In this document: positions 1-64,000 of the stretch, piece after piece | Layout of the letters: every line of letters starts with the position of its first letter | Numbering within the stretch: the first letter of the stretch is position 1 | NCBI GenBank assembly: GCA_020161835.1 | Contig: JAIUNL010000008.1 | Span: 84,552-148,551 of the forward strand | Reading direction: 5' to 3' | Source: Bacteroidota bacterium | GTDB taxonomy: Bacteria; Bacteroidota; JABWAT01 | Length of the DNA stretch: 64,000 bases | Program-made: the position numbers and the translations under genes | Notes under the pieces: generated by a model | The model's input: the letters and a program-made list of their open reading frames with translations, nothing else | Told to the model about the DNA's origin: nothing | Databases searched by the model: none

Positions 1-1587
1 GATTTCAAGCTTATTGAAGATAAGATGAAAGAAATCGCAAAAAGGGAACTGACCATCCGCCGTCAGGAGCTTTCCCGCGATGAAGCTATAACCTATTTTA
101 AAACGTCACGTCAGGATCTTTATAAAGTTGAAATTCTTGAAAACACCATTAAAGAAGATGATGTTGTTTCAGTCTACCATCAGGGTGAATTTTCAGATCT
201 TTGTACCGGTCCGCATTTACCGAATACATCCCGTTTAAAAGCTGTAAAAGTTTTATCCGTTTCATCCAGTTACTGGAGGGGAGATGCTTCCCGCCAGGTG
301 ATGCAACGTATTTATGCCATAACCTTCCCTAAACAAACCCTTCTTGATGAGTATTTGTTTCAACTTGAAGAAGCCAAAAAACGGGATCACAAGAAACTTG
401 GCAAGCAGCTTCAATTATTTATGTTCAGTCCGATGGTTGGACGTGGATTACCGGTTTGGCTTCCGAACGGAACTATCATCCGCCGTACTCTTGAGCAATT
501 TCTTCGTGAAGAACTTCTGAAACGCGGTTATGTGGAAGTGATTACGCCTCATATTGGTAATCTTGAGATGTACAAAACCTCAGGTCATTACCCGTATTAT
601 TCCGATTCTCAGTTTGCACCGATGACTGTAGAAGATGAACAATATCTTCTGAAACCGATGAACTGCCCGCATCACCACCAGATTTATTCCAATCAGCCAA
701 GATCCTATCGTGATCTTCCGCTTCGTCTGGCTGAGTTTGGTACGGTTTACCGGTACGAACAATCAGGTGAACTCAACGGACTTTCACGGGTTCGTGGTTT
801 TACCCAGGACGATGCACACATTTATTGCACCCATGATCAGTTAAAAGCTGAACTTATCAATGCAATAGAGCTTACTCAGCTCGTTTTCAAGCTTTTCAAC
901 ATGCCGGTAAAAACCCGGTTGTCTTTCTGGGATCCGAACAATAAAGACAAATATGCAGGATCACCTGAAATGTGGGAACAATCACAGGAAGAAATTCTGG
1001 ATGTTGCCAAAACCATGGATCTTGACTACTTTGTAGGAATGGGCGAAGCTGCATTCTACGGTCCAAAATTTGATTTTATTGTAAAGGATGCCATCGGCCG
1101 TAAATGGCAGTTGGGTACCGTTCAGGTTGACTATGTGATGCCTGAGCGTTTCGGTCTTGAATATGTTGGGCCTGAAAACACCAAACTGCGTCCTGTTATT
1201 ATCCATCGTGCACCTTTTGGTTCGATGGAACGTTTCTTAAGTATTCTGATTGAACATTTTGCAGGGAATTTCCCAACCTGGCTGTCACCGGTTCAGGCTG
1301 CGGTTCTCCCGATCAGTGAAGTGTTCAATGACTATGCTGCCGATGTTGAAAAACAATTGGCTGATGCAGGTGTAAGAGTAAAACTGGACCTGCGCAATGA
1401 AAAAATCGGATATAAGATCCGTGACTGGGAAACCCAAAAAGTACCTTACATGCTTGTCATTGGCGGAAAAGAAGCCGAAAGCGGTTCAATTTCCATCAGG
1501 AAGCACGGACAGGGTGATCAGGGAACAGTTCCGGTTGCTGAATTTGTAAAAATGATCAGTACTGAAATCCAGTCCAGAAGTTTGTAA
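1..1587 (+). CDS. thrS: threonine--tRNA ligase, C-terminal ~528 aa; the 5' end lies upstream of the window (the frame is open from nt 1)
   Basis: Class II aaRS catalytic core motifs are present (e.g. ...RGLPVWLPNG..., HRAPFGSMERF). An anticodon-binding C-terminus follows. The conserved thrS-infC-rpmI-rplT neighbourhood supports the call. Confidence 0.9.
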   Translation, partial: DFKLIEDKMKEIAKRELTIRRQELSRDEAITYFKTSRQDLYKVEILENTIKEDDVVSVYHQGEFSDLCTGPHLPNTSRLKAVKVLSVSSSYWRGDASRQVMQRIYAITFPKQTLLDEYLFQLEEAKKRDHKKLGKQLQLFMFSPMVGRGLPVWLPNGTIIRRTLEQFLREELLKRGYVEVITPHIGNLEMYKTSGHYPYYSDSQFAPMTVEDEQYLLKPMNCPHHHQIYSNQPRSYRDLPLRLAEFGTVYRYEQSGELNGLSRVRGFTQDDAHIYCTHDQLKAELINAIELTQLVFKLFNMPVKTRLSFWDPNNKDKYAGSPEMWEQSQEEILDVAKTMDLDYFVGMGEAAFYGPKFDFIVKDAIGRKWQLGTVQVDYVMPERFGLEYVGPENTKLRPVIIHRAPFGSMERFLSILIEHFAGNFPTWLSPVQAAVLPISEVFNDYAADVEKQLADAGVRVKLDLRNEKIGYKIRDWETQKVPYMLVIGGKEAESGSISIRKHGQGDQGTVPVAEFVKMISTEIQSRSL

Positions 1588-1606
1588 TAATCAAGGAGAA
1601 GAACCT

Positions 1607-2143
1607 ATTAACGGTCCTGTTAAACCCTCATCTGATAAAGTCAGAATCAACGAAGATATTCGTGCAAAACGTGTTCGTGTCGTTGATCCGGACGGAATCC
1701 ATGGAATTTATTCCATCCAGGAAGCTTTAGCTTTAGCTGAATCCAAACAGCTTGATCTGGTCGAAATCTCGCCGATGGCAGACCCTCCGGTCTGCAAGAT
1801 TGTAGATTTTGGCAAGTACAAATATGAATTGACGAAAAAAGAAAAAGTCGCCAAGAAAAAACAAACGGTAGTTATTGTTAAGGAAGTACGCTTCCACATC
1901 AATACCGATGTTCACGATTTTGATTTTAAAACCAAACACGCCATCCGGTTTCTTGAAGAAGGTAATAAAGTAAAAGGCTCTGTGATTTTTAAGGGCCGGG
2001 AAATTACTTACCAAAATCAGGGATTGGATCTCCTGAAAAGATTCCTCGAACGCCTTGAAGATTACTGCAAGGTTGATCAGGAGCCAAAGCTGGAAGGCCG
2101 TGCCATGACGGTGATGCTCTCACCGGAGAAAAAGAAAAAATAA
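1607..2143 (+). CDS. infC: translation initiation factor IF-3. A probable AUU start at 1607 is preceded by AAGGAG (1593-1598). The ORF track only shows the ATG-initiated C-terminal part from 1775.
   Basis: The in-frame upstream translation [30 protein letters not shown]... is a canonical IF-3 N-terminal domain. The C-terminal domain reads [27 protein letters not shown] non-AUG (AUU) start is the established autoregulatory feature of infC. Confidence 0.8.
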
Positions 2144-2162
2144 TAATCAACAAGAGGACGCC

Positions 2163-2357
2163 ATGCCTAAAATGAAAACCAACAAAAGTGCAAAAAAGAG
2201 GTTCAAAGTAACCGGTACCGGAAAAATTCTCCGCGCCAAAGCTTTTGCACGTCACATTTTAACATCCAAATCCCGTAAGCGCAAAAGAAGCCTTCGCAAA
2301 GTCTATGTGATGGCTGAGGTGGATATGCCACGCGTAAAACGGATGCTTGGAATGTAA
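2163..2357 (+). CDS. rpmI: 50S ribosomal protein L35
   Basis: A 64-aa, highly basic protein beginning [21 protein letters not shown]. It sits in the infC-rpmI-rplT operon context. Confidence 0.9.
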
Positions 2358-2383
2358 TCGATATTTAAAATCAGGAGTTTAAA

Positions 2384-2731
2384 ATGCCACGTTCGCAAAA
2401 TAAAGTAGCTTCCCACCGCCGCCGCAAAAAAATTATTGCTCAGGCCAGCGGATATTTCGGTCGCCGTAACGCTGTTTACACCGTTGCAAAAAATGCTGTT
2501 GAAAAAGGTTTAGCCTATTCATTCAGTGACCGCCGGGTTCGTAGACGGAATTTCAGAAATCTCTGGATTGCCCGTATCAACGCAGGTGCACATCAAAACG
2601 GTACAACTTACAGCCGTCTGATCCACGCACTTGATGTAAAGAATATCACACTTAACCGTAAATCACTTGCTGAATTGGCAGTGAACAATCCGGAAGCCTT
2701 TGCAGCTGTTGTAAAACAAGCTCTGGCCTGA
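2384..2731 (+). CDS. rplT: 50S ribosomal protein L20
   Basis: N-terminus MPRSQNKVASHRRRKKI... with the internal motif RRNFRNLWIARINA typical of L20. It lies immediately downstream of rpmI. Confidence 0.92.
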   Translation: MPRSQNKVASHRRRKKIIAQASGYFGRRNAVYTVAKNAVEKGLAYSFSDRRVRRRNFRNLWIARINAGAHQNGTTYSRLIHALDVKNITLNRKSLAELAVNNPEAFAAVVKQALA

Positions 2732-2749
2732 TTTTTCTTTAACCGAAAA

Positions 2750-2793
2750 GGGAACAGTCAGCGGGGCAATGACCTGCAGGCTGTTCCCTTTCT
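2750..2793 (+). terminator. rho-independent terminator or attenuator between rplT and pheS
   Basis: An 8-bp stem (gggaacag ... ctgttccc) encloses a GC-rich loop and is followed by tttcttttttta. Confidence 0.5.
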
Positions 2794-2811
2794 TTTTTTA
2801 TAGAGTGCAAA

Positions 2812-3816
2812 ATGGAAGAACAGATTAAACTGGTTCATGAAGCCATTGATGCTTCTTTGCCTTTGAGTTCATCTGATGCCATTGAAGCTTTCAGAATTCG
2901 TTTTCTTGGCCGGAAGGGAACTGTAAGTGCTCTGTTCGAGCAACTTGGCAGTGTTCCCAAAGAGCAAAAAGGACAAGTTGGAAAGCTGCTCAATGAGCTG
3001 AAGATCAAAGCTCAAAGTGCAATTGATTCTGCTTCTGCTGCCGAAAACGGCAAATCCCTTGTCATCCCCAAAACCGACCTGACTTTACCGGGAACACCCG
3101 TTCAGTTCGGCAGACTTCATCCGTTAACCGTTGTCTTAAATGAAATGATTGAGATTTTCAGATTTCTCGGTTTTTCAGTGGCATCAGGTCCGGAACTGGA
3201 GCATGACTGGTACAATTTTGAAGCATTGAATTTTGAGCATGATCACCCGGCCAGGGATATGCAGGATACTTATTTCATTGATAAGGATCTTCTGCTGAGA
3301 ACTCATACATCACCTGTTCAGATCAGAGTTATGGAAAACCAGAAACCACCGATCAGATCAATCATGCCCGGTCGTGTTTACCGGAATGAAGCCGTTTCTG
3401 CCCGGAGTTACTGTCTGTTTCATCAGCTTGAAGGACTTCTCATTGATAAGAATGTTTCCTTTGTTGATCTGAAAACCATTTTGCTTGCATTTGCCAGGGA
3501 GTTTTTTGGGCCGCAGACAAAAATCAAACTGAGACCTTCCTATTTTCCGTTTACAGAACCTTCCGCTGAAGTTGATGTAAGTTGTCATTTATGTCACGGA
3601 AAAGGCTGCCGGGTTTGCAAACATTCTGGATGGCTTGAAATTCTGGGTTGCGGAATGGTTGACCCCAATGTTCTTAGAGCTGCGAAAATTGATCCGGAAG
3701 TGTATTCTGGATACGCTTTTGGAATGGGAATTGACCGTATTGCCATGATGCGCTACGGAATTGATGACATTCGACTTCTTTGGGATAATAATTTACGGTT
3801 TTTACAACAGTTTTAA
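2812..3816 (+). CDS. pheS: phenylalanine--tRNA ligase alpha subunit
   Basis: 334 aa with class II motifs ([26 protein letters not shown]). It is adjacent to pheT. Confidence 0.92.
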
Positions 3817-3818
3817 CT

Positions 3819-6233
3819 ATGAAAATCATATACAGCTGGCTTAAAGAATTTGTTGACTTCGACTGGACAGCCGAAGAACTTGCCAATAAACTAACCATGA
3901 CCGGTCTTGAGGTTGAAGGTATTGAACGTACAGGAGCCGGATTTAAAGGCGTTGTAGTCGGAAAAGTCGTTTCCCGTGAAAAACACCCCAATGCTGATAA
4001 ACTCAGTGTTTGTATGGTTGATCTGGGTGACGGACATCCGGTTCAGATTGTTTGTGGAGCGCCAAATGTGGCCGCAGGGCAAACCGTCCCGGTTGCAACT
4101 GTTGGTGCTGTTTTAGGTGGTGATTTTGTTATAAAAAAAGCTGCCATCCGCGGACAGGAATCCAACGGGATGATCTGTTCAAAATCTGAGCTGGGTTTGG
4201 AAGAAGGAAAGTCTGATGGCATCTGGATTCTTGAAGACTCTTTAATTGCAGGACTGGATTTTGCTACCATTCTGAATCTAAAAGAAGATTATGTTCTGGA
4301 AGTTGCTATTACTGCCAATCGGGGTGATGCACTTAGTCATTTGGGTGTTGCCCGTGATGTAGCTGCTCTGGCCGGAAAAATGGTCAGAATACCTGATCTT
4401 TCCATCGACCCGAAATATTTATCTCAATCTGAATCATCAGAAAAAATAAAAATTGAAATAGAAAGTCCGGAAGCCTGTTCAACTTATGTTGGCTGGTATC
4501 TTGAAGGTTTGGAAGCCAGACAGAGTCCGGAATGGATGCAAACCCGGTTGAAACAAATGGGACTTCGGCCACGGAATATTCTGGTTGATGTGACCAATTA
4601 CGTCATGATGGAACTTGGCCAGCCCCTGCACGCATTTGATTACGACCGTTTAAAAACCAAAACCATAAAAGTTAAAACCTTTTCTGGGTTGTCTTTTACA
4701 ACTTTGGATTCCAAGTCCCGCCAACTTCCTGAGAATGCGCTGATGATCTGCGATGGGGAAGAACCCGTTGCAATTGCAGGAATTATGGGCGGAGAAAATT
4801 CTGAAGTGGTTGATTCGACTTCAAAAGTTTTGCTTGAATCTGCGTGGTTTAATCCATCATCAGTTAGAAAAACTGCAAAAAAACTGAGTTTGAGTACTGA
4901 CTCATCTTACCGTTTTGAGCGTGGAATTGATCACAACCTCCAAACTATTGCCGCTCGCCGTGCAACAAAATTAATAGTTGAACTTGGCGGTGGAAAAGCT
5001 TCTTTCAAACCAGTTGAGGCAGTTGCGAAACCGACTCCTGTTTTGGAACTGACACTTCGTTTTGCTCAGGTCAAGCGGATTCTTGGTATCGAAATCCCGA
5101 AAGATACCATTCATCAGATTTTAGATTCTCTTGGCTTTAAAATGGTTGGTGAAAACTCAACTGAAATGATGGTTAAGGTTCCTTCTCACCGCCCGGATGT
5201 TACCCGGGAAATTGATCTCATTGAAGAACTCATCAGAATTTATGGGTTCCATCATGTACCTGAAGCAGAAACAGTTGCCGTTTCTTACACACCTGAGCAA
5301 AAGAGTTACTATTCTGAAGAAAATAATCTTCGTTACCTGTTGAACGGTGCCGGATTTCAGGAAATTCTCTGCAATTCGATGATTCCCAAAGCTGATGCCG
5401 AACTGGTGACTTCTGAAATTGTACCGATTTTAAATCCGCAATCAGAAGACATGGGTATTATGAGACCGGCATTGGCTCCAGGAATGCTGGCAATTGCTGT
5501 AAAAAATCAAAACCATGGACTTGCTGATCTCAAGTTTTTTGAATTGGGACATTGTTTTCTGAAGAAAGCATCAAAACGATATTCAAAAATCACTGGTTAT
5601 GATGAAACCATCCGGTTAGGTTTTCTGCTGTCAGGAAATTTTATGCCGGTTTCGTGGAATCACGAATCTAAAGCGGTTTCCCTTTTCGACTTAAAAGGTT
5701 ACCTGAACGCCGTAGTTGGTGCTTTTCAGTTTGCTGATCCGGTTACCCTTGCTGTGAAGGAAAGCAGCTATTATGAAGATTATCTGACTCTGAATGTGAA
5801 AAATCAGGAAATCGGGTACCTTGGCAAGATTTCCAAATCTGTTCAGAATTTCTATGGTTTGAAGCAGCCTGTTTTTATCGCTGAATTTTATCTGGATGAA
5901 ATCAGATCGTTAAAACCAAAAGTTGCCAGATATCAGGAACTTTCAAAATTTCTTCCAGTTGAAAAAGATATGGCCTTCTGGGTTTCAAAAACAGTTGCTG
6001 CTGATGAAATGCTTCTTGCAATAAAGTCGGTTAACGCTGAATTCATCAGGAATGTGATCATTTTCGATGTATTTGAGGCAAAACAAAATCCCGATCAGGA
6101 AAAATCAGTTGCATTCAGAATGACCCTGCAAAACCCTGAGAAAACCTTCACTGATGATGAAATAGAGGGAATTATGAATGCAATTACCCAAACTCTTGAT
6201 TCTAAATTTAAAGCCAGACTCAGAGGAGCATAA
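3819..6233 (+). CDS. pheT: phenylalanine--tRNA ligase beta subunit
   Basis: 804 aa. It has an N-terminal tRNA-binding (EMAP-like) domain (MKIIYSWLKEFVDF...), then B3/4 and B5 domains, and a C-terminal FDX-ACB-like domain. Confidence 0.92.
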   Translation: MKIIYSWLKEFVDFDWTAEELANKLTMTGLEVEGIERTGAGFKGVVVGKVVSREKHPNADKLSVCMVDLGDGHPVQIVCGAPNVAAGQTVPVATVGAVLGGDFVIKKAAIRGQESNGMICSKSELGLEEGKSDGIWILEDSLIAGLDFATILNLKEDYVLEVAITANRGDALSHLGVARDVAALAGKMVRIPDLSIDPKYLSQSESSEKIKIEIESPEACSTYVGWYLEGLEARQSPEWMQTRLKQMGLRPRNILVDVTNYVMMELGQPLHAFDYDRLKTKTIKVKTFSGLSFTTLDSKSRQLPENALMICDGEEPVAIAGIMGGENSEVVDSTSKVLLESAWFNPSSVRKTAKKLSLSTDSSYRFERGIDHNLQTIAARRATKLIVELGGGKASFKPVEAVAKPTPVLELTLRFAQVKRILGIEIPKDTIHQILDSLGFKMVGENSTEMMVKVPSHRPDVTREIDLIEELIRIYGFHHVPEAETVAVSYTPEQKSYYSEENNLRYLLNGAGFQEILCNSMIPKADAELVTSEIVPILNPQSEDMGIMRPALAPGMLAIAVKNQNHGLADLKFFELGHCFLKKASKRYSKITGYDETIRLGFLLSGNFMPVSWNHESKAVSLFDLKGYLNAVVGAFQFADPVTLAVKESSYYEDYLTLNVKNQEIGYLGKISKSVQNFYGLKQPVFIAEFYLDEIRSLKPKVARYQELSKFLPVEKDMAFWVSKTVAADEMLLAIKSVNAEFIRNVIIFDVFEAKQNPDQEKSVAFRMTLQNPEKTFTDDEIEGIMNAITQTLDSKFKARLRGA

Positions 6234-6502
6234 TGGAACGGGAATCGATTCAGCAATTATGGATCAATTTGCAGGAAATCCAGGAAAAGCTACGGTTACA
6301 GAAGAATGAAATTGACAGATTATTACTGAATAATCAGCAACTGGAAGAAAAACTCAGAGCAAAAGAATCTGATTTGAATCAGATGAGAATGCTTTTTCAA
6401 ACCAATCAGCAAACGGTTACTGAAGAAAAAAAGCAGTTTGAAACCAAAGTGCAAAGTCTGATCGACAGAATTGATTCAATTACCGGTGAGGAGTTAATCT
6501 GA
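6233..6502 (+). CDS. small coiled-coil protein (ZapB-like), translationally coupled to pheT and zapA
   Basis: 89 aa, almost entirely heptad-like Q/E/L/K-rich sequence. It shares ATGA overlaps with both neighbours. Confidence 0.35.
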   Translation: MERESIQQLWINLQEIQEKLRLQKNEIDRLLLNNQQLEEKLRAKESDLNQMRMLFQTNQQTVTEEKKQFETKVQSLIDRIDSITGEELI

Positions 6503-6780
6503 TGGAAACTGTAAAAGTTCACATCTTTGACACAGAATATGCCTTAAAAGGTGATGATCCTGAACTGATCAGAAAATGTGCGTCAGTTGTAGATCAGACG
6601 ATGAGAGAACTCAGCCGTGGTCGTTCAGACCGGTCACCGGTTGCTTTGGCGGTAATTGCTGCACTGAATCTTGCCGAAGAACTCGAAATTCAGAAAAAGA
6701 AAACTGAAGAACCGGATGAGTTTTACCAAACTGAAGTTGAAAAAATGGTCAGGTATACGACTGACTTGCTAAAAGACTGA
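6502..6780 (+). CDS. zapA: cell division protein ZapA
   Basis: 92 aa with the ZapA pattern V.V.I.D.EY.L.G.D...... followed by the RSPVALAVIAALNLAEEL helix. Its size and position after pheT match Bacillus-type synteny. Confidence 0.7.
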   Translation: METVKVHIFDTEYALKGDDPELIRKCASVVDQTMRELSRGRSDRSPVALAVIAALNLAEELEIQKKKTEEPDEFYQTEVEKMVRYTTDLLKD

Positions 6781-7039
6781 TCTCATCCGATATTTGTTTT
6801 GTCGCACCTGCTATTGACACGAACAAAAAGAATCTGACAAATAATACTTCCAGGGGACACAGTTTTTATCTTGTAATGCAGGCCTCACTCCTTCGGGATT
6901 TCATCTCACCTGACACCTTAAGTGGTTATCAGCAGGTGGCCAAAGATGTTCAGTGGAAGCAAGAATTGATAAAACCCTCCCCACCGTGCAGGAAAATGAG
7001 ATTCTTCATTTTCATCAATAGCAGTGTTGCGGCACCTTT

Positions 7040-7978
7040 TTAAATCCCGAATAAAACCTTTTGTTTTCCCGCCAGAATTGACACTTCAATTTCCATTGCC
7101 CGTGTATCAATAATTTCACCATCTGCATGAATTGTTAAATCAACAAGACTTGAAATTGAACCTGCATCAGTTGTAAAGGAAGAAATTTCAGGTTCACTCA
7201 GGTGGGTTCCTTTGATTACTTTTGGGAAAATATCAAAAACACGCATTTTCTTTACCCCTGAAATCACAGTGGCATGAAAAACACCATCGTCGACTTTTGC
7301 ATGTGGGGTTAGTTTAAATATTCCACCGGCATTGGTTCCGTTTCCGAAGGTCATCAGAAATAAATCGATGTGGAAATCTTCTTCATTTGTACGAAGCACG
7401 ATTTTGGGTTCTTTGTATGTAACGAGAGTGGTAACAACCGAATAGATATAAGACAGGATGCCAAGATATTTGAGTTTATTCGCCTTTTCAGCGACGACAG
7501 CATCGAAACCAATTCCGATATTATTGATGAAATACCGTTGAGTATTGTTCGTTTTTACAAATCCGACATCAACTGACCGTTCGTCAAACTTCAAAATCTG
7601 GTCCAGTGCATCATGTACAGATGTCGACATGCCAATCATCTTCATGAAATCATTTCCGGTCCCACAGGGAATCAACCCGAAAACGACAGATGAATCCTGG
7701 ATGCCGTTAATCACTTCATTCACTGTTCCGTCACCACCAACAGCAATGATGTGAGTGGTTCCATTTGGAAGGTAACCTGCCAGTTTAATTGCATCGCCAA
7801 CACCGGTTGTGTATTTGATGTCAGCAGAAATTCCCCGCAATTTTAACTCAGATTCAAGGGTTTCACCATAACTTTTCCCTTTTCCGCCGCCGGCATTTGG
7901 GTTTACGATGAAGTAAAGATGTGAACCAGCCATATAAATATTTTCTCTCTGCCTCGTATATCTTTTAAAGATAAGCAA
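7040..7978 (-). CDS. diacylglycerol-kinase-catalytic-domain lipid kinase (YegS/BmrU/DagK family)
   Basis: 312 aa carrying the DAGK_cat glycine-rich motif IIAVGGDGTVNEVINGI and a C-terminal YegS-like beta domain. Confidence 0.75.
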   Translation of the reverse strand: MLIFKRYTRQRENIYMAGSHLYFIVNPNAGGGKGKSYGETLESELKLRGISADIKYTTGVGDAIKLAGYLPNGTTHIIAVGGDGTVNEVINGIQDSSVVFGLIPCGTGNDFMKMIGMSTSVHDALDQILKFDERSVDVGFVKTNNTQRYFINNIGIGFDAVVAEKANKLKYLGILSYIYSVVTTLVTYKEPKIVLRTNEEDFHIDLFLMTFGNGTNAGGIFKLTPHAKVDDGVFHATVISGVKKMRVFDIFPKVIKGTHLSEPEISSFTTDAGSISSLVDLTIHADGEIIDTRAMEIEVSILAGKQKVLFGI

Positions 7979-7998
7979 TCATCTGTCTAACACCACAT

Positions 7999-9222
7999 TT
8001 AATATCTGGCGGATTTTTCCTGATCAGAACTTACAATCCTGAAAACCTGGTCTTTAATGTGTACATTATCAGGTACGGCAATATCAAGAATAATTCCTTT
8101 TTCGATGGGATGATGACTTAGTACCTGAGAAATGATTTCAGAAACACCTGTTTCTTCAGAAATGAAAAGAAAAGGTTCACCCGGTGTAAAAAGGCTGGAT
8201 TCTACCTTTAATTTGGCGGACATTCCGTCATCAGAAAGTCCTATTATCTTGCCGACATATTCTTTCCTGTAGGGAGAAAGATTGCCTGAAACTTCAGAAA
8301 ATTCAGTTTCACCTGGAATATCAAGAAAAAATCCGTCAGAAAAACCACGGTTATAAACCATTTTGAGCCGGTCCATCAACTCATTTTTCCTGATGTCAGT
8401 TAACTTTCCTTCTGCCCATAAGTCGATGGCAAGGCGGTAAACCGAAACAACGGTTGAAACATATTCAGGTGACCGTTTTCTACCTTCAATTTTAAGTGAA
8501 TCAACACCAGAATTCAAAATCTGTTCGATGAAGGGAAGTGCACACAAATCTTTAGGCGAAAGAACATGATCTTCACCCAAAACCATTTGTTTTTTAGTTT
8601 CAGTATCGGTTAAAGTGACCTGGTAATTCCTGCGGCAAGGCTGAATACAATCTCCACGGTTGGCACTGGTATTAAACATTTCCTGACTCATGAAACAGCG
8701 TCCGGAAACTGCAATACACATTGCCCCGTGAATAAAAACTTCAATTTCCATATTGGTCGATTGTCTGATTTTTTTCACATCATCAAGTGAACATTCACGG
8801 GCGAGCACAATCCGGCTTGCTCCTAATGCTTCATATCTTTTTGCTGACATCGAATTGGAAATGGATGCCTGAGTGGAAATACAGAAGGGAATACCCGCTT
8901 CCTTACAGGCTTCAATAACGGAAAGATCCCAGCAAATAATACTGTCGACCTGAGCACGTGAAGCCAGATTAACCAGGTTTCTCATTTCTTCAAGTTCGTG
9001 TTCATAAACAATCGTGTTCATGACCAGATACGATTTTGCCCCTGCTGAAATACACGCAGATACAACCGAATCGAGATCATCGGGCTGGAAATTTTTTGCC
9101 CGTGCCCTCATGTTAAAAAGTGATGAACCAAAATAGATTCCATCGGCACCGGCATTCAGTGCTGCTTTTAACATGGTTTTATTGCCTGCGGGAGCCATTA
9201 ACTCAGGAACCTTCATAACCAA
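7999..9222 (-). CDS. U32 family peptidase (PrtC/YhbU/RlhA-like)
   Basis: 407 aa. The N-terminus MKVPELMAPAGNKTMLKAALNAGADGIYFG and conserved Cys-containing motifs further along are typical of peptidase U32. Confidence 0.8.
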   Translation of the reverse strand: MVMKVPELMAPAGNKTMLKAALNAGADGIYFGSSLFNMRARAKNFQPDDLDSVVSACISAGAKSYLVMNTIVYEHELEEMRNLVNLASRAQVDSIICWDLSVIEACKEAGIPFCISTQASISNSMSAKRYEALGASRIVLARECSLDDVKKIRQSTNMEIEVFIHGAMCIAVSGRCFMSQEMFNTSANRGDCIQPCRRNYQVTLTDTETKKQMVLGEDHVLSPKDLCALPFIEQILNSGVDSLKIEGRKRSPEYVSTVVSVYRLAIDLWAEGKLTDIRKNELMDRLKMVYNRGFSDGFFLDIPGETEFSEVSGNLSPYRKEYVGKIIGLSDDGMSAKLKVESSLFTPGEPFLFISEETGVSEIISQVLSHHPIEKGIILDIAVPDNVHIKDQVFRIVSSDQEKSARY

Positions 9223-9407
9223 CCTCTTTTTCTTGAAGCGTAAAAATACAGGATTTTATTTGGACTGCTATTAGAAAGTAATTAGAGACACTTAAGTTTG
9301 TACGACTTCTTTTTGTCATTACCTTGCTTTTACTCCCCATTTAAGATTATGTTTGCATAGCAACTATATTTCAACTTGTTACCCAATTAACAGCCTATTT
9401 TTCCAAC

Positions 9408-12400
9408 TTGAATACTTCACTTCGCTTCCTTTTTTCCGGGATTTTGTTTTTGCTTTTTTCATCAGTCAATGGGCAAGATTTGTCTCAGTTTACTCATGAA
9501 GAATGGACAACCGATGACGGATTACCCCAAAATACAGTTCTTTCAGTTCAACAAACCAAAGATGGATATATTTGGCTTGCAACCTACGAGGGGTTGGTCA
9601 GATTCAACGGCACTGAGTTTAAAGTTTTTGATAAACGAAATCTTCCCGGGTTAACAAATAAGTCCATTCTTTCTCTGACTGAAAGTTCTGATTCCTGTTT
9701 ATGGATTGGGACACGGCTTGGAGTAAACCGGTATAAATCTGGTAAACTGCTTTCAGATTCTGCTGTATTGCAACTTAAAAATCAATTTGTAAGAGCAATC
9801 CATGAAGACCGCCAAAAAACGGTCTGGTTTGCAACTGAATCAGGTTTGGGTGCTTATTCTAAAGGTTTGTTGAAAATTTATTCAACGGAAGACGGACTCA
9901 TAAATCCGAATATTACTGCACTTGAAGAAGACCAGGAGGGACGACTTTGGGTTGGTACTTCAAACGGACTTCAATATTTCAAGGACGGCAAATTTTTTAC
10001 ACCGGTTGTAAAATCAAAACTTCCTAACACATTTATAAGATCACTTTTGGTTGATCGTGATAATGTAGTTTGGGTCGGAACCTCAAACGGTCTTGTAAAG
10101 GTGATCAACGGAATTATAAATTCGATCCCTGAACAACTCACACTTCCAAACCAAATTATTACCTCACTCATTGAGGATCAGACAGGTGCAATATGGATTG
10201 GAACTGAAGCAGGACTTGCCCGATGGAAGGATTGGGATTTATCAGTTTTTTCAGTCAAAGACGGACTTTCGAATAATAAGGTTAGAGCTCTTTTTCAGGA
10301 TATTGAGGGGACAATCTGGATTGGGACCAATGTTGGACTAAACAATCTGAGGCAGGGTAGATTTACAGTCATTACCTCTCAAAAAGGTCTTTCTGATGAT
10401 TTTGTGAGAACTGTTTATCAGGATAAAAATGAAACAATCTGGGTCGGAACCGGTGCCGGATTGAATGCTATTGGAAAAAATGGAATAAAAACCTACCCGG
10501 TTTCAAAAGGATTACCCGGCGAAGAAATCATTTCACTTGCAGGTCAGGATGACGGTGCTTTAATTGTTGGCACCGGAAATAATGGTTTTTCTGTGTTAAG
10601 AAATGGTGTCTTTAAAAATTATACAACCAATGACGGCCTTCTTTCGAATACCGTCAGAGCTATCTTACCTGAGTCTAATGGCAAGGTTTGGATTGGAACC
10701 AACCGTGGCCTTAACCTTTTTGACGGAACCGGTTTTACTAAGTTTAACTCAGATGAAGGGCTTTCCGGCAATATCATACTTTCACTTGCTAAAGATAAAT
10801 CTGACAGACTTTGGATTGGCACTGCCTCGGGGTTGAATTCTATGACCCCGGATGGTAAAATTTCAGTTTACAGGGATTCAAACGGAAATCTGCATTCAAA
10901 TGTATTTTGCATTTACCCTGATGCCGGAAATAACATTTGGGTTGGAACTGACAACGGTCTTTTGCTTTTCAGAAATGGTAAACTTGTTACCTTTACCATT
11001 CAGGATGGTTTGTACGATGATATCGCTTTTCAGATACTCGAAGATGGGCCTGGTAATCTTTGGATGAGTTGCAATAAGGGTATTTACGAAGTTAAGAAAC
11101 AGGATTTGCTTGACTATGCTGATGGCAAACTAATCAGAATAACCTGTAAAGTTTATGGTAAATCAGATGGATTGAAAACAAGTCAGTGCAACGGTTCTTC
11201 TCAACCTGCCGGTTGGAGGTTAAAAGACGGAAGGTTAACCTTCCCGACTGCAAAAGGAGTTGCTGTTATTTACCCGGAAGGTGGACAGTTAAAAAATCTC
11301 GTTCCGCCACCCGTCGTTATCGAAAAGGTTTTGTCGTTCAACGAACCTGTTCTTATTGAAGAAATGATTAACCTTGAACCGGGTAAAAAACGGTTTGAAT
11401 TCCATTTCGCAGCACTAACCTTTATCGAACCTGAAAAGGTTAAGTTCAAATATTTACTGGACGGTTTTGATGAATCCTGGGTTGATGCGGGTTCACGCAG
11501 GGTTGCCTATTATACCAACCTTCCGCCAGGTAATTATACTTTCAGGGTCATTGCCGCCAACAAAGATGGTGTCTGGAATTCTGAAGGTGCCAGTGTCTCT
11601 CTTTACCTTGAACCGTTTTACTATCAAACCTGGTGGTTCTGGACCTTACTTGGTGCCTTTTTGATTTCAATTCTGGCCGGACTCCATTTTTATAGAGTCA
11701 ATCAATTAAAATTTCACGAAAAACGGCTTCAGAATCAGGTTGCAGAAAGAACTAAAGCTATTTTTTCTGAAAAGGAAAAAGCTGAAACAGCTCTCAAAAC
11801 AACTGAGGCCGCTCAACAAAATCTAAAAATAAAGACTGAAGAACTGGAACAAGCCCTGGTTCAACTCAGAAAAACACAGTCTCAGCTTATTCAATCAGAG
11901 AAAATGATCTCGGTTGGTCAGCTTACTGCCGGTATTGCCCATGAATTAAATAATCCCATAAACTATATCTTTTCTGCAGTTCTTCCATTAAGGCGTGATG
12001 TCGAAAATTTGCTTGCTACCATTGAACATCTCGTTGATTCATTTCCTGGAAATAGGGAGCAGATCAATCAAATTTTGAAACTTCATGATTTTTATGAAGT
12101 AGGTGAAGAAATTCCGGTTCTTCTGGAAGGAATCGAAGATGGAGCCAGGCGTACTGATCTGATTGTAAGAAGCCTTAGAAATTTTTCCCGTCTTGATGAA
12201 GACATTCCTAAAAAAATTGATTTACTTCTAAATATTGAAAACACACTCTTTCTTCTCAGAAACCGAATTGGTGAACAGATCACGATTATCAGGGATTTCG
12301 AAGAAATACCCATGGTTGACTGCTATCCCGGACAGTTAAATCAGGTTTTCATGAACCTGCTTCAAAACTCACTTGATGCAATTTCTGGAAAGGGAACTCT

Positions 12401-12683
12401 TACTTTAAAATCATGGCGTGAGGGAAGTGAAGTTTTTCTTTCTTTTACAGATGACGGAGCAGGGATTCCGGAGGGTGTTCTTCCCAAAATATTTGATCCG
12501 TTCTTTTCTACGAAGGAAATTGGCCAGGGTGTTGGGCTGGGATTGTTTGTTTGTTACGGAATCATAAAAGCACATCAAGGCCAGATCACGGTTTCAAGTA
12601 CATTGAAAAAGGGAACAACGGTAACGGTTATGCTACCGGTGCATCCGCCACTTCAGTCAAGTTCGGAACCTTCGGAAGCATGA
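9408..12683 (+). CDS. sensor histidine kinase with a periplasmic two-component-regulator propeller and Y_Y_Y domain; no receiver domain
   Basis: 1091 aa. It has a signal peptide and repeated WIGT..GL propeller blades, then a Y_Y_Y region, a TM helix and a coiled coil. The kinase core has a HisKA H-box (GIAHELNNPINYI) and HATPase_c N/G boxes (DDGAGIPE, GQGVGLGL). Confidence 0.8.
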   Translation: MNTSLRFLFSGILFLLFSSVNGQDLSQFTHEEWTTDDGLPQNTVLSVQQTKDGYIWLATYEGLVRFNGTEFKVFDKRNLPGLTNKSILSLTESSDSCLWIGTRLGVNRYKSGKLLSDSAVLQLKNQFVRAIHEDRQKTVWFATESGLGAYSKGLLKIYSTEDGLINPNITALEEDQEGRLWVGTSNGLQYFKDGKFFTPVVKSKLPNTFIRSLLVDRDNVVWVGTSNGLVKVINGIINSIPEQLTLPNQIITSLIEDQTGAIWIGTEAGLARWKDWDLSVFSVKDGLSNNKVRALFQDIEGTIWIGTNVGLNNLRQGRFTVITSQKGLSDDFVRTVYQDKNETIWVGTGAGLNAIGKNGIKTYPVSKGLPGEEIISLAGQDDGALIVGTGNNGFSVLRNGVFKNYTTNDGLLSNTVRAILPESNGKVWIGTNRGLNLFDGTGFTKFNSDEGLSGNIILSLAKDKSDRLWIGTASGLNSMTPDGKISVYRDSNGNLHSNVFCIYPDAGNNIWVGTDNGLLLFRNGKLVTFTIQDGLYDDIAFQILEDGPGNLWMSCNKGIYEVKKQDLLDYADGKLIRITCKVYGKSDGLKTSQCNGSSQPAGWRLKDGRLTFPTAKGVAVIYPEGGQLKNLVPPPVVIEKVLSFNEPVLIEEMINLEPGKKRFEFHFAALTFIEPEKVKFKYLLDGFDESWVDAGSRRVAYYTNLPPGNYTFRVIAANKDGVWNSEGASVSLYLEPFYYQTWWFWTLLGAFLISILAGLHFYRVNQLKFHEKRLQNQVAERTKAIFSEKEKAETALKTTEAAQQNLKIKTEELEQALVQLRKTQSQLIQSEKMISVGQLTAGIAHELNNPINYIFSAVLPLRRDVENLLATIEHLVDSFPGNREQINQILKLHDFYEVGEEIPVLLEGIEDGARRTDLIVRSLRNFSRLDEDIPKKIDLLLNIENTLFLLRNRIGEQITIIRDFEEIPMVDCYPGQLNQVFMNLLQNSLDAISGKGTLTLKSWREGSEVFLSFTDDGAGIPEGVLPKIFDPFFSTKEIGQGVGLGLFVCYGIIKAHQGQITVSSTLKKGTTVTVMLPVHPPLQSSSEPSEA

Positions 12684-15600
12684 TTGTAAAGCAGGAGCCT
12701 TTGCCAGGTTCACTGGTTACTGTAATTTTCCCCCGATGCCGCTGAATGATCTGGTAGGAGATTGAAAGCCCTAACCCGGTACCTTTTCCAACTGCTTTGG
12801 TTGTGAAAAACGGATCAAAAAGTTTTGATATATTGCCTTCAGGTATCCCAATTCCATTATCAGTAACCGATAAAATGACAAATTCTTCAGTTTCTGAAGA
12901 GTTTACCTCAATTATTCCAGTCGTCTCTATTGCCTGAATGGCATTCATCAGCACATTCATCAGAACCTGATTGATCTGCCCCGGGAAGCCTGTTATCAAT
13001 GAAGTGTGGTTAAATGCTGTTTTGATTTCTATCCGACCAGCGATTTCTTTCTCAAGTAATTTGAGAGTAATTTCAAATCCTTCTGAAAGGTCAAACACTT
13101 TCATATCATTTTCATCAACACGGGAAAAAGTACGCAGACTCTTAACAATATCAGAGGTTCTGCTGGCACCGCTTTCCATACCGGCAAACAACTGATCAAT
13201 CTCTGTTTTTAATTCCTCAGGTGAAATTGAATTTTTAAGTTTACTTATTTCAGCAAGAATTTTGTCAGCTTCTTCACTTTCAGGATCTTTTGTCAAAATT
13301 GTTTCGAGACGCTGGTATAAAATCAAATACTTCAAAAGTTCACCAACATCCTCTTTTAAAGGATAGATACTGGATTGAATGAAATTGACCGGATTATTAA
13401 TCTCGTGTGCAATTCCGGCTACCAATGTACCCAAAGACGCCATTTTTTCTGACTGGATGAGTTGAGTCTGAGACTGTTTAAGCTGTTCATAACTTGTAGC
13501 TAGCTCAGAGGTTTTCTCAAAAACCAGCTTTTCAAGCAGGATTTTTTCTTTCTGGGTTTTGGTAATCCGCCATTGGATGAAAAGGAAAATACTAAGAAGT
13601 AAAACGATCAGATAAACCGATCTTGCCCACCAGGTTGAGTACCAGGCCGGCAGGATTATAAATCCGGTTGAGGCAGATTCTGAGATAAGGCCATAAACAT
13701 TTTTACTTCTGACCTGAAACTGGTACTCACCAGCCGGCAGATTGGTAAATTCCTTAACGGTTTCAGATGTCCATACACTCCACTGATTACTAAATCCCAA
13801 CAGCCGATATTGAAACTCAGTTTTGCCGTCGCCATCAAATGTTGCAGAGGAGAAATGAAATTGCAGATTTCGTTGTGACCAGGGCAAAACAGGCCAACCG
13901 CTTACAGTTGAATCTGCAAGTGCAACCAAACCACTGTCAGATTTTACTTCTTTGATGTGTGTAAAAAAACTGGCTGAAATATTTTTTTCAATTGCCGAAC
14001 TATAACTGAAAATCCCGTTATCACCGCCAAACCAGGTCACGCCAGGATCTGATTCGGCAATAGACCAAATTCCGCCCAATGGTAATCGGTTAAAGGGAGC
14101 CGCCTGATATCTGTAAGTTCCTGATTTAGAGAATGTTACCAGAAAAACCTGTGAAGAATTGGTAACCCAAAGTGTTGAATCATTTCTTTGTCTGATAATA
14201 CTTGAGGCATCAATCAGTTCATTGGGGAAACCGGGTACCAATGAAAAAGGGCTTTGGTCATCTGGTTTTTGATAAAGACCAGAAACAGTAGAAATTACAA
14301 GTTTTCTTCTGAATTCAGAAGTAAAATTTTCGGCAGGGGGTAACCCATCCGCTTTATCAAAATGAGTGACTTCAGGGTTAAGCCAATTATCCTTTTCAAA
14401 TGTGAACCTGTTAACACCTTCATAAAAACTTCCTGACCAGATTCGGCCAGATTCATCTTCATTTAGGGAATAAATGCCGATTTTACTGTTATTTACCCTT
14501 CCAATTTGCCTGATCTTGTTTTTTTCCATCTGATAAACAAAAAGTCCATCAGGTGAACCTGAAAAAAGTATGCCGGGAAAACGTTTTGAAACCAGTAAGG
14601 TTGATTGATTGGCACTTACGATTTTATTGAGTTTTCCGTTTACCAATTGGAAGAGGCCATCACTTGAGGCGATAAGAATAGTATTTCCTGTTTGTTCAAG
14701 ATGCCAAACTTCACCTGAAAGGTCAGGTACCTGCTTAAACTCCAGATCTGTTTCTGAATTTGCAGAAGATCCGTTTGGCTCACGAAGTTCTGCGGTAAAA
14801 AGTCCGAACATGGTGCCGGCGTAAAGAACATCACGGGTGACAAGAATAGAAAGGACAATTCCCTTTATGCCGTTATTTTTCGAATAGTAACCCCATGGGG
14901 ACGGATATTCCACACGTGAAATTCCTTGTTCACCAGTTACCCATAACCCGTTTTCATGGTCTGATGTAACAGAATAAACAATATTTGAAGGCAATCCCTG
15001 TTTTTCTGAAAGAACAAAAACAATATTTCCTTCCTGATCGATGATCAGAACACCACCACGAATGGTTGGAATTGCAATATTCCCATTGCTGAGCAAGACC
15101 GGCTGAATGTAAGATTTGAATTTTTTCAGATAAGCAGAGGCTGGAGAATCTAAAAAAACCGGAATGTTATTCTTGAACTCAAAAAGCCCTTTGCTTTCTG
15201 AAATAAAAATGGTTCTGCCAGTTTTTGTTTTAAATCCAAACGGAATTTCTTCTTTCATGAAAACGGAGTGATCACTTATTCGCTTAACAATTTCCCCGGT
15301 TACTTGTAATAATCCAACTTCGTGTTCAAGAAGAAAGAGCGTATTTTCAACAGTAAAAAGGTTAGAAAAAACCTTTTTTTGGGGTTTGATTACCGTAATT
15401 GTTGAATAATCATACACGTATAACGCTTTGGCTGTCAGGAAGTAAATCCGGTTATCAAAACTTATTGTTTTCCAGACTTCATTAAATGAGCGGGCAGAAT
15501 CAGGAAGCAGAGAAAGAAGACTATGAAAAGAAAGTTTTCCATTTTTATCTGTTTCGAGAAAACCCAGATCACTTGTTCCTCCAACATAGACCTGCCTGTC

Positions 15601-15873
15601 ACTGCCAATTGCGAGTGATCTGACTACGCCATTTTGGGGTGTATCAATAAATGTCCAGTTTTTCCCGTCAAACTCAAGCACACCGCCACGGTTATTGCCA
15701 AAATACATCATGCCGTTCGGAGCCTGAACCGAGCAATAGGTTTGAGGATCAGCCTTATAATCTGAAGGACGGAAAATATGGATAAAAGGGGAGGAGAAGA
15801 CCGGATGAAATCCGGAAAGCAGGAATAAAATCAGAAACAATCTGGCTTTTTTAAGCGTTCGGATAATGATCAT
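12628..15873 (-). CDS. sensor histidine kinase with a periplasmic propeller and Y_Y_Y domain; paralog of 9408-12683
   Basis: 1081 aa with the same architecture as its neighbour. H-box [13 protein letters not shown]; G-boxes TDNGIGIPE and [10 protein letters not shown]. The 3' end overlaps the convergent paralog by 56 nt. Confidence 0.8.
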
Positions 15874-15953
15874 AGACTGAAGTTAAGAAAAAACATGCGG
15901 TGTTCCAATTTTTTGATGGGTTCAGAGCATGAAGGGATTTATGCCAATGAAAG

Positions 15954-15990
15954 CAAAAAAAAAAGTCCGTATAAAACGGACTTTTTAAAA
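15954..15990 (-). terminator. rho-independent terminator for the TPR gene; bidirectional in form
   Basis: A hairpin (gtccgt-ataaa-acggac) is flanked by A11 on the plus strand and T5. Read on the minus strand it is a stem followed by U10. Confidence 0.6.
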
Positions 15991-16008
15991 TGAAAACCAG
16001 GAACCGGT

Positions 16009-16716
16009 TTATTCGGCAATTTTTGCACTGAAAAGAGCAATAAATTTATCTGCTTCTTTGCCATAAGAACTGTCTTTATACTTTTCTTTTAGGTCAGTTA
16101 AAGTAGAGACTGCATTTTTGAAATTTCCGGCTTCAGCATAATTTAAAGCGGCAAGGTGTAAAAACCTTGGTGATAAAGCCTTGTTATCTGCCTGATCTGC
16201 AGCTTTAATATAAAGGCCCGCGGCAGCTTCAAAATCTTTTTTCTGTTCTTTTACAGCGGCAAGACCAGAATAAGCGGCACTTTGAAGTGTAGGATCATCA
16301 GAGCTGATTGCATCATAATACTTTTCAGCCTCATCATAATTTTTCAGATCATAAGAAAATTTTGCAGTATATAATTCGGCAACAGTTCCGCTTGGGGTTG
16401 AGCCAAAATCATCTGCAATGGCTTTCAGACCAATAACACCGGTCTTTGTTTCTCCGTTAAGAGCCAGATCAATCTGATTTGATTCTACAAACGGATACAC
16501 TTTTGAAAGCAAATCAGCAGCTTCTTTTTCATTGCTGCTCTTTAAAAACAGATAGGCAGCAGTGCCGGCAACAATAACCAGAAATGCTACACCGGCAATC
16601 AGGATTTGTTTTTGAAATTTATAATAATAAGCAAGGACTTCAGTGTAAGCAGTGACCAATTGGTCTTCTTTGATTTCCTTGTGTGATACTTTGACAGGTT
16701 TTTTTGATTTCAGCAT
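16009..16716 (-). CDS. membrane-anchored tetratricopeptide-repeat protein
   Basis: 235 aa with an N-terminal TM segment (ILIAGVAFLVIVAGTAAYLF) followed by TPR-like Ala/Tyr-rich helices. Confidence 0.6.
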   Translation of the reverse strand: MLKSKKPVKVSHKEIKEDQLVTAYTEVLAYYYKFQKQILIAGVAFLVIVAGTAAYLFLKSSNEKEAADLLSKVYPFVESNQIDLALNGETKTGVIGLKAIADDFGSTPSGTVAELYTAKFSYDLKNYDEAEKYYDAISSDDPTLQSAAYSGLAAVKEQKKDFEAAAGLYIKAADQADNKALSPRFLHLAALNYAEAGNFKNAVSTLTDLKEKYKDSSYGKEADKFIALFSAKIAE

Positions 16717-16773
16717 GTCGTTTTACTAAACTCCGATAACAGAAGTGGCTTAATTTTTAGGGTAAATACTAAT

Positions 16774-17658
16774 TTAATAAAAAAATTGACCAGTTGCACC
16801 TGAAAAGGTATTTTTCATCAACATTGCTATCGTCATAGGGCCTACACCACCTGGAACAGGGGTTATTGCCTTGCATTTTGGTGCACAACTCTCAAAATGT
16901 GCGTCACCAACCAAGCGATATCCCGATTTTGCAGAAGAATCAGGGATTCTGTTGATACCAACATCAATTAAAACACAACCATCTTTAATCATATCACCGG
17001 TGATGGCATTTGGTTTACCTGCTGCAGCAATCACAATGTCAGCTTCACGGGTAAATTTGGCGATATCAGGTGTGCCGGTATGGCAAACAGTTACGGTTGC
17101 ATTGGCTAGTTTTGATTTTTGAACGAGCAGATTGGCAATCGGTTTACCTACAATATTGCTTCTTCCGACTACAACAACATGTTTTCCGTCAGGCAGATTT
17201 CCTGATCTTTCAAGCAAAACCATAATTCCGGCCGGCGTACAGGGAACAAAGCCCGGTTCACCAATGACCAATTTCCCAACATTTACCGGATGAAATCCGT
17301 CTACATCTTTTCTGTAATCAATGGCTTCAATAACCTTTTTTTCGGAAATGTGTTTTGGAAGTGGCATCTGAACCAGAATGCCATGAATATCTGTCCGATG
17401 GTTGAGAAGTGAAATCCGTTCAAGAAGAAACTCTTCAGTAATCGTTTCAGGATAACGTTCTGAAACACTCAGGAAACCAAGTTCTTCACAGGCTTTGATT
17501 TTGGAGCCCACATAAGCCTGGGAAGCTGGGTTTTCACCAACTAAGATTACTGCAAGTCCGGGAACCGGTTTCCCGGAAAAAATCAGTTTATCAACCTCAA
17601 TTTTGAGTTCCTGTCTGATTTGCAGGGCAATGGCTTTTCCGTCAATTAACTGAGTCAT
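16774..17658 (-). CDS. folD: bifunctional methylenetetrahydrofolate dehydrogenase/cyclohydrolase
   Basis: 294 aa with the conserved FolD motifs (YVGSKIKACEELG, PLPKHI, the VVVGRSNIVGKP Rossmann fold, and PVPGGVGPMT). Confidence 0.9.
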   Translation of the reverse strand: MTQLIDGKAIALQIRQELKIEVDKLIFSGKPVPGLAVILVGENPASQAYVGSKIKACEELGFLSVSERYPETITEEFLLERISLLNHRTDIHGILVQMPLPKHISEKKVIEAIDYRKDVDGFHPVNVGKLVIGEPGFVPCTPAGIMVLLERSGNLPDGKHVVVVGRSNIVGKPIANLLVQKSKLANATVTVCHTGTPDIAKFTREADIVIAAAGKPNAITGDMIKDGCVLIDVGINRIPDSSAKSGYRLVGDAHFESCAPKCKAITPVPGGVGPMTIAMLMKNTFSGATGQFFY

Positions 17659-18470
17659 TTGTCGAATTCCGGGAAAAAGAGTCTTTGGATGTTTTTTGCT
17701 TTTCCGGTGGCAAGTTCCACCTTAACGATAACAGAGGCGAAGTGATTGTCTTCTGTTGCAGATTCATATTTGGATGGCGTTCCAAGAACGAAACGTTTCA
17801 TGGCAGCTTCTTTTTTCATGCCGATTACTGAATCGTAGGCGCCGGTCATGCCAACATCTGAAATGTAGGCAGTTCCTTCAGAAAGAATCCGTTCATCAGC
17901 AGTTGGCGTATGGGTATGGGTTCCAAGAACTGCAGAAACTTTTCCGTTGAGATACCAGCCCATTGCGACTTTTTCAGCAGATGCATCCGCATGAAAATCG
18001 ACGAATAAAACCTGTGATTCCTGCTTTATTTTATCAATAATCCAATCAGAGGTTCTGAACGGACAGTCGATCGGATACATAAAAGTTCTGCCCTGAAGAT
18101 TGAGAACACCGATTTTACCTTTTCCGTTGGGAATATCATAAACGCCATAGCCATAACCCGGATTTCCTTTCGGATAGTTCAGCGGGCGTAGCAATCGTTT
18201 ATCTGTTGCCATGTAAGGGAAAATCTTATGCTTATCGAAGGAATGGTTTCCACCAGTGATTACGTTAACGCCTGCACCATAAAGACGTTTGATCATTTCT
18301 TCATTCAAGCCACGTCCTTCGTGAAGGTTTTCACCATTGGCAATCACAAAATCCAGTTCGTATTTCTGGATGAAAGAAGGCAGCATTTTCTCGACAATGT
18401 TCAGTCCGGAATCTGAAATAACATCGCCAATCATCATTACATTTATCGTTGTACTCAAGTCCGGACTCAC
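17655..18470 (-). CDS. ymdB: YmdB-family metallophosphoesterase (TIGR00282)
   Basis: 271 aa. The metal-binding motifs IGDVI, GNH, GTHTHTPTAD and the overall YmdB-like length and layout support the call. Confidence 0.8.
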   Translation of the reverse strand: MSPDLSTTINVMMIGDVISDSGLNIVEKMLPSFIQKYELDFVIANGENLHEGRGLNEEMIKRLYGAGVNVITGGNHSFDKHKIFPYMATDKRLLRPLNYPKGNPGYGYGVYDIPNGKGKIGVLNLQGRTFMYPIDCPFRTSDWIIDKIKQESQVLFVDFHADASAEKVAMGWYLNGKVSAVLGTHTHTPTADERILSEGTAYISDVGMTGAYDSVIGMKKEAAMKRFVLGTPSKYESATEDNHFASVIVKVELATGKAKNIQRLFFPEFDK

Positions 18471-18485
18471 TTTCTATTACAAATT

Positions 18486-19256
18486 TTAAGATTTAAACAA
18501 CTCGTCAAGTGAAAGCGGACGGGAATTTTCCCATTGCCTGTCGAATTCAGCTTTGAGCTGATTGACCACTTTTTCATCATGAATTTCAAATGCTGCCTGC
18601 GGGGTATCACCGTGAATCAGCGGATAAACGTACATAATCGCCACAGAAAATCCGTCACGGGTTCCGAGAAAAAACATATTCACCGGAACGTAACTTTCAT
18701 CTGCAACCCGAACCTGCATTTTTTCACGGATGATGGTTTCAGAAGTTGACGATTTAAGTTTATTTGTGAAAACAGTGAGCCGTTCCATCCGGCGGCGATA
18801 TTGAAGAATCTGCTCGTCCGTTTTTCCTTCAAATACCAGAATTCTGACTTTCCGGATGCCGGTATCTTTGAAAATATCAACAAAATTGGGGAGTAAATCC
18901 TCATAGGCCAGGGTAAACGGTGCATTGAAGAAGGAAAATTCATTGCGAAAACCTGACCAAAGCGCAATATTTCTTGGGTTATCCTCAATCCGGATTCTGG
19001 GTTTCAATACTTTAGGTTCCAGGAAATAAGAATCAAGACGATCACGATTTGACTTGAGGATACTTTCAATTGCATCCATCCGGCTTGAAACCTGCCAGTT
19101 TTGGGCAACCATGTAAAAAACGAAGAGACATACAATCAGGAAAAGCATGGGAAGCAGAGCAGTTTCAGGCAAAATTCCCAAAGCATTGAGAATCAAAGCC
19201 GCGATGGCGCCGATGCCCCAGATCAAAGTTGAAAGATGAGTGATAAGCTTACGCAT
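18486..19256 (-). CDS. hypothetical membrane protein
   Basis: 256 aa with two N-terminal TM helices and then a soluble domain. I did not recognise a family. Confidence 0.4.
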   Translation of the reverse strand: MRKLITHLSTLIWGIGAIAALILNALGILPETALLPMLFLIVCLFVFYMVAQNWQVSSRMDAIESILKSNRDRLDSYFLEPKVLKPRIRIEDNPRNIALWSGFRNEFSFFNAPFTLAYEDLLPNFVDIFKDTGIRKVRILVFEGKTDEQILQYRRRMERLTVFTNKLKSSTSETIIREKMQVRVADESYVPVNMFFLGTRDGFSVAIMYVYPLIHGDTPQAAFEIHDEKVVNQLKAEFDRQWENSRPLSLDELFKS

Positions 19257-19273
19257 ATTGCCTGAACTCCAGG

Positions 19274-19801
19274 TCAGGAAGCAGGAATACCAGAACGGGA
19301 AAACCGGATTTTATCACCCGGCTGAATGTTATGTCTGTCTGAAAATCCGCCAACAACTTCAAGAACGTAAAGTGCAGAACCTTCAGACGGATATTTTCCT
19401 TCTGAGAAAGGTTGGGTGTACTTCTGAATGGAGACCACTTCCAAAGCTCTGTTGATAAAAATCATGTCAAGGGTAAGGTGAGTGTTTTTCATCCAGAAGG
19501 TTTGCGGACTTTCATAGTCAAAAATGAAAAGCATGCCTTCTGTTTCAGCCATGTGCTTCCGGTACATAAGTCCCTGCATCCGGCTCTGATCATTATCGGC
19601 AATTTCAATTTCAATTTTTAAATGGGAACTGTCGTTTTTGATAAAGGACAATTCGCCGTCTTTTCTGAATTTAATGGCATCTTCAGTTACCTGCTGATGG
19701 GGAACAGATGATCCCGGTTTCAGAAAATAACTGATGCCGTAGGTCAATCCGATTGCTGCAATCAGAATGACAATAATTAATTTTGTTGTGATTTTTTTCA
19801 T
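19274..19801 (-). CDS. DUF192 (COG1430) domain protein. The likely start is the internal Met (MKKITT...); the ORF track begins 21 codons earlier.
   Basis: It has a signal/anchor sequence. The conserved DUF192 core reads MQGLMYR...GMLFIF......FWMKNT...LDMIF. Confidence 0.6.
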   Translation of the reverse strand: MKKITTKLIIVILIAAIGLTYGISYFLKPGSSVPHQQVTEDAIKFRKDGELSFIKNDSSHLKIEIEIADNDQSRMQGLMYRKHMAETEGMLFIFDYESPQTFWMKNTHLTLDMIFINRALEVVSIQKYTQPFSEGKYPSEGSALYVLEVVGGFSDRHNIQPGDKIRFSRSGIPAS

Positions 19802-19882
19802 ATTTTCAATGTTTGCTAAACAGTCTGCAAAAATACAGAAGCCAGTTGTTGAATCATAACCCAAACGTCTGAAAGTTGTAAA

Positions 19883-20737
19883 TTGAACCGAGTTACACCC
19901 TTTATAAGGATTTGCCGGCCAGGAAACAGTCTGCTGACGTTTGTTGCTGTCTGTACAGCCTGGATCGTTGCAGGGGGCACTTTGATTCCTTTTGATTCTG
20001 TTTTGCTTTTTGGAGCACTTGCAGCGGCCTTAACTGCTGCCGCCGGGAATGTGATCAATGACATTTTTGATTTGGAACCAGACCGGATTAACCGGCCAGA
20101 CCGGATTCTTCCTTCCGGGAAGTTAATAGTTTCAACTGCAATGGGGCTTTATGGTGGCTTGATTATTTCATCGCTGATAATTGGGTTTTTCTTTCTATCA
20201 AAGGAAAGCAACCTGATCATTTTGTTAACCCATCTCTCACTTTTTTTCTACTCCCGTTTACTCAAACGTCTACCACTTTACGGCAATCTTCTCATTTCCT
20301 TTTTGATGGGATTGACGTTTATTTACGGATCGGTACTGCTCGGAAATCCAATTGCCGGTTTGGTTCCTGCCGGATTTGCTTTTCTTTTTACCTTTGCAAG
20401 GGAGCTAGTGAAAGACCTTGAGGATATTGAAGGTGACCAAACTGCACAGATGAAAACCTTTCCGGTTGTCTACGGAATCCAATCTGCAAAACATTTATCT
20501 ATTTCTGTTATCTGGATGACTGTCTTGTTATTACCAGTTCCGACATTAAGTAATTATTATGGCTCATTTTACCTGATTGTGGTTATTGGGTTTGTTGGAA
20601 TTCCAGCCATCGTTCTTTCAGTTTATCTTTTTCTTGCCAAATCCAAACGGGATTTTTCTTTAATCTCACTCGTCCTTAAAATTTTGATTTTACCGTCTCT
20701 GCTAGCTATTTCGCTCGATCGGTATATAACTCTATGA
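19883..20737 (+). CDS. UbiA-family prenyltransferase, DGGGP-synthase-like
   Basis: 284 aa with about 8 TM helices. The first Asp-rich motif NDIFDLEPDRINRPDRILPSGKL closely matches the NDxxDxxxDxINxPxRPIPSG signature of (S)-2,3-di-O-geranylgeranylglyceryl-phosphate synthase and chlorophyll synthase clade enzymes. Confidence 0.7.
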   Translation: MNRVTPFIRICRPGNSLLTFVAVCTAWIVAGGTLIPFDSVLLFGALAAALTAAAGNVINDIFDLEPDRINRPDRILPSGKLIVSTAMGLYGGLIISSLIIGFFFLSKESNLIILLTHLSLFFYSRLLKRLPLYGNLLISFLMGLTFIYGSVLLGNPIAGLVPAGFAFLFTFARELVKDLEDIEGDQTAQMKTFPVVYGIQSAKHLSISVIWMTVLLLPVPTLSNYYGSFYLIVVIGFVGIPAIVLSVYLFLAKSKRDFSLISLVLKILILPSLLAISLDRYITL

Positions 20738-21636
20738 CCCACAAAACCGCCGTAACGTTTTTAACCATTCAAACTTTTGTTGTAAGTCTGGGTTATATTT
20801 TGACAAAAGCAATTGGTTTTGATATGGATCCGTTTTCCATATTATTTTTCCGTGCTTTTATAACAGGTCTTGTTTCTTTTCTGTTGATTCAAATCTTGTA
20901 CAAAACTGAAGCCAGTGAAATAAACGAAAGCAAGGCTTTGTGGAAGTTGTCTTTTCTGGCAGTTCCGCTGAATCAAAGTTGCTTTTTAATCGGGATTCAT
21001 TACACCTCAACCGGTGAAGCTGCCGTCATTTATGCCCTTGTTCCTGTGATCACTTATCTGATTTCACTTTTCAGGAAGGAAGAGTTTTTTGAGTTTAAAA
21101 GGATGTCAGGGGTTTTGATAGCTTTTATCGGAGTTCTGATCATTTTACTCAGTACGCATACTGCTTTTTCAGCCGGACATCTCTGGGGAAATTTAACCAT
21201 TCTGGCTGGTGCTGTTACCTGGGCCTTTTACACCGTTGAAAGCCGCCGGTTCAGCATTCGGTATAATCCGTTTGTTTTTTCTCTCAAAATGCTGACTCAT
21301 GGGGCGGTCTGGAGTTTCCCGCTGATTATCTGGGTTGTATTCAACGGGATTCCGTTATCAGCCAAACCTGAAGTCTGGGGAGTTATCGGTTATCTTGCCA
21401 TTTTCGGAACCATTGTGAGTTACGCACTTTGGGTAACCGGTCTTAAAGTTCTTGAACCCAGCCGTGTGGCGATTTTCACAAACGGGCAGCCGATCATGAC
21501 CACAATTTTGAGTTATTTCATTCTCAGTCAAGCCATTACGTTACCGTTTCTGGCAGGTGGAGTTCTGGTTATTTCAGGAGTTCTGATCACACAATATGCA
21601 GGTCTCTGGAAGTTTGCAAAAACGAAAATCAACTGA
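20734..21636 (+). CDS. DMT superfamily (EamA-like) transporter
   Basis: 300 aa with about 10 TM helices in two EamA-like halves. It overlaps the UbiA gene by 4 nt. Confidence 0.7.
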   Translation: MTHKTAVTFLTIQTFVVSLGYILTKAIGFDMDPFSILFFRAFITGLVSFLLIQILYKTEASEINESKALWKLSFLAVPLNQSCFLIGIHYTSTGEAAVIYALVPVITYLISLFRKEEFFEFKRMSGVLIAFIGVLIILLSTHTAFSAGHLWGNLTILAGAVTWAFYTVESRRFSIRYNPFVFSLKMLTHGAVWSFPLIIWVVFNGIPLSAKPEVWGVIGYLAIFGTIVSYALWVTGLKVLEPSRVAIFTNGQPIMTTILSYFILSQAITLPFLAGGVLVISGVLITQYAGLWKFAKTKIN

Positions 21637-21803
21637 GAAATCGGTGTTTTTAAATAGAAATCTGTTGGATAATTTTCACCTGATCGGTCATGTCCTATCT
21701 GTCACAGTTTGGTTTTAACTGTCCCATTTATTTTCCCCTTACCGATTCCGTTTAGAAAATCACCTTTTGCTTGTTATTTTTGTAAGAAAAACAGGGCAAC
21801 TCC

Positions 21804-23210
21804 ATGAACTTACATCAGGACGGACCCGGATCATCCCGGAAAAGAAAAGGCGACTCGCCCCGGAAAAAAGAATTCGACGAAATGAAAGCCCTCCTTTTTG
21901 AGGTCGGGGTTCTTAATTTTGATTCCGAAAATCTGGATGACATGCTCGAGTTTTACACCGAAAACGATTATGATGATGAAGCCCTTGAAATCATCAATTT
22001 TGTTCTTGAAGCTTCACCCCACAATTCAGATTTCTGGTTTAGAAAAGGCGTTCTTCTTACTGAAAACCAATATTGGGAAGATGCCTTTAATTGTTTCCAG
22101 ACCGCACTGACCTATAATCCAACCGATTCTGAAGTCCATTTATTCCGTGGCGTTTGTCTTGATAATATGGGTAGTTTTGAAGAAGCCATCCAGTCTTTTG
22201 AACAGGCACTTTCTATGGATCCGGCAAATCCTGACATCCATTACAATCTGGGTGTTTCGTATGAAAAACTGGAAGAATACGGCGAAGCCATTGAAAATTT
22301 CAAAACGGCTTTAGTCTTAAACCCCATGCATCGTGATGCCGCTTTTGAGCTGGGTTATTGCTACGATATGATTGGTGAATCAGAAAAATCTATCGAATAT
22401 TACGAAAAACAACTGGATTCAGATCCGTACAATTTTAACGCCTGGTACAATCTGGGTGTGGCTTTATCAAAACAGGAAGCGTTTGAGCGGGCTCTTCATG
22501 CGTTTGATATGTCATTGGCTATCAATGAGAAATTTGGTCCGTCACAGTTTAACAAAGCGAATACACTGGTTCGTATGGGAAAATTTGTTCAGGCCATCGC
22601 TGAATATGAAGATTATCTCCGTAACGAACCCAATGATAATGCTGCAAGAGAGAATATTGCCAATGCTTTTCTGGAAATCGAAAAGTATTCAAAAGCCATT
22701 CCGTACTTAAAGGAAGTGGTCTCAGATGAACCTGAAAACGCCGATGCCTGGTATGCATTGGGTTGTGCTTACGATGGAAATGAACGGTTTATCGAAGCAT
22801 TAACAGCCTTTCAGATGGCCGTCAGGTTCGAAAGTGAAAACTCAGAATATTTATACGCTGTAGCCGACACATTATATAATCTTGGTAGGCCTGAAGAGTC
22901 CCTTCCGGTATATAAAAAAGTAGTTTCCCTGGATTCTGCCAATCATTTGGCCTGGTTTGATCTGGCTGAAACCGCATTTGAACTCAATTTATTCAGGGAA
23001 GCCGAAAAAGCCATTTCTCTGGCCGTTCTGCAAAGCGGAAATAATTACGACTATCGGATTCTTGCTTCACAGATTTATTTTGCCGTTGAAAAAGAAAAAG
23101 ATGCCTGGATTCATTTGAAAGCAGCGTTTAAAATTGATCCATCAAAAATCCAGACCATTCTTGATCAGATGCCTGATATTCAGGATAATTTTTTCAAAGA
23201 TTTGAAGTAA
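21804..23210 (+). CDS. tetratricopeptide-repeat protein
   Basis: 468 aa with more than 10 tandem TPR units (W/Y..G..y....Y.eA...f..Al.l.P....A). Confidence 0.7.
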   Translation: MNLHQDGPGSSRKRKGDSPRKKEFDEMKALLFEVGVLNFDSENLDDMLEFYTENDYDDEALEIINFVLEASPHNSDFWFRKGVLLTENQYWEDAFNCFQTALTYNPTDSEVHLFRGVCLDNMGSFEEAIQSFEQALSMDPANPDIHYNLGVSYEKLEEYGEAIENFKTALVLNPMHRDAAFELGYCYDMIGESEKSIEYYEKQLDSDPYNFNAWYNLGVALSKQEAFERALHAFDMSLAINEKFGPSQFNKANTLVRMGKFVQAIAEYEDYLRNEPNDNAARENIANAFLEIEKYSKAIPYLKEVVSDEPENADAWYALGCAYDGNERFIEALTAFQMAVRFESENSEYLYAVADTLYNLGRPEESLPVYKKVVSLDSANHLAWFDLAETAFELNLFREAEKAISLAVLQSGNNYDYRILASQIYFAVEKEKDAWIHLKAAFKIDPSKIQTILDQMPDIQDNFFKDLK

Positions 23211-23215
23211 CCCAG

Positions 23216-24073
23216 ATGGTTATTTCCGGGTCTGAATTCCTTGAACTTGCCTCAAAGGATACAAACACGTCCTTTCTTGGTGTAATTGGGAATCCAATTT
23301 CTCATTCCCGTTCACCCAAACTCCATTCCTTCATTTATTCTGCACTCGGTATCAAAGCCAGGTATTTTGCACTTTCTTTCGAAACAGACCTGAATCTTTC
23401 TGATTTTCTGGATGAATGTGAAAAACATCCAAACATTCCGGGATTTAATATCACCATTCCTTTTAAAGAAACGGTATTCAGAAAATTCCGCCCGGAAAAA
23501 TTGCTTCAAATTGGCTCTGTGAATACTCTGATTTCCCGTTCAGGACAATTTTTTGGGGAAAATACTGATTGGGTTGGCTTTGTAGATCCGATCAGAAAAG
23601 AAAACCTAAACTCAGCTCTTATTCTAGGTTGGGGTGGTGCAGCCAAAGGTGTTGTTTTTGGACTCAGAACCGTCTGGCCAAACTGTAAAATCACCATTGT
23701 AAGCAGAAAAAAACATGAAGAACTTGACGGGATTAATTGGATTATTTCAGATTATTCCGTGTTGCCTGAGTCACTTCCGCCAACAGATATCATAATCAAT
23801 ACAACACCACTCGGAATGACCGGGAAAACTGAGAACTTTTCGGACGTATTTCTGAAATTACTGCCTGAAACAAACTTTGCTTATGATATTATTTACACAC
23901 CTGCAGAAACCCGTTTTTTATCTTTCTTCAATGAAAAATCAATCAAGACACAAAATGGTTTAGATATGTTTATTGGCCAGGCTCTTGCCTCGCACGAACA
24001 GTGGTTCGGGAAACTTGATGGTCAAACGAAAATGGATTTGACTCTTTCACTTGCTCAATTCCTTCAGTCATGA
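23216..24073 (+). CDS. aroE: shikimate dehydrogenase
   Basis: 285 aa with the AroE N-terminal substrate motif GVIGNPISHSRSP and a central Rossmann GWGGAAKG. Confidence 0.8.
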   Translation: MVISGSEFLELASKDTNTSFLGVIGNPISHSRSPKLHSFIYSALGIKARYFALSFETDLNLSDFLDECEKHPNIPGFNITIPFKETVFRKFRPEKLLQIGSVNTLISRSGQFFGENTDWVGFVDPIRKENLNSALILGWGGAAKGVVFGLRTVWPNCKITIVSRKKHEELDGINWIISDYSVLPESLPPTDIIINTTPLGMTGKTENFSDVFLKLLPETNFAYDIIYTPAETRFLSFFNEKSIKTQNGLDMFIGQALASHEQWFGKLDGQTKMDLTLSLAQFLQS

Positions 24074-25197
24074 CGACTCTCCTTTGCCTTTGTCTTTTTC
24101 TTCAAAGCCAGACACTAAATTTGTTTGGACTTCAAGTTCCGGTTAATCCTGTTCACATTGAATGGGCAAAATCAGAAAAGAAAATAGATTTGCTTGATAA
24201 TCAGTTTGAATGGGTTGCCGAAGACCTGGTTTCAGAATCTCTTAATTGGAAGACCTTAACGGATTGGCAAAAAATCAGGCTTTCAATTGCTTATTCTGGG
24301 GTATTATTCCCCAACCAGGACTCTAAATCAAGTAAATTAACCTATTTTATCTGGAAAAAATGGGGTTTTGATACGGAGTGGGTGAAAACAGATTCTGGGT
24401 TAAGAGTTCCGCTTATTGCCATTCACCAGCAACTATTCGGACTTCAATTCTACCGAATTTCAGGGAAAAAATTCTATGACGTTTTAAAACTGACCCAGAC
24501 AGAAAAGCTAAACGGGAAAATTAAAATCACGCTTGAAGAAACAGAATCTGAAGAGGATTCCGGTTTAAAACCTGCTTTTATCGATTTGTCACAACTTCCC
24601 GTTATTTCAGAATCAAAATCTGAAAAGAAACTGGACTGGATTTTCAAAGAGAAAACCTACTCTTTAACGGTAGAAATTAACCGGAATCTGGCTGATTATT
24701 ATCTGAGTTTACCCAATATCCGGTTTCAGGACGCCTTGTTATACCGGTTTTCACCTGGCCTGCTGCGCTCTTTGGTTATTCCACTAAAAGCCCTGATGAA
24801 AGAAAATGGGTTAACTGAACACGAAAAAGTGGAATGCATCAGGCAAATGCTACTGCAATGTTTTCCTTACATTGACGATCAGGTTTTGTTTGGATATGAG
24901 CATCTTCAGTTTCCCGAAGAAATTTTGCTTTCTGATGGGTGTGATTGTGAAGACCGGTCGGTTTTCATGTTCAAACTTGTTGAACAATTGACTACCTTAA
25001 AACCCTTGCTGGCAGACTTTCCTGAACATGTCAGTTTACTGATTACTGCTCCGGAAGGTTGGCAGGGTGAAGTGTATGAGTTTGACTCAAGATATTTTGT
25101 TTACTGCGACCCAACCTATTTTAATGCACCGTTTGGTGAAACACCGGCCGAAATCAAAGAATTAATCCCGGAAATCATTGATTATGACGAAAAATAA
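24070..25197 (+). CDS. hypothetical protein with a possible transglutaminase-like Cys core near the C-terminus
   Basis: 375 aa. The segment SDGCDCEDRSVFMFKLVEQL resembles a transglutaminase-like cysteine-protease core, but the rest was not recognised. Confidence 0.35.
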   Translation: MTTLLCLCLFLQSQTLNLFGLQVPVNPVHIEWAKSEKKIDLLDNQFEWVAEDLVSESLNWKTLTDWQKIRLSIAYSGVLFPNQDSKSSKLTYFIWKKWGFDTEWVKTDSGLRVPLIAIHQQLFGLQFYRISGKKFYDVLKLTQTEKLNGKIKITLEETESEEDSGLKPAFIDLSQLPVISESKSEKKLDWIFKEKTYSLTVEINRNLADYYLSLPNIRFQDALLYRFSPGLLRSLVIPLKALMKENGLTEHEKVECIRQMLLQCFPYIDDQVLFGYEHLQFPEEILLSDGCDCEDRSVFMFKLVEQLTTLKPLLADFPEHVSLLITAPEGWQGEVYEFDSRYFVYCDPTYFNAPFGETPAEIKELIPEIIDYDEK

Positions 25198-25933
25198 AAG
25201 CTTTATCGAAATTCAATTTAACTCACCTTTTAAAATAAAGGCGGCCGTTTCAACCCGTATGGGTGGCGAAAGCGGAGGTCCATACTCCTCTTTCAATCTG
25301 GGGAAAAGTTCGGGTGACGATCTTATTCCTGTAAATAAAAACAGGGAAGCTTATGCCAGTTGGTATGGTGCAAATCCCGGAAAAATGGTTTTCGCTTTTC
25401 AATGCCATGGCAGTCAGATTGAAACTGTTGGTTCACCGGGTGAGTTTACTGATGTCGATGGTTTTATGACTCAAACACCCGGTTTACTGTTAAATGTTTC
25501 AATTGCCGATTGCTTTCCGGTTTGGTTTCATGATTCTGTTACGGGATGGATTGGATTGACTCATTGCGGATGGCGGGGAATTGCAAAAGGAATCCATAAA
25601 ATCCAGGTTCAAAAGTTGATTGAAACCGGCAGTAAAATTGAAAATATCCAGGTTGTTATCGGACCCGGCATCCGTTTATGCCACTTTGAAGTGGGTGGTG
25701 AAGTTGCAGAATGTTTTCCACTGAAATTCATCCGTGAAAGTGAAACGATTGGTAAGTTTTTTGTGGATTTACCCGGCATTATCCGTCAGGATTTTCTTGA
25801 TCTTGGGATCTGGCAAAAAAATATTGAAGATATGGATCGGTGCACCTACTGTGAACCCGACGTTTTTTATTCCTATCGCCGGGATGGCGGGGTTACCGGC
25901 AGAATGATGGCCGGAATTATGAAAATACAGTAA
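25178..25933 (+). CDS. pgeF: peptidoglycan editing factor PgeF (YfiH / laccase-domain, DUF152)
   Basis: 251 aa carrying the family motifs (SFNLG, HCGWRG, and a Cys near the C-terminus). Confidence 0.8.
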   Translation: MIMTKNKSFIEIQFNSPFKIKAAVSTRMGGESGGPYSSFNLGKSSGDDLIPVNKNREAYASWYGANPGKMVFAFQCHGSQIETVGSPGEFTDVDGFMTQTPGLLLNVSIADCFPVWFHDSVTGWIGLTHCGWRGIAKGIHKIQVQKLIETGSKIENIQVVIGPGIRLCHFEVGGEVAECFPLKFIRESETIGKFFVDLPGIIRQDFLDLGIWQKNIEDMDRCTYCEPDVFYSYRRDGGVTGRMMAGIMKIQ

Positions 25934-25965
25934 ATACGAAATACAATAACTACCAAATTCTTTAA

Positions 25966-26157
25966 CCACGAAACACACGAAAATCACGAAAAAATACGGT
26001 TTTTATTTAAATACAAATGGGTTTATATCCTCGCCCCTTTGTTCATTTAGATGTCATTCCCGTCCCGCAAGCGGGAGGAATTCATTCCTCCGTTCAGGTA
26101 ATTAATACTGGATTCCCGCCTTCGCGGGAATGACAGCCAAATTCGTGTGTTTCGTGG
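25966..26157. repeat. MITE-like or intergenic palindromic element with 14-bp terminal inverted repeats and nested hairpins
   Basis: The terminal repeat CCACGAAACACACG (25966-25979) is the perfect reverse complement of CGTGTGTTTCGTGG (26144-26157). Inside is an inner 10-bp inverted repeat, GTCATTCCCG (26053-62) with CGGGAATGAC (26125-34), which encloses two GC-rich hairpins (TCCCGC-aa-GCGGGA and ATTCCCGC-cttc-GCGGGAAT). The left end also carries 3-4 tandem (C/T)ACGAAA repeats. Confidence 0.4.
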
Positions 26158-26168
26158 TGAAACTTCCC

Positions 26169-27542
26169 TCAGATTCTTTCCAGTCTTGCCGTAAAGTGTC
26201 TTAAAACGGGAGCTTCATAGACAATTTTCAATCCCCGTACTGAATCACGGTGAGTAAACAACTCTATCAATCCTTCCGCCACATAATTCATGTGCATGGT
26301 TGTATAAACCCGTCTTGGAATTGCCAGCCGAACCAAATCCAATCTTGGCAAAATTTCTTTTCCCGTTGCTTCATCCTTCTTTCCGAACATGAGCGAACCG
26401 ACTTCCACACCACGGATTCCAAACTGTTTATAAAGTTCAACAACGAGAGCCTGACCAGGAAATTCTTCTGGTTTGATGTTTGGGTAAAACTTTCTGGCAT
26501 CAATGTAAACGGCATGTCCGCCAGCAGGACGAATGACCGAAATGCCTGCACCGGTCAGTAAATCAGCCAGATATTTCACCTGATTGGTCCGGTAGGCCAG
26601 ATAATTTTCATCCAAAGCTTCCATGATCCCGATTGAAATGGCTTCAAGATCACGGCCGGCAAGTCCGCCATAAGTAGGGAAACCTTCGATCAGAATCAGA
26701 TAATTGGTAATTCTTCGTGAAAGTTCAGTATCATTCAGGGCAAGAAATCCGCCAATGTTCACCAATCCATCTTTCTTTGCACTCATGGTACAGCCATCGG
26801 CATAAGAAAACATTTCATTGGCAATTTCCATGATGGATTTGTTTTCGTATCCCTTTTCACGGGTCTTGATGAAATAGGCATTTTCAGCAAACCGGCAGGC
26901 ATCAAGAAACAGGGGAATGCCAACTGATTTCAGAAGGGAACTTACCGACCTGATATTTTCCATCGAAACCGGCTGTCCGCCACCCGAGTTATTGGTGATG
27001 GTCAGCATGCAAACCGGAATTCGTTCCTTTCCATATTGTGTGATAACGGCTTCCAGTTTTTTCAAATCCATATTGCCTTTGAACGGAAGTTCAAGTTCAG
27101 GCTGATAAGCTTCATCTATCACCAGATCAAGTGCCGTTCCTTTGTGGAATTCAATGTTTGCCCGTGTGGTATCAAAATGGCTGTTGCTCGGGATGACGGT
27201 ATTTTCATTGGCTATCAGGCTGAAAAGCAGGTTTTCGGCAACCCGGCCCTGGTGTGTGGGAATCACATGTTTAAAGCCGGTAATACTTTTGATGGTTTCT
27301 TCAAATCGGTAGAAACTCCGGCTGCCTGCATAAGCTTCGTCACCCGTCATCATCCCGGCCCATTGCCGGTCACTCATTGCGCTGGTTCCTGAATCGGTGA
27401 GTAAATCAACAAAAATGGTATCGGCAGGGATAGAGAACAGATTATTTCCGGCTTCTTCCAGAAATTTAACCCGTTCTTCAAGGGTTGTCATTTTAATCGA
27501 TTCAACTACTTTTATTTTAAACGGTTCGGCTGGGAAACGCAT
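26169..27542 (-). CDS. tnaA: tryptophanase / tyrosine phenol-lyase family PLP-dependent beta-eliminating lyase. The likely start is the internal Met (MRFPAEPFKIKVVE...).
   Basis: It aligns along its whole length with E. coli TnaA (PEPFRIRVIE..., IPTHQGRGAE, SAKKDGLVNIGG with the PLP-lysine, and the C-terminal LRHFTARL). Confidence 0.8.
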   Translation of the reverse strand: MRFPAEPFKIKVVESIKMTTLEERVKFLEEAGNNLFSIPADTIFVDLLTDSGTSAMSDRQWAGMMTGDEAYAGSRSFYRFEETIKSITGFKHVIPTHQGRVAENLLFSLIANENTVIPSNSHFDTTRANIEFHKGTALDLVIDEAYQPELELPFKGNMDLKKLEAVITQYGKERIPVCMLTITNNSGGGQPVSMENIRSVSSLLKSVGIPLFLDACRFAENAYFIKTREKGYENKSIMEIANEMFSYADGCTMSAKKDGLVNIGGFLALNDTELSRRITNYLILIEGFPTYGGLAGRDLEAISIGIMEALDENYLAYRTNQVKYLADLLTGAGISVIRPAGGHAVYIDARKFYPNIKPEEFPGQALVVELYKQFGIRGVEVGSLMFGKKDEATGKEILPRLDLVRLAIPRRVYTTMHMNYVAEGLIELFTHRDSVRGLKIVYEAPVLRHFTARLERI

Positions 27543-27626
27543 AGCAGATTTTCCTTTTCCTTGGTCATGGTTTGGTCTGCCCAAAGGTAGGAAAGTTGAG
27601 GTTGATTTGAAACTGGAATTTTCTGA

Positions 27627-29993
27627 CTATTTCAAAACCACCATTTTTCGGGTAAAGGTTCGCTTTAGACCGGTGATCTGAACAAAATAAATACCGGAAG
27701 ATAAGTTTTCTGTGGAAAGAGTTACGGTTTTCACTTCACCTGATTTTAAATTTTCCAACCCGAAATCTGAAACCAATTGTCCTGCCAGAGTAAATATTTC
27801 AACTTTAACAGTTTGATTTTGATCTGCTGTGAGTTGGAATGAGGATTCAGGATTAGCCGGATTTGGATAAAGTTCAGAAACGGCGAAACTTTCCGGTTGA
27901 CTGCCAGCATCAGTTGTAAGTGACAATAGACCTCCGGGAGTTCGGGTACCATCAAGATCAACTCCTGAAATCCTGAAAAAATACTCTTTTTCTTTTTGCG
28001 GATGAAACGGGATAGAAACTGCGTACCTGTTTTCTGATTCCGGAGAAAATCTCATTTCTTGTCGGGTTTGCCAGGATGCCAGTAAATTCCACTGATTTTG
28101 ACTGGATAAAATTTCGATATCGTATCCAGCCAGATTCAGTTCGTGAGCTGTTCTCCAGTTAAAAATCAGATTTCCGTTAATAAATTGCCCGGTAAAACTC
28201 AGAATGGATACGGGTAAGGGTGTTGAAGGAACCAGTAACGGTGCAATGGCCTCGAAACTGTTCAATTTTCCATATCCCCAGGAGTCATTTGGAACTGAAC
28301 CGGTTGCTCCGTCAACATTAGCTCCATTTTGCAATAGATCTTTTATTTGGGTAGGAGTCAGCGATGAATCGGCATCAAGAAGCAAGGCAATGGCCCCCGC
28401 CAGATGTGGCGCTGAAGCTGATGTTCCGCCGAAAACGCCAAATGCGGTTGTCACATTTGATGGAGCAGAAAGTTCAGGTTTCAACCGTCCATCACGGGTA
28501 GGCCCGATACTTGAACCCGATTGTCGTGATCCGGTTGAGATTTCATACGCCCCGGCAGTTACTGCCTGAACAGCAGTTCCGGGCATGGTAATCACTTTTT
28601 GACTGTTAACATGATCCTGAAACGAACCTGGTACCGAACTGATATTAATCCATCCATCAAAAGAAGAACCAGAAATATTCCGTTTTGAGAAGTGAACAGC
28701 CTTCCATTGACCGGTTTTTACTTTCCGGTTATTAAAATTGATGAGTTCCCAGTCAATTAAATTCCGTTGACTGATGGCATCAAAATTATTTCCGACATAC
28801 AAAAATCCATCCGGAGTTGAAAGGGTATCAAAGCTCGCTTTCAGTGAAAACGGACCGTAAACAGTTCCCGTTGGGCCAATCAATGAAAAATCAAGACTGT
28901 CACCTGACAGATACCAGGAGTTCACACTGAAACTCTGATTATTTCCGTTCGGATTTGAGGAAATGGTAAAACGAAGGGTATCAGTAAAACCAGTTGCCGG
29001 GAGGTTTCCTGAAATGTGAATATTTTGTCCTCCACTGTTTCCGGCGGCAATTGCAAAAATGGATCCGGGTCCGGAAAGGGAATCGATGGCAATTTCGTGA
29101 ATTTTGGTTCCATCGTGCGGACCAAACTGGCTGCCCAGACTATAACTGATCACAACAGGTTTCCCGAGTGATTTCGCCTTTTTCTGAATATAATTAAAGG
29201 CATCAATGGTATTTGCCAGTGTTGACCCTGATTTTCTGACAACAAGGATGATATCCGCTTCGGGAGCCATTCCCTTTTTTCCGGATGATGAACCATCAGA
29301 GCAAGCAATGGAGAGGCAATTGGAGCCGTGTGAATTTGTAGGTACTCCGGTAACCTGACTGGCATTAATGTGTGCATTTGTCCATTCTGTACCATAAGAA
29401 TACGACGGTATCACCGGATATTTTGATGCGGTATTGGTGCCCTGATTCCAGATAAAAAGTACCCGGGAAGACCCATCCGGATTCTGAAAATCTCCGTGAT
29501 TAAAAGTAAACCCGTCATCCACAATTCCAATAATCACCTTTTTTCCGGTATATCCCAGAGTATGAACCGTATCTGTCCAGGTACCTCTGAATGTGGATCC
29601 GTTCATTTGTTTTGAAAGGCTCACGTTCATCAACGGCATATCACCCGGTTCTGATTCGATTGTTTTAATGAAAGGAAGAGATGCAATTCTGGTCAGGGCA
29701 GATTTTGAGCAGGTAATAGTGACCAGATTTCCAAAAATTGAACCAATCTGAGCACCGGCTGATTCAAGTTCAGTTCGAAACTGAAAAGATGAAACTTGAT
29801 CTGATAGTTTCAATAAATACTGAGACTCTTGCACTGTTTTCGGATCGTTTTTTGCCAAAACGGATCGGGAAAAAGTCAGTTCTTTTTTAAGATGGATACC
29901 TGCCTTTTCCAAAATCTGAGACTGAGCCTGGAGGCAGTAAAGGAGTGAAAATAGAGTAATTATGAATTTCATTGTACAAATATGCAAAATCAC
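27627..29993 (-). CDS. S8 (subtilisin) family serine peptidase with a T9SS type-A C-terminal sorting domain
   Basis: 788 aa with a signal peptide. The catalytic triad motifs are present (IGIVDDG, HGSNCLSIA, GTSASAPHLAG). The C-terminal roughly 80 aa (LYPNPANPESSF...GIYFVQI...RKMVVLK) match the Por_Secre_tail consensus. Confidence 0.8.
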   Translation of the reverse strand: MILHICTMKFIITLFSLLYCLQAQSQILEKAGIHLKKELTFSRSVLAKNDPKTVQESQYLLKLSDQVSSFQFRTELESAGAQIGSIFGNLVTITCSKSALTRIASLPFIKTIESEPGDMPLMNVSLSKQMNGSTFRGTWTDTVHTLGYTGKKVIIGIVDDGFTFNHGDFQNPDGSSRVLFIWNQGTNTASKYPVIPSYSYGTEWTNAHINASQVTGVPTNSHGSNCLSIACSDGSSSGKKGMAPEADIILVVRKSGSTLANTIDAFNYIQKKAKSLGKPVVISYSLGSQFGPHDGTKIHEIAIDSLSGPGSIFAIAAGNSGGQNIHISGNLPATGFTDTLRFTISSNPNGNNQSFSVNSWYLSGDSLDFSLIGPTGTVYGPFSLKASFDTLSTPDGFLYVGNNFDAISQRNLIDWELINFNNRKVKTGQWKAVHFSKRNISGSSFDGWINISSVPGSFQDHVNSQKVITMPGTAVQAVTAGAYEISTGSRQSGSSIGPTRDGRLKPELSAPSNVTTAFGVFGGTSASAPHLAGAIALLLDADSSLTPTQIKDLLQNGANVDGATGSVPNDSWGYGKLNSFEAIAPLLVPSTPLPVSILSFTGQFINGNLIFNWRTAHELNLAGYDIEILSSQNQWNLLASWQTRQEMRFSPESENRYAVSIPFHPQKEKEYFFRISGVDLDGTRTPGGLLSLTTDAGSQPESFAVSELYPNPANPESSFQLTADQNQTVKVEIFTLAGQLVSDFGLENLKSGEVKTVTLSTENLSSGIYFVQITGLKRTFTRKMVVLK

Positions 29994-30060
29994 GTTTTAA
30001 AATGTTGTGATGGGAGTGGGACGGGTTGCCAAATCAGCCCCAATTCGTTAACTTCAATTT

Positions 30061-32154
30061 ATGAAGAAAATGAAAAGAAGACTTCCGGCATCTGAAAGTT
30101 ACATCGGAACGGATTATGAACTCACAAGAGGCCATCCGATGCCATTTGGTGCTTCACTTTGGCGGGGCGGAATAAATTTTTCTATTTATTCAAAACATGC
30201 TACCAGCGTAAATCTCGTACTCATTAGCCCGATTACTTCTGAAATCGTTTATGAATGGCCATTAGAAAAAGCCTACAACAAAACCGGTGATATCTGGCAC
30301 TGTTTCTTGAAAGATCTTGACCAGACTTTGTGTTATGGCTGGAGAATGGACAGAGAGCCCAATATGCGGCCCCATATTCACCGGTATAACAGTCAGGTCG
30401 TTTTGATTGACCCTTATGCAAAGGCCTTAACCGGTGGCCACGTTTGGAATAAATCAGTTCACAAAGAACGATTCTCTGCAATCATAAATGATGAGTTTGA
30501 CTGGCAAAATGACAAGCCACTGAATATTCATCTGCTCGACTCGGTAATTTATGAAATGCATCTTCGCGGATTTACTGCCCATCCTTCATCAGGTGTAACC
30601 AATCGTGGCACTTTTAAAGCTTTGGTTCAGAAAATCCCTTATCTGAAAGATTTGGGTGTAACTGCCGTTGAATTGTTGCCTGTAAACGAATTTGAAGAAA
30701 TGGAAGGATCAGACAGGCAGAATCCGGTTACCGGTGAACCGCTGATGAATTTCTGGGGATACAACCCAATTTCTTTTTTTGCACCAAAAGCATCTTATGC
30801 CGCATCAGGAGCAAGTGGTGCACAGGTCACTGAGTTTAAAGAAATGGTTCGTGCTTTTCATGCGGCCGGCATTGAAATTATTCTGGATGTTGTTTTTAAC
30901 CACACCGCTGAAGGAAATGAAAACGGATTTACCCAGAGTTTCAGGGGCATTGACAACCAAACCTATTATATAATTGACCCCATTACCGGTAAATATCACA
31001 ATTATTCAGGTTGCGGTAACACAATAAACTGTAACCATCCGTTTGTCAGAGATTTCTTTATTGATTGTCTGAAATATTGGGTTACCGAAATGAAAGTAGA
31101 CGGTTTCCGGTTTGATCTTGCCAGTATTCTGGGCCGTGATCAGGACGGAACTGTATTGAACAATCCGCCATTACTTGAAAGAATTGCTGCTGACCCCGTT
31201 TTATCAAACACTAAAATTATTGCTGAAGCCTGGGATGCTGCAGGTTTGTACCAGGTTGGATCGTTTCCTCATTGGCAAAGATGGGCAGAATGGAATGGTA
31301 AATTCCGGGATGATGTAAGAAAGTTTATAAAAGGGGATCCCGGTTTGGCCGGAACCATGGCAAAACGTCTTACAGGCAGTGCCGATCTTTATGAAAAATC
31401 TTCACGGGCACCCTACGACAGTATCAATTTTGTAACCTGTCATGACGGTTTTACTTTGATGGATTTGGTTTCATTCAATGTGAAACAAAATGAAACCAAT
31501 GGTGAAAACCAACTGGATGGAACTCAAGATAATTATAGTTGGAATTGTGGGTTTGAAGGCCCAACTGATGATGAGGAAATTAACACCTTAAGAACGAGAC
31601 AGGTTAAAAATTTTGCTGCAATCCTTCTGACCTCATTCGGTGTGCCAATGATTCTTGCCGGAGATGAACTTGGTCGAACACAAAGAGGCAACAATAACGC
31701 CTATTGCCATGATAACGATATTTCGTGGGTAAACTGGTCAAATCTAAAAAAATACAGTGACCTGCACCGCTTTTTCAAACTCATGATTGCATTCAGAAAA
31801 GCAAACCCCATTCTGAAGCGTGAGAAATTCAGTGATTTTGATCTCAATTGGCACGGGTTTAAATTGTTTGAACCCGACTGGTCTGATGATTCAAGATGGA
31901 TTTCAGTTCATATTACTGCAACCCGTTTTCCTGAACTTTCAGGGTATAAACACGTTCACCTGATTATCAATGCACATTGGGAAACGCACAACTTTGAGTT
32001 ACCAAGACTTGTTTTGAAACAGTGGCACCTTTTCGTTGATACATCCCGGCCATCACCGCTTGATATTACCACTGAAGGAAACGAAATATTGCTTTTTAAC
32101 CAGGATTCTTATGAAGTCAGACCCAGGACAGTTATTATTCTGGTCGGGAAATAA
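30061..32154 (+). CDS. glgX: glycogen debranching enzyme (isoamylase-type, GH13)
   Basis: 697 aa with an N-terminal CBM48-like domain and the GH13 catalytic regions (GFRFDLASIL, IAEAWD, NFVTCHDGFTL). Confidence 0.85.
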   Translation: MKKMKRRLPASESYIGTDYELTRGHPMPFGASLWRGGINFSIYSKHATSVNLVLISPITSEIVYEWPLEKAYNKTGDIWHCFLKDLDQTLCYGWRMDREPNMRPHIHRYNSQVVLIDPYAKALTGGHVWNKSVHKERFSAIINDEFDWQNDKPLNIHLLDSVIYEMHLRGFTAHPSSGVTNRGTFKALVQKIPYLKDLGVTAVELLPVNEFEEMEGSDRQNPVTGEPLMNFWGYNPISFFAPKASYAASGASGAQVTEFKEMVRAFHAAGIEIILDVVFNHTAEGNENGFTQSFRGIDNQTYYIIDPITGKYHNYSGCGNTINCNHPFVRDFFIDCLKYWVTEMKVDGFRFDLASILGRDQDGTVLNNPPLLERIAADPVLSNTKIIAEAWDAAGLYQVGSFPHWQRWAEWNGKFRDDVRKFIKGDPGLAGTMAKRLTGSADLYEKSSRAPYDSINFVTCHDGFTLMDLVSFNVKQNETNGENQLDGTQDNYSWNCGFEGPTDDEEINTLRTRQVKNFAAILLTSFGVPMILAGDELGRTQRGNNNAYCHDNDISWVNWSNLKKYSDLHRFFKLMIAFRKANPILKREKFSDFDLNWHGFKLFEPDWSDDSRWISVHITATRFPELSGYKHVHLIINAHWETHNFELPRLVLKQWHLFVDTSRPSPLDITTEGNEILLFNQDSYEVRPRTVIILVGK

Positions 32155-32160
32155 TTTGAC

Positions 32161-32475
32161 TCAATCAACTACAACCATCCCTTTACCGATGGTTCTGTTT
32201 TTCCCCTCTGAAAAAATATTTACAAAATAAATCCCATCAACAACCCTGTTCTTCTCATTGTCATTCCGATCCCATATATACCTTAATTCCCGTTTTTCTT
32301 CCAGTGAAAGGGTATCCTGTCTGATTTTGGTATCAAACTCATTGGTGATATTTGCAACCACCAAATCAGACTCATAAGTACCTTCAAATACGATTGAACC
32401 GGGAATAGTAATGTAAGAATTGTCCTGGCAGGACGAAAAAAACAGAATCAGGGTAAAAAATAGAAACTTTTTCAT
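32161..32475 (-). CDS. small lipoprotein consisting essentially of a T9SS-CTD-like / FlgD-Ig-like beta-sandwich (copy A)
   Basis: 104 aa with a lipobox (LILFFSSC). The C-terminus RYIWDRNDNEKNRVVDGIYFVNIF...GKGMVVVD parallels the peptidase CTD SSGIYFVQI...RKMVVLK. Confidence 0.45.
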   Translation of the reverse strand: MKKFLFFTLILFFSSCQDNSYITIPGSIVFEGTYESDLVVANITNEFDTKIRQDTLSLEEKRELRYIWDRNDNEKNRVVDGIYFVNIFSEGKNRTIGKGMVVVD

Positions 32476-33260
32476 AAGATAATTCCAAATAATACCGAAA
32501 TCCGGAACGCATTGAGATCGGGAGAATAATCAGATGGATCAAAACCGGGTTTTTTCTCACCATAAATTCTTGTACTGATTGTAAATTGGTATCCGGCCCT
32601 CAACTCCATAAAAACAGAACCGGTTGTTGAATTAAACTTTCCGGCCATCAGGTTAACAACTGCCAGATAGGATTCTGTTTTCAATTTAGAACTTACATGA
32701 CCAACTGAACCAAGGTTATATTTATAATCGAGTTCACTTTTTCGGGTATCTGAAATCAGGATAACACCCAAACCAACCCCTGCATATGCGTTGGAAGCTG
32801 AATACATCTTTGTTCTAAACTGAAATAATTTATCAAATTGAACAAGAAAAACATTCATGTCATGAGTAAGGTAAAAGGAAGTTCCTTCACCAAAAAGTTT
32901 AAATGTTGTATTTGACAGTCTGTCTTGTTGGTACTCAAACACAATTCGGGAATTTGCATAAGGCAGAAAAATCCCGAGCCCACCACGTAAACTTGCACCT
33001 GGTGTTAAATCCCGAATTTCAGAACCAGACGAGTATTCACTCAAATTTTTGATCAGCTCATTTTCATTATCCATATTATATGCAGTATAACCCAGGCTAA
33101 GAAAAGGCAAAAACACAACATCAGGGGGAATTTTACTTTTTTTATAAAAAATTCCATCTACCCCGGGTTCACTATTTTCCTGAGCAAAAAGGTTAAGACT
33201 GCTAATAGAAATCCAAACAGTAACCCATAAAAAAAATCTGGCAGAGAAACCTTTCATCAC
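32472..33260 (-). CDS. outer-membrane beta-barrel protein (OMP_b-brl_2 / PorT-PorP-like), copy A
   Basis: 262 aa with a signal peptide (...LNLFAQE). It shows the alternating amphipathic beta-strand pattern and ends in aromatic/hydrophobic residues (...RISVLFGIIL). It is a paralog of 33553-34320. Confidence 0.5.
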   Translation of the reverse strand: MMKGFSARFFLWVTVWISISSLNLFAQENSEPGVDGIFYKKSKIPPDVVFLPFLSLGYTAYNMDNENELIKNLSEYSSGSEIRDLTPGASLRGGLGIFLPYANSRIVFEYQQDRLSNTTFKLFGEGTSFYLTHDMNVFLVQFDKLFQFRTKMYSASNAYAGVGLGVILISDTRKSELDYKYNLGSVGHVSSKLKTESYLAVVNLMAGKFNSTTGSVFMELRAGYQFTISTRIYGEKKPGFDPSDYSPDLNAFRISVLFGIIL

Positions 33261-33556
33261 CGTTTTATAATGGCTGCAGTACTGGATATAATTTCATCAT
33301 CAACAGTAATGGTGATCAGGTACAATCCGTTAGAAACCTGAATTTCTGATGAATTTTTACCGTTCCATGTGTATTTTGATGTGCCAGCCGGCAGATTTTC
33401 CTGTTTAATGATTGTTTGGTAGGTGTTGGTTACAGTTGCAAGTCCAGCCTTGGGGAGTGATGAAAATTCAAGTTCATCAGATCCGGTAAATGATTCCTGC
33501 GAATCGCAGGCGAAAAGAATGAAAATGAGTGAAAGGGAAAGAATAAGATTTTTCAT
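33257..33556 (-). CDS. small lipoprotein with a T9SS-CTD-like / FlgD-Ig-like C-terminus (copy B)
   Basis: 99 aa with a lipobox (ILFACDSQE). The C-terminus reads YTWNGKNSSEIQVSNGLYLITITVDDEIISSTAAIIKR. Confidence 0.45.
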   Translation of the reverse strand: MKNLILSLSLIFILFACDSQESFTGSDELEFSSLPKAGLATVTNTYQTIIKQENLPAGTSKYTWNGKNSSEIQVSNGLYLITITVDDEIISSTAAIIKR

Positions 33557-34320
33557 AGGGCAAGTCCGAGATGAATTGAAAGTTTAATTCCACTGTAATC
33601 GGGTTTGAAGCTTTTTGCAGAACGTCCTGTTTTTTTGCTGGAATCAACTGTGAAACCGGTTTCAACCTGATATCCAAGCCTGAATTCTGAATAGGTCACA
33701 CCATTTTGATAAAACTTTCCGATTACAGCCTGAATGCCGGCAACCTGGGCATTAATGTCAAGATCTTCCTTGAATTCTTCATCACTTCCACTTTTTCTGA
33801 AGGTTACTGTTTCACTTCGGGTATCAAAAATCCAGCCGTAACTTCCGCCAAGTCCGTAATACAAATCTTTATCAGCAACATCATGCCAGAACAATTTATC
33901 GGCATGCAGGTTCACAGTTGTTACTGAATGGTTGAGATAATAACCGGTATTGTCAAAGGCTTTCAACATAAAATCAAGGAAAAAGAAAGGAATTTTAACC
34001 CCTTCGTTTCCATAATTATCCCATCTGATATCTGAATACAGGCGAATCATCGGGTCATGAAACAAGAGTCCGAATCCGACCTGACTTGAAATCCCACCTG
34101 ATGGATTTGAAAGATCCGCAAGTTTTCCCGTTTCCTTCAGATTGTCAATCAGAGTTATTTCATTTTCCATTTTATAAAATGTATAACCCAGACCACCCTG
34201 AACCAAAACTGACATTGTTTTTTCGCTCCTGATTCCCTTTGAGGGCTGAGCAGACAGATCAATTGCCAAAAATGTTACAATTGAAAAAAGTAAGGTAGCA
34301 TTAATAAATAGTCGAGGCAT
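33553..34320 (-). CDS. outer-membrane beta-barrel protein (OMP_b-brl_2 / PorT-PorP-like), copy B. The likely start is the internal Met (MPRLFINATLLFSIVTFLAIDLSAQ); the ORF track extends to 34386.
   Basis: It has a signal peptide and shares collinear motifs with copy A (LGYT.Y.M.NE..LI.NL.E, DKLF, LGYQ, and the C-terminal PDYS.....L.L). Confidence 0.5.
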   Translation of the reverse strand: MPRLFINATLLFSIVTFLAIDLSAQPSKGIRSEKTMSVLVQGGLGYTFYKMENEITLIDNLKETGKLADLSNPSGGISSQVGFGLLFHDPMIRLYSDIRWDNYGNEGVKIPFFFLDFMLKAFDNTGYYLNHSVTTVNLHADKLFWHDVADKDLYYGLGGSYGWIFDTRSETVTFRKSGSDEEFKEDLDINAQVAGIQAVIGKFYQNGVTYSEFRLGYQVETGFTVDSSKKTGRSAKSFKPDYSGIKLSIHLGLAL

Positions 34321-34324
34321 TGAA

Positions 34325-35779
34325 TTAACTCCGTTTTTTAAGAACAACAATATTTTCAATGTGATAGGTATGCGGGAACATGTCAACAGGCCTGATATAC
34401 GTTAGGTCATAATTAAAAGATGCAATAATCTTTAAATCTCTGGCTTGAGTCATGGGGTTACAGGAAATATAAAGAATCCGGTCAGCACCAAATTGTGGCA
34501 GAAACCGGGCAGTTTCTTCTGTTAATCCTGCTCTGGGCGGATCAACAACGATAATATCTGGTTTCCCAATATTTTCTTCCCACTGCTTTAACAGATCAAG
34601 ACTTTTTCCGATATCTCCCTGAACAAACGAAGCGTTGTTTATTCCGTTTGCACGGGCATTTTCAATGGCATTTTCCACTGCTTCCGGAATCAGTTCAATA
34701 CCCGCAACTTTTTTAACCCGGTTGGCCGCCATCAAACCGATTGTTCCCGGTCCGCAGAAAAGATCAAAAAGAATATCGGTCTCTTTTAGATTTGCTGCTT
34801 CAAATGCTGTTGCAAATAAGACTTCGGCCTGAAGTGAATTGGTTTGGAAAAAAGAATTCGGATGAATAATAAATTCAACTCCAAGTAATTTTTCAGTTAA
34901 AACACCTGAACCGAAAACTGTGATTTCTCCTTCACCTTTTGGCACAGGACCTTTACCTGAATGAAGAATATTGACAAAACTTTTGATCTCTGGAATGTCA
35001 TGCTTAAATAAATCAGCAAGTTTCCGGTTAAATTCAGAATCTTCGTATGTCGTGACGAGAATGACCATTAAATCGCCGGTATTTATACCAAACCGTAAGA
35101 TTAAAGATCTGAGAAAACCAGTATGACTTTTCGAAGAGTAGGGCAGAACTCCATTTTCGAAACAAAACGATTTCACCAGATTTAAAATCCGGTTACCCGT
35201 TTCAGGTTGAATATGGCAGGCATCAAGGTCAACCAATTTGTCATACCGGCCAGGGACGTGAAGCCCAAGAGCAAATCCTTCCGGTTTTTCGATTCCGTTT
35301 TTAATTTCAGATGAAGTTAGCCATCGTGAATCAGAAAAAGTAAAATCCATCTTATTGCGGTAATTAAACGGATTTCCCACACCAATAATTGGCAAAACCT
35401 GGGGATTTTCAAATCCACCTACCCTGACAAGGGCATCAATGACTTGTTGATGTTTGGCTTTTAACTGTGTCTCATAGGAAATATGTTGCCATTTACATCC
35501 GCCACATTCACCAAAATGGCTGCAAACCGGCTTAATTCTTGATGGTCCGGGTTTAAGAAGTGATTTAATCCAACCTTCAGCGTAGGATGATTTTACTTTG
35601 GTAATTTCAACTTCAACAAGATCACCAGGTGCTGCCATTGGAAGAAAAACAACAAAATCATTGATTCTGGCAATGCTTTTGCCTTCAAAACCAATAGAAT
35701 CTATGGTTAATGTTACCATATCACCCTTTTTTACCGGTTTTTCTTTAAGGGTTGCTTCAGGTTCGTTAGGATTTTCCAT
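34325..35779 (-). CDS. rlmD: 23S rRNA (uracil-C5)-methyltransferase, RlmD/RumA family
   Basis: 484 aa with an N-terminal TRAM domain and a 4Fe-4S Cys cluster (CSHFGECGGCKWQ). The class I SAM MTase has the DPPRAG motif and the catalytic Cys near the C-terminus. Confidence 0.8.
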   Translation of the reverse strand: MENPNEPEATLKEKPVKKGDMVTLTIDSIGFEGKSIARINDFVVFLPMAAPGDLVEVEITKVKSSYAEGWIKSLLKPGPSRIKPVCSHFGECGGCKWQHISYETQLKAKHQQVIDALVRVGGFENPQVLPIIGVGNPFNYRNKMDFTFSDSRWLTSSEIKNGIEKPEGFALGLHVPGRYDKLVDLDACHIQPETGNRILNLVKSFCFENGVLPYSSKSHTGFLRSLILRFGINTGDLMVILVTTYEDSEFNRKLADLFKHDIPEIKSFVNILHSGKGPVPKGEGEITVFGSGVLTEKLLGVEFIIHPNSFFQTNSLQAEVLFATAFEAANLKETDILFDLFCGPGTIGLMAANRVKKVAGIELIPEAVENAIENARANGINNASFVQGDIGKSLDLLKQWEENIGKPDIIVVDPPRAGLTEETARFLPQFGADRILYISCNPMTQARDLKIIASFNYDLTYIRPVDMFPHTYHIENIVVLKKRS

Positions 35780-35897
35780 GGAATTAATATTGGGTTAATG
35801 GATAATTGCAGATTTGGAATCAACTTAAATTAATTATAAATTTATGAAATTAAAGGACTAAACTCTATATTTCAGCTTTATTTATCCGGATCAAGTA

Positions 35898-36482
35898 ATG
35901 AATACACTTAACGGGTCAGCCGTCTGTCTGAATTCCGTTGTCATCCTGATCTTGGGGGCACGTGCTTCCGGCAAATCAACACTGGCATACAATCTTGTAA
36001 AGCGGGGTGCTTCATGGCTTGGAGACGGTCTGCTCAGTATAGGGGCTGAACTGCCAAAACAGTTTATTTATCCAGATTCGTCAAGTGAGCAATTGGTTCT
36101 TAGATTCCCCACACTTTTTCAGGAATTGGTTCCGCCAAATTACCTCAGTGAAGTCAGATCATCTGATTCACAGCTCATTCTTACATTAAATCTTCCCCGA
36201 ATTTTTCCGCTTCAAAAAAAGATCACTGTACCTGTTCCACCCGATATGATTATCTGGACTGAAAAATCATCACAGCTCCATTCCAGTCTTTATCCGGTGC
36301 CGGTTAGTGAACTGCGGTCATTGACAGCTCAAAGTCAACTGGTACTGCCCGACCGGGGTGTTACCGGCTGGAAATTTATTTCAGGTTCCGGTTTCGAGAA
36401 CCGTGAACAGATTATTGCTAAACTTGAAAAACTGACTGCCGAATTGGGTTTTCACAGGAAAACCCTAACCAGCGTTCAGTAA
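35898..36482 (+). CDS. stand-alone HPr kinase/phosphorylase C-terminal-domain-like P-loop protein
   Basis: 194 aa. The segment VVILILGARASGKSTLAYNLVKRGASWLGDGLLSI parallels the HprK C-domain [30 protein letters not shown]. No HprK N-domain is present. Confidence 0.45.
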   Translation: MNTLNGSAVCLNSVVILILGARASGKSTLAYNLVKRGASWLGDGLLSIGAELPKQFIYPDSSSEQLVLRFPTLFQELVPPNYLSEVRSSDSQLILTLNLPRIFPLQKKITVPVPPDMIIWTEKSSQLHSSLYPVPVSELRSLTAQSQLVLPDRGVTGWKFISGSGFENREQIIAKLEKLTAELGFHRKTLTSVQ

Positions 36483-36498
36483 AAAAAAAGGATTTCAC

Positions 36499-37227
36499 AT
36501 GCAAAATTACCGGGCTGTACTGTATAGTATGAGCGCATTGATGGGCGAGAGTTATGAAGATGAAGAAATATTGGATAATCAATTTTCGCTTGCAAGAAAT
36601 GACCTCAAAGAACTTAGACAGTATATCGGCCCAAGAAAATGGCGGTCTAGAGTGCTTTCTGATATCCGTACTGAAATGGGTGTTGCAATCAGAAACGGAA
36701 AAGAAAGCCAGCTCTATCCGGATACCGGAACCGTTACCCGAACAGTTTTGCGAAAATACAGCCAGGTTGAACCCTCTGATGAACTAGTTGAAAATATAAT
36801 CTACACATTCAACCGTGTTAATGATTTTGCACTTTCGCCGGCTACTTTAACGGTTATAAATGCTGTTTATGACCGCAATTATATGCAAGCCATTTTATCC
36901 AATTCAATAATTCCCGCAAGAATGTATGCAGAAAAATTGAAACAATTGAAAATCAATCATTTTTTTGATACCATTCTTTGCAGTTCAGATTTGGGTGTAT
37001 CCAAGCCAAATCCTGAATTTTTCGCAATGGCACTTGAAGCAATGGGTTTGAATCCGCAGGATGTGTTATTCATTGCGGATAACGTAGAAACGGATGTTGC
37101 AGGTGCAGTTGCCGTTGGAATACCTACTATACTGGTAAACCGATATACCCAGTTGCCTCAACTTCCGGGCAACATCGCTTTGGTTCATGATTTGCAACAA
37201 ATTCTCGATTATTTACCTCAGGTCTGA
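36499..37227 (+). CDS. HAD-IA family hydrolase
   Basis: 242 aa. The C-terminal half carries HAD motifs III/IV ([34 protein letters not shown]). Motif I is atypical or not obvious at the N-terminus. Confidence 0.6.
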
Positions 37228-37231
37228 TTCT

Positions 37232-38116
37232 ATGCCATCTGATAACCAACTTGTTGAAAAAATCATTCTGTCTGTCATGCACGATCAGGCAAAAACCAGT
37301 TCTGCTCCGGTAAAATGCAATGACAAACTATATGGTACCTGCACCCATGGCTGGGATTGCCCAAGCCATAAATCTGATGTAGTTTCCCAAATCATCAATG
37401 CCGGGGCATGCCGGGTTGGGAATGCTTTAGGTTCATGTGAAGTTACACCCAATGTTGCCAGAATGATTGACCACACTCTTCTGAAACCTGAGGGAACCCG
37501 TGAGGAAATTCTTCAGCTTTGCAAAGAAGCAAGGGAATTTCAATTTGCATCAGTTTGCATCAATCCGGGCTGGGTTTCACTTGCCTCAAGGGAACTGAAA
37601 GATTCAAAAGTGGATGTTTGTACGGTTATTGGTTTTCCTCTTGGTGCCACAACCTCAAGGGCCAAGGCTATGGAAACCCGCATTGCAATTGAAGATGGTG
37701 CCACAGAAGTTGACATGGTAATAAATGTCGGATTTCTGAAATCAAAAATGTATGAGGAAGTTGAAGCTGATATCAGAGCTGTGGTTGAGGCGGCCAGTTG
37801 TAATCATGTGCTAACCAAAGTTATTCTGGAAACTTGTTTGCTCACCGATGAAGAGAAGGTGATTGCCTGTATTCTGAGTAAAAATGCTGAGGCAAATTTT
37901 GTTAAAACATCAACCGGTTTTTCAAAAGGCGGAGCTACTGTTCAGGATATTGCCCTGATGAGGAAAGTTGTCGGTCCTCTTATGGGAGTTAAAGCATCAG
38001 GTGGAGTTCGTTCTTTCGATGATGCTGAAAAAATGATTGCGCACGGTGCTAGCCGGATCGGGGCAAGTGCTTCAGTTGCAATTGTTAAACATGAAGAAAC
38101 AAAATCAACATACTGA
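37232..38116 (+). CDS. deoC: deoxyribose-phosphate aldolase with a Cys-rich N-terminal extension of about 70 aa
   Basis: The DeoC core has the Schiff-base Lys context (NFVKTSTGF) plus VCINPGWV and [10 protein letters not shown]. The N-terminal extension [19 protein letters not shown]...[11 protein letters not shown] is not part of canonical DeoC. Confidence 0.8.
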
Positions 38117-38598
38117 TGAAATTATTTCTTACACTTTTAGGATTTGTTTTTATTGTTTCGTGCGGATCTTCAGGTTCCGGGCGGGATGATTCAAAACGGT
38201 CAGGAAAAGAATCACCTGAACGTTTGAATGTTGACTGGAAAGCAACCAGAACTCCTGTAACTGATCGTGATGAACCCCTGATTGTCGGGTTAGATACAAC
38301 CGCTGACTGGTATCAACCCAAGGGAAATGAAGCCGTTTCTCAGAAAAAGTCGGGACGGGAAGTTAAAGGGTACAGGCTTCAATTATACTCTACAACTTCA
38401 AGAACAAAAGCAGATGAAGTTGCAGCCGAAGCTAAAAACCTTTATGGACTTTCAGCCCATATCACTTTTGCAGCTCCCAATTACATTCTCAGGGTAGGGA
38501 ATTATCAAACTCACGACGAAGCAAAAGATGCTCTTGACAAGCTGATTATGCTTTATCCAAATGCGACTATTGTTCCTGATTTTATCAGGGTGCCCTAA
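38116..38598 (+). CDS. SPOR-domain lipoprotein
   Basis: 160 aa with a lipobox (FIVSCGSSGSG). The C-terminal roughly 75 aa (GYRLQLYSTTSRTKADEVAAEAKN...ILRVGNYQTHDEAKDALDKL) match the SPOR peptidoglycan-binding fold pattern. Confidence 0.6.
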   Translation: MKLFLTLLGFVFIVSCGSSGSGRDDSKRSGKESPERLNVDWKATRTPVTDRDEPLIVGLDTTADWYQPKGNEAVSQKKSGREVKGYRLQLYSTTSRTKADEVAAEAKNLYGLSAHITFAAPNYILRVGNYQTHDEAKDALDKLIMLYPNATIVPDFIRVP

Positions 38599-38600
38599 AA

Positions 38601-39062
38601 TTATCGGGAAGAAGAAGCTGCTTCTGTTAGTTTAACTGGGTTTTGTTCAGTGCTTACCGGCTCAAATCGGACGTTAAAAAACTGTCCGGATGGACTAGTA
38701 CCAATAACTGCTTTCGTCCAAAAAATGCCAATTACTGATTTGGTTCCCGGTTTTAAGGTAGTGAGACTCTTCACACTGTTTTCATCTGCCTCAGGGCTTA
38801 GCATGAAAGTAAACCAGGCACGGTTGGCAGACTCATTTCTAATCTCGACGTAGTATCCCGCCTTATTTTCAACTTCATCAGCCTTGGCAAATGAAATCCG
38901 GTAAGATAAACTGGGTTCAGTTGGGTGTTCTTTCCAGGGTGTCCATTCTTTCTGAGCATAAGCAGCAGAAGAGAATACTACTGATAAAAGAAAAAATGAA
39001 ATTATTGTTTTATACTTCAACATAAGGCCTCCAAAACTGGAAAACGGTTTTAATTGCAGCAA
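38601..39062 (-). CDS. hypothetical secreted protein
   Basis: 153 aa with a signal peptide (...SSAAYAQKE). No family was recognised. Confidence 0.35.
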   Translation of the reverse strand: MLQLKPFSSFGGLMLKYKTIISFFLLSVVFSSAAYAQKEWTPWKEHPTEPSLSYRISFAKADEVENKAGYYVEIRNESANRAWFTFMLSPEADENSVKSLTTLKPGTKSVIGIFWTKAVIGTSPSGQFFNVRFEPVSTEQNPVKLTEAASSSR

Positions 39063-39185
39063 CCGGAAATCAAAAAGTTAGTAGTATTACAGCTCAAATC
39101 TTCATGTGGCATTATTTATTAAATATAATAAGCCGTACCACATTACAAAGATAGGCAAAAGAGGGTATACTATTTAATAATTATT

Positions 39186-39205
39186 ATCAGATATTGTTAT
39201 CTGAT
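39186..39205. promoter_or_regulatory. perfect 8-4-8 inverted repeat ATCAGATA-ttgt-TATCTGAT in the AT-rich region upstream of uvrB; candidate operator
   Basis: Palindrome seen directly in the sequence. It lies about 235 nt upstream of the uvrB ATG inside a 380-nt AT-rich noncoding region. Confidence 0.25.
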
Positions 39206-39441
39206 GTAAAATATTAAGGTATTTAGTTTAGATTACATTAATAAATGAATTAACGGGTTATTTGATTTCAGTGCAATCAGATTTTTTTCAGATCGAATTC
39301 AATTGGCCGAACTTCAAAATAAGAGAAATTTGACCTACCTTTAGCAAAGAAAAAGTTGTGTTAGGATAAAGTCACCAACTGTTTTCGCCCCAATTCTTTC
39401 ATTTTCAAAGAGCTTATTTTAAAATTAAACTTCAATAAAAC

Positions 39442-41469
39442 ATGTCTTCATTTAAGGTTATTTCTGATTATATTCCGGCTGGTGACCAACCAACAGCAAT
39501 AAAGGAACTCACAGAGGGCTTTCGGTCCGGTGAGAAATTCCAGACTTTACTGGGTGTGACTGGTTCAGGGAAAACGTTTACCGTGGCACATGTTGTGCAA
39601 AACCTGAATAAACCAACTCTGGTTCTTACCCATAATAAAACATTGGCAGCACAGCTTTACGGCGAAATAAAACAGTTTTTCCCGGATAATGCCGTTGAGT
39701 TCTTCATCTCATATTATGATTATTATCAACCTGAGGCCTACCTGCCTTCATCTGATTTATATATCGAAAAGGATATGTCGATAAATGACGAAATAGACAG
39801 GTTAAGGTTAAGGGCTACCAGTTCTCTTCTTTCTGGTAGGAAGGATGTTATCATTGTTTCTTCTGTTTCGTGTATTTATGGTATTGGGGCTCCTGAAGAA
39901 TATTTGAACCAGCTGGTTGAAATTAAGGTTGGGCAAAACTTAAAAAGAAATGAGCTGCTCGACAGCCTGGTTAACATTCATTATGTAAGAAACGATATCG
40001 ATTTTAAACGGGGTACATTCAGAGTTCGGGGTGATGTTATTGATGTGATTCCTGCCTATGAGGAATTTGCCTACCGTATTCAGTTCTGGGATAATGAAGT
40101 TGAAAAAATAACCATGATCGATCCGATTGAAAATACAGTTATCGGACGGTCTGACGAAATTGCAATTTTTCCTGCAAAGCATTTTGTTACAAGCCGTGAA
40201 TCACTTGAAGAGGCACTTCGTGATATTGAAGCAGAACTTAAATGGCGGTTAAACATTCTCAGGGAGGAAGGTCGTTTTCTCGAATCAAAAAGACTTGAAG
40301 AACGTACCCGTTTTGACCTTGAAATGATCAGGGAAATTGGCTATTGCTCAGGAATTGAAAATTACTCACGGCATCTTGCACGCAGAAAAGAGGGTGACAG
40401 ACCATCTGTTCTTCTTGACTATTTCCCCGATGATTTCCTGCTTGTCATTGACGAATCACACCAAACCATTCCGCAGATTCATGGTATGTACGGTGGTGAC
40501 CGGTCCAGAAAAATGAATCTTGTTGAATACGGTTTTCGTCTTCCTTCCGCACTTGATAACCGGCCGTTGCGTTTTGAAGAATTTGAAACCATGATTAATC
40601 AGGTTTTGTTTGTTTCAGCAACACCGGCAGCTTATGAACTTGAAAAATGCAAGGGAGTAATCGCAGAACAAATTATCCGCCCAACAGGACTTCTTGATCC
40701 TGAAATAAGTGTCCGTCCGGTTAAAAACCAGATAGATGACTTACTGTCTGAAATCAGAAAAAGGGTTGCCAAAAACGAAAGAGTTCTTGTCACAACCCTT
40801 ACCAAGAGAATGTCTGAAGATCTTACCGATTACCTGAACAATCTGAATGTCAAAATCAGATACCTGCATTCTGATATTGATTCCCTCGAACGGGTTGAAA
40901 TTCTTCGTGGCCTCCGTCTTGCAGAATTTGATGTACTGGTAGGAATTAACCTGCTCAGAGAAGGACTTGACCTTCCTGAGGTTTCTCTCGTTGCAATTCT
41001 GGATGCGGATAAGGAAGGTTTTCTGCGATCTGAAACTGCCCTGATTCAGGTTGCCGGCCGTGCTGCCAGAAATCAAAACGGATTGGTCATTTTATATGCA
41101 GATACCATAACCGGTTCAATGGAAAGAATGATGGCCGAAACGAAAAGAAGGAGAAAACGGCAGGAAGAATACAACACCCTGAATGGCATTACACCTACAA
41201 CTGTATTCAAAACCCGTGATCAGATCATGCAATCAACAATGGTTGCTGATTCCAGAAATAAAAAAGAAGCCAGATATTACACTGAAGACACAGTAAATAT
41301 CACGGCTGCAGATCCGTTACTTTCTTATTTGCCGAAAGAAAAAGTGGATAAAATGATTCTCCAGCTTAGGAATGAAATGAAAACAGCTTCTAAAAATCTG
41401 GAATTTGAACGGGCTGCTGAAATCCGGGATGAAATTGACAGACTACAAAAGCTGGGCAGCAATAAATAG
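39442..41469 (+). CDS. uvrB: excinuclease ABC subunit B
   Basis: 675 aa. Walker [11 protein letters not shown], the beta-hairpin region, helicase motifs, and the C-terminal UVR domain ([16 protein letters not shown]) are all present. Confidence 0.92.
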
Positions 41470-41714
41470 TAATTAAGTGTTATGTGGTAAGTGAAAGGTG
41501 ACAAGTGGGAAGTTAGCCAGAGTGGTTTTTCCTTTAAAGAACACCATCAGACTTTCACAAATGAGGTTGCCTTAAAAAAGGAAAATTATTGGATGGACTT
41601 CTCAGTTTTCGCTTAACACATGCAACTTGCGACTTACCATCTGATACTTATAACTGCCAACGTTTTGTTTGACCGTTCATTTTCCTTAAATTAAATAATT
41701 ATTCTGAGGATACT

Positions 41715-41927
41715 ATGGAAGAAAAATCAAATTATACGAAAAATCAGGAATCCGGACAGGGTGGAGTCAATTTTGGCGGGATGTATGATGGCGTCAATAA
41801 AGGATTGGATGGTTTCAGGAAAATCGTTCGTGAAAACCCGGCAATCGTCTTAGGCGTGGCTTTTGGTGTTGGTTTACTGGTCGGTATTCTGACTTCAGGC
41901 AAGAAAAAAGATGACGGTTCTAAATAG
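41715..41927 (+). CDS. DUF883 (YqjD/ElaB-like) small membrane-anchored protein
   Basis: 70 aa with a polar N-terminus and a single C-terminal TM helix (AIVLGVAFGVGLLVGIL) followed by a basic tail. Confidence 0.45.
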   Translation: MEEKSNYTKNQESGQGGVNFGGMYDGVNKGLDGFRKIVRENPAIVLGVAFGVGLLVGILTSGKKKDDGSK

Positions 41928-42285
41928 CAAAGAATCCAGGATTCAACATCTTACGAGCCTGACTGACCACGAAATACAAGCCCAGATCAGACTACTGAAT
42001 ATTGAAATTGAGGTTGAGAAAAGGTTGACCGAAGGAAAAATTGAATCAAAGTCCTCACTTGAGTTCATGTCGGGACTTATTTTTTATTTTCTTGGCTTTT
42101 TCATTCTGATTTCCTCAATTGTTTTTATTTCTGGATTGTACTTTTTTGGAATATTAACAGCCTTCCTGATCTACGGAAGCATGTTTATTTTAACCGGACT
42201 TTATCTTTTGTTTTTCAAGCCGTCCTGGTTTGGAAATGGCCTTCAATACTGGTACAGACAATTTAAAGGAGAATCTGAATCATGA
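41911..42285 (+). CDS. YqjE-like (DUF1469 / 'holin-X') membrane protein
   Basis: 124 aa with an amphipathic N-terminal region and then two long TM helices. Confidence 0.4.
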   Translation: MTVLNSKESRIQHLTSLTDHEIQAQIRLLNIEIEVEKRLTEGKIESKSSLEFMSGLIFYFLGFFILISSIVFISGLYFFGILTAFLIYGSMFILTGLYLLFFKPSWFGNGLQYWYRQFKGESES

Positions 42286-42593
42286 GTCTTGAAAAATCAA
42301 CCGCTGATCTCGAAAAGGAAATTTTCCGTCTGGAAGAAGAAATCAGGGCAAGAGAAGCAATCAGACAAGAACAACCGCAACTTCCTGCAATGATTGAAAT
42401 TGAAGAATTTGTGAAGAAAAACCCGATACTTGCGGTTGGAATTGCGATTACTTTGGGTGTTTCTGTTGGTTATCTATTACGTAATATGAACGCCTCATCA
42501 GGTTTTTTAAATAAGTTGGTTTCGGGACTTGATGGGTCAGGTGAAAATAGTTCAGGTGATGTCATGGCCATGCTTTTGAAATTCCTGAAGTAA
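42282..42593 (+). CDS. YqjD/YqjK-like coiled-coil protein with a C-terminal TM anchor
   Basis: 103 aa with an N-terminal coiled coil and a C-terminal TM helix (ILAVGIAITLGVSVGYLL). Confidence 0.4.
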   Translation: MSLEKSTADLEKEIFRLEEEIRAREAIRQEQPQLPAMIEIEEFVKKNPILAVGIAITLGVSVGYLLRNMNASSGFLNKLVSGLDGSGENSSGDVMAMLLKFLK

Positions 42594-42596
42594 ATA

Positions 42597-43352
42597 ATGG
42601 AAAGGTTTCAGCCATTTTTTATCTGGTTTGGTGAATCTGCTCTTTTTCTAAAACAGTTTTTTATTTGCCTGTTTACCCAGAAATTTGAATGGCGTCAATT
42701 TCTTCAGCAATTCGATGAAATTGGGTCACGTTCTCTTATTCTGGTGGGAATTTCCGGACTTGCGATAGGTGTCGTCCTTTCAATGCAGTTCAATGCCACC
42801 CTTGCACGGTTTGGTGCAGAATCCATGCTTCCCTCCATGATATCCCTTTCAGTGATCCGTGAAATTGGTCCAATTATCACCGCTCTTGTTGTTGCCGGCC
42901 GTGTTGCTTCAGGAATTGGCGCTGAATTGGGTTCAATGAGGGTGACTGAACAAATAGATGCCCTCGATGTTTCTGCAGTCGATTCGTTTAATTTCCTTGT
43001 CGTTCCCCGTATCATGGCCGGAATTATTGCCCTGCCAATTCTGACTGTCTATTGTGATTTTATTGCAATCATTGGCGGATACTTCGGAATTCTTATTGAA
43101 CGTACTATCACACTTCAGGAATACATCAGTGCTGCCATCCGGTTTTTAGGTCCTGATGATATTTTCCCCGGTGTTTTAAAAACAACTGTTTTTGGTTTAA
43201 TTATTACCTTTGTGGGTTCGTTTAACGGGTATAAAACAACCGGTGGGACTGTTGGTGTTGGTCTTTCTGCAACCAATGCAGTCGTTCTTTCTTCACTTCT
43301 GATTATTGTTGCAGAAGTGGTCCTTGTAAAAATTTCTATTTTATTCTTCTGA
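42597..43352 (+). CDS. mlaE: MlaE-family ABC transporter permease
   Basis: 251 aa. The conserved MlaE/TTG2B motifs are present (IGPIITALVVAGRVASGIGAELGSMRVTEQIDAL). Confidence 0.8.
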   Translation: MERFQPFFIWFGESALFLKQFFICLFTQKFEWRQFLQQFDEIGSRSLILVGISGLAIGVVLSMQFNATLARFGAESMLPSMISLSVIREIGPIITALVVAGRVASGIGAELGSMRVTEQIDALDVSAVDSFNFLVVPRIMAGIIALPILTVYCDFIAIIGGYFGILIERTITLQEYISAAIRFLGPDDIFPGVLKTTVFGLIITFVGSFNGYKTTGGTVGVGLSATNAVVLSSLLIIVAEVVLVKISILFF

Positions 43353-44101
43353 TGATTGAACTTGTAAAAATTTATAAAAGATTTGGCACACTTCAGGTTT
43401 TGAACGGTGTTTCTTTAACGTTTAAAACCGGTGAGAATACTGTCATTCTTGGAAAATCAGGTTCAGGAAAATCTGTTCTGCTCAAACATGTTGTTCGCCT
43501 TCTCGACCCTGATGAAGGAGTCGTTTTGGTCGACGGTCAGAATATCGGCGAATTTAAATTGCACGAATTAATGGAATACAGAAAAACACTTGGTTTTCTT
43601 TTTCAGGGTGCGGCTCTTTACGATTCTCTTTCTGTTTTTGAAAATGTGGCTTTTCCTATAAGAAGACATACTAAAACACCTGAAAATGAAATTGAAGATC
43701 AGGTTATGGAAGCTTTGGGATGGGTGAGTTTAACTAACGCCGCACAAAAAATGCCGTCTGAACTTTCCGGCGGGATGAGAAAACGTGTTGGGCTTGCCAG
43801 AAGTTTGATTTTAAAACCCAAAGTCATGTTATATGATGAACCTACTACCGGACTTGACCCCATTACCAGCAATGAAATCAGTGATCTGATTTTAAAGCTG
43901 CAGCAACAATTCGGGACAACCGGGTTAATTGTTACCCACGATATGCCTTGTGCTTTTAAAGTTGCAGACAGGGCAATTTTACTTTCAGAAGGCAATATAT
44001 TGTTTGATGGGGGAATTGCTGAAATTGAAAAATCAGATGAACCTCTGGTTAAAACCTTTTATGAGACCTCAGTGGCCAAACGCCCGGAACTTAACCTATG
44101 A
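43352..44101 (+). CDS. mlaF: MlaF-family ABC transporter ATP-binding protein
   Basis: 249 aa with Walker A GKSGSGKS, the signature LSGGMRKRV, and Walker B MLYDEPTTGLD. Confidence 0.85.
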   Translation: MIELVKIYKRFGTLQVLNGVSLTFKTGENTVILGKSGSGKSVLLKHVVRLLDPDEGVVLVDGQNIGEFKLHELMEYRKTLGFLFQGAALYDSLSVFENVAFPIRRHTKTPENEIEDQVMEALGWVSLTNAAQKMPSELSGGMRKRVGLARSLILKPKVMLYDEPTTGLDPITSNEISDLILKLQQQFGTTGLIVTHDMPCAFKVADRAILLSEGNILFDGGIAEIEKSDEPLVKTFYETSVAKRPELNL

Positions 44102-45126
44102 TGACTAAAAAGCCTCTTTACCGACTTGGAATATTTGTTGCTGTTGCCTTTTTTGGATTTTTTATCGGGATTTTAAGTCTTGGTGAGCGAAAAGGCTGGT
44201 TTGAAAAAACCATGGGCATTTATGTCATGTTTACTGATGTTGACGGGCTTGAAAATGGGGCCCCGGTCAGAATTTCAGGTATAAATGCAGGAAAAGTTTC
44301 AAGTATTCGGCCTCCAACAAAAGTAGGCGAACGTGTCATGGTTAGAATGGAAGTTGAAGTCAGCTATAAAAATCTGCTCAGAGAAGATGCTGTTGCTCAC
44401 ATTGAAACTGAAGGTTTGGTTGGGTATAAACTTGTTGTCATTGATCCGGGCAGTACCATTTCAAAACAAGTTGAAGAAAATGGATTTATTCAATCTACTG
44501 AACCGGTAAAACTTTCTGACATCACCAAGAAATTTGCAAATGCATCAGAAAATATTGCAAGTATCGTACGGAATGTTGATGCAATTGCTGATTCCATTCA
44601 AAGAGGAAAGGGAACAATAGGCAGGTTAATTTACGATCAGTCCCTTTATAAAAATTTCTCCTCTGCCGCTATTTCTGTTGATAGTGCCTTTTCATCATTC
44701 AGTAAACAGTCACGTGAAATTTCGAGTATCTTCGGCCAGATTTCGACTACATCCAAGCAAATTATGGATAAAATCAATCGGGGTGAGGGCACAATTGGCA
44801 AGCTTGTGACAAGTGATTCGTTGTACAACGATATCCGGTCAAGTACAACCAATTTTGTTCAGGTCATTTCCAAACTGGAAGACGGCGTTTATTCATTTTC
44901 AGAAAACATGGAAGCTCTTAAACGAAACTGGTTTTTCAAAGGCTATTTTGAGGATCGTGGATATTGGAGCAGGGAAGATTTTACCCGGGTTGACCAGTAT
45001 CTGACCAAACGGAAACTTGAACTCGAACAGTTGCAGGCCGATATGCAGCAACAGCTTGATATTCTGAAACAGCGTGAACAAGCACTTCGGGATAAAGAAA
45101 AAGAAATGCAATCCAAAGAAAAATAA
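44098..45126 (+). CDS. mlaD: MlaD / MCE-family substrate-binding protein with a long C-terminal coiled coil
   Basis: 342 aa with an N-terminal TM anchor. The MCE domain reads MFTDVDGLENGAPVRISGINAGKV. Confidence 0.75.
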   Translation: MMTKKPLYRLGIFVAVAFFGFFIGILSLGERKGWFEKTMGIYVMFTDVDGLENGAPVRISGINAGKVSSIRPPTKVGERVMVRMEVEVSYKNLLREDAVAHIETEGLVGYKLVVIDPGSTISKQVEENGFIQSTEPVKLSDITKKFANASENIASIVRNVDAIADSIQRGKGTIGRLIYDQSLYKNFSSAAISVDSAFSSFSKQSREISSIFGQISTTSKQIMDKINRGEGTIGKLVTSDSLYNDIRSSTTNFVQVISKLEDGVYSFSENMEALKRNWFFKGYFEDRGYWSREDFTRVDQYLTKRKLELEQLQADMQQQLDILKQREQALRDKEKEMQSKEK

Positions 45127-45132
45127 AACGGA

Positions 45133-45951
45133 ATGCGTTTTTTTTCCCAACTTTTTCGCCGGTTTCGTGAACATGATATCATCCGTATTTCCGGATCAGT
45201 TGCTTTTCAATTGATATTATCAATCGTTCCCTGTTTGCTTTTTGTTACCTGGCTTCTTCAGATTCTTGGTTTTCAGCCAAAAACTGCTCTTCTTTCTGCT
45301 GAAATCAGTCATTGGCTTCCTGATGGATTCATTCCTTTAACTGAAACATTACTCTCTGTTCTAAATCAGACAGAACATCCAACCGGGTGGGCACTTGCTG
45401 GTCTTGCTCTTGCCGCCTGGTCTGGCTCTTCAGGTTTTTCTGCTATCATTAAAGGATTGCTTACCGCCTACCGGGTTAAAAAACACCCTTCATTTCTTGT
45501 TATCAGATTACGTTCTGTAATCCTCATGATTACATTTGGTCTTATCATGTCTGCTGCCTTTTCTCTTGTTTCAGACGGAGAACAATTTCTGACCGTATTT
45601 CTTCATTTACCATTCGGCCAGGTTTTGATTCCTTTTTTCCAATGGAGTGCCGGATGGCTTCTTGTTTTTACCGCAGTTGCTTTTCTTTATGTTTTTGCTC
45701 CTTCGCTGAATCTGACTCTGAAGTCGGTTTTGCCCGGAAGTTTTCTTTTCTCAGTATCCTGGGTTTTCTCTACCTGGGGGTTAAATGAAATTCTGGCTTA
45801 TCTGGTGGTTTTCAAACAAACCCTGAATGTGCTTGGTTCAACGGCTCTTCTCATGATCTGGATGTATCTTACCTCTTTACTCTTACTGGCCGGCGGTGAA
45901 ATAAACGCCATCAAACGAAATCGTGTACAGTCAGAAAAACGAAGAAAATGA
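45133..45951 (+). CDS. YihY/BrkB-family inner membrane protein
   Basis: 272 aa with 6 TM helices and the family-typical N-terminus (...ISGSVAFQLILSIVP). Confidence 0.7.
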   Translation: MRFFSQLFRRFREHDIIRISGSVAFQLILSIVPCLLFVTWLLQILGFQPKTALLSAEISHWLPDGFIPLTETLLSVLNQTEHPTGWALAGLALAAWSGSSGFSAIIKGLLTAYRVKKHPSFLVIRLRSVILMITFGLIMSAAFSLVSDGEQFLTVFLHLPFGQVLIPFFQWSAGWLLVFTAVAFLYVFAPSLNLTLKSVLPGSFLFSVSWVFSTWGLNEILAYLVVFKQTLNVLGSTALLMIWMYLTSLLLLAGGEINAIKRNRVQSEKRRK

Positions 45952-46035
45952 CTTAAAACGTAAAGGTCTTTGTTCAGATAATTGAATAATTCTGCAGAAT
46001 TTTGTTTCTTTGCTTCACTTTATTCTGAAAGAACT

Positions 46036-47193
46036 ATGAGTACTTCAACATCCGTTTCTGCTCGTCTGGTCCTTGAAAATGGCGTTTGCCTTTCAGGCCG
46101 TTCATTTGGTGCTGCCGTTGATTCCTTTGGTGAAATCGTGTTCAATACCTCGATGATGGGTTATCAGGAAATTCTGACCGATCCGAGTTATTGTGGTCAA
46201 ACCATGGTTTTCACTTACCCCATGATTGGTAATTATGGTGTTAACGAAGAAGATGTCGAAAGTGAAAAAGTTCACGTTTCAGGTATGATAGTAAGGGAAG
46301 TCTCAAAAATTGTTTCCAATTTCAGGGCCACCTCTTCGCTTCCCGATTATTTAAAAAAGCACAACATTCCTGCTCTTGAAGGTATTGATACCCGATATCT
46401 TACCCTTATTCTCAGAACTGAAGGTGCAATGAGATGTATCATCACCCATGACCTAACAAGTTCGGTAGAAACACTTGTTGAAAAAGTAAAAAATTCACCC
46501 AGTATGATTGGTGCTGATCTTGCCAAAGTTGTTTCAACTGAAAAAACGTATTCATTCAAACCTGTTCATCAATTAACCGGTTATTCACTTCCAATTCATT
46601 CTGAACGCAGATTTAAGGTTGCTGCAATTGATTATGGAATCAAGCAGAATATCCTTCGTATTCTTCACCAGACGGGTTGTGATGTTACCGTTTATCCCTG
46701 TTCAGTTTCTGCCTCTGAAATTCTTGCTTCAAATCCAGACGGTATTTTCCTGTCAAATGGGCCGGGAGATCCTGAAGCAGTCACTTATTCCATTCCGGAA
46801 GTAACAAAGCTTATCAATTCCGGACTTCCGGTTTTTGGTATTTGCCTGGGTCACCAGATCAGTGCATTAGCTTTGGGAGCAAAAACCTATAAACTTAAAT
46901 TTGGTCACCGGGGAGGAAATCACCCGGTTAAAGATCTGCGGACCAATAAAATTGAAATTACAGCTCAGAATCACGGTTTTGCTGTAGATATTGACTCAAT
47001 TCCGTCAAATCTTGAACTGACCCACCTTAATCTGAATGATCAGACTGTTGAAGGTTTTCAACACCGCACACTTCCGTTCTTCTCTGTTCAGTACCACCCA
47101 GAAGCCTCACCCGGACCTCACGATTCTCATTATCTTTTTGATGAATTCATCAGACTGATGAAGGAAAAAAAGACGTTGCTTTCGCATGCTTAA
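46036..47193 (+). CDS. carA: carbamoyl-phosphate synthase small (glutamine amidotransferase) subunit. The ORF track starts at 45982; the likely start is the second Met.
   Basis: It has the CarA N-terminal domain (LVLENGVCLSGRSFGA, GEIVFNTSMMGYQEILTDPSY) and the class I GATase triad (GICLGHQ ... HPE). No carB is adjacent. Confidence 0.85.
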   Translation: MSTSTSVSARLVLENGVCLSGRSFGAAVDSFGEIVFNTSMMGYQEILTDPSYCGQTMVFTYPMIGNYGVNEEDVESEKVHVSGMIVREVSKIVSNFRATSSLPDYLKKHNIPALEGIDTRYLTLILRTEGAMRCIITHDLTSSVETLVEKVKNSPSMIGADLAKVVSTEKTYSFKPVHQLTGYSLPIHSERRFKVAAIDYGIKQNILRILHQTGCDVTVYPCSVSASEILASNPDGIFLSNGPGDPEAVTYSIPEVTKLINSGLPVFGICLGHQISALALGAKTYKLKFGHRGGNHPVKDLRTNKIEITAQNHGFAVDIDSIPSNLELTHLNLNDQTVEGFQHRTLPFFSVQYHPEASPGPHDSHYLFDEFIRLMKEKKTLLSHA

Positions 47194-47286
47194 TTTTTCA
47201 TGAGAGTCTTTGAATTGTAGTTTTTACGCTGGAAAAAGTTCAGGAAACTCCGTTCATTTGTTATTGCATTTTCATAAGGATTAACC

Positions 47287-47826
47287 ATGGACTACATGAA
47301 CGGTCGGTTGTTACCGTACAAAGATAAATTCCCGAAATTACATCGAACAGTATTTGTTACAGAAGGTTGTTACATCATTGGCGATGTTGAAATAGGTGCT
47401 GGTTCCAGTGTTTGGTTTGGTTCTGTCATTCGTGGTGATGTTCACCATATCAGGATCGGGGAACGTACAAATGTTCAGGATGGAACCATCATCCACGTTA
47501 CGCATGATGCATACCCAACCCTTATTGGCAACGATGTGACTCTGGGACATGGTGTCATGCTTCATGGCTGTACAATTCATGATACAGCTTTGATCGGAAT
47601 GAGAGCTACCATTCTTGACCAGGCCGTTATCGGAAAAAATTCACTGATTGCAGCCGGAACCCTTATCCGCGAAAGATTTGTCGTACCCGAAGGCGTTCTT
47701 GTAGCAGGCCTTCCCGGTAAAATCATCCGTGACCTGACCGATGAAGAAATTAAAAACCTGCACCAATCGAGTCTGAACTATCAGAACTATGTCAAAACCT
47801 ATCTGGATATGAAAGAGGAACGATAA
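47287..47826 (+). CDS. gamma-carbonic-anhydrase family hexapeptide-repeat protein
   Basis: 179 aa with left-handed beta-helix hexapeptide repeats and the His ligands (HHIRIG, HGC). Confidence 0.8.
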   Translation: MDYMNGRLLPYKDKFPKLHRTVFVTEGCYIIGDVEIGAGSSVWFGSVIRGDVHHIRIGERTNVQDGTIIHVTHDAYPTLIGNDVTLGHGVMLHGCTIHDTALIGMRATILDQAVIGKNSLIAAGTLIRERFVVPEGVLVAGLPGKIIRDLTDEEIKNLHQSSLNYQNYVKTYLDMKEER

Positions 47827-48618
47827 GTGATCAGACCGGTAAGCCGTTCTGAAATTTTTCATTTCCAAAAGTTAAAACAGAAGAAGTTCCGAAAGGAATT
47901 TAATCAGTTTATCGGTGAAGGGTTAAATCTTTTCAGGCAAGTTAAAAACCTGCCTGGCTGGTTTCATTTTATTCTGGTTGAAGAGTCGTTTTATTTTCAG
48001 AATTCAGATGAATTTGCCGGTTTGCCTCTGAATTTATTCAGGAGTGTGTCTAAAAAGGAACTTGCGGATCTTTCAGAAACTGAAAATCCTCAGCCCGTTT
48101 TATTTATATTACACAACCGTCATCAGCAATTTCAACCCGATTTCTCTGCCATGCAACGTGTTCTGTATCTGTTTGGACTTCAGGATCCGGGAAATGCCGG
48201 AACCCTGCTCAGAACTGCTGCCTGGTTCGGTTGGGATGCTGTCATCTTTTCACATGATTCTGTTGACTGGACGAACCCGAAGGTCATCAGAAGCAGTATG
48301 GGAAGCTTTGCTTCTTGCCCTGTTTATGAAGATAACCGTGAACGGAGTTTATTTGCCCTGACTGGAAAATCAATGGCTGGTTATTTTCTCGATATGGATG
48401 GAGACTCCATTCATCAGATTAAAGGCACCAAGCATCCGGTTTGTCTGGTTGTGGGTAATGAAGCCAACGGATTTTCAGGTTTTGACCCGTTTTCTGTTTT
48501 TTCAGAATCAAAAAAACTCCATATTCCCGGGCATACTGACCGTGTAGAATCATTAAATGCCGGAATTGCAGGCTCAATTGCCTTGTTCCAACTTGCAGGA
48601 AATAACTATTTTGGCTGA
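47827..48618 (+). CDS. TrmH/SpoU-family RNA 2'-O-methyltransferase
   Basis: 263 aa with the SPOUT motifs (DPGNAGTLLRTAAWFG, LVVGNEANG, LNAGIAGSIALFQL). Confidence 0.75.
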   Translation: MIRPVSRSEIFHFQKLKQKKFRKEFNQFIGEGLNLFRQVKNLPGWFHFILVEESFYFQNSDEFAGLPLNLFRSVSKKELADLSETENPQPVLFILHNRHQQFQPDFSAMQRVLYLFGLQDPGNAGTLLRTAAWFGWDAVIFSHDSVDWTNPKVIRSSMGSFASCPVYEDNRERSLFALTGKSMAGYFLDMDGDSIHQIKGTKHPVCLVVGNEANGFSGFDPFSVFSESKKLHIPGHTDRVESLNAGIAGSIALFQLAGNNYFG

Positions 48619-49339
48619 GAAGAAAATTGCAATCGTTACGGGTGGGGTGAGACGCCTTGGCGGGCTCATTTCTTTAGGATTATTGAATGCAGGTTATGCT
48701 GTTGCTGCCATTCATAATGGTCTTGTTCCGGCAGAATTTGAAGTAAAAACGAAGGGACTGGATTTTTTATCAATTCCTGCTGATCTTTCTGATGTAAATC
48801 AGACCCGGTATAGTGAACTTATTGAAATAGCAAAGCATCATTTCAAAAGTGATATTCATGTTCTTGTTAACAATGCAGCGATTATTGAAGAAACTGATTT
48901 TTTAACTTGTACTCCTGCAGATTGGGATCGCATTTTTTCAATAAATCTGAAGTCAGTGTTTTTTTTCAGTCAGGCTGTTGCTCTTGACATGACAAAAAAT
49001 GAAATTTCAGGGAATATTGTTTTGATTTCTGATACAGCAGGAAGTCTAACCTGGCCTCATTATTCAATTTATAATTTAACAAAAACAGGTGTAAGTCAGC
49101 TTACCAGAATAATGGCTAAAACATTGGCTCCTTTTATCAGAGTTAATGCTGTTGCTCCAGGTACTATTATTCCGTTTGAGGGTGCAGATGATGCCTGGAT
49201 GGAAGCTGCACGGCAACGTTCCGTTCTGAAAAAAATCGGAAATCCTGAAGATGTAGTGAAACTAATCAGGGTGATTCTTGAAACTGAATTTATGACCGGA
49301 TCTGTTTTAACAGTAGATGGCGGAAGGTCTTTGATTTGA
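48611..49339 (+). CDS. SDR-family oxidoreductase. The probable start is TTG at 48611, overlapping the trmH-like stop; the ORF track gives an ATG at 48557 inside the upstream gene.
   Basis: The Rossmann motif KIAIVTGGVRRLGG, an NNAA motif, and a probable catalytic Tyr (HYSIYNLTK) are present. Confidence 0.65.
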   Translation: MAEKKIAIVTGGVRRLGGLISLGLLNAGYAVAAIHNGLVPAEFEVKTKGLDFLSIPADLSDVNQTRYSELIEIAKHHFKSDIHVLVNNAAIIEETDFLTCTPADWDRIFSINLKSVFFFSQAVALDMTKNEISGNIVLISDTAGSLTWPHYSIYNLTKTGVSQLTRIMAKTLAPFIRVNAVAPGTIIPFEGADDAWMEAARQRSVLKKIGNPEDVVKLIRVILETEFMTGSVLTVDGGRSLI

Positions 49340-49992
49340 AAACTTATCTTAATTTTTACCAGCTTGGCATTACCAAATATGAGGATGTTCTCAACCTGCA
49401 AAGAACCCTTGTTGAAAAACGTATTTCAGAAAAACTGGATGACGTCATTCTGGTAACCGAACATGAACACGTTTTCACAGTCGGACGGAAAAAGGATAGC
49501 AGAGCCAATATTCTTGATGAAGGATCAGTCCCCATTTTTGAGATTGAAAGAGGCGGTGATGTAACTTATCATGGTCCGGGACAGTTGGTTATTTACCCAA
49601 TCATCAATCTGGAAGGTATTAACACTCATTTGGATTTTTACCTGAGAAGTCTGGAAGATATTGTCATCAGGGCATTGGCAAAGTGGGGAATTAAAGGCTC
49701 TAAGGTTAAAGATTATACCGGAGTCTGGGTTGGTGACAAAAAAATTGCAAGTATTGGGATATCAGTTAAAAAATGGGTTACTTTTCATGGAATTGCACTA
49801 AATATCAATACGGATATGACCTATTTCCAGAAAATAAATCCGTGTGGATTAAATTCTGATGTAATGACTTCAATGAAAGAAATTATCCGCCGAGACGTTC
49901 CCATCGACCAGGTTTTTTATTATCTGATGAAAGAATTTGAAGTTGAATTTGGCCGGCCTGCAAGGCTTGCTGAAAAAAAGGAGCTTGAGTAA
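49336..49992 (+). CDS. lipB: lipoyl(octanoyl) transferase
   Basis: 218 aa with the LipB motifs (TVGRK, GGDVTYHGPGQ, KIASIGI..KKWVTFHG). Confidence 0.85.
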   Translation: MKTYLNFYQLGITKYEDVLNLQRTLVEKRISEKLDDVILVTEHEHVFTVGRKKDSRANILDEGSVPIFEIERGGDVTYHGPGQLVIYPIINLEGINTHLDFYLRSLEDIVIRALAKWGIKGSKVKDYTGVWVGDKKIASIGISVKKWVTFHGIALNINTDMTYFQKINPCGLNSDVMTSMKEIIRRDVPIDQVFYYLMKEFEVEFGRPARLAEKKELE

Positions 49993-49993
49993 A

Positions 49994-50359
49994 ATGATTC
50001 ATTCAGTCAGGATGGGACATACGGCTATTGAAGTCAGTAATATTAAAGAAGCCGCCAATTTTTATTCAACATATTTTCCATTTGAGGTTATTTATGTTTA
50101 TGATGACTGGGGTCTTCTCAGACACAAAAACAGCGGAGATGATCTTGCACTTTTAATTCCGGGAGGAAAACACCACCCGCATACCGGAATTCGTGTTTCA
50201 TCAAATCAGGCCGTTGATGATGCATATAACAACCTGACCGGAACTCCCGCCCAACTTAAAACCCAGCCAAAACTTCACAGGGATAACTCTTATTCCTTTT
50301 ATTTTGCAGATCCTGACGGAAATATGTTTGAAATTATTTACGATCCTTCAAATCCGTAA
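49994..50359 (+). CDS. VOC (glyoxalase/bleomycin-resistance) family protein
   Basis: About 121 aa counted from the internal Met (MIHSVRMGHTAIEV...). It has the paired beta-alpha-beta-beta-beta modules with H/E metal ligands. Confidence 0.6.
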   Translation: MIHSVRMGHTAIEVSNIKEAANFYSTYFPFEVIYVYDDWGLLRHKNSGDDLALLIPGGKHHPHTGIRVSSNQAVDDAYNNLTGTPAQLKTQPKLHRDNSYSFYFADPDGNMFEIIYDPSNP

Positions 50360-50365
50360 AAACAG

Positions 50366-50938
50366 TTAAAACATTCTGGCTGTTATGGGTAACCCTGACA
50401 GTATTTCGGCTTCCTTTTCAAGCAATGCATCCAATCTGCTATAAACAATCGGTTTTTCTATAGATTGAAGAGCAAGAGAGAGATAAAGGGTGTAATGCCT
50501 GGCTTCTGATTCAAACAGAGAATCATAAAGAGCCCTTATTTCTTCATCCTGGCACCCCTTTCTCAGCAAATCAAATTTTTCACAGCTACGTGCTTCAATA
50601 ATTGCCGAAATCAGCAACATGTCAAGGAAGTAGTCCTGTCTGGGATTTCTTGCCAGTTTTTTCATAGATTTTGCATAAAGTGATGGTTCAGGTTTGGTGA
50701 ATGGAATATTTCGTTTCCTCATTAATTTGATTACCATCGAAAAATGAGTGAGTTCCTCTATGGCAAGATCAGGCAAAACCTCAGATAATTCTGTTTTTTC
50801 CGGGAAAGTGTTTAATAGTGAAATAGCCATTGCGGACGCCTTTTGTTCGCAATTTGCATGGTCATTAAGCAGGGAGCTGAGATCAGAACAAACCGTTTGT
50901 AACCAGGCGTCTGAAGTTGAGAATAGAAGTTTAAACAT
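50366..50938 (-). CDS. miaE: tRNA-(ms2io6A37)-hydroxylase (ferritin-like diiron protein)
   Basis: 190 aa. The segment LLNDHANCEQKASAMAISLL matches the MiaE hallmark DHxNCE.KAA, and EE..HF / E..H repeats are consistent with diiron ligands. Confidence 0.65.
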   Translation of the reverse strand: MFKLLFSTSDAWLQTVCSDLSSLLNDHANCEQKASAMAISLLNTFPEKTELSEVLPDLAIEELTHFSMVIKLMRKRNIPFTKPEPSLYAKSMKKLARNPRQDYFLDMLLISAIIEARSCEKFDLLRKGCQDEEIRALYDSLFESEARHYTLYLSLALQSIEKPIVYSRLDALLEKEAEILSGLPITARMF

Positions 50939-51114
50939 GTTCGATAAGGATATATTTGCAATAAAATTGTGACAAATCTGACGAAATTGCTATGAAAAAG
51001 AATTTTTCTTGCGACAAGACTACTTATTTAATTCAAGATAATAAATCTGATTGACATTCCGGACGGTTTCTGCGATATTTGGCTTTTAAATAAAAAAAGC
51101 CTCAGGAGTTTTTA

Positions 51115-51450
51115 ATGAGCATAAAAGTTAGTCAAGTGGGTCATATTACCGTAATGGAACTTAACGGTAAACTTATGGGCGGAGACGAAACCAGAGAAGT
51201 ACGCGATGAAGTTGAAAAACAGGTAAAGGCTGGGAATACCAAATTTGTTTTCGATCTTGGAAACATTAAATGGATGAACAGTTCAGGCCTTGGTGCTATC
51301 GTTAGCTGTCATAACGTAGTAAAAGAAGCTGGCGGTGCTCTCAAACTTGCAAGAGTGGAACAAAAGATTGAATCGTTGCTGGTTGTTACCCACCTGATTA
51401 AAGTCTTTGAATGCCACAAAACTGTTGATGCCGCAATAGCTACATTTTGA
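51115..51450 (+). CDS. STAS-domain anti-sigma-factor antagonist (SpoIIAA/RsbV-like)
   Basis: 111 aa with the conserved phospho-Ser context (NIKWMNSSGLGAIV). Confidence 0.75.
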   Translation: MSIKVSQVGHITVMELNGKLMGGDETREVRDEVEKQVKAGNTKFVFDLGNIKWMNSSGLGAIVSCHNVVKEAGGALKLARVEQKIESLLVVTHLIKVFECHKTVDAAIATF

Positions 51451-51458
51451 TTTTAAAA

Positions 51459-51490
51459 AAGCCCTGATTTCCATCGGGGCTTTTTTTTAT
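51459..51490. terminator. strong bidirectional rho-independent terminator
   Basis: An A5 run, then a hairpin AAGCCCTGA-tttccat-CGGGGCTT, then T8. It serves the convergent STAS gene (+) and the radical-SAM/GT operon (-). Confidence 0.7.
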
Positions 51491-51516
51491 CCTTCCGGCG
51501 ACACCCCGTTTTTTCC

Positions 51517-52497
51517 CTACCTGAAAAATTTGAGTTTAGTAGAAATTTTCTGACTAATAAACTTAGTAAAGGAATATTTCACCTTTGAAGGTAAAGACCT
51601 CATTCCATATGCATTCATTGACATTGCAAATGAGGGTTCAAAGTAGCAATTCACAGTACAACCCTGACAAAAGTTATATTTCCCCTGCATACTTTCAGCG
51701 GCTTTTACAGTCTGTGATTGGCGTTGGTCATAAAGATCACCATTGAGCTGTATTTTCTGGTTATTAAAATGGTAACAAGGCAGAAGCAGCTCATTTCGGG
51801 CACTGATTACTACAGTGGTGCTCACCGCCTTGCAAACCGGATCGGCGATTTGATTTCCACCATTTCTTCTTAGATCTATAAAGGCGGGATTCAAATAGGT
51901 TCCTGGTGTATTTGTATAACTCTCAAGAATATCTAAAACTTCAGGCGTAAGTTGCCCGCCACGGTCACCGTAACTGAAAAGAGGGTTGATGATCAGGATC
52001 ACCCCATGTTTGCGGGCCAGGTCAATCATGGCTGGTAAATGATGCACATTCTCATTTCTTACAGTAAAATGCAAATCTGGTCGTTCGCCTAAAGACAAAG
52101 CCAGCTCAATACTTGCAAAAACTGAGTCGTAACATTTTACACCACGGTGAAGATCATGTTCTTCCTTAACTGGCGAATCAAGTGAAAAATGAAGAAGGTC
52201 AATTAACCCCTTTATAGATTCTGCTTTTTTGGGATATAAAAGTCCGTTTGACGTGATGGTTGTAAGAAACCCCTTTGATTTCGCCATTCTGAGCAAGACA
52301 TCAATTTGAGGATGAAGAAGGGGTTCACCACCCGTGAAGTCCAATACTTTAACTCCCAGCCTCTTGAGATCTGTCAGATTCTTTTCAGCATCAGTGAGAT
52401 CAATAAAGGGTGATTTGAAGTCCTCCCAGATGTCACAGAAATCACAGCTGGCATTACACTTGTTGGTAACATAATAGTTAGCGAGAACGGGGTTCAA
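51517..52497 (-). CDS. radical SAM enzyme with a possible auxiliary-cluster (twitch/SPASM-like) C-terminus
   Basis: 326 aa with a CNASCDFC (CxxxCxxC) cluster near the N-terminus and a GGEPLL SAM motif. The C-terminus has CQGCTVNC. It is the last gene of the minus-strand operon. Confidence 0.75.
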   Translation of the reverse strand: MNPVLANYYVTNKCNASCDFCDIWEDFKSPFIDLTDAEKNLTDLKRLGVKVLDFTGGEPLLHPQIDVLLRMAKSKGFLTTITSNGLLYPKKAESIKGLIDLLHFSLDSPVKEEHDLHRGVKCYDSVFASIELALSLGERPDLHFTVRNENVHHLPAMIDLARKHGVILIINPLFSYGDRGGQLTPEVLDILESYTNTPGTYLNPAFIDLRRNGGNQIADPVCKAVSTTVVISARNELLLPCYHFNNQKIQLNGDLYDQRQSQTVKAAESMQGKYNFCQGCTVNCYFEPSFAMSMNAYGMRSLPSKVKYSFTKFISQKISTKLKFFR

Positions 52498-53599
52498 AGT
52501 ATTCTCTGCCTTTCCATTTAACTTTCCTGCTAAACAGGGTCATGATGGGAATTGATAAATTAATAAGCGGGTAAACCAGTTCATAAAGCACAAATGCCTT
52601 TGGTTTGAATATTATTTCCGTCTGGCGTGCGAATTGCCGGATGAGGAAGAAATCTGCTGATAGTTTAACAACTGCTGAAATAATGGTCAGCCACGGATTC
52701 AATATCCAGCCAAAAATGACAGAAAGGTGCAGACCGACCGCCGAAATTACCAGCAACCAACTTCTTACAGGACTTTTAACTCCACCCAGAATCCAACGTT
52801 TTCGTTGTAAAACTAATTCCGGCCACGATTGATTTGAACGTGTAATATGTATATTCTGAGGAGTTGATGAGAAAATAACTGCCTTGCCAGAATTGAGAAA
52901 TAACCTGAAAAGTGCAAAATCTTCAGTGATAGTAAAGGGCAGACTCCTGAAACCACCCAATTCCAGATAATCCTTTTTAAGAAAAGCCATATTATTGCCA
53001 ATGGCCGTAAACGGGTGACCTGAGTGATGACTACCAGAGGCAATTGCCATCATATAAAACCAGTCAGTTTCCTGAACTGCACCTAAAAATCCGGTTGAAT
53101 CTGAAACAGTTGGACCGCATACCATTGCAAGGCTGGCATTTTCTTTAAATCTGTCTTCAAGAAACGTGATCCAATCCGGGTTCAAAACCATATCAGCATC
53201 AGTTGTGACTATAATCGAAAAACTGGAATTCTGAATGCCAGTATCAAGTGCAAAAGGTTTCCCTGATTCATCTTTCATTCTTGAAACTTTAACCCATTCG
53301 AAATCGATTGTGAACTGGTTCAAAAGGAGTTCAGATCCATCATCTGAATGGTCGTCAACAAAAATGACTTCAAACCCACAGTTTGGGCGTTTCATTGCCT
53401 CAAGGTTTAAAATCAGATTTTTGAGATTTGAGATTTCATTTCTTACCGGAATAATAAGAGAAATTCCATCGACAGACTTTTTTTCTCTTTCAACAACTCG
53501 TGATACTGCTTGTTTTTTCAATCCGGAAAGAATTCTAAGGCTTTCAAGAAGATAAATTGCAGTCAGAACCCAGAAAATTATTTCAAGGACGGAAGACAT
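52478..53599 (-). CDS. membrane glycosyltransferase family 2 (processive-type D, DxD, TED, QxxRW signature)
   Basis: 373 aa with an N-terminal TM helix followed by the GT2 catalytic domain (FVDDHSDDGS, TTDADMV, TITEDFALF, QRKRWILGG). The C-terminal part contains 3-4 TM helices. Confidence 0.75.
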   Translation of the reverse strand: MSSVLEIIFWVLTAIYLLESLRILSGLKKQAVSRVVEREKKSVDGISLIIPVRNEISNLKNLILNLEAMKRPNCGFEVIFVDDHSDDGSELLLNQFTIDFEWVKVSRMKDESGKPFALDTGIQNSSFSIIVTTDADMVLNPDWITFLEDRFKENASLAMVCGPTVSDSTGFLGAVQETDWFYMMAIASGSHHSGHPFTAIGNNMAFLKKDYLELGGFRSLPFTITEDFALFRLFLNSGKAVIFSSTPQNIHITRSNQSWPELVLQRKRWILGGVKSPVRSWLLVISAVGLHLSVIFGWILNPWLTIISAVVKLSADFFLIRQFARQTEIIFKPKAFVLYELVYPLINLSIPIMTLFSRKVKWKGREYFEPRSR

Positions 53600-54234
53600 G
53601 ATAACTCAAAATTATGTTCGGTACAAATAAGTTTTACCCGTAAAAGTGATTCTTTAAGGCGATCCTTGTATTCCGGTTTATCATGAAACACAAGTATAAC
53701 TCCATTCTTCAGCCATTCTTTTTTCCGTCTGCTAATCTCATCAGGTGAAAAATCAGGCAGCCAGTCTTTAAACATGAAATTCCAAAAAATAAGATGAAAT
53801 CCATTTTGAGTTAACCTTTTATTCAACCCAGGTTTCCATGCTCCGTAGGGTGGTCTGAACCAGGACTGGAATTCAGGTAAATGCATGACCTGAAGCGAAT
53901 CAAGTTGAGTAAGTTCTTCCTGAATCTCAAAATCTGAAAGCCTTGAATATTTCCTATGAGTATAACCATGGAAGGCAGCGAACTGAGAACCAAGCTGACT
54001 AAAAACAGTTGGACGTTGTTTAATTTTTTCGCCAGGCCAGAAATGAGTTGCCTGAATCTGGTTTTCATTCATCCAGTGAAGCAGGTTCGGTGTATTGTCA
54101 TTTGGACCATCATCAATAGTCAGGTAAATAACCTTCCGGTTACTCTGACCTTTAAAATAAAAACCCGGAGTGTGAAACCGGTAAAGAAGCAATGTCAGCC
54201 AGTTCATAACCATCAGTAGCGAACACCTTTCCAA
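53578..54234 (-). CDS. NodB-homology polysaccharide deacetylase, apparently cytoplasmic
   Basis: 218 aa. VIYLTIDDGPNDNTPNLLHWMNENQIQATHF matches NodB motif 1 (TFDDGP), with H..H and later motifs. There is no convincing signal peptide. Confidence 0.75.
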   Translation of the reverse strand: MERCSLLMVMNWLTLLLYRFHTPGFYFKGQSNRKVIYLTIDDGPNDNTPNLLHWMNENQIQATHFWPGEKIKQRPTVFSQLGSQFAAFHGYTHRKYSRLSDFEIQEELTQLDSLQVMHLPEFQSWFRPPYGAWKPGLNKRLTQNGFHLIFWNFMFKDWLPDFSPDEISRRKKEWLKNGVILVFHDKPEYKDRLKESLLRVKLICTEHNFELSCLPSLK

Positions 54235-55340
54235 TCAAATCGGGAAAATGTCCCCATAAAACCCGTAAAAACCAGGTAGGGGATTTGAATCCATCCAAAC
54301 CAGAGAACCGAAAACGGATTAATTTTCTGATTAAGGAAACTGTTTGATGTAGAAAGAAAAAATGCATCACCGGCAAATTTCAGAAGTAAGATGAAACCTA
54401 TAAAACCCCAGGTCACCAGATTAAAGAAAGCAAAAACAGGCATGACTAAAAATAAAACGTGGATGAACCAGAATAAAGAGAGAAAAACCTTGTAACGGCC
54501 TGACTGGTAGTGAAAACCCTTACTTGCCCATCTTTTGCGCTGATTGAACAATGATGTCCAGTCTGGTTGGGCATGGGTAAGAACCAAAGCTTCTCTGGTC
54601 GGCAGATATTGAATCCCGTCTTTAAACATCGAATGAATTTTGTGCATGAGAAGTTCATCGTCCCCACTGATCAGGTGATCAATACCTGAAAACCCATCCA
54701 CAGCAGAAAAAGCTGACTTCCTGATCCAGAGATTTGCTCCATTGATTGTAGATGGCTGGTTGTGCCCACTTGAACCGCCTGCGACAACCATTAATCCTGC
54801 AAATTCAAGATGTTGCCAGGAGGATAAAAACGATCCCTTACGAAAAAATTCCACGGGTCCTGCAATCAATTGTGAAGAGTTTGAAACCGCCTGGGTAAAA
54901 ACGGAAACCCAGGTTCGGGGAACCAGACAATCTGCATCGGTAAAGGCAATCCAGTCTCCCTTTGCTACCGAAAGTGCGCACTGAATCGCACGTTTTTTAG
55001 GACTTTTTATTCCTGAATAGTGTGGAAAGTTTTGGGTCTGGATGGGTATTATGATTGGATTCTGAATTGAAAGCTCTGTAATCAGTTTAAACGTCTGATC
55101 AGTTGAAAAGTCATCTACAACAATAATTTCGGTGATTAATTTTTTGTTTTCGGGTACGAGCAAAGAATTCAGGCAGGTAAGGATGTTAGATTCTTCATTT
55201 CTTGCTGCAATTATAACCGAAACAGAAGGAGGGGGGAATTTATTAGTTTTGAATTCAGTATCAAGTTTTTTAAAGCCGGTAAGGTACCATAACAGTGCAG
55301 AGAGGTAAAAAATGCAGGCACCAACCAGTACAACTTCCAT
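54213..55340 (-). CDS. membrane glycosyltransferase family 2 (D, DxD, QxxRW)
   Basis: 375 aa with an N-terminal TM helix, then the GT2 catalytic domain (VVDDFSTDQT, FTDADCLVP, SGDDELLMHKI, NQRKRWASKG) and 4 C-terminal TM helices. Confidence 0.75.
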   Translation of the reverse strand: MEVVLVGACIFYLSALLWYLTGFKKLDTEFKTNKFPPPSVSVIIAARNEESNILTCLNSLLVPENKKLITEIIVVDDFSTDQTFKLITELSIQNPIIIPIQTQNFPHYSGIKSPKKRAIQCALSVAKGDWIAFTDADCLVPRTWVSVFTQAVSNSSQLIAGPVEFFRKGSFLSSWQHLEFAGLMVVAGGSSGHNQPSTINGANLWIRKSAFSAVDGFSGIDHLISGDDELLMHKIHSMFKDGIQYLPTREALVLTHAQPDWTSLFNQRKRWASKGFHYQSGRYKVFLSLFWFIHVLFLVMPVFAFFNLVTWGFIGFILLLKFAGDAFFLSTSNSFLNQKINPFSVLWFGWIQIPYLVFTGFMGTFSRFDWKGVRY

Positions 55341-56404
55341 TATTCAACTGATTTTGAAACCGGTACGGGGTTAGTTTTAAGCTTTATGGAATGCCGTTTT
55401 CTGATTCGCTGAATTTTCATGTATCTGAACTGTTTTGCAAAGGAGGATGGCTTTATTTCCATGGCAAGAATGATCAGAATTCCGATTACCGATGGGGTTA
55501 ACCTGTTGATAATAAAAAGAAGAAGTGCGCTGAAAAGGGCAACTTCGGCACTAATTCCAAATTTAGTAAAGAAATATACAGATGAAATTTCACGGATTCC
55601 CAAATCACCGAAAGTAAGTCCGGAAAGAACTGATCTGACGAGCAGGGTAGCCGTTGCCCCCAAATAGCCGATTGCAATAGGCACATTACCAAAAGCAAGA
55701 ATGATCAGATAAAATTGAGTAATGTAAGTAAAATATTTAAGAACGTTTACGATAATGAGATAAAGGTTGTCACCACTGTTTAATCTTTTCGCAGCAAGGG
55801 TCGCACCTTCAATGTGAATTTTACCTAGAAATTTAAATTTAGGTATCAATTTCAGAAAAGGTTTTGGAGTAGCGCAAAAAACGATACCGGCAATTCCAAA
55901 AATCAGAAAGAAAATACCGATACCCATGATCAGTTCCTGTTCAACTGCACCTGGTATATATTTAAAGGCAATTACAATAAAGGCAATTGAACCGGCAATG
56001 CATGAAATAAACAGAAGGGAAATTTTCTCTATAAAATGGAGAGCAACGAGTGAAGCTTTCGGGAATGCAGACATGTTAAGTAACCGTCCTGCATAATCTC
56101 CAAGTGGAGAAAGGGTAACAGTATCAAGGGCAAGCCCTGAAAGCATAGAATAAAAGGTAACCCGTTTTCTTATTCTGGAATCAATAAATCTGACTACATA
56201 ATCCCATTTTAGCCAACTGAAGAAAACATTTGGGATAACAAGCAATCCGGCAAGAATAATGTATGATGAATCTGCACGATTTCCCTGACGAAATACTTCG
56301 TTCCAGTCAATAACAAAACAGACTGAAACTAATCCGGCAAGGGTAAAGAGTTTCAGTCCCCAGATGAGCTGATTAAAATATTTTTGGAACAGGTTTTTCA
56401 ACAA
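55340..56404 (-). CDS. lysylphosphatidylglycerol-synthase-TM-domain (UPF0104, MprF-flippase-like) membrane protein
   Basis: 354 aa with about 8 TM helices. The family-like N-terminal helix plus loop pattern is present. There is no C-terminal aminoacyl-transferase domain. Confidence 0.6.
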   Translation of the reverse strand: MLKNLFQKYFNQLIWGLKLFTLAGLVSVCFVIDWNEVFRQGNRADSSYIILAGLLVIPNVFFSWLKWDYVVRFIDSRIRKRVTFYSMLSGLALDTVTLSPLGDYAGRLLNMSAFPKASLVALHFIEKISLLFISCIAGSIAFIVIAFKYIPGAVEQELIMGIGIFFLIFGIAGIVFCATPKPFLKLIPKFKFLGKIHIEGATLAAKRLNSGDNLYLIIVNVLKYFTYITQFYLIILAFGNVPIAIGYLGATATLLVRSVLSGLTFGDLGIREISSVYFFTKFGISAEVALFSALLLFIINRLTPSVIGILIILAMEIKPSSFAKQFRYMKIQRIRKRHSIKLKTNPVPVSKSVE

Positions 56405-56431
56405 ATAATTATTTTCCGAGAAAAGAGCTTG

Positions 56432-57463
56432 TTAACTTTTCCACTTTGGTCTAAGAACCTGCAAAAATACGGATAAAAATGGAAGTAGAAAATGATAGGG
56501 TAAGGCAAAAAGAGATATCCGGGTGATGGAAGACACAAATAAACCCAGTTCGGACAATAAACGTCTACTTTGGGCTGTAATAAAAATTACACTTGCAAAA
56601 ATAAAAGAAGAACCTATTACCACTGATTGAAATGAATCCAGGTAAATAGAACCCATTAAAAATACGATTGATGCTGGAAACCAAAGGTCATAAAAAGCTA
56701 GCAAAATAAGGATTTTAACGGGGTATTTACTGCCCGCCTTGTAGTGACGTGCCTTTTGGTTGATAAGATCCTTCCAACTCTTTTTTGTTCCGGTAGTTGC
56801 AGCATTTAATTTGAGCAACGCCACTTTCGGGTTATTTGAAAGCAATTTTTGGAAAAGCAGATCATCGTCACCCGATTTGATCATGGCGTGTGACTCAAGA
56901 TACTCCTTTTGGAATAAATTCTTTTTGAATCCCCAATTCCGTCCGACAGACATGTATGGACAACTAAATTGATAAAAGTAAGTATATTTTATGGCTGTGA
57001 ATAAAGCATCCATCCATTGCAGTTCCTGTAAAAACCCTGAATTCGGTTCAAAATCGGGCAAACTATAACCGGCAATAACCTCAGATTGATTGAATTGTGA
57101 CCGGTACTCGGAGAAGAAAGAAACTGGAAGGATACAATCGGCATCAGTAAAAACAAGATTCTGATTAGCTGCATGGGAAATGCCAAGAAAAACGGCCCAT
57201 TTTTTGGGTGATTCTGGCCACTCAGTTTCAGTTATAATGATTTTTCGAATTGGGAGGATGGATGAAAACCTGTCAGCAATCTGTTCAGATTGATCTGTAC
57301 ACCGGTCAAGAATAATCAGGATTTCGTCATCCTTACCGGGTTTAATGGACTCTAAGAGTACAGGAAGATTATTTTCCTCGTTGTGAACGCAAACAATAAG
57401 AGAAATGGGTTGATTCATTAGACAATTGACAAAGTATAAGTAAAAGCGTATTTTAGTTGCCAT
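56432..57463 (-). CDS. glycosyltransferase family 2; the start may alternatively be Met16 at 57418
   Basis: 343 aa with the GT2 motifs ISLIVCVHNEENNL, DRCTDQS, FTDADCILP, SGDDDLLFQKL. The QxxRW position is degenerate (QKARHY). C-terminal TM helices are present. Confidence 0.7.
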   Translation of the reverse strand: MATKIRFYLYFVNCLMNQPISLIVCVHNEENNLPVLLESIKPGKDDEILIILDRCTDQSEQIADRFSSILPIRKIIITETEWPESPKKWAVFLGISHAANQNLVFTDADCILPVSFFSEYRSQFNQSEVIAGYSLPDFEPNSGFLQELQWMDALFTAIKYTYFYQFSCPYMSVGRNWGFKKNLFQKEYLESHAMIKSGDDDLLFQKLLSNNPKVALLKLNAATTGTKKSWKDLINQKARHYKAGSKYPVKILILLAFYDLWFPASIVFLMGSIYLDSFQSVVIGSSFIFASVIFITAQSRRLLSELGLFVSSITRISLFALPYHFLLPFLSVFLQVLRPKWKS

Positions 57464-57465
57464 AA

Positions 57466-57498
57466 AACCTGGTGAGGTGTCATCAGGTTTTTTTTATT
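57466..57498 (+). terminator. hairpin plus T-tract in the greA 5' leader (attenuator or leader terminator candidate)
   Basis: A stem AACCTGGTGA / TCATCAGGTT (10 bp with one G-U, loop GGTG) is followed by T8-A-T5. It ends about 25 nt before the greA ATG. Confidence 0.4.
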
Positions 57499-57523
57499 TT
57501 TAAAAAGGCGCATCAGAGGAAAC

Positions 57524-58003
57524 ATGTCAAACGAAACGATCTATCTTACCCTGGAAGGCAGGGGACGACTTGAAAAAGAACTTCGGGAACTAAAAACGAG
57601 TGGCCGTAAAGATATGGCATCAAGAATTGCCGAAGCCCGTTCCCATGGTGACTTAAAAGAAAATGCTGAATATGATGCAGCCAAAGAAGCACAGGGTCAT
57701 TTGGAAATGCGGATTGCCAAGCTGGAAGAAACACTTTCAAAGTCCAGAATTCTGGATACCTCGAATTTGGACCTTACAAAAGTTACTGTTCTCAGCACAG
57801 TGAAAGTTGCTAACTCTAAGACAAACAAGGAGTTCAATTATACTCTGGTTTCTGAAGAAGAAGCTGATCTGGCAAATGGTAAGATTTCTACTCTTTCTCC
57901 TATCGGAAGGGCATTACTGGGTCATTCAATTGGTGATTTGGTTGAAATTAAAGTCCCCGCTGGTTTATTGACTCTGAAAGTCCTCGACATTACCCGCCAA
58001 TAA
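57524..58003 (+). CDS. greA: transcription elongation factor GreA
   Basis: 159 aa. The N-terminal coiled-coil carries the acidic tip (HGDLKENAEYDAAKE), and the C-terminal FKBP-like domain is present. Confidence 0.9.
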   Translation: MSNETIYLTLEGRGRLEKELRELKTSGRKDMASRIAEARSHGDLKENAEYDAAKEAQGHLEMRIAKLEETLSKSRILDTSNLDLTKVTVLSTVKVANSKTNKEFNYTLVSEEEADLANGKISTLSPIGRALLGHSIGDLVEIKVPAGLLTLKVLDITRQ

Positions 58004-58015
58004 TCTTTTTTTGGA

Positions 58016-58050
58016 GATCTGGTTTTCAGATCTCCATCTCTTCTCTTTCT
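58016..58050 (+). terminator. possible terminator after greA
   Basis: Hairpin GGAGATCTG-gtttt-CAGATCTCC followed by a pyrimidine/T-rich tract. The U-run is weak. Confidence 0.35.
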
Positions 58051-58051
58051 T

Positions 58052-59167
58052 TCAATCCCAGTTAAACATCCGGGTCACTTTTTTCCCTTCTATATCAGAC
58101 TTAAAGAGTTTATTTTCAAGCTGAAAAATTTGGTCTTTACCTGCGACCATCAAACCCTTAATCTGAAAAACGATCTCTTTTGAATTAAGAAACTGCGGAT
58201 AAAGAAGTGATTTATCTTTCACTTCAATTTGGTTGAATGCCAATGTATTTACATCAACAATAAAAATACTTTGGCGAATATAACCGGATGGAAACTCACC
58301 TACTCTGGCAGTTACTGCAACAGATTTCCCGTCATCACTGATATCAAATGTACTTTCTTCATCATTTTCAATTTTAAACGCTGAAAAGATATTTCGGGTA
58401 GAGTTTGATTTCGGATCAAAACCAACCAAAGCCCCATTATCCAAATAAATAAGTTCACCGCTTGCCGGGTTAACTCTTGGTTTTAAACCTCTTACCAGTT
58501 TGCGTAACTGATTTTTGGCAAAATCATATTGAAAAATAAAATCGCCATCTTTTTTCAGATAGGTATTGTAAAAAATACTGTTTCCGTCAGCAGACCATGC
58601 CGGATTTGAATGCCCTCTGATTACGGTATAATCCTCATTCTCAGTAAGGGTGTACGTATCGGTGGCTTTTGTTTCAAGATTATATACTTTTACAACTGAA
58701 TTTGGGGTATTGATGAGACCCGATTCTTCACCATAGAGCAATTTTTTTCCATCCTGCGACCAGGAACACAAAAAATACGGATCTGCATTGGTTGTAACGG
58801 TGGTAACTTCCTTATTCCAGAGATTTTGAATGTAAATACCGTTTTTACGATTTCTGAATGAATAAAAAAGAAGCCAGTTTCCGGTTGGGTCAATTGCGCT
58901 GTTTGGCGGAACAACACTAAAAGTTGATTTTCTGTCATCTGTCAGGTTGTACATCAGATCTTCTTTAATACTGTACATCAGAATATCATACTCACTCGGG
59001 AATCCGGCAACTGTTTCCTGCATCACGATATAATCTTCATTGCTTGTATTGAACGGGAGGGAAACACGACCGGCAACAATGTAAGGTTTATAGGGTAACC
59101 TTGTTTGAGCAAAGGTCAGGCTTACACCTGAAATTGCTAAGAGTGCAAGTAACCAATACTTTTGCAT
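58052..59167 (-). CDS. secreted beta-propeller (TolB/PD40-like) repeat protein
   Basis: 371 aa with a signal peptide (...LTFAQT) and repeated strands rich in W/Y/D/G consistent with a WD40- or PD40-type propeller. No specific family was recognised. Confidence 0.4.
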   Translation of the reverse strand: MQKYWLLALLAISGVSLTFAQTRLPYKPYIVAGRVSLPFNTSNEDYIVMQETVAGFPSEYDILMYSIKEDLMYNLTDDRKSTFSVVPPNSAIDPTGNWLLFYSFRNRKNGIYIQNLWNKEVTTVTTNADPYFLCSWSQDGKKLLYGEESGLINTPNSVVKVYNLETKATDTYTLTENEDYTVIRGHSNPAWSADGNSIFYNTYLKKDGDFIFQYDFAKNQLRKLVRGLKPRVNPASGELIYLDNGALVGFDPKSNSTRNIFSAFKIENDEESTFDISDDGKSVAVTARVGEFPSGYIRQSIFIVDVNTLAFNQIEVKDKSLLYPQFLNSKEIVFQIKGLMVAGKDQIFQLENKLFKSDIEGKKVTRMFNWD

Positions 59168-59169
59168 AA

Positions 59170-60429
59170 TTGAAATCCTTAAATAGAAAGCACACGGGGT
59201 TGAAACAAACTTTTTCAGTTGAGTATTTTACAGATGAAAAGAATTTTTCTCTGCTTGCTGATTTACCCTGGCACCTTGATCTTGAAGACTGGCATCAGGT
59301 TCAAAGAATCAAAGAACTTAATATCCGGAAAGGGAATCATCGCCATCCCGTAAAGTTTATAGACCATTATCATAAATATTTGGCTATAAAGCAAATCCCG
59401 GCTCATCTGGCTGAGAAGGAAATCAGGTTTTATGATCAATTGAACCGGCTCGGAATTGCAACTTTGACCTCACTCGGCTGGGTAAAAGTCAACCGGCCCC
59501 CGGTAAGAATGAATGATGTGATCGGACAACCCTTAATACAGAATGATACCGGATTTTTGGTTACCAACCTTCAGCGTGATGTTATTCCTGATAAAGACCT
59601 GCTTGGTTATGGTCTCAGCAAGGTTAACGAACAGAAAGTATGGAATTCTATTATTCAGTTATTTGTGGATCTGCATGCAAATAACATCTATTGGGGCGAT
59701 GCAAGTCTGAATAATGTTCTGATCCGGTTTAAAAAAGTTAGATATCCAAGTTCTGCAAGAAACCTTACTATTCTTGAAGGAATTTTGGTTGATACTGAAA
59801 CTATGGAAGAATTTCCGGCAATTTCGGATGAAAGAAGGATGGAAGACTGGGATCTGTTTTTTGAATCACTTGAATGGACACTTGAAGATTTGAATCATGC
59901 GGGTGTGAAAAAAAATATCAACATCCATAAATTAAAAAAAGACATGCTTAAAAAGTATGATCACTGGCTTAAAATAACCAGAGACCGCCAGAAATTTGAA
60001 GAAGTTACCCATTTACAAACTCCTGCCTTTGAACTTGAGTGGATGCCGGAAGGATCTTTTCAGGTTTTTCTTAAACAGGTTGAGGAACACAAGTGGTATT
60101 TGAGTGAGAAAAAGGGGAAGCCGGTGCCTTTGAATGAAGCTGCAGTTAACTGGTACCAAAAGGTATTTTTGCCCACCACAGCACAACTGGCAACACCTGA
60201 AATTGAAGAATTATTTCCGCAGAGAACGCCAACCCAGCTTTTTGTGGAAATTATGAACCACAAATATTTTCTGAGTTTGCAAAAAGGCAGTGATGTGGGA
60301 ACAGGACCTGCTATCCGGGATTATGTTCAGCGATTCGGCCATTTTGATGAGGCCAAACCACTTCTTAAGAAATTCATGTCAAAAATGGAAGGACAGCTTT
60401 CAGGTTACCTTCAACGTGAAAAAACGTAA
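59170..60429 (+). CDS. protein-kinase-fold protein of the Kdo/WaaP/RIO-like lipopolysaccharide-kinase type; possible TTG start
   Basis: 419 aa. LHANNIYWGDASLNNVLI matches the catalytic-loop pattern lH..g..HGDl...NiL. The ORF only opens with TTG at 59170, and the first in-frame ATG is at about residue 113. Confidence 0.4.
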   Translation: MKSLNRKHTGLKQTFSVEYFTDEKNFSLLADLPWHLDLEDWHQVQRIKELNIRKGNHRHPVKFIDHYHKYLAIKQIPAHLAEKEIRFYDQLNRLGIATLTSLGWVKVNRPPVRMNDVIGQPLIQNDTGFLVTNLQRDVIPDKDLLGYGLSKVNEQKVWNSIIQLFVDLHANNIYWGDASLNNVLIRFKKVRYPSSARNLTILEGILVDTETMEEFPAISDERRMEDWDLFFESLEWTLEDLNHAGVKKNINIHKLKKDMLKKYDHWLKITRDRQKFEEVTHLQTPAFELEWMPEGSFQVFLKQVEEHKWYLSEKKGKPVPLNEAAVNWYQKVFLPTTAQLATPEIEELFPQRTPTQLFVEIMNHKYFLSLQKGSDVGTGPAIRDYVQRFGHFDEAKPLLKKFMSKMEGQLSGYLQREKT

Positions 60430-60881
60430 GGAACCTTAATGGTCTGATTTGCAGATTTGGGTGCAATCTTAGAAAATTTCCACAATTTGATTCGGGTCGA
60501 CAGTGATTTCACAAAAGCCGGATTCTTAAGTTTTGACTGAATAGTTTTTACATTAGTCACTTTACCATCTGGGTTAATGGTAACCAAAAACTCAACTTTT
60601 CCTGACAGATTCGGGTCACGCTGTTTATAAGATTCAAAAAGCAACCTGATGTCCTGATCATTCAATGCAACAACCTGACTAAGTTCATTGGCATCCCGCT
60701 GGGTAACGGTCTGACCTTTTTTATCCTTTTTAGGTTTGGTTTTTGACGGATCTGGCAAGGTTTCTTTACCAGGAACGGGTTTGGGCTGGCTTAATGGCGG
60801 GGCTTTTAATTGTGCAAAAACAGAAGAAAACCCGAACAAAATCAAAACAGTTAAAATGGGTGCCTTCATCATCATCTTCAT
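60411..60881 (-). CDS. periplasmic TonB-C-terminal-domain-like protein
   Basis: 156 aa with a signal peptide, a Pro/Lys-rich linker, and the C-terminal GKVEFLVTINPDGKVTNVKTIQSKL...FVKSLSTRIKLWKF resembling the TonB_C fold motif. Confidence 0.45.
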   Translation of the reverse strand: MKMMMKAPILTVLILFGFSSVFAQLKAPPLSQPKPVPGKETLPDPSKTKPKKDKKGQTVTQRDANELSQVVALNDQDIRLLFESYKQRDPNLSGKVEFLVTINPDGKVTNVKTIQSKLKNPAFVKSLSTRIKLWKFSKIAPKSANQTIKVPYVFSR

Positions 60882-62512
60882 TTCTTTTCCTCTGCCCGGT
60901 TTGATTTGTTTAGGATTGAAGGACGGAAGATATGAAACACAGGTTCAGTTGTCACCTGACTGTACAGGTCTTTTATCCAGTCCGGACCATATTTGACAAG
61001 AAAATACAAGCCGGAAACAGACCGTTCCTGCCATTTTTCTTCGGGCATCAAACTTGAATCCAATCTTTTCATTTGCCCAAAGGCTACTTCCTGAGATTTT
61101 TTCACAGACTTTTCAAGTCTTGAAAAGAATTGCTCAACCGATTGTACCGTTCTGGCGTTTAGTCCGTTCCAGGTATCTTCCAGGGTTGAATCAATTGATT
61201 TTATCATCGGAAGGTGACCGCCGAAAAGGGAATTGAGATCCTTTTTTATCTTTTCGAATTCAACATCGGTATCAATTCCGCTCAGTTTTTTAAGTTCACT
61301 TTCACTCCAGTCCGGATTATTCATGATCTCCTCAGGAGTTTTCCTGAATTTTTCAAGCAACCTCTGAATGGCAGGTTCGACAAAAACACCAGATGTTCTT
61401 GGGATGCATAAAGGCATCACAGTTTCAGTTTCGTTATAGGCCAGTTTTAACTGTCCCCAATAGCTGAACTCGCCAGGACCTAAAATCACCCCAACTGTTG
61501 GTAAAACCGTATCCTGAAATAATGGACGTGTCACAACATTCGGACTAACAGATCCCGGATTTTCATTTATCAGACTGATGACTTGCTCAATTGTGTACGT
61601 TTCATCTGTACCGGCAAGTTTTAATTTTCTATCTGGCACAAGTTCCAGACCCAATCTTTTCCCGTTTCTGATCATGAAAAGATTTACGGTTCTGGGAGTT
61701 AACTGAACTGGAATTGACCTTTCAACCATCGATCTGGTTTGAACAGAAACACTTTTTCCTGCAAGTTGTGACGTTAGCTCTTTTGTAAAAAGCGGGAGAG
61801 CCAATTTTTTGATTTCTGGATCTGATGGATTTAAAACCAGCAACCCATAATCGGCAAACCAGTCTCTGATCAAGGCCAGAAAAGCTGTTGCGTAAGAATC
61901 ACCAGGTTTATATGACGTTTTTAGTTTTTCAACCATATCCGCTTTAAAATCAGTTTCAGGCAATTGAGAATTGACCTGATCCAGAAATTCAGTAAACGAG
62001 GCGGGAATTTTCCTTGCCGAAATCTGAAAATAGGCTTCATTCTCAGATTCCTGAAAAAGCAATGCCGGTTTCTCAGGTTGTTGGTAAACAGCAATTTCCC
62101 TGAAGTCATGATCTTCAACTTCCAGCCAAAAAACAGGAACAAAATTTGTGTCTGGATGGCGGATAGCCAGCTCTTCAGCCCACTTAATTGCGGAAAGGGT
62201 TTTGACCAGCGTGTATAACGGACCGCCAAAAAAACCAGCCTGCTGACCGGTTACAATTACGACAGTATTACTTTCAGCCAGTTGCTCAAGATTATAATCT
62301 GTTTTTGCTGAAATTCCTGAATTCTGCCGTACCATTGCAGAGTGAAGAGCTTTTCTTGTTTCGGTAGGAAACGCCAGTCTTTTTTGAATGACAGATTCCC
62401 AGTCCTTTTCACTTTGAAAATGTCCGGGATACAGGTCAATAATTTCCTTTTCCTGATTCAAATAACGTGAAAGCAGGTGCTCAGAGGGAAACAGATCAGT
62501 TAACGGGGTCAA
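60878..62512 (-). CDS. bshC: bacillithiol biosynthesis cysteine-adding enzyme BshC
   Basis: 544 aa. VVIVTGQQAGFFGGPLYTLVKTLSAIKWAEELA matches the BshC (YllA) hallmark GQQ.G.F.GP.Y...K. The length also fits. Confidence 0.7.
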   Translation of the reverse strand: MTPLTDLFPSEHLLSRYLNQEKEIIDLYPGHFQSEKDWESVIQKRLAFPTETRKALHSAMVRQNSGISAKTDYNLEQLAESNTVVIVTGQQAGFFGGPLYTLVKTLSAIKWAEELAIRHPDTNFVPVFWLEVEDHDFREIAVYQQPEKPALLFQESENEAYFQISARKIPASFTEFLDQVNSQLPETDFKADMVEKLKTSYKPGDSYATAFLALIRDWFADYGLLVLNPSDPEIKKLALPLFTKELTSQLAGKSVSVQTRSMVERSIPVQLTPRTVNLFMIRNGKRLGLELVPDRKLKLAGTDETYTIEQVISLINENPGSVSPNVVTRPLFQDTVLPTVGVILGPGEFSYWGQLKLAYNETETVMPLCIPRTSGVFVEPAIQRLLEKFRKTPEEIMNNPDWSESELKKLSGIDTDVEFEKIKKDLNSLFGGHLPMIKSIDSTLEDTWNGLNARTVQSVEQFFSRLEKSVKKSQEVAFGQMKRLDSSLMPEEKWQERSVSGLYFLVKYGPDWIKDLYSQVTTEPVFHIFRPSILNKSNRAEEKK

Positions 62513-63153
62513 AATCGGATTCTCCGTGGTGCGGGTTTGAGGTCTTCCCGGCCTTTTAATTTGGTTTTTAAACCTGAAAGTTCTGTTGGCGTCAGTTCTC
62601 TGACTTCACCGGGTTTTAATCCCGTAAGAAAAAGGTTTTCAATCCGGGTTCTGACCAATCGTAACGTTGGAAAACAACAGGCGGCTGTCATTTTTCGAAC
62701 CTGACGGTTTTTACCTTCCTTCAAGATTACTTTTATCCAGGTATCCGGAATGGTGAGTCTGACACGAATTGGCGGATTTCTTTCCGGAAAATCTGGTATA
62801 ACAGTTAAAATTTCTGCTGCTGCCGGTCTGCATTTTTCAGTTCCCAGTGTAATTCCGGAACGAAACGGCTGCAGATCAGGATAGGTCGGTGAACCTTCAA
62901 CCTGAACCCAATACTCACGTTCATGTCCGAATTCAGGATCAAGCAACAAATGTGTGATTTCTTTGTCATTGGTAAGCAGAAGAAGTCCTTCGCTGTCTTT
63001 GTCAAGCCGGCCAACCGGATAAACATCAGAAGGGAAAGAAAAATTCAAATCCTTCAGGCAAGTTCCTGAACCTTCCTTTGAAAATTGGGACAGCATGTTG
63101 AACGGTTTATAAATGAGATAATATTTTTTTGACATAATCAGGAAAAAACCCAA
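62509..63153 (-). CDS. rluE: RsuA-family rRNA pseudouridine synthase without an S4 domain (RluE-like); the start may be Met7 at 63135
   Basis: GRLDKDSEGLLLLTND is the catalytic motif of the RsuA/RluB/RluE/RluF family. At about 208 aa with no S4 domain it most resembles RluE. Confidence 0.7.
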   Translation of the reverse strand: MGFFLIMSKKYYLIYKPFNMLSQFSKEGSGTCLKDLNFSFPSDVYPVGRLDKDSEGLLLLTNDKEITHLLLDPEFGHEREYWVQVEGSPTYPDLQPFRSGITLGTEKCRPAAAEILTVIPDFPERNPPIRVRLTIPDTWIKVILKEGKNRQVRKMTAACCFPTLRLVRTRIENLFLTGLKPGEVRELTPTELSGLKTKLKGREDLKPAPRRIRF

Positions 63154-63674
63154 TAACAGATGATAATACTTGCAATGATACCAGCCAGATCTGCAAGGAG
63201 ACCAGCCGGAATGGAATGACGGAATTTTTTTATCCCGACAGATCCGAAATAAACGGCAATAACATAAAAAGTGGTTTCAGTCGAGCCCATGATGGTGGCA
63301 GCCATTTTGACTATCAACGAATCTGGACCATGGGTTTTTATCAGATCGGTTAGAATGGCGAGTGATCCGCTGCCGGAAAGAGGTCTCATCAACGCCAAAG
63401 GAAGCAGATCAGAAGGGAAGCCAACAAAATCAAGAGCCGGTGATGCCCATTGTGTAATCAGATCCATCGCACCTGAGGCCCGGAACATGCCGATGGCAAC
63501 GAGCATAGCAACCAGGTAGGGTATTATTTTAACTGCAACATTAAATCCTTCCTTGGCGCCTTCAACAAATTCTTCATAAACCGGAACACGGGCTTTGATG
63601 ACTGCGTAAAGCGGAATTCCAACGATGATTACAGGAATCGCCCATTCAGAAACGGTTTTAAGGAAGTCGATCAT
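63138..63674 (-). CDS. spmB: SpmB-like nucleoside-recognition (Gate) domain membrane protein
   Basis: 178 aa with 4-5 TM helices. It has SpmB-like segments (ALMRPLSGSGSLAI, TETTFYVIAVYFGSVGI). Confidence 0.65.
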   Translation of the reverse strand: MIDFLKTVSEWAIPVIIVGIPLYAVIKARVPVYEEFVEGAKEGFNVAVKIIPYLVAMLVAIGMFRASGAMDLITQWASPALDFVGFPSDLLPLALMRPLSGSGSLAILTDLIKTHGPDSLIVKMAATIMGSTETTFYVIAVYFGSVGIKKFRHSIPAGLLADLAGIIASIIICYWVFS

Positions 63675-64000
63675 ACAGTCTCTTCCTTATCCTTCATGAA
63701 AACTTCGAGGCCTTTTACTGCAATAATCGCTGTGAGTGTGGAAAATATGGTGGCGATAAGTGCCGTTATGATAATATCCGTGGGTGACGTTGCACCTGAT
63801 GCGACCAGAATTGCAATTACTGTTGCAGGAACCAGGGTAACTGAACTTGTATTCAAAGCGAGAAACATGACCATTGCATTGGTCGCCCGTTCCTTGATTT
63901 TGTTTAACGACTGAAGTTCTTCCATGGCTTTTAAACCGAGCGGAGTTGCAGCATTATTCAATCCCAGCATATTAGCTGAAAGATTCATGACAATAGCTCC
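63671..64000 (-). CDS. spmA: SpmA-like nucleoside-recognition domain membrane protein; partial, the 5' end is beyond the window
   Basis: The reading frame stays open upstream of the Met at 63988 to the window end. It carries TM helices with Gate-domain composition and overlaps spmB by 4 nt. Confidence 0.55.
   Translation of the reverse strand, partial: GAIVMNLSANMLGLNNAATPLGLKAMEELQSLNKIKERATNAMVMFLALNTSSVTLVPATVIAILVASGATSPTDIIITALIATIFSTLTAIIAVKGLEVFMKDKEETV

Follow-up and report, generated by a model that had tools for sequence, protein, structure and literature searches.

Stable complexes between surface lipoproteins and outer membrane (OM) β-barrels have been called a hallmark of the Bacteroidota, and the S-layer lipoprotein Bt1927 is encoded next to a predicted eight-stranded barrel partner, Bt1926 (PMC12578637; PMC4611039). 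The genome studied here, from an uncultured, deep-branching member of the Bacteroidota, contains two tandem copies of a gene pair in which a lipoprotein with a lipobox and an Ig-like domain is encoded beside a barrel, as in surface lipoprotein-barrel systems. We propose, with a probability of roughly 45%, that each pair encodes a minimal two-subunit complex of an OM barrel and a surface lipoprotein, comparable to Bt1926/Bt1927.

Layout of the cassette

The cassette consists of four co-directional genes that are translationally coupled and form two paralogous pairs. Positions below are those of the window, by which we mean the whole 64-kb stretch of DNA analysed.

34325..35779, minus strand: RlmD-like gene with TRAM and m5U methyltransferase domains, according to the Pfam annotation of its orthologues
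33553..34320, minus strand: OMP-B, a 255-aa precursor read from ATG, predicted eight-stranded OM β-barrel
33257..33556, minus strand: LipoB, a 99-aa lipoprotein precursor sharing an ATGA overlap with OMP-B
32472..33260, minus strand: OMP-A, paralogue of OMP-B, 262 aa with a GTG start, 261 aa if read from the ATG at the next codon
32161..32475, minus strand: LipoA, a 104-aa paralogue of LipoB and partner of OMP-A, with which it shares an ATGA overlap

The junctions within the cassette read ATGA, GTGA (or TGATG) and ATGA, confirming the four minus-strand reading frames and the 4-nt overlaps of the original prediction. A longer OMP-B frame that starts at TTG and extends to 34386 found no support, because the orthologues measure 254-259 aa. 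The stop codon of the rlmD-like gene lies 4 nt upstream of the OMP-B start codon, and this gene is probably co-transcribed with the cassette. It is found upstream at every locus with an identifiable upstream gene, at intergenic distances of -4 to +78 nt, and is a conserved neighbour with no functional part in the cassette. At one locus (L013) the upstream gene is uncharacterised and 55% identical to the rlmD-like gene.

The barrel and its lipoprotein partner

OMP-B begins with an SPI signal peptide that is predicted to be cleaved between LSA and Q, and the Gln at the predicted signal peptidase I site is invariant in 14/14 barrels. An invariant Gln after the cleavage site fits the 'Q-rule' of the Bacteroidetes. 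The mature barrels comprise ~230 aa, rather than the ~250 aa first estimated. Beyond the signal peptide, an AF2 model of moderate confidence, built on an alignment of only 8 sequences and with pLDDT below 50 in loop L2 and at the N-terminus, predicts eight antiparallel membrane-spanning strands, which places the proteins in the class of eight-stranded OM β-barrels. Long loop L1 contains a conserved helix (M.NE..LI.NL) and long loop L4 a conserved motif (KK.G...Y.PD). With conservation scores of 1.69 for the L1 helix and 1.95 for L4, the long loops are conserved about as strongly as the strands (1.3-2.1), and the short turns score 0.1-0.55. Three motifs ascribed to both barrels (LGYT.Y.M.NE..LI.NL, DKLF and GYQ) are indeed common to them; the C-terminal PDYS..L..L is present in copy B but not in copy A, which reads SDYSPDLN.

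Searches with the barrel point to a family of its own. Exhaustive HMMER searching returned only 7 clusters, all of them members of the same family, and a PDB profile search gave no match. Among Pfam models, PF13505 and PF13568 (OMP_b-brl_2) each matched a single one of the 14 barrels (E = 0.0021 and E = 0.13, respectively). The cassette adds a previously unclassified eight-stranded barrel family, from a deep-branching uncultured class of the Bacteroidota.

The lipobox Cys is invariant in all 16 lipoproteins (the lipobox is LFAC in LipoB and FSSC in LipoA), and because the signal peptide ends in this residue it is of the SPII type. In LipoB the Cys is followed by the acidic stretch DSQES, a linker of ~10 residues and an Ig-like β-sandwich at residues 27-99, modelled by AF2 with pLDDT above 93 in blocks spanning residues 31-90. 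The best relative of the lipoproteins is the Ig-like domain of FlgD, whether judged by Pfam, NCBIfam, PDB profile or Foldseek searches, and T9SS CTDs such as that of PorZ come second. The FlgD_ig model (PF13860) scored 26.7 bits with LipoB and 18.1 bits with LipoA, against a gathering score of 27, and was matched at E ≤ 1 by 15 of the 16 lipoproteins (best E = 5.5e-7); it also appears in the precomputed annotation of orthologues P0015-P0018 and P0022. FlgD was likewise retrieved by the PDB profile search (E = 1.2e-3), and Foldseek aligned LipoB with Pseudomonas aeruginosa FlgD (E = 1.5e-3) and with PorZ (E = 5.1e-3), consistent with an FlgD-like Ig sandwich. AF2, Foldseek and Pfam agree with the original prediction that these proteins contain hardly anything besides a signal peptide and a β-sandwich of the FlgD-Ig/CTD-like type.

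According to the proposed model, the eight-stranded barrel would depend on Sec and signal peptidase I for export and on BAM for insertion. The downstream gene, which overlaps that of the barrel, would supply its lipid-anchored Ig-like partner of ~80 residues in a matching quantity. The lipoprotein would most likely be flipped to the cell surface, since the acidic residues after the lipidated Cys resemble the export signal of Bacteroidota. It would then dock on the conserved long loops of the barrel, namely the L1 helix and the L4 motif. The barrel would serve as its anchor or as a partner in assembly, and the exposed, faster-changing face would be formed by the Ig domain. The outward orientation assigned to the loops follows, by analogy, the general rule for OM barrels. 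Possible cellular roles include a structural envelope protein, an adhesin or receptor, or OmpW/AlkL-like uptake of small hydrophobic molecules. The pore of an eight-stranded barrel is too small to help a lipoprotein across the membrane, which counts against the proposed complex.

Asp or Glu occurs at positions +2 to +6 after the Cys in 15/16 lipoproteins, and several have two or three acidic residues in the post-Cys stretch (DSQES, EDDSY, QSEED, KDEIK; with the Cys, for example, CQSEED and CKDE). The only other predicted lipoprotein in the window, which is presumably periplasmic because it has a SPOR domain, reads CGSSGS, without acidic residues (a control of n = 1). Known export signals in Bacteroidota are C-X-K-(D/E)2, SDDDD and SDDFE (PMC5080379). 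The match to the published consensus (a polar residue or Lys, then at least two Asp/Glu) is loose, since only some of the lipoproteins fit it strictly, and the signal may differ in this class.

The same residues can be read the other way. Asp directly after the Cys is an inner-membrane retention signal in E. coli, and several of the lipoproteins have Asp or Glu at this position. The lipoprotein could accordingly sit in the OM inner leaflet, or in the inner membrane via Asp at +2, and touch the barrel from the periplasm or via its N-terminal linker. The pair would then serve envelope integrity or sense stress, in loose analogy to RcsF and OmpA, whose format of small lipoprotein plus eight-stranded barrel it resembles. 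We consider this arrangement unlikely. The periplasmic turns are the least conserved parts of the barrel, whereas the long loops are conserved; the acidic stretch fits the Bacteroidota export signal; the linker spans only ~10 residues; and no similarity to RcsF or to peptidoglycan-binding domains was found in Pfam or NCBIfam.

Joint evolution of the barrel and lipoprotein genes

Conservation of the pair was examined in detail at 10 loci with 14 barrel genes. A lipoprotein gene adjoins the barrel gene in 14/14 cases; the barrel comes first in 13 of these, with a 4-nt overlap in 12 of the 13. Adjacency is kept across lineages in which barrel identity falls to 25-35%, and the pairing recurs as a unit in every relative found.

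OMP-A and OMP-B are 26% identical over 217 aa (E = 3e-18) and LipoA and LipoB 24% identical (E = 1e-7), which bears out both the claimed paralogies and the description of the locus as a tandemly duplicated two-gene cassette. Orthologues of OMP-A were recognised (P0007, P0008 and P0012), and LipoA clusters with the A-type lipoproteins of loci L006 and L001. The distance matrices of barrels and lipoproteins correlate with r = 0.90, a value reached in 0/5000 permutations, and swapping the A and B partners lowers the correlation to r = 0.30. Shared phylogeny accounts for part of the high correlation; the swap control argues for co-duplication. Because the two matrices mirror each other, the pair was duplicated as a unit, an event that we would place early in the lineage; joint duplication occurred at least once and possibly twice (L015). 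Copy A has been lost in one sublineage, and barrel and lipoprotein disappeared together in L005 and L008.

Relative to an 88%-identical locus (L006), dN/dS was 0.055, 0.14, 0.16 and 0.15 for the four genes (0.16 for OMP-A and 0.15 for LipoA), which indicates purifying selection on each of them. Both genes of each pair share their evolutionary rate, copy A changing ~3.5 times faster than copy B at non-synonymous sites. Copy A is dispensable, and copy B is constrained as tightly as housekeeping genes.

These patterns bear on a second alternative, namely that two unrelated envelope proteins share an operon: a generic OmpA/OmpX/OmpW-like barrel, structural or serving as a small-molecule channel, and an independent Ig-fold surface lipoprotein, with no specific complex between them. 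Both folds are common and work alone in other bacteria. Nevertheless, strict adjacency despite the divergence of the barrels, overlapping start and stop codons, joint duplication, joint loss and matching rates all argue against this alternative, and we regard it as quite unlikely.

Relation to T9SS sorting domains and to known systems

The original prediction had framed the lipoproteins as T9SS CTDs and the pair in terms of PorP/SprF and cargo. On that reading, the lipoprotein would be a free-standing CTD-like domain recognised by, or competing for, the CTD-binding machinery. Its barrel would retain it in the manner of PorQ, which holds the uncleaved CTD of PorZ, making the pair an adaptor, anchor, decoy or regulator. 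OM barrels such as PorV and PorQ bind CTDs through their loops. At least one genuine T9SS cargo is encoded in this genome, the neighbouring S8 peptidase, which served as positive control for the type A models (Por_Secre_tail, 48 bits). The claim that the lipoprotein C-termini track the CTD of this peptidase stood in part: the family aligns in register with its last 52 residues, but weakly (hhalign probability 74.8%; pairwise E = 2.6e-5; 23% identity). The N-terminal part of a CTD, which reads YPNPANP in the S8 peptidase, is absent from the lipoproteins. Weak matches to the C-terminal end of the PorZ model were also obtained with 7/16 lipoproteins (best E = 3.2e-4).

The type A CTD models themselves did not recognise the family. 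At E ≤ 1, PF18962 matched 0/16 lipoproteins and TIGR04183 one (LipoB, 13.2 bits against a cutoff of 23, with no match for LipoA), and the type B model TIGR04131 was absent from the list of 20 families obtained with the 16 lipoproteins. Type A CTDs combine a position at the extreme C-terminus with an SPI signal; the lipoproteins have the position, but their signal is SPII. The invariant lipobox implies handling as a lipoprotein, and CTD cleavage would leave just a lipopeptide. As for the barrel, it is eight-stranded, and neither PorP/SprF (TIGR03519), PorT nor PorG was matched in NCBIfam by the 14 barrels at E ≤ 1, nor was similarity to PorV or PorQ found. No T9SS machinery gene was found within the window. 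The S8 peptidase is separated from the cassette by a convergent glgX-like gene and is no longer adjacent in the distant relatives L013 and L014, indicating ordinary synteny. Given the failure of the CTD models, the missing YPNPANP motif, a barrel unlike PorP/SprF and the ordinary synteny of the S8 peptidase, a T9SS role is speculation rather than the best reading, and we judge it very unlikely. Most doubtful of all is the notion of a free-standing, lipid-anchored relative of T9SS sorting domains, bound by the barrel loops as PorV and PorQ bind CTDs. Such a pair would either stand midway in evolution between surface lipoprotein-barrel complexes and the recognition of CTDs by shuttles, or modulate T9SS cargo recognition, or act as a decoy in it, in this lineage only.

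If the barrel-surface lipoprotein complex that we favour is real, it would be about the smallest such unit known (~230 + ~80 mature residues), a size at which it would be a tractable system for studying how Bacteroidota flip lipoproteins to the surface and join them to their barrels. Its general importance is limited, because it is a lineage-restricted envelope module without an assigned role.

Among known systems, the small eight-stranded barrels (OmpA N-domain, OmpX, NspA, OmpW, PagL, TtoA and Legionella porin III) show no significant sequence similarity to the cassette barrel, which has its own loop helix and L4 motif, lacks a PagL-type His-x-Ser and invariably has a lipoprotein gene beside its own. 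The lipoproteins gave no DUF3244 Pfam match at E ≤ 1, in contrast to the small DUF3244 Ig-fold proteins of Bacteroides (BT_1867, BT_3571; PDB 4g5a, 3sd2, 3d33). With type A CTDs (TIGR04183/PF18962), among them those that PorZ and PorU retain, they share a G.Y..x.I motif and an Ig-like sandwich that is comparable in size and lies at the very C-terminus; they differ in the type of signal peptide and in a partner barrel that is not PorV-, PorQ- or PorP-like. With FlgD (PF13860) they share the motif W..G/D....G..V..G.Y; they are stand-alone proteins, without the Tudor domain of FlgD and without a flagellar context. Bt1926/Bt1927 of Bacteroides thetaiotaomicron differs from the cassette in the size of its lipoprotein, ~100 kDa as opposed to a single Ig domain of ~80 mature residues, and the cassette is duplicated, without a phase-variable promoter and confined to one uncultured lineage. 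In both systems the complex is a proposal. Their likeness, which does not come from sequence, lies in a barrel gene beside a lipoprotein gene, a predicted eight strands, a barrel proposed as anchor or partner, and an acidic stretch after the lipidated Cys.

Gene anatomy and paralogy of the tandem cassettes

Each cassette pairs the gene of a predicted eight-stranded barrel (OMP) with that of a small lipoprotein (Lipo), and the window carries two cassettes, A and B, as follows.

32161-32475, minus strand: LipoA, ORF of 104 aa
32472-33260, minus strand: OMP-A, ORF of 262 aa from GTG or 261 aa from an ATG one codon in
33257-33556, minus strand: LipoB, ORF of 99 aa
33553-34320, minus strand: OMP-B, ORF of 255 aa from ATG
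34325-35779, co-directional with the cassettes: RlmD-like TRAM/m5U-methyltransferase gene, upstream of OMP-B

The original prediction of four minus-strand genes joined by start/stop overlaps holds at these coordinates, as does the proposed paralogy: pairwise alignment of OMP-A and OMP-B gave E=3e-18 (26% identity across 217 residues) and that of LipoA and LipoB gave E=1e-7 (24% identity). At the junctions the window reads ccctATGAaa, cgGTGATGAaa and cttATGAaa, so that the four genes are translationally coupled; the stop codon of the RlmD-like gene lies 4 nt from the OMP-B start. A longer OMP-B ORF, from a TTG and extending to 34386, was rejected since it would run into the upstream gene and is used by none of the orthologues (all 254-259 aa).

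Purifying selection acts on all four cassette genes. Against L006, the locus of an 88%-identical relative, dN/dS was 0.055 for OMP-B, 0.14 for LipoB, 0.16 for OMP-A and 0.15 for LipoA, and 0.068 and 0.030 for the flanking rlmD-like and glgX-like genes, ratios that are approximate with dS close to saturation.

Pairing, duplication and loss in relatives

The locus of every cassette member found was looked up, covering 14 barrels and 16 lipoproteins.

Cassette arrangement in the window and in the loci of relatives (L001-L016)
Window: two cassettes
L006/L007: two cassettes; OMP-B identity 88%
L010: two cassettes; 75% identity; contig ends inside OMP-A
L001-L004 (GCA_023151185.1): two cassettes; 52% identity
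L005 (GCA_017303995.1) and L008/L009 (SRR33126934 for L008): single cassette, B; 71-72% identity
L011/L012, L013, L014: single cassette; distant relatives
L015/L016: OMP-Lipo-Lipo-OMP (L015:3160-5376)

All 14 barrel genes adjoin a lipoprotein gene, 13 of them in the order barrel then lipoprotein and 12 of those with a 4-nt overlap, so that the pairing, whose conservation had been left as a check, recurs throughout the relatives. Every two-cassette locus has the order rlmD, OMP-B, LipoB, OMP-A, LipoA. The distance matrices of barrels and lipoproteins are correlated at r=0.90, a value reached in 0 of 5000 permutations, and the correlation falls to r=0.30 when A and B partners are swapped; the two genes of the cassette were thus duplicated together, before the lineages of the window and L001 split, in keeping with the tandem two-gene duplication originally predicted. 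Since the more distant L001 keeps both cassettes, cassette A was lost secondarily in the L005/L008 branch. The B-only stretches are L005:6001-7064 and L008:5001-6061, where the convergent glgX-like gene ends 27 nt beyond the cassette. In L015 the second pair is inverted (Lipo 4300-4605, then OMP 4609-5376), and the L015/L016 arrangement suggests an independent duplication or a cassette rearrangement. For both genes copy A is the faster-evolving one: comparison of the window with L006 gave identities of 64% and 63% for the A pair and of 88% and 80% for the B pair.

The cassette neighbourhood is syntenic, with an HPr-kinase-C-like gene, HAD, DeoC, a SPOR lipoprotein and UvrB. At the distant loci RlmD is 49-60% identical whereas the barrel is only 27-37% identical. 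The module appears to be vertically inherited, and it changes more quickly than the genes around it, a common trait of envelope proteins. Functional links to three neighbours were considered and rejected. The order relative to rlmD is conserved, but so is the whole neighbourhood (HPrK-like, HAD, DeoC), and vertical inheritance accounts for it; the neighbouring S8 peptidase, a T9SS cargo, is missing in L013 and L014; and the glgX-like gene between this peptidase and the cassettes is convergent.

Other genes of the window are housekeeping (aminoacyl-tRNA synthetases, sensor kinases, FolD, an Mla-like transporter, CarA, a glycosyltransferase cluster, BshC); the 64 kb contain no T9SS machinery gene, and an Rfam scan gave zero matches. 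Divergent from rlmD, and kept beside the cassette in all relatives, is a 194-aa protein (35898-36482, plus strand) whose orthologues match only the C-terminal domain of HPr kinase, with a faint ScmC match. Two convergent paralogous sensor histidine kinases of ~1085 aa (Reg_prop/Y_Y_Y/HATPase; 9408-12683, plus strand, and 12628-15873, minus strand) overlap by 56 nt at their 3′ ends. A co-directional minus-strand cluster (51517-57463) encodes a radical SAM protein, three GT2 glycosyltransferases, a polysaccharide deacetylase and an LPG_synthase_TM-like membrane protein, with a glycolipid of the envelope or an exopolysaccharide as its possible product. Three ORFs lacked a Pfam match at E<=1e-5: 38601-39062 (minus strand), 18486-19256 (minus strand) and 24070-25197 (plus strand). 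The first has a signal-peptide-like N-terminus, and in related loci its place, flanked by the SPOR-lipoprotein gene and uvrB, is taken by a gene of 132-140 aa that also lacks a Pfam match.

The barrel and lipoprotein families

Neither Pfam nor NCBIfam recognizes a family for OMP-A or OMP-B. The first reading had likened the barrels in size to PorT/PorP and named PorP/SprF, PorT and OMP_b-brl_2 as models to compare; scans of the 14 members gave zero matches to PorP/SprF, PorT or PorG, a single OMP_b-brl_2 match (E=0.13) and a single weak OMP_b-brl match (E=0.0021), and these identities were dropped. Word-indexed searches of 5.8 billion proteins returned 6 and 2 matches for the barrels, and a third word-indexed search in the wider family hunt returned 9. 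HMMER profile searching, run exhaustively against 1.84 billion representatives, returned 7 clusters, every one of the barrel family. The family occurs in 2 species (2 loci) among 185,579 GTDB species genomes, and a PDB sequence search found no relative. Judged from these searches, it appears to be tiny, lineage-restricted and unclassified. The only named relative, UWPOB_BACT1, belongs to Bacteroidota by GTDB, its class unassigned (PMC8103865).

Among the 14 aligned barrels R93, H131, R168 and E212 are invariant and D166, Y127 and Y217 nearly so; these polar residues may build a network of salt bridges in the lumen, or else a functional site. A PagL-like catalytic barrel was ruled out on sequence, as no conserved Ser follows the invariant His131 (the residue at H131+2 is S, D, N, R, Q or K), and R93, H131, D166/R168 and E212 more likely make up a lumen network. 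A Gln at the predicted signal peptidase I site is invariant (14/14), and N-terminal Gln on mature exported proteins is a Bacteroidetes habit that it fits.

The small proteins had been called lipoproteins, and a lipobox Cys at position 16-17 is kept in 16/16. An AlphaFold2 model of LipoB has a flexible linker (residues 18-23, pLDDT <50) followed by a confident beta-sandwich (10-residue blocks over residues 31-90, each with pLDDT >93). The nearest sequence relative of this domain appears to be the FlgD Ig-like domain, with T9SS sorting domains second. PF13860 (FlgD Ig-like) was matched by 15 of the 16 lipoproteins (best E=5.5e-7; LipoB 26.7 bits and LipoA 18.1 against a cutoff of 27), NCBIfam FlgD models likewise by 15/16, and a PDB profile search found FlgD chains (E=1.2e-3 to 9e-3). 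The C-terminal end of the PorZ model was matched by 7/16 (best E=3.2e-4). Profile-profile comparison with the C-terminal sorting domain (CTD) of the S8 peptidase family gave 74.8% probability over 52 columns that stay in register up to the extreme C-terminus; this alignment is limited to the C-terminal half and the YPNPANP part is missing. The CTD models themselves argued against type A or type B identity: TIGR04183 was matched by 1/16 at 13 bits against a cutoff of 23, PF18962 by 0/16, and TIGR04131 was absent from the families listed for the 16 proteins. Thus the description of these proteins as a signal peptide plus a CTD/FlgD-Ig-like sandwich was right as a statement of fold, given the FlgD-Ig, PorZ and S8-CTD matches and the modelled sandwich, but the domain falls short of a T9SS sorting signal. 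A local CTD HMM run over the window found the S8 peptidase CTD alone.

A proposed two-subunit outer membrane complex

The best-supported reading is that each cassette encodes a two-subunit outer membrane complex of barrel and lipoprotein. The overlapping genes would deliver the subunits in matched amounts, the barrel would be inserted by BAM and the lipoprotein lipidated at its invariant Cys; the short linker of ~10 residues would place the Ig domain immediately above the membrane, at the level of the conserved L1 helix (M.NE..LI.NL) and L4 (KK.G...Y.PD) of the barrel. The analysis establishes the gene anatomy, the folds, the lipobox, the pairing, the co-duplication and the selection, whereas we infer that the subunits form a complex, that it faces the cell surface and where the lipoprotein docks. 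Barrel topology was taken from the standard for outer membrane barrels, with termini and short turns periplasmic and long loops outside, and sum-of-pairs conservation was 1.69 for the L1 helix, 1.95 for L4, 1.3-2.1 for the strands, 0.9 for loop L2 and 0.1-0.55 for the periplasmic turns. Long loops this conserved are uncommon among small barrels and point to a putative binding surface. Acidic residues follow the Cys in 15/16 lipoproteins (e.g. DSQES, EDDSY, QSEED, KDEIK), and this stretch resembles the lipoprotein export signals of Bacteroidota, namely C-X-K-(D/E)2 or Q-A-(D/E)2 in Capnocytophaga, SDDDD in B. fragilis and SDDFE in F. johnsoniae (PMC5080379). The sole other predicted lipoprotein of the window, presumably periplasmic with its SPOR domain, reads CGSSGS, a control of n=1.

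A pair facing the periplasm, of the RcsF/OmpA type, is unlikely and fits poorly, the periplasmic turns being the least conserved parts of the barrel. It is rather less probable that barrel and lipoprotein are two independent proteins, a reading disfavoured by the fact that their genes are strictly adjacent, overlap, were duplicated and lost together and evolve at matched rates. The T9SS adaptor or decoy of the original prediction could draw on the weak CTD similarity of the lipoproteins and on the T9SS cargo nearby; however, the CTD membership tests failed, the lipoprotein would have to act as T9SS cargo, the barrel is of the wrong kind and the S8 neighbour is not kept in L013 or L014, making it improbable. 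Least probable is that a dedicated barrel holds a lipid-anchored relative of the CTD, a reading that, if true, would link surface-lipoprotein-barrel complexes with T9SS CTD recognition.

The barrel-lipoprotein complex may serve as a structural protein of the envelope or as an adhesin or receptor; alternatively, it may involve a partner to a hydrophobic uptake barrel of the OmpW/AlkL kind. New here are an unclassified barrel family confined to one lineage, a stand-alone FlgD-Ig-type lipoprotein as the obligate gene partner of a barrel, the very small size of the unit and its duplication as a pair. Neither fold is out of the ordinary, and barrels accompanied by lipoproteins are familiar in Bacteroidota. 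The LipoB model is similar to Bacteroides DUF3244 proteins (BT_1867, 4g5a; BT_3571, 3sd2; 3d33), which are stand-alone Ig-fold proteins of similar size. The proposed complex agrees with the assemblies of barrel and surface lipoprotein that have been described as a hallmark of the phylum, and Bt1926/Bt1927, a predicted eight-stranded barrel adjoining a surface lipoprotein, provides a direct precedent (PMC12578637; PMC4611039).

Follow-up and report, generated by a model that had tools for sequence, protein, structure and literature searches.

A six-gene operon in an uncultured Bacteroidota bacterium possibly devoted to a hexosamine-containing membrane glycolipid

The operon and its predicted products

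The ORF list of the 64,000-nt stretch of DNA analysed here (hereafter the window) places six ORFs on the minus strand between positions 51517 and 57463. From 5' to 3', the operon carries the genes for a family-2 glycosyltransferase (GT2a), an MprF-type flippase-like protein, a second glycosyltransferase (GT2b), a CE4 deacetylase, a third glycosyltransferase (GT2c) and a radical SAM enzyme. The features of the locus are, in ascending coordinates:

51455-51486, no strand: terminator-like hairpin of the bidirectional intrinsic type (hairpin scan and sequence reading)
51517-52497, minus: radical SAM enzyme (Pfam Radical_SAM, 81.1 bits)
52478-53599, minus: GT2c, membrane GT2/GT21-type glycosyltransferase (Pfam GT2 67.4 bits, GT21 49.2 bits)
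53578-54234 (likely start 54213), minus: CE4 (NodB-homology) deacetylase (Pfam Polysacc_deac_1, 71.5 bits)
54213-55340, minus: GT2b, membrane GT2/GT21-type glycosyltransferase (Pfam GT2 71.6 bits, GT21 28.9 bits)
55340-56404, minus: flippase-like membrane protein, MprF transmembrane (UPF0104 / PplT) family (Pfam LPG_synthase_TM, TIGR00374)
56432-57463 (likely start 57418), minus: GT2a, family-2 glycosyltransferase (Pfam Glycos_transf_2, 50.5 bits)
57419-57523, minus: divergent intergenic region shared with greA, presumed operon promoter region (from sequence; its limits follow from the corrected start of GT2a)

A 27-nt gap separates GT2a from the flippase-like gene, which overlaps GT2b by 1 nt; the longest ORFs overlap by 22 nt at both the GT2b/deacetylase and deacetylase/GT2c junctions, and by 20 nt at the GT2c/radical SAM junction. 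The gene lengths called in relatives (328 aa for GT2a, 211 aa for the deacetylase) make 57418 the most likely start of GT2a and 54213 that of the deacetylase, the latter leaving GT2b and the deacetylase gene with a stop/start overlap of 1 nt. The hairpin (14 pairs, 5 of them G-C, with an A run and a T run on its flanks) separates the radical SAM gene from a convergent STAS gene, and a 12-pair inverted repeat lies at 57464-57491, inside the greA/GT2a intergenic region. Both the ORFs and the hairpin confirmed what an earlier note on this DNA had described, namely a six-gene minus-strand operon with junctions that overlap or are 27 nt or less, closing at a bidirectional terminator. From the overlaps and the single terminator, we infer that the six genes are co-transcribed. 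Pfam matches also agree with the domains that the note had assigned to all six products, and the motifs it had quoted for GT2b, GT2c, the deacetylase (YLTIDDGPNDNTP) and the radical SAM enzyme (CNASCDFC and CQGCTVNC) were all found in the sequence.

GT2a bears DAD and GDDD motifs, three hydrophobic helices at the C-terminus and none at the N-terminus (hydropathy), and a conserved QKxRH where QxxRW is expected; Q221, K222, R224 and H225 are invariant across six orthologues. GT2b (FTDADC for DAD, SGDDELL for GDDE, and QRKRW) and GT2c (TTDADM for DAD, TITEDF for TED, and QRKRW) score 28.9 and 49.2 bits, respectively, against Pfam Glyco_transf_21, the ceramide glucosyltransferase family, both above the gathering cut-off of 21.7. 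No other member of the cluster is as widely distributed as GT2b, which has 2222 50%-identity representatives at E<=1e-30 and orthologues in Ekhidna (L085) and L090. When the GT2b family profile was compared with solved structures, ceramide glucosyltransferase gave the single near-full-length collinear match (profile positions 4-313), and other solved GT2s matched only partially. No GT2 of the operon reaches the curated NCBIfam cut-off for any characterised enzyme: PgaC_IcaA, the best match of GT2b (59.3 bits) and of GT2c (87.9 bits), has a cut-off of 422, and HpnI, also among the best of GT2c (51.5 bits), one of 310.

The flippase-like protein exceeds the cut-offs of LPG_synthase_TM (45.1 vs 33.4 bits, Pfam) and TIGR00374 (44.6 vs 43.2 bits), shows at least 7 hydrophobic helices by hydropathy and has no aminoacyl-PG synthase domain; a word-indexed search of 5.8 billion proteins returned only 7 at E<=1e-8. 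The deacetylase keeps all five CE4 motifs (DD, HGYTH, RPPY, DW and LVFH) and has neither a signal peptide nor a transmembrane helix or other hydrophobic segment in its hydropathy profile. Since the motifs are intact and a hydrophobic segment is absent, the enzyme is likely cytoplasmic, as had been proposed for it as a NodB-type deacetylase. Its PDB sequence matches are peptidoglycan and chitin deacetylases, and NodB is one of its best NCBIfam matches (60.3 bits vs a cut-off of 240).

The radical SAM enzyme, which is predicted to be cytoplasmic, possesses the N-terminal CX3CX2C motif (C14, C18 and C21, in CNASCDFC) and five conserved C-terminal cysteines (C222, C241, C277, C280 and C284) that include CQGCTVNC. 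It has no transmembrane helix and, in agreement with the earlier note, no B12 domain detectable by Pfam. Its closest solved fold is BlsE (cytosylglucuronate decarboxylase, PDB 7vob), an enzyme acting on a pyranose sugar, albeit the sequence match is limited to the radical SAM core (profile positions 13-161) and the BlsE model TIGR04466 scores 45.8 bits vs a cut-off of 400.

Conservation of the gene order and linkage of the radical SAM gene

The identical six-gene order is shared by five other genomes or contigs, namely L004, L087, L005, L002 and L089 (L003 is a second contig of the L002 lineage), among which GT2c orthologues are as low as 32-34% identical. The order is conserved across deep divergence, and its recurrence indicates that the six genes are not a chance juxtaposition. 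In most genomes that have the radical SAM gene, however, it is far from the other genes: at 77 of 81 genome loci, the 10 kb around it contain neither a GT2 gene nor a flippase-like or deacetylase gene.

These stand-alone loci raise the possibility, which we consider serious though not probable, that the first five genes form a glycoconjugate unit, and that an unrelated, strongly conserved radical SAM gene became the last cistron through genome rearrangement in some lineages. The stand-alone orthologues in Rhodothermales and Hymenobacter are 52-59% identical to the enzyme of the window, and those of Rhodothermales have no conserved neighbour gene. A hexapeptide-repeat gene follows the radical SAM gene in 43 loci, probably mostly of Hymenobacter, and also lies 3.7 kb from it in the window, suggesting that the neighbourhood of the radical SAM gene here is the ancestral one. 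Its product is 69-90% identical within the clade, comparable to GreA, STAS and the hexapeptide protein, which are the best conserved of the flanking genes, whereas the other five genes evolve fast (GT2s and deacetylase just 32-77% identical); such slow evolution fits a separately constrained function. Searching with the deacetylase gave named matches from Fluviicola, Crocinitomicaceae and Ekhidna and none from Hymenobacter or Rhodothermales, and, in the stretch covered, no radical SAM gene of this kind accompanies the reduced modules of Ekhidna (L085), L090, L127, L165 and L136.

Nevertheless, several observations favour a radical SAM gene that belongs to the unit. Its start overlaps the stop of GT2c, the overlap being 20 nt in the window and 4 nt in both L002 and L089. 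The order flippase-like, GT2b, deacetylase, GT2c, radical SAM recurs in two metagenome contigs that branch deeply (L125 and L131), and the GT2c-radical SAM adjacency in a third (L159), although the cluster proteins of these contigs are only 24-36% identical to those of the window; this recurrence strengthens the view in the earlier note that the radical SAM gene is part of the unit. The flanking genes of the window have no match in L125 or L159, and BshC alone has one in L131. The radical SAM enzymes of the three contigs are 42-51% identical to that of the window and keep all eight cysteines. In a simple neighbour-joining tree, whose root depends on just two distant radical SAM paralogues, the linked enzymes branch below the unlinked ones of Rhodothermales and Cytophagales (193/200 bootstraps), so that the linkage to the cluster looks ancestral. 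Besides, in related clusters the flippase-like gene is preceded by a second radical SAM/SPASM gene, suggesting that radical chemistry recurs in this cluster family. On the whole, the evidence for the radical SAM gene belonging to the unit is mixed.

A candidate pathway, its rivals and known systems

We tentatively propose, at a probability of roughly 45%, that the operon is for the biosynthesis of a hexosamine-containing membrane glycolipid, following the logic of the HexSDF and GpgSDF operons with membrane glycosyltransferases of the GT2/GT21 type. At the cytoplasmic face of the inner membrane, GT2b and GT2c (GT21-like) and the divergent GT2a would glycosylate a membrane lipid (diacylglycerol, ceramide or phosphatidylglycerol as candidates) from nucleotide donors, adding at least one N-acetyl-hexosamine. 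The soluble CE4 deacetylase would then strip the N-acetyl group to leave a free amine, and the soluble radical SAM enzyme would act on the sugar head group by hydrogen abstraction, remodelling it through, for instance, decarboxylation, ring contraction, epimerisation or dehydration. Finally, the flippase-like protein would carry the finished lipid to the outer leaflet. The substrates, the order of steps and the action of the radical SAM enzyme on the operon product are our conjecture. A lipid product finds some support in the match of GT2b to ceramide glucosyltransferase and in the flippase-like protein scoring above MprF-type cut-offs. Demonstrated substrates of the flippase-like family are aminoacyl-PG lipids, and its members occur in two demonstrated amino-glycolipid operons (PMC10128005, PMC12713373).

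A surface polysaccharide could be meant instead. If the GT2s were processive enzymes of the PgaC/NodC/cellulose-synthase type, the product would be a partly de-N-acetylated, PNAG- or chitin-oligomer-like glycan exported to the cell surface. The PgaC_IcaA alignments to GT2b and GT2c span most of their length, TED and QRKRW are motifs of processive beta-glycan synthases, the GT2b profile matches BcsA around the QxxRW region, and related clusters include a Wzi-like outer-membrane capsule-assembly protein (L159) and DUF1207 proteins (L125). NodC/NodB and PgaC/PgaB likewise combine a membrane GT2 bearing D,D,D,QxxRW with a CE4 deacetylase, and NodB is a small cytoplasmic enzyme of about the size of the deacetylase here. 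Yet we judge this reading unlikely. The earlier note had named confident exopolysaccharide scores as evidence against its own proposal, and the GT2s and the deacetylase fall far under the curated cut-offs (PgaC 422, NodC 550, NodB 240). D,D,D,QxxRW also occurs in the non-processive ceramide glucosyltransferase family, and the deacetylase has no signal peptide, whereas PgaB and IcaB are exported. As the note had stated, neither a NodA-like acyltransferase nor a gene for polymer export is part of the cluster; PgaA/BcsC or another export porin, NodA, NodIJ and Wzx/Wzy are absent both from it and from the 46 window ORFs annotated (by Pfam scan or by match to Pfam-annotated syntenic relatives). The operon also lacks PgaD, and has instead a radical SAM enzyme and a flippase-like protein of the lipid type; MprF-type flippase-like proteins are not known to act in polymer export.

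Quite improbable is a set of flipped polyprenyl-phosphate-linked sugars, one of them a de-acetylated amino sugar, serving as periplasmic donors for decoration of LPS, protein or an envelope polymer (ArnC/ArnD/ArnEF/ArnT or archaeal AglD logic): GT2b and GT2c have QxxRW and match GT21 rather than the GtrB/DPMS/ArnC type, the ArnC model PRK10714 reaches 31 bits vs a cut-off of 529 over the N-terminal GT-A half only, no GT-C or ArnT-like transferase is found in the cluster or among the annotated window ORFs, and three paralogous GT2s fit single polyprenyl-phosphate-sugar synthases poorly. The Arn pathway does join a GT2 to a flippase and a CE4-type enzyme (deacetylase or deformylase), and sequence matching against the PDB brings up ArnC structures for both GT2b and GT2c. 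On Fluviicola-type contigs, moreover, the gene immediately upstream of ~30% identical deacetylase homologues encodes a TMEM260-like protein of 1283-1368 aa; such proteins are probably GT-C enzymes, a class that uses polyprenyl-phosphate sugars. In Euryarchaeota, GT-A glycosyltransferase domains are commonly fused to this MprF-type flippase-like domain (bioRxiv 10.1101/2022.03.11.483950).

The proposed glycolipid pathway has close counterparts, and the statement in the earlier note that no described pathway fits the operon is no longer current, at least for its core. HexSDF of Clostridioides difficile was experimentally demonstrated in 2023 to be an operon for aminohexosyl-hexosyl-diradylglycerol (PMC10128005). 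By description, its components are alike: a glycosyltransferase, an enzyme of the polysaccharide-deacetylase family and an MprF-like protein that has the flippase domain and lacks the synthase domain; an N-acetyl-hexosamine lipid intermediate is de-acetylated to a cationic amino-glycolipid. Unlike the operon here, HexSDF has one transferase (HexS, annotated as MGDG-synthase-type and not a membrane GT2/GT21) and no radical SAM enzyme, and HexD is modelled as extracellular. GpgSDF of Pseudomonas aeruginosa, demonstrated in 2025 for glucosaminyl-phosphatidylglycerol (PMC12713373), comprises three genes for a synthase, a deacetylase and a UPF0104 flippase; the predicted location of the former two is the cytoplasm, and flipping is proposed to follow once the product has been made, the topology we propose here. 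However, GpgS is a soluble GT4 and GpgD a COG3233 deacetylase, additional glycosyltransferases and a radical SAM enzyme are absent, and its acceptor is PG, as demonstrated by lipidomics.

For the role of the radical SAM enzyme, the best functional analogy is that of the hopanoid genes HpnI/HpnK/HpnJ/HpnL/HpnB (bacteriohopanetetrol glucosamine and cyclitol ether), whose activities equal those proposed here: a GT2/GT21-type lipid GlcNAc transferase, a de-N-acetylase, an amino-sugar-remodelling radical SAM enzyme, a UPF0104 flippase-like protein and an extra GT2. HpnK is YdjC-type and HpnJ B12-dependent; the operon has a CE4 deacetylase and a non-B12 radical SAM enzyme in their place. No squalene-hopene cyclase, as the earlier note had said, or other hpn gene is among the annotated window ORFs, and the HpnL model found nothing in the operon at E<=0.01. 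The hopanoid parallel drawn in that note is even closer than claimed, since hopanoid loci include HpnL, which is flippase-like and belongs to this family too (bioRxiv 10.1101/2025.07.29.667474). Overall, the interpretation in the earlier note is partly supported.

The sugar-adding, de-acetylating and flipping steps thus belong to an already described kind of pathway, and the radical SAM step alone is without a characterised counterpart. The operon is a GT2/GT21-based variant of the synthase-deacetylase-flippase type, with three GT2 genes instead of one and an additional gene for a radical SAM enzyme.

The operon and its genomic setting

Six consecutive minus-strand ORFs were called at the positions that the earlier note had assigned to a single operon. 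Pfam matched the domain family named there for every one of them, including a radical SAM (rSAM) protein without a B12 domain, and each of the motifs quoted was found in the six ORFs.

Features of the operon (window coordinates, strand, description)
56432-57463 (-): GT2a, family-2 glycosyltransferase; Pfam Glycos_transf_2
55340-56404 (-): flippase-like protein, MprF-type; Pfam LPG_synthase_TM
54213-55340 (-): GT2b, family-2 glycosyltransferase; Pfam Glycos_transf_2 and Glyco_transf_21
53578-54234 (-): deacetylase; Pfam Polysacc_deac_1
52478-53599 (-): GT2c, family-2 glycosyltransferase; Pfam Glycos_transf_2 and Glyco_transf_21
51517-52497 (-): rSAM; Pfam Radical_SAM, without B12 domain
51455-51486: hairpin with A and T runs on its flanks, between the operon end and the convergent STAS gene; closes the unit

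The tight junctions and the terminator described previously were recovered as well: neighbouring genes either leave a gap of 27 nt or share 1 to 22 nt, with the deacetylase gene overlapping the GT2 genes on both sides, and the hairpin follows the last gene. Going by the lengths of these genes in relatives, the probable starts are 57418 for GT2a (328 aa) and 54213 for the deacetylase (211 aa), which would make the latter overlap the GT2b stop by 1 nt. The short divergent greA-operon region contains, at 57464-57491, a 12-pair inverted repeat (AAAACCTGGTGA...TCATCAGGTTTT) directly upstream of the first in-frame GT2a ATG. This repeat may serve as an operator; should translation really begin at the ATG at 57418, it could instead form a leader structure. 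No Rfam family or tRNA was found in the window, and a riboswitch on the operon was thus not detectable.

The window annotation covers 46 ORFs, 36 of which were scanned with Pfam and 10, flanking the cluster, matched to Pfam-annotated genes in syntenic relatives; seventeen ORFs, mostly small, lie outside it. Apart from the operon, the genes are mostly of the housekeeping kind (ThrRS, PheRS, UvrB, MlaEFD and, by synteny, BshC), accompanied by those for a pair of large sensor kinases, a subtilase carrying a T9SS sorting tail, a UbiA prenyltransferase and a YegS-like lipid kinase. Two convergent genes, 9408-12683 (+) and 12628-15873 (-), encode Reg_prop/Y_Y_Y beta-propeller histidine kinases of ~1085 aa each, and their 3' ends overlap by ~55 nt according to the longest-ORF coordinates.

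Conservation of the cluster and the place of the radical SAM gene

Five further genomes or contigs (L004, L087, L005, L002 and L089; L003 is a second contig from the lineage of L002) carry the complete set with its order unchanged and its junctions likewise overlapping. The six-gene loci share a common synteny, namely BshC, a tricorn-like gene, GreA, the cluster, and then STAS and MiaE. Across this clade, identity to the window copy ranges from 69 to 90% for the rSAM, from 44 to 90% for the flippase-like protein, and from 32 to 77% for GT2a, GT2b, GT2c and the deacetylase; the range of the rSAM resembles those of GreA, STAS and the hexapeptide-repeat protein encoded nearby.

A reduced module adjoins GreA in Ekhidna (L085) and in locus L090. 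It comprises flippase-like and GT2b-like genes, a small ORF and a SpoIIE gene, followed by a deacetylase gene in L085 and by a deacetylase-like fragment and a GT2c-like gene in L090. The SpoIIE/PP2C phosphatase and the ORF of 84-85 aa occupy 6817-8004 in L085 and 7302-8567 in L090. In the window, L002, L003 and L087, the STAS anti-sigma-antagonist gene (window 51115-51450, +) runs convergently towards the end of the operon. With STAS at the operon end and SpoIIE inside the reduced module, partner-switching parts go with the module in two lineages.

More distant relatives were sought in metagenomes. The flippase-like protein yielded zero confirmed relatives, and the search patterns were saturated by chance matches; it was a poor anchor, because a word-indexed search with its alignment gave only 7 matches, and the GT2b anchor worked. 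The GT2b family is large (2222 representatives at 50% identity, E<=1e-30) and includes the double-length proteins P0253 (674 aa, GT2b part C-terminal) and P0384 (708 aa, GT2b part N-terminal), in which GT2b may be fused to a membrane partner; one cluster bears the JGI name peptide/nickel permease.

Accessory genes vary among the related clusters (SAM methyltransferase, Wzi-like protein, DUF1207, DUF3108 and CehA/McbA-type metallohydrolase). A second, different radical SAM/SPASM gene lies directly upstream of the flippase-like gene in L102, L120, L125, L133, L135 and L159 (7024-8034 in L125; 3962-4969 and 11101-12168 in L159), the place held by GT2a in the window. Its best NCBIfam match was a tungsten-cofactor oxidoreductase maturase, at 120 bits (cut-off 380). 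A 547-aa metallohydrolase of the CehA/McbA family (PHP-type), for which no Pfam match was obtained, follows GT2c in L136 (12794-14437), taking the place of the rSAM, and follows the rSAM in L159 (15126-16769). The two copies are 37% identical, and the protein looks like a further recurrent accessory member of the cluster family.

Whether the rSAM belongs to the unit, as the earlier note assumed, received a divided answer. In an orthologue scan with one genome per species, >590 genomes were positive, and the best 80 of these loci (52-59% identity; Rhodothermales, Hymenobacter, Rufibacter and Fulvivirga) were kept. Neither tblastn nor profile HMMs found GT2, flippase-like or deacetylase genes within 10 kb of the rSAM in 77 of the 81 genome loci, and no conserved informative neighbour accompanies the stand-alone rSAM in Hymenobacter or Rhodothermales, except for a hexapeptide-repeat (LbH) gene. 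These data make it a serious possibility, albeit short of a probable one, that the rSAM is a passenger with a separate function of its own. The hexapeptide-repeat gene is found ~144 nt after the stand-alone rSAM in 43 loci (within L036-L083), probably mostly of Hymenobacter. The same gene lies at 47287-47826 (+) in the window, 3.7 kb from the rSAM, and is 86-97% identical across the clade; the proximity of the two looks like residual ancestral synteny.

Two results argue against a passenger. Firstly, the metagenome scan anchored on the GT2b family recovered the order flippase-GT2b-deacetylase-GT2c-rSAM, unchanged, in L125 and L131, and GT2c-rSAM in L159; the rSAMs of these loci are 42-51% identical to that of the window, the other proteins 24-36%, and all eight rSAM cysteines are retained. 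Secondly, in a neighbour-joining tree (200 bootstraps) rooted on two distant paralogues, the unlinked rSAMs of Rhodothermales and Cytophagales form one clade (169/200) that groups with the window clade (193/200), and the linked rSAMs of L125/L131 and L159 branch below both. Subject to the limits of the simple method and the distant-paralogue root, the simplest reading would be an ancestral linkage of the rSAM to GT2c with a single later loss.

Protein families and characterised counterparts

By a simple hydropathy scan of the six proteins, the flippase-like one has at least seven membrane segments and the GT2s have helices at the N- and/or C-terminus; no membrane segment was predicted in the deacetylase or the rSAM, and the deacetylase has no hydrophobic N-terminus. 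The deacetylase retains all five motifs of the CE4 (NodB-homology) type (DD, HGYTH, RPPY, DW and LVFH; Polysacc_deac_1 71.5 bits). The flippase-like protein (354 aa; LPG_synthase_TM 45.1 bits, cut-off 33.4) carries no further domain, including that of aminoacyl-PG synthase. With 44.6 bits against TIGR00374, the flippase-like family (cut-off 43.2), it passed the only NCBIfam cut-off exceeded by any cluster protein, and none reached a curated equivalog cut-off; the models for PgaC/IcaA, NodB/NodC, HpnI/HpnL, ArnC and BlsE all failed to claim a member.

Bit scores of cluster proteins against family models (cut-off in brackets)
GT2c: PgaC_IcaA (TIGR03937) 87.9 (422.3); HpnI (TIGR03472) 51.5 (310); NodC 22.5 (550); ArnC (PRK10714) 31 (529)
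GT2b: PgaC_IcaA (TIGR03937) 59.3 (422.3); NodC 17.4 (550); ArnC (PRK10714) 15.4 (529)
Deacetylase: NodB 60.3 (240)
rSAM: PTO1314 family 92.5 (306); BlsE (TIGR04466) 45.8 (400)

Both GT2b and GT2c exceed the gathering cut-off of Pfam Glyco_transf_21, the ceramide glucosyltransferase family. Structures of ceramide glucosyltransferases align with the GT2b profile over positions 4-313, BcsA matches at positions 200-335 only, and the remaining GT2 structures match the N-terminal half only. For GT2c, sequence matches in the PDB are confined to the N-terminal GT-A half, which is generic; the profile of the flippase-like protein found no counterpart among solved structures. The three paralogues of the window gave a poor AlphaFold model of GT2c (mean pLDDT 57, transmembrane part <50), which was excluded from the fold search.

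The rSAM has a CX3CX2C motif and conserved C-terminal cysteines on a SPASM/twitch-like fold, as in the auxiliary-cluster superfamily, and scores far below the cut-off for BlsE, a cytosylglucuronate decarboxylase. It is a recurrent cluster partner with a BlsE-like fold, and the part of the operon without a characterised counterpart. A viperin/defence reading (PADLOC pVip models 77 and 73 bits; NF038283 65.4 bits, cut-off 180) was rejected because the match, residues 4-114 only, is limited to the N-terminal core.

Two characterised amino-glycolipid operons have a synthase, a deacetylase and a flippase (S-D-F). HexSDF of C. difficile combines a glycosyltransferase with a polysaccharide deacetylase and an MprF-like flippase; aminohexosyl-hexosyl-diradylglycerol requires it, and the N-acetylated intermediate builds up without HexD (PMC10128005). 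In P. aeruginosa, GpgSDF consists of a GT4 together with a COG3233 deacetylase and a UPF0104 flippase; its products, GlcNAc-PG and GlcN-PG, are formed upon expression in E. coli as well (PMC12713373). The present operon likewise contains an MprF-type flippase-domain protein devoid of the aminoacyl-PG synthase domain, and a deacetylase with intact active-site motifs adjoining glycosyltransferase genes. The transferases differ, being of the GT2/GT21 type here, GT4 in GpgS and the MGDG-synthase type in HexS. On sequence grounds, the operon is a putative, uncharacterised GT2/GT21-based variant of the S-D-F kind and belongs to no characterised system. The proposal that no described pathway fits the arrangement must be given up for the core, whose logic is that of HexSDF and GpgSDF.

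The hopanoid parallel drawn in the earlier note is closer than stated in one respect, since HpnL, of unknown function, belongs to the same flippase-like family (bioRxiv 10.1101/2025.07.29.667474). It weakens in others: GT2c is far from the HpnI cut-off, GT2b did not match HpnI at all, and the flippase-like protein did not match HpnL (TIGR03476) at E<=0.01. As had been noted, neither a squalene-hopene cyclase nor a polymer-export gene occurs among the 46 annotated window ORFs, and no other hpn gene was found among the 36 Pfam-scanned and 10 synteny-matched ones. Contraction of lipid-linked sugars has been proposed for the known radical SAMs HpnJ and, in archaea, Cds (PMC13459092). The operon also differs from the Nod-factor core, with NodC and NodB scores well short of the cut-offs and no NodA-like acyltransferase gene in the cluster, and from the Arn pathway, as ArnC matches are confined to the N-terminal half and no GT-C (ArnT-like) gene is present in the cluster.

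A putative amino-glycolipid pathway and its meaning

The analysis shows how the genes are ordered, that this order is deeply conserved, and which families, motifs and predicted topology the proteins have; we infer all of the chemistry in what we regard as their best explanation (probability roughly 0.45). The GT21-like GT2s would glycosylate a membrane lipid at the cytoplasmic face, adding at least one N-acetyl-hexosamine (HexNAc); the soluble CE4 deacetylase would remove the N-acetyl group; the soluble rSAM would modify the sugar; and the flippase-like protein would transfer the resulting lipid to the outer leaflet.

A PNAG- or chitin-oligomer-like glycan is an unlikely product. The similarity of the GT2s to PgaC and the Wzi-like and DUF1207 genes of related clusters speak for it, but the deacetylase is predicted to be cytoplasmic and not exported as in PgaABCD/IcaADBC, the flippase-like protein is of lipid type, and export genes were found neither in the cluster nor among the 46 annotated window ORFs. 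The confident PNAG assignment with partner genes that the earlier note had raised against itself did not materialise, as the PgaC/IcaA scores are far below the cut-off and no porin-like (PgaA-type) gene was seen in the cluster or among the annotated window ORFs. That the products are polyprenyl-phosphate-linked amino-sugar donors, as in Arn or AglD systems, is more doubtful still, as the GT2s are of the QxxRW/GT21 type and the cluster lacks a GT-C gene, even though deacetylase homologues in Flavobacteriales are paired with a TMEM260-like protein. On Fluviicola-type contigs, such homologues (~30% identical, 205 aa) lie immediately downstream of a TMEM260_N/DUF8416 protein of 1283-1368 aa (L084 3891-8618; L086 4137-8618). 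We take these proteins to be possible GT-C enzymes, a hint that some members of the deacetylase family act on polyprenyl-phosphate-linked sugars.

Returning to the amino-glycolipid pathway, cationic amino-glycolipids from S-D-F operons alter membrane charge, and the C. difficile lipid reportedly mediates resistance to daptomycin and bacitracin. To our knowledge, only two S-D-F systems have been characterised, none of them in Bacteroidota and none built on GT2/GT21 enzymes. The operon and its relatives would carry this kind of pathway into another phylum and another enzyme family, and would provide the first functional context for an rSAM family that has no known role and occurs in >590 representative genomes (one per species). 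We know of no worked-out mechanism for either HpnJ or Cds; if the rSAM acts on the head group, the operon would be a tractable bacterial system in which to study how radical chemistry remodels lipid-linked sugars. It is attractive, though improbable on present evidence, to speculate that the operon and the L125/L131/L159 family represent a new class of bacterial membrane lipid, in which a non-B12 rSAM rebuilds the lipid-linked amino-sugar head group, yielding for instance a carbocyclic aminocyclitol or a decarboxylated pentosamine. If this is the case, it would be the third independent origin of rSAM-remodelled sugar head groups, beside the cyclitol ethers of HpnJ and the calditol of Cds, and the stand-alone rSAMs of Rhodothermales and Hymenobacter would mark the same chemistry across much of Bacteroidota.
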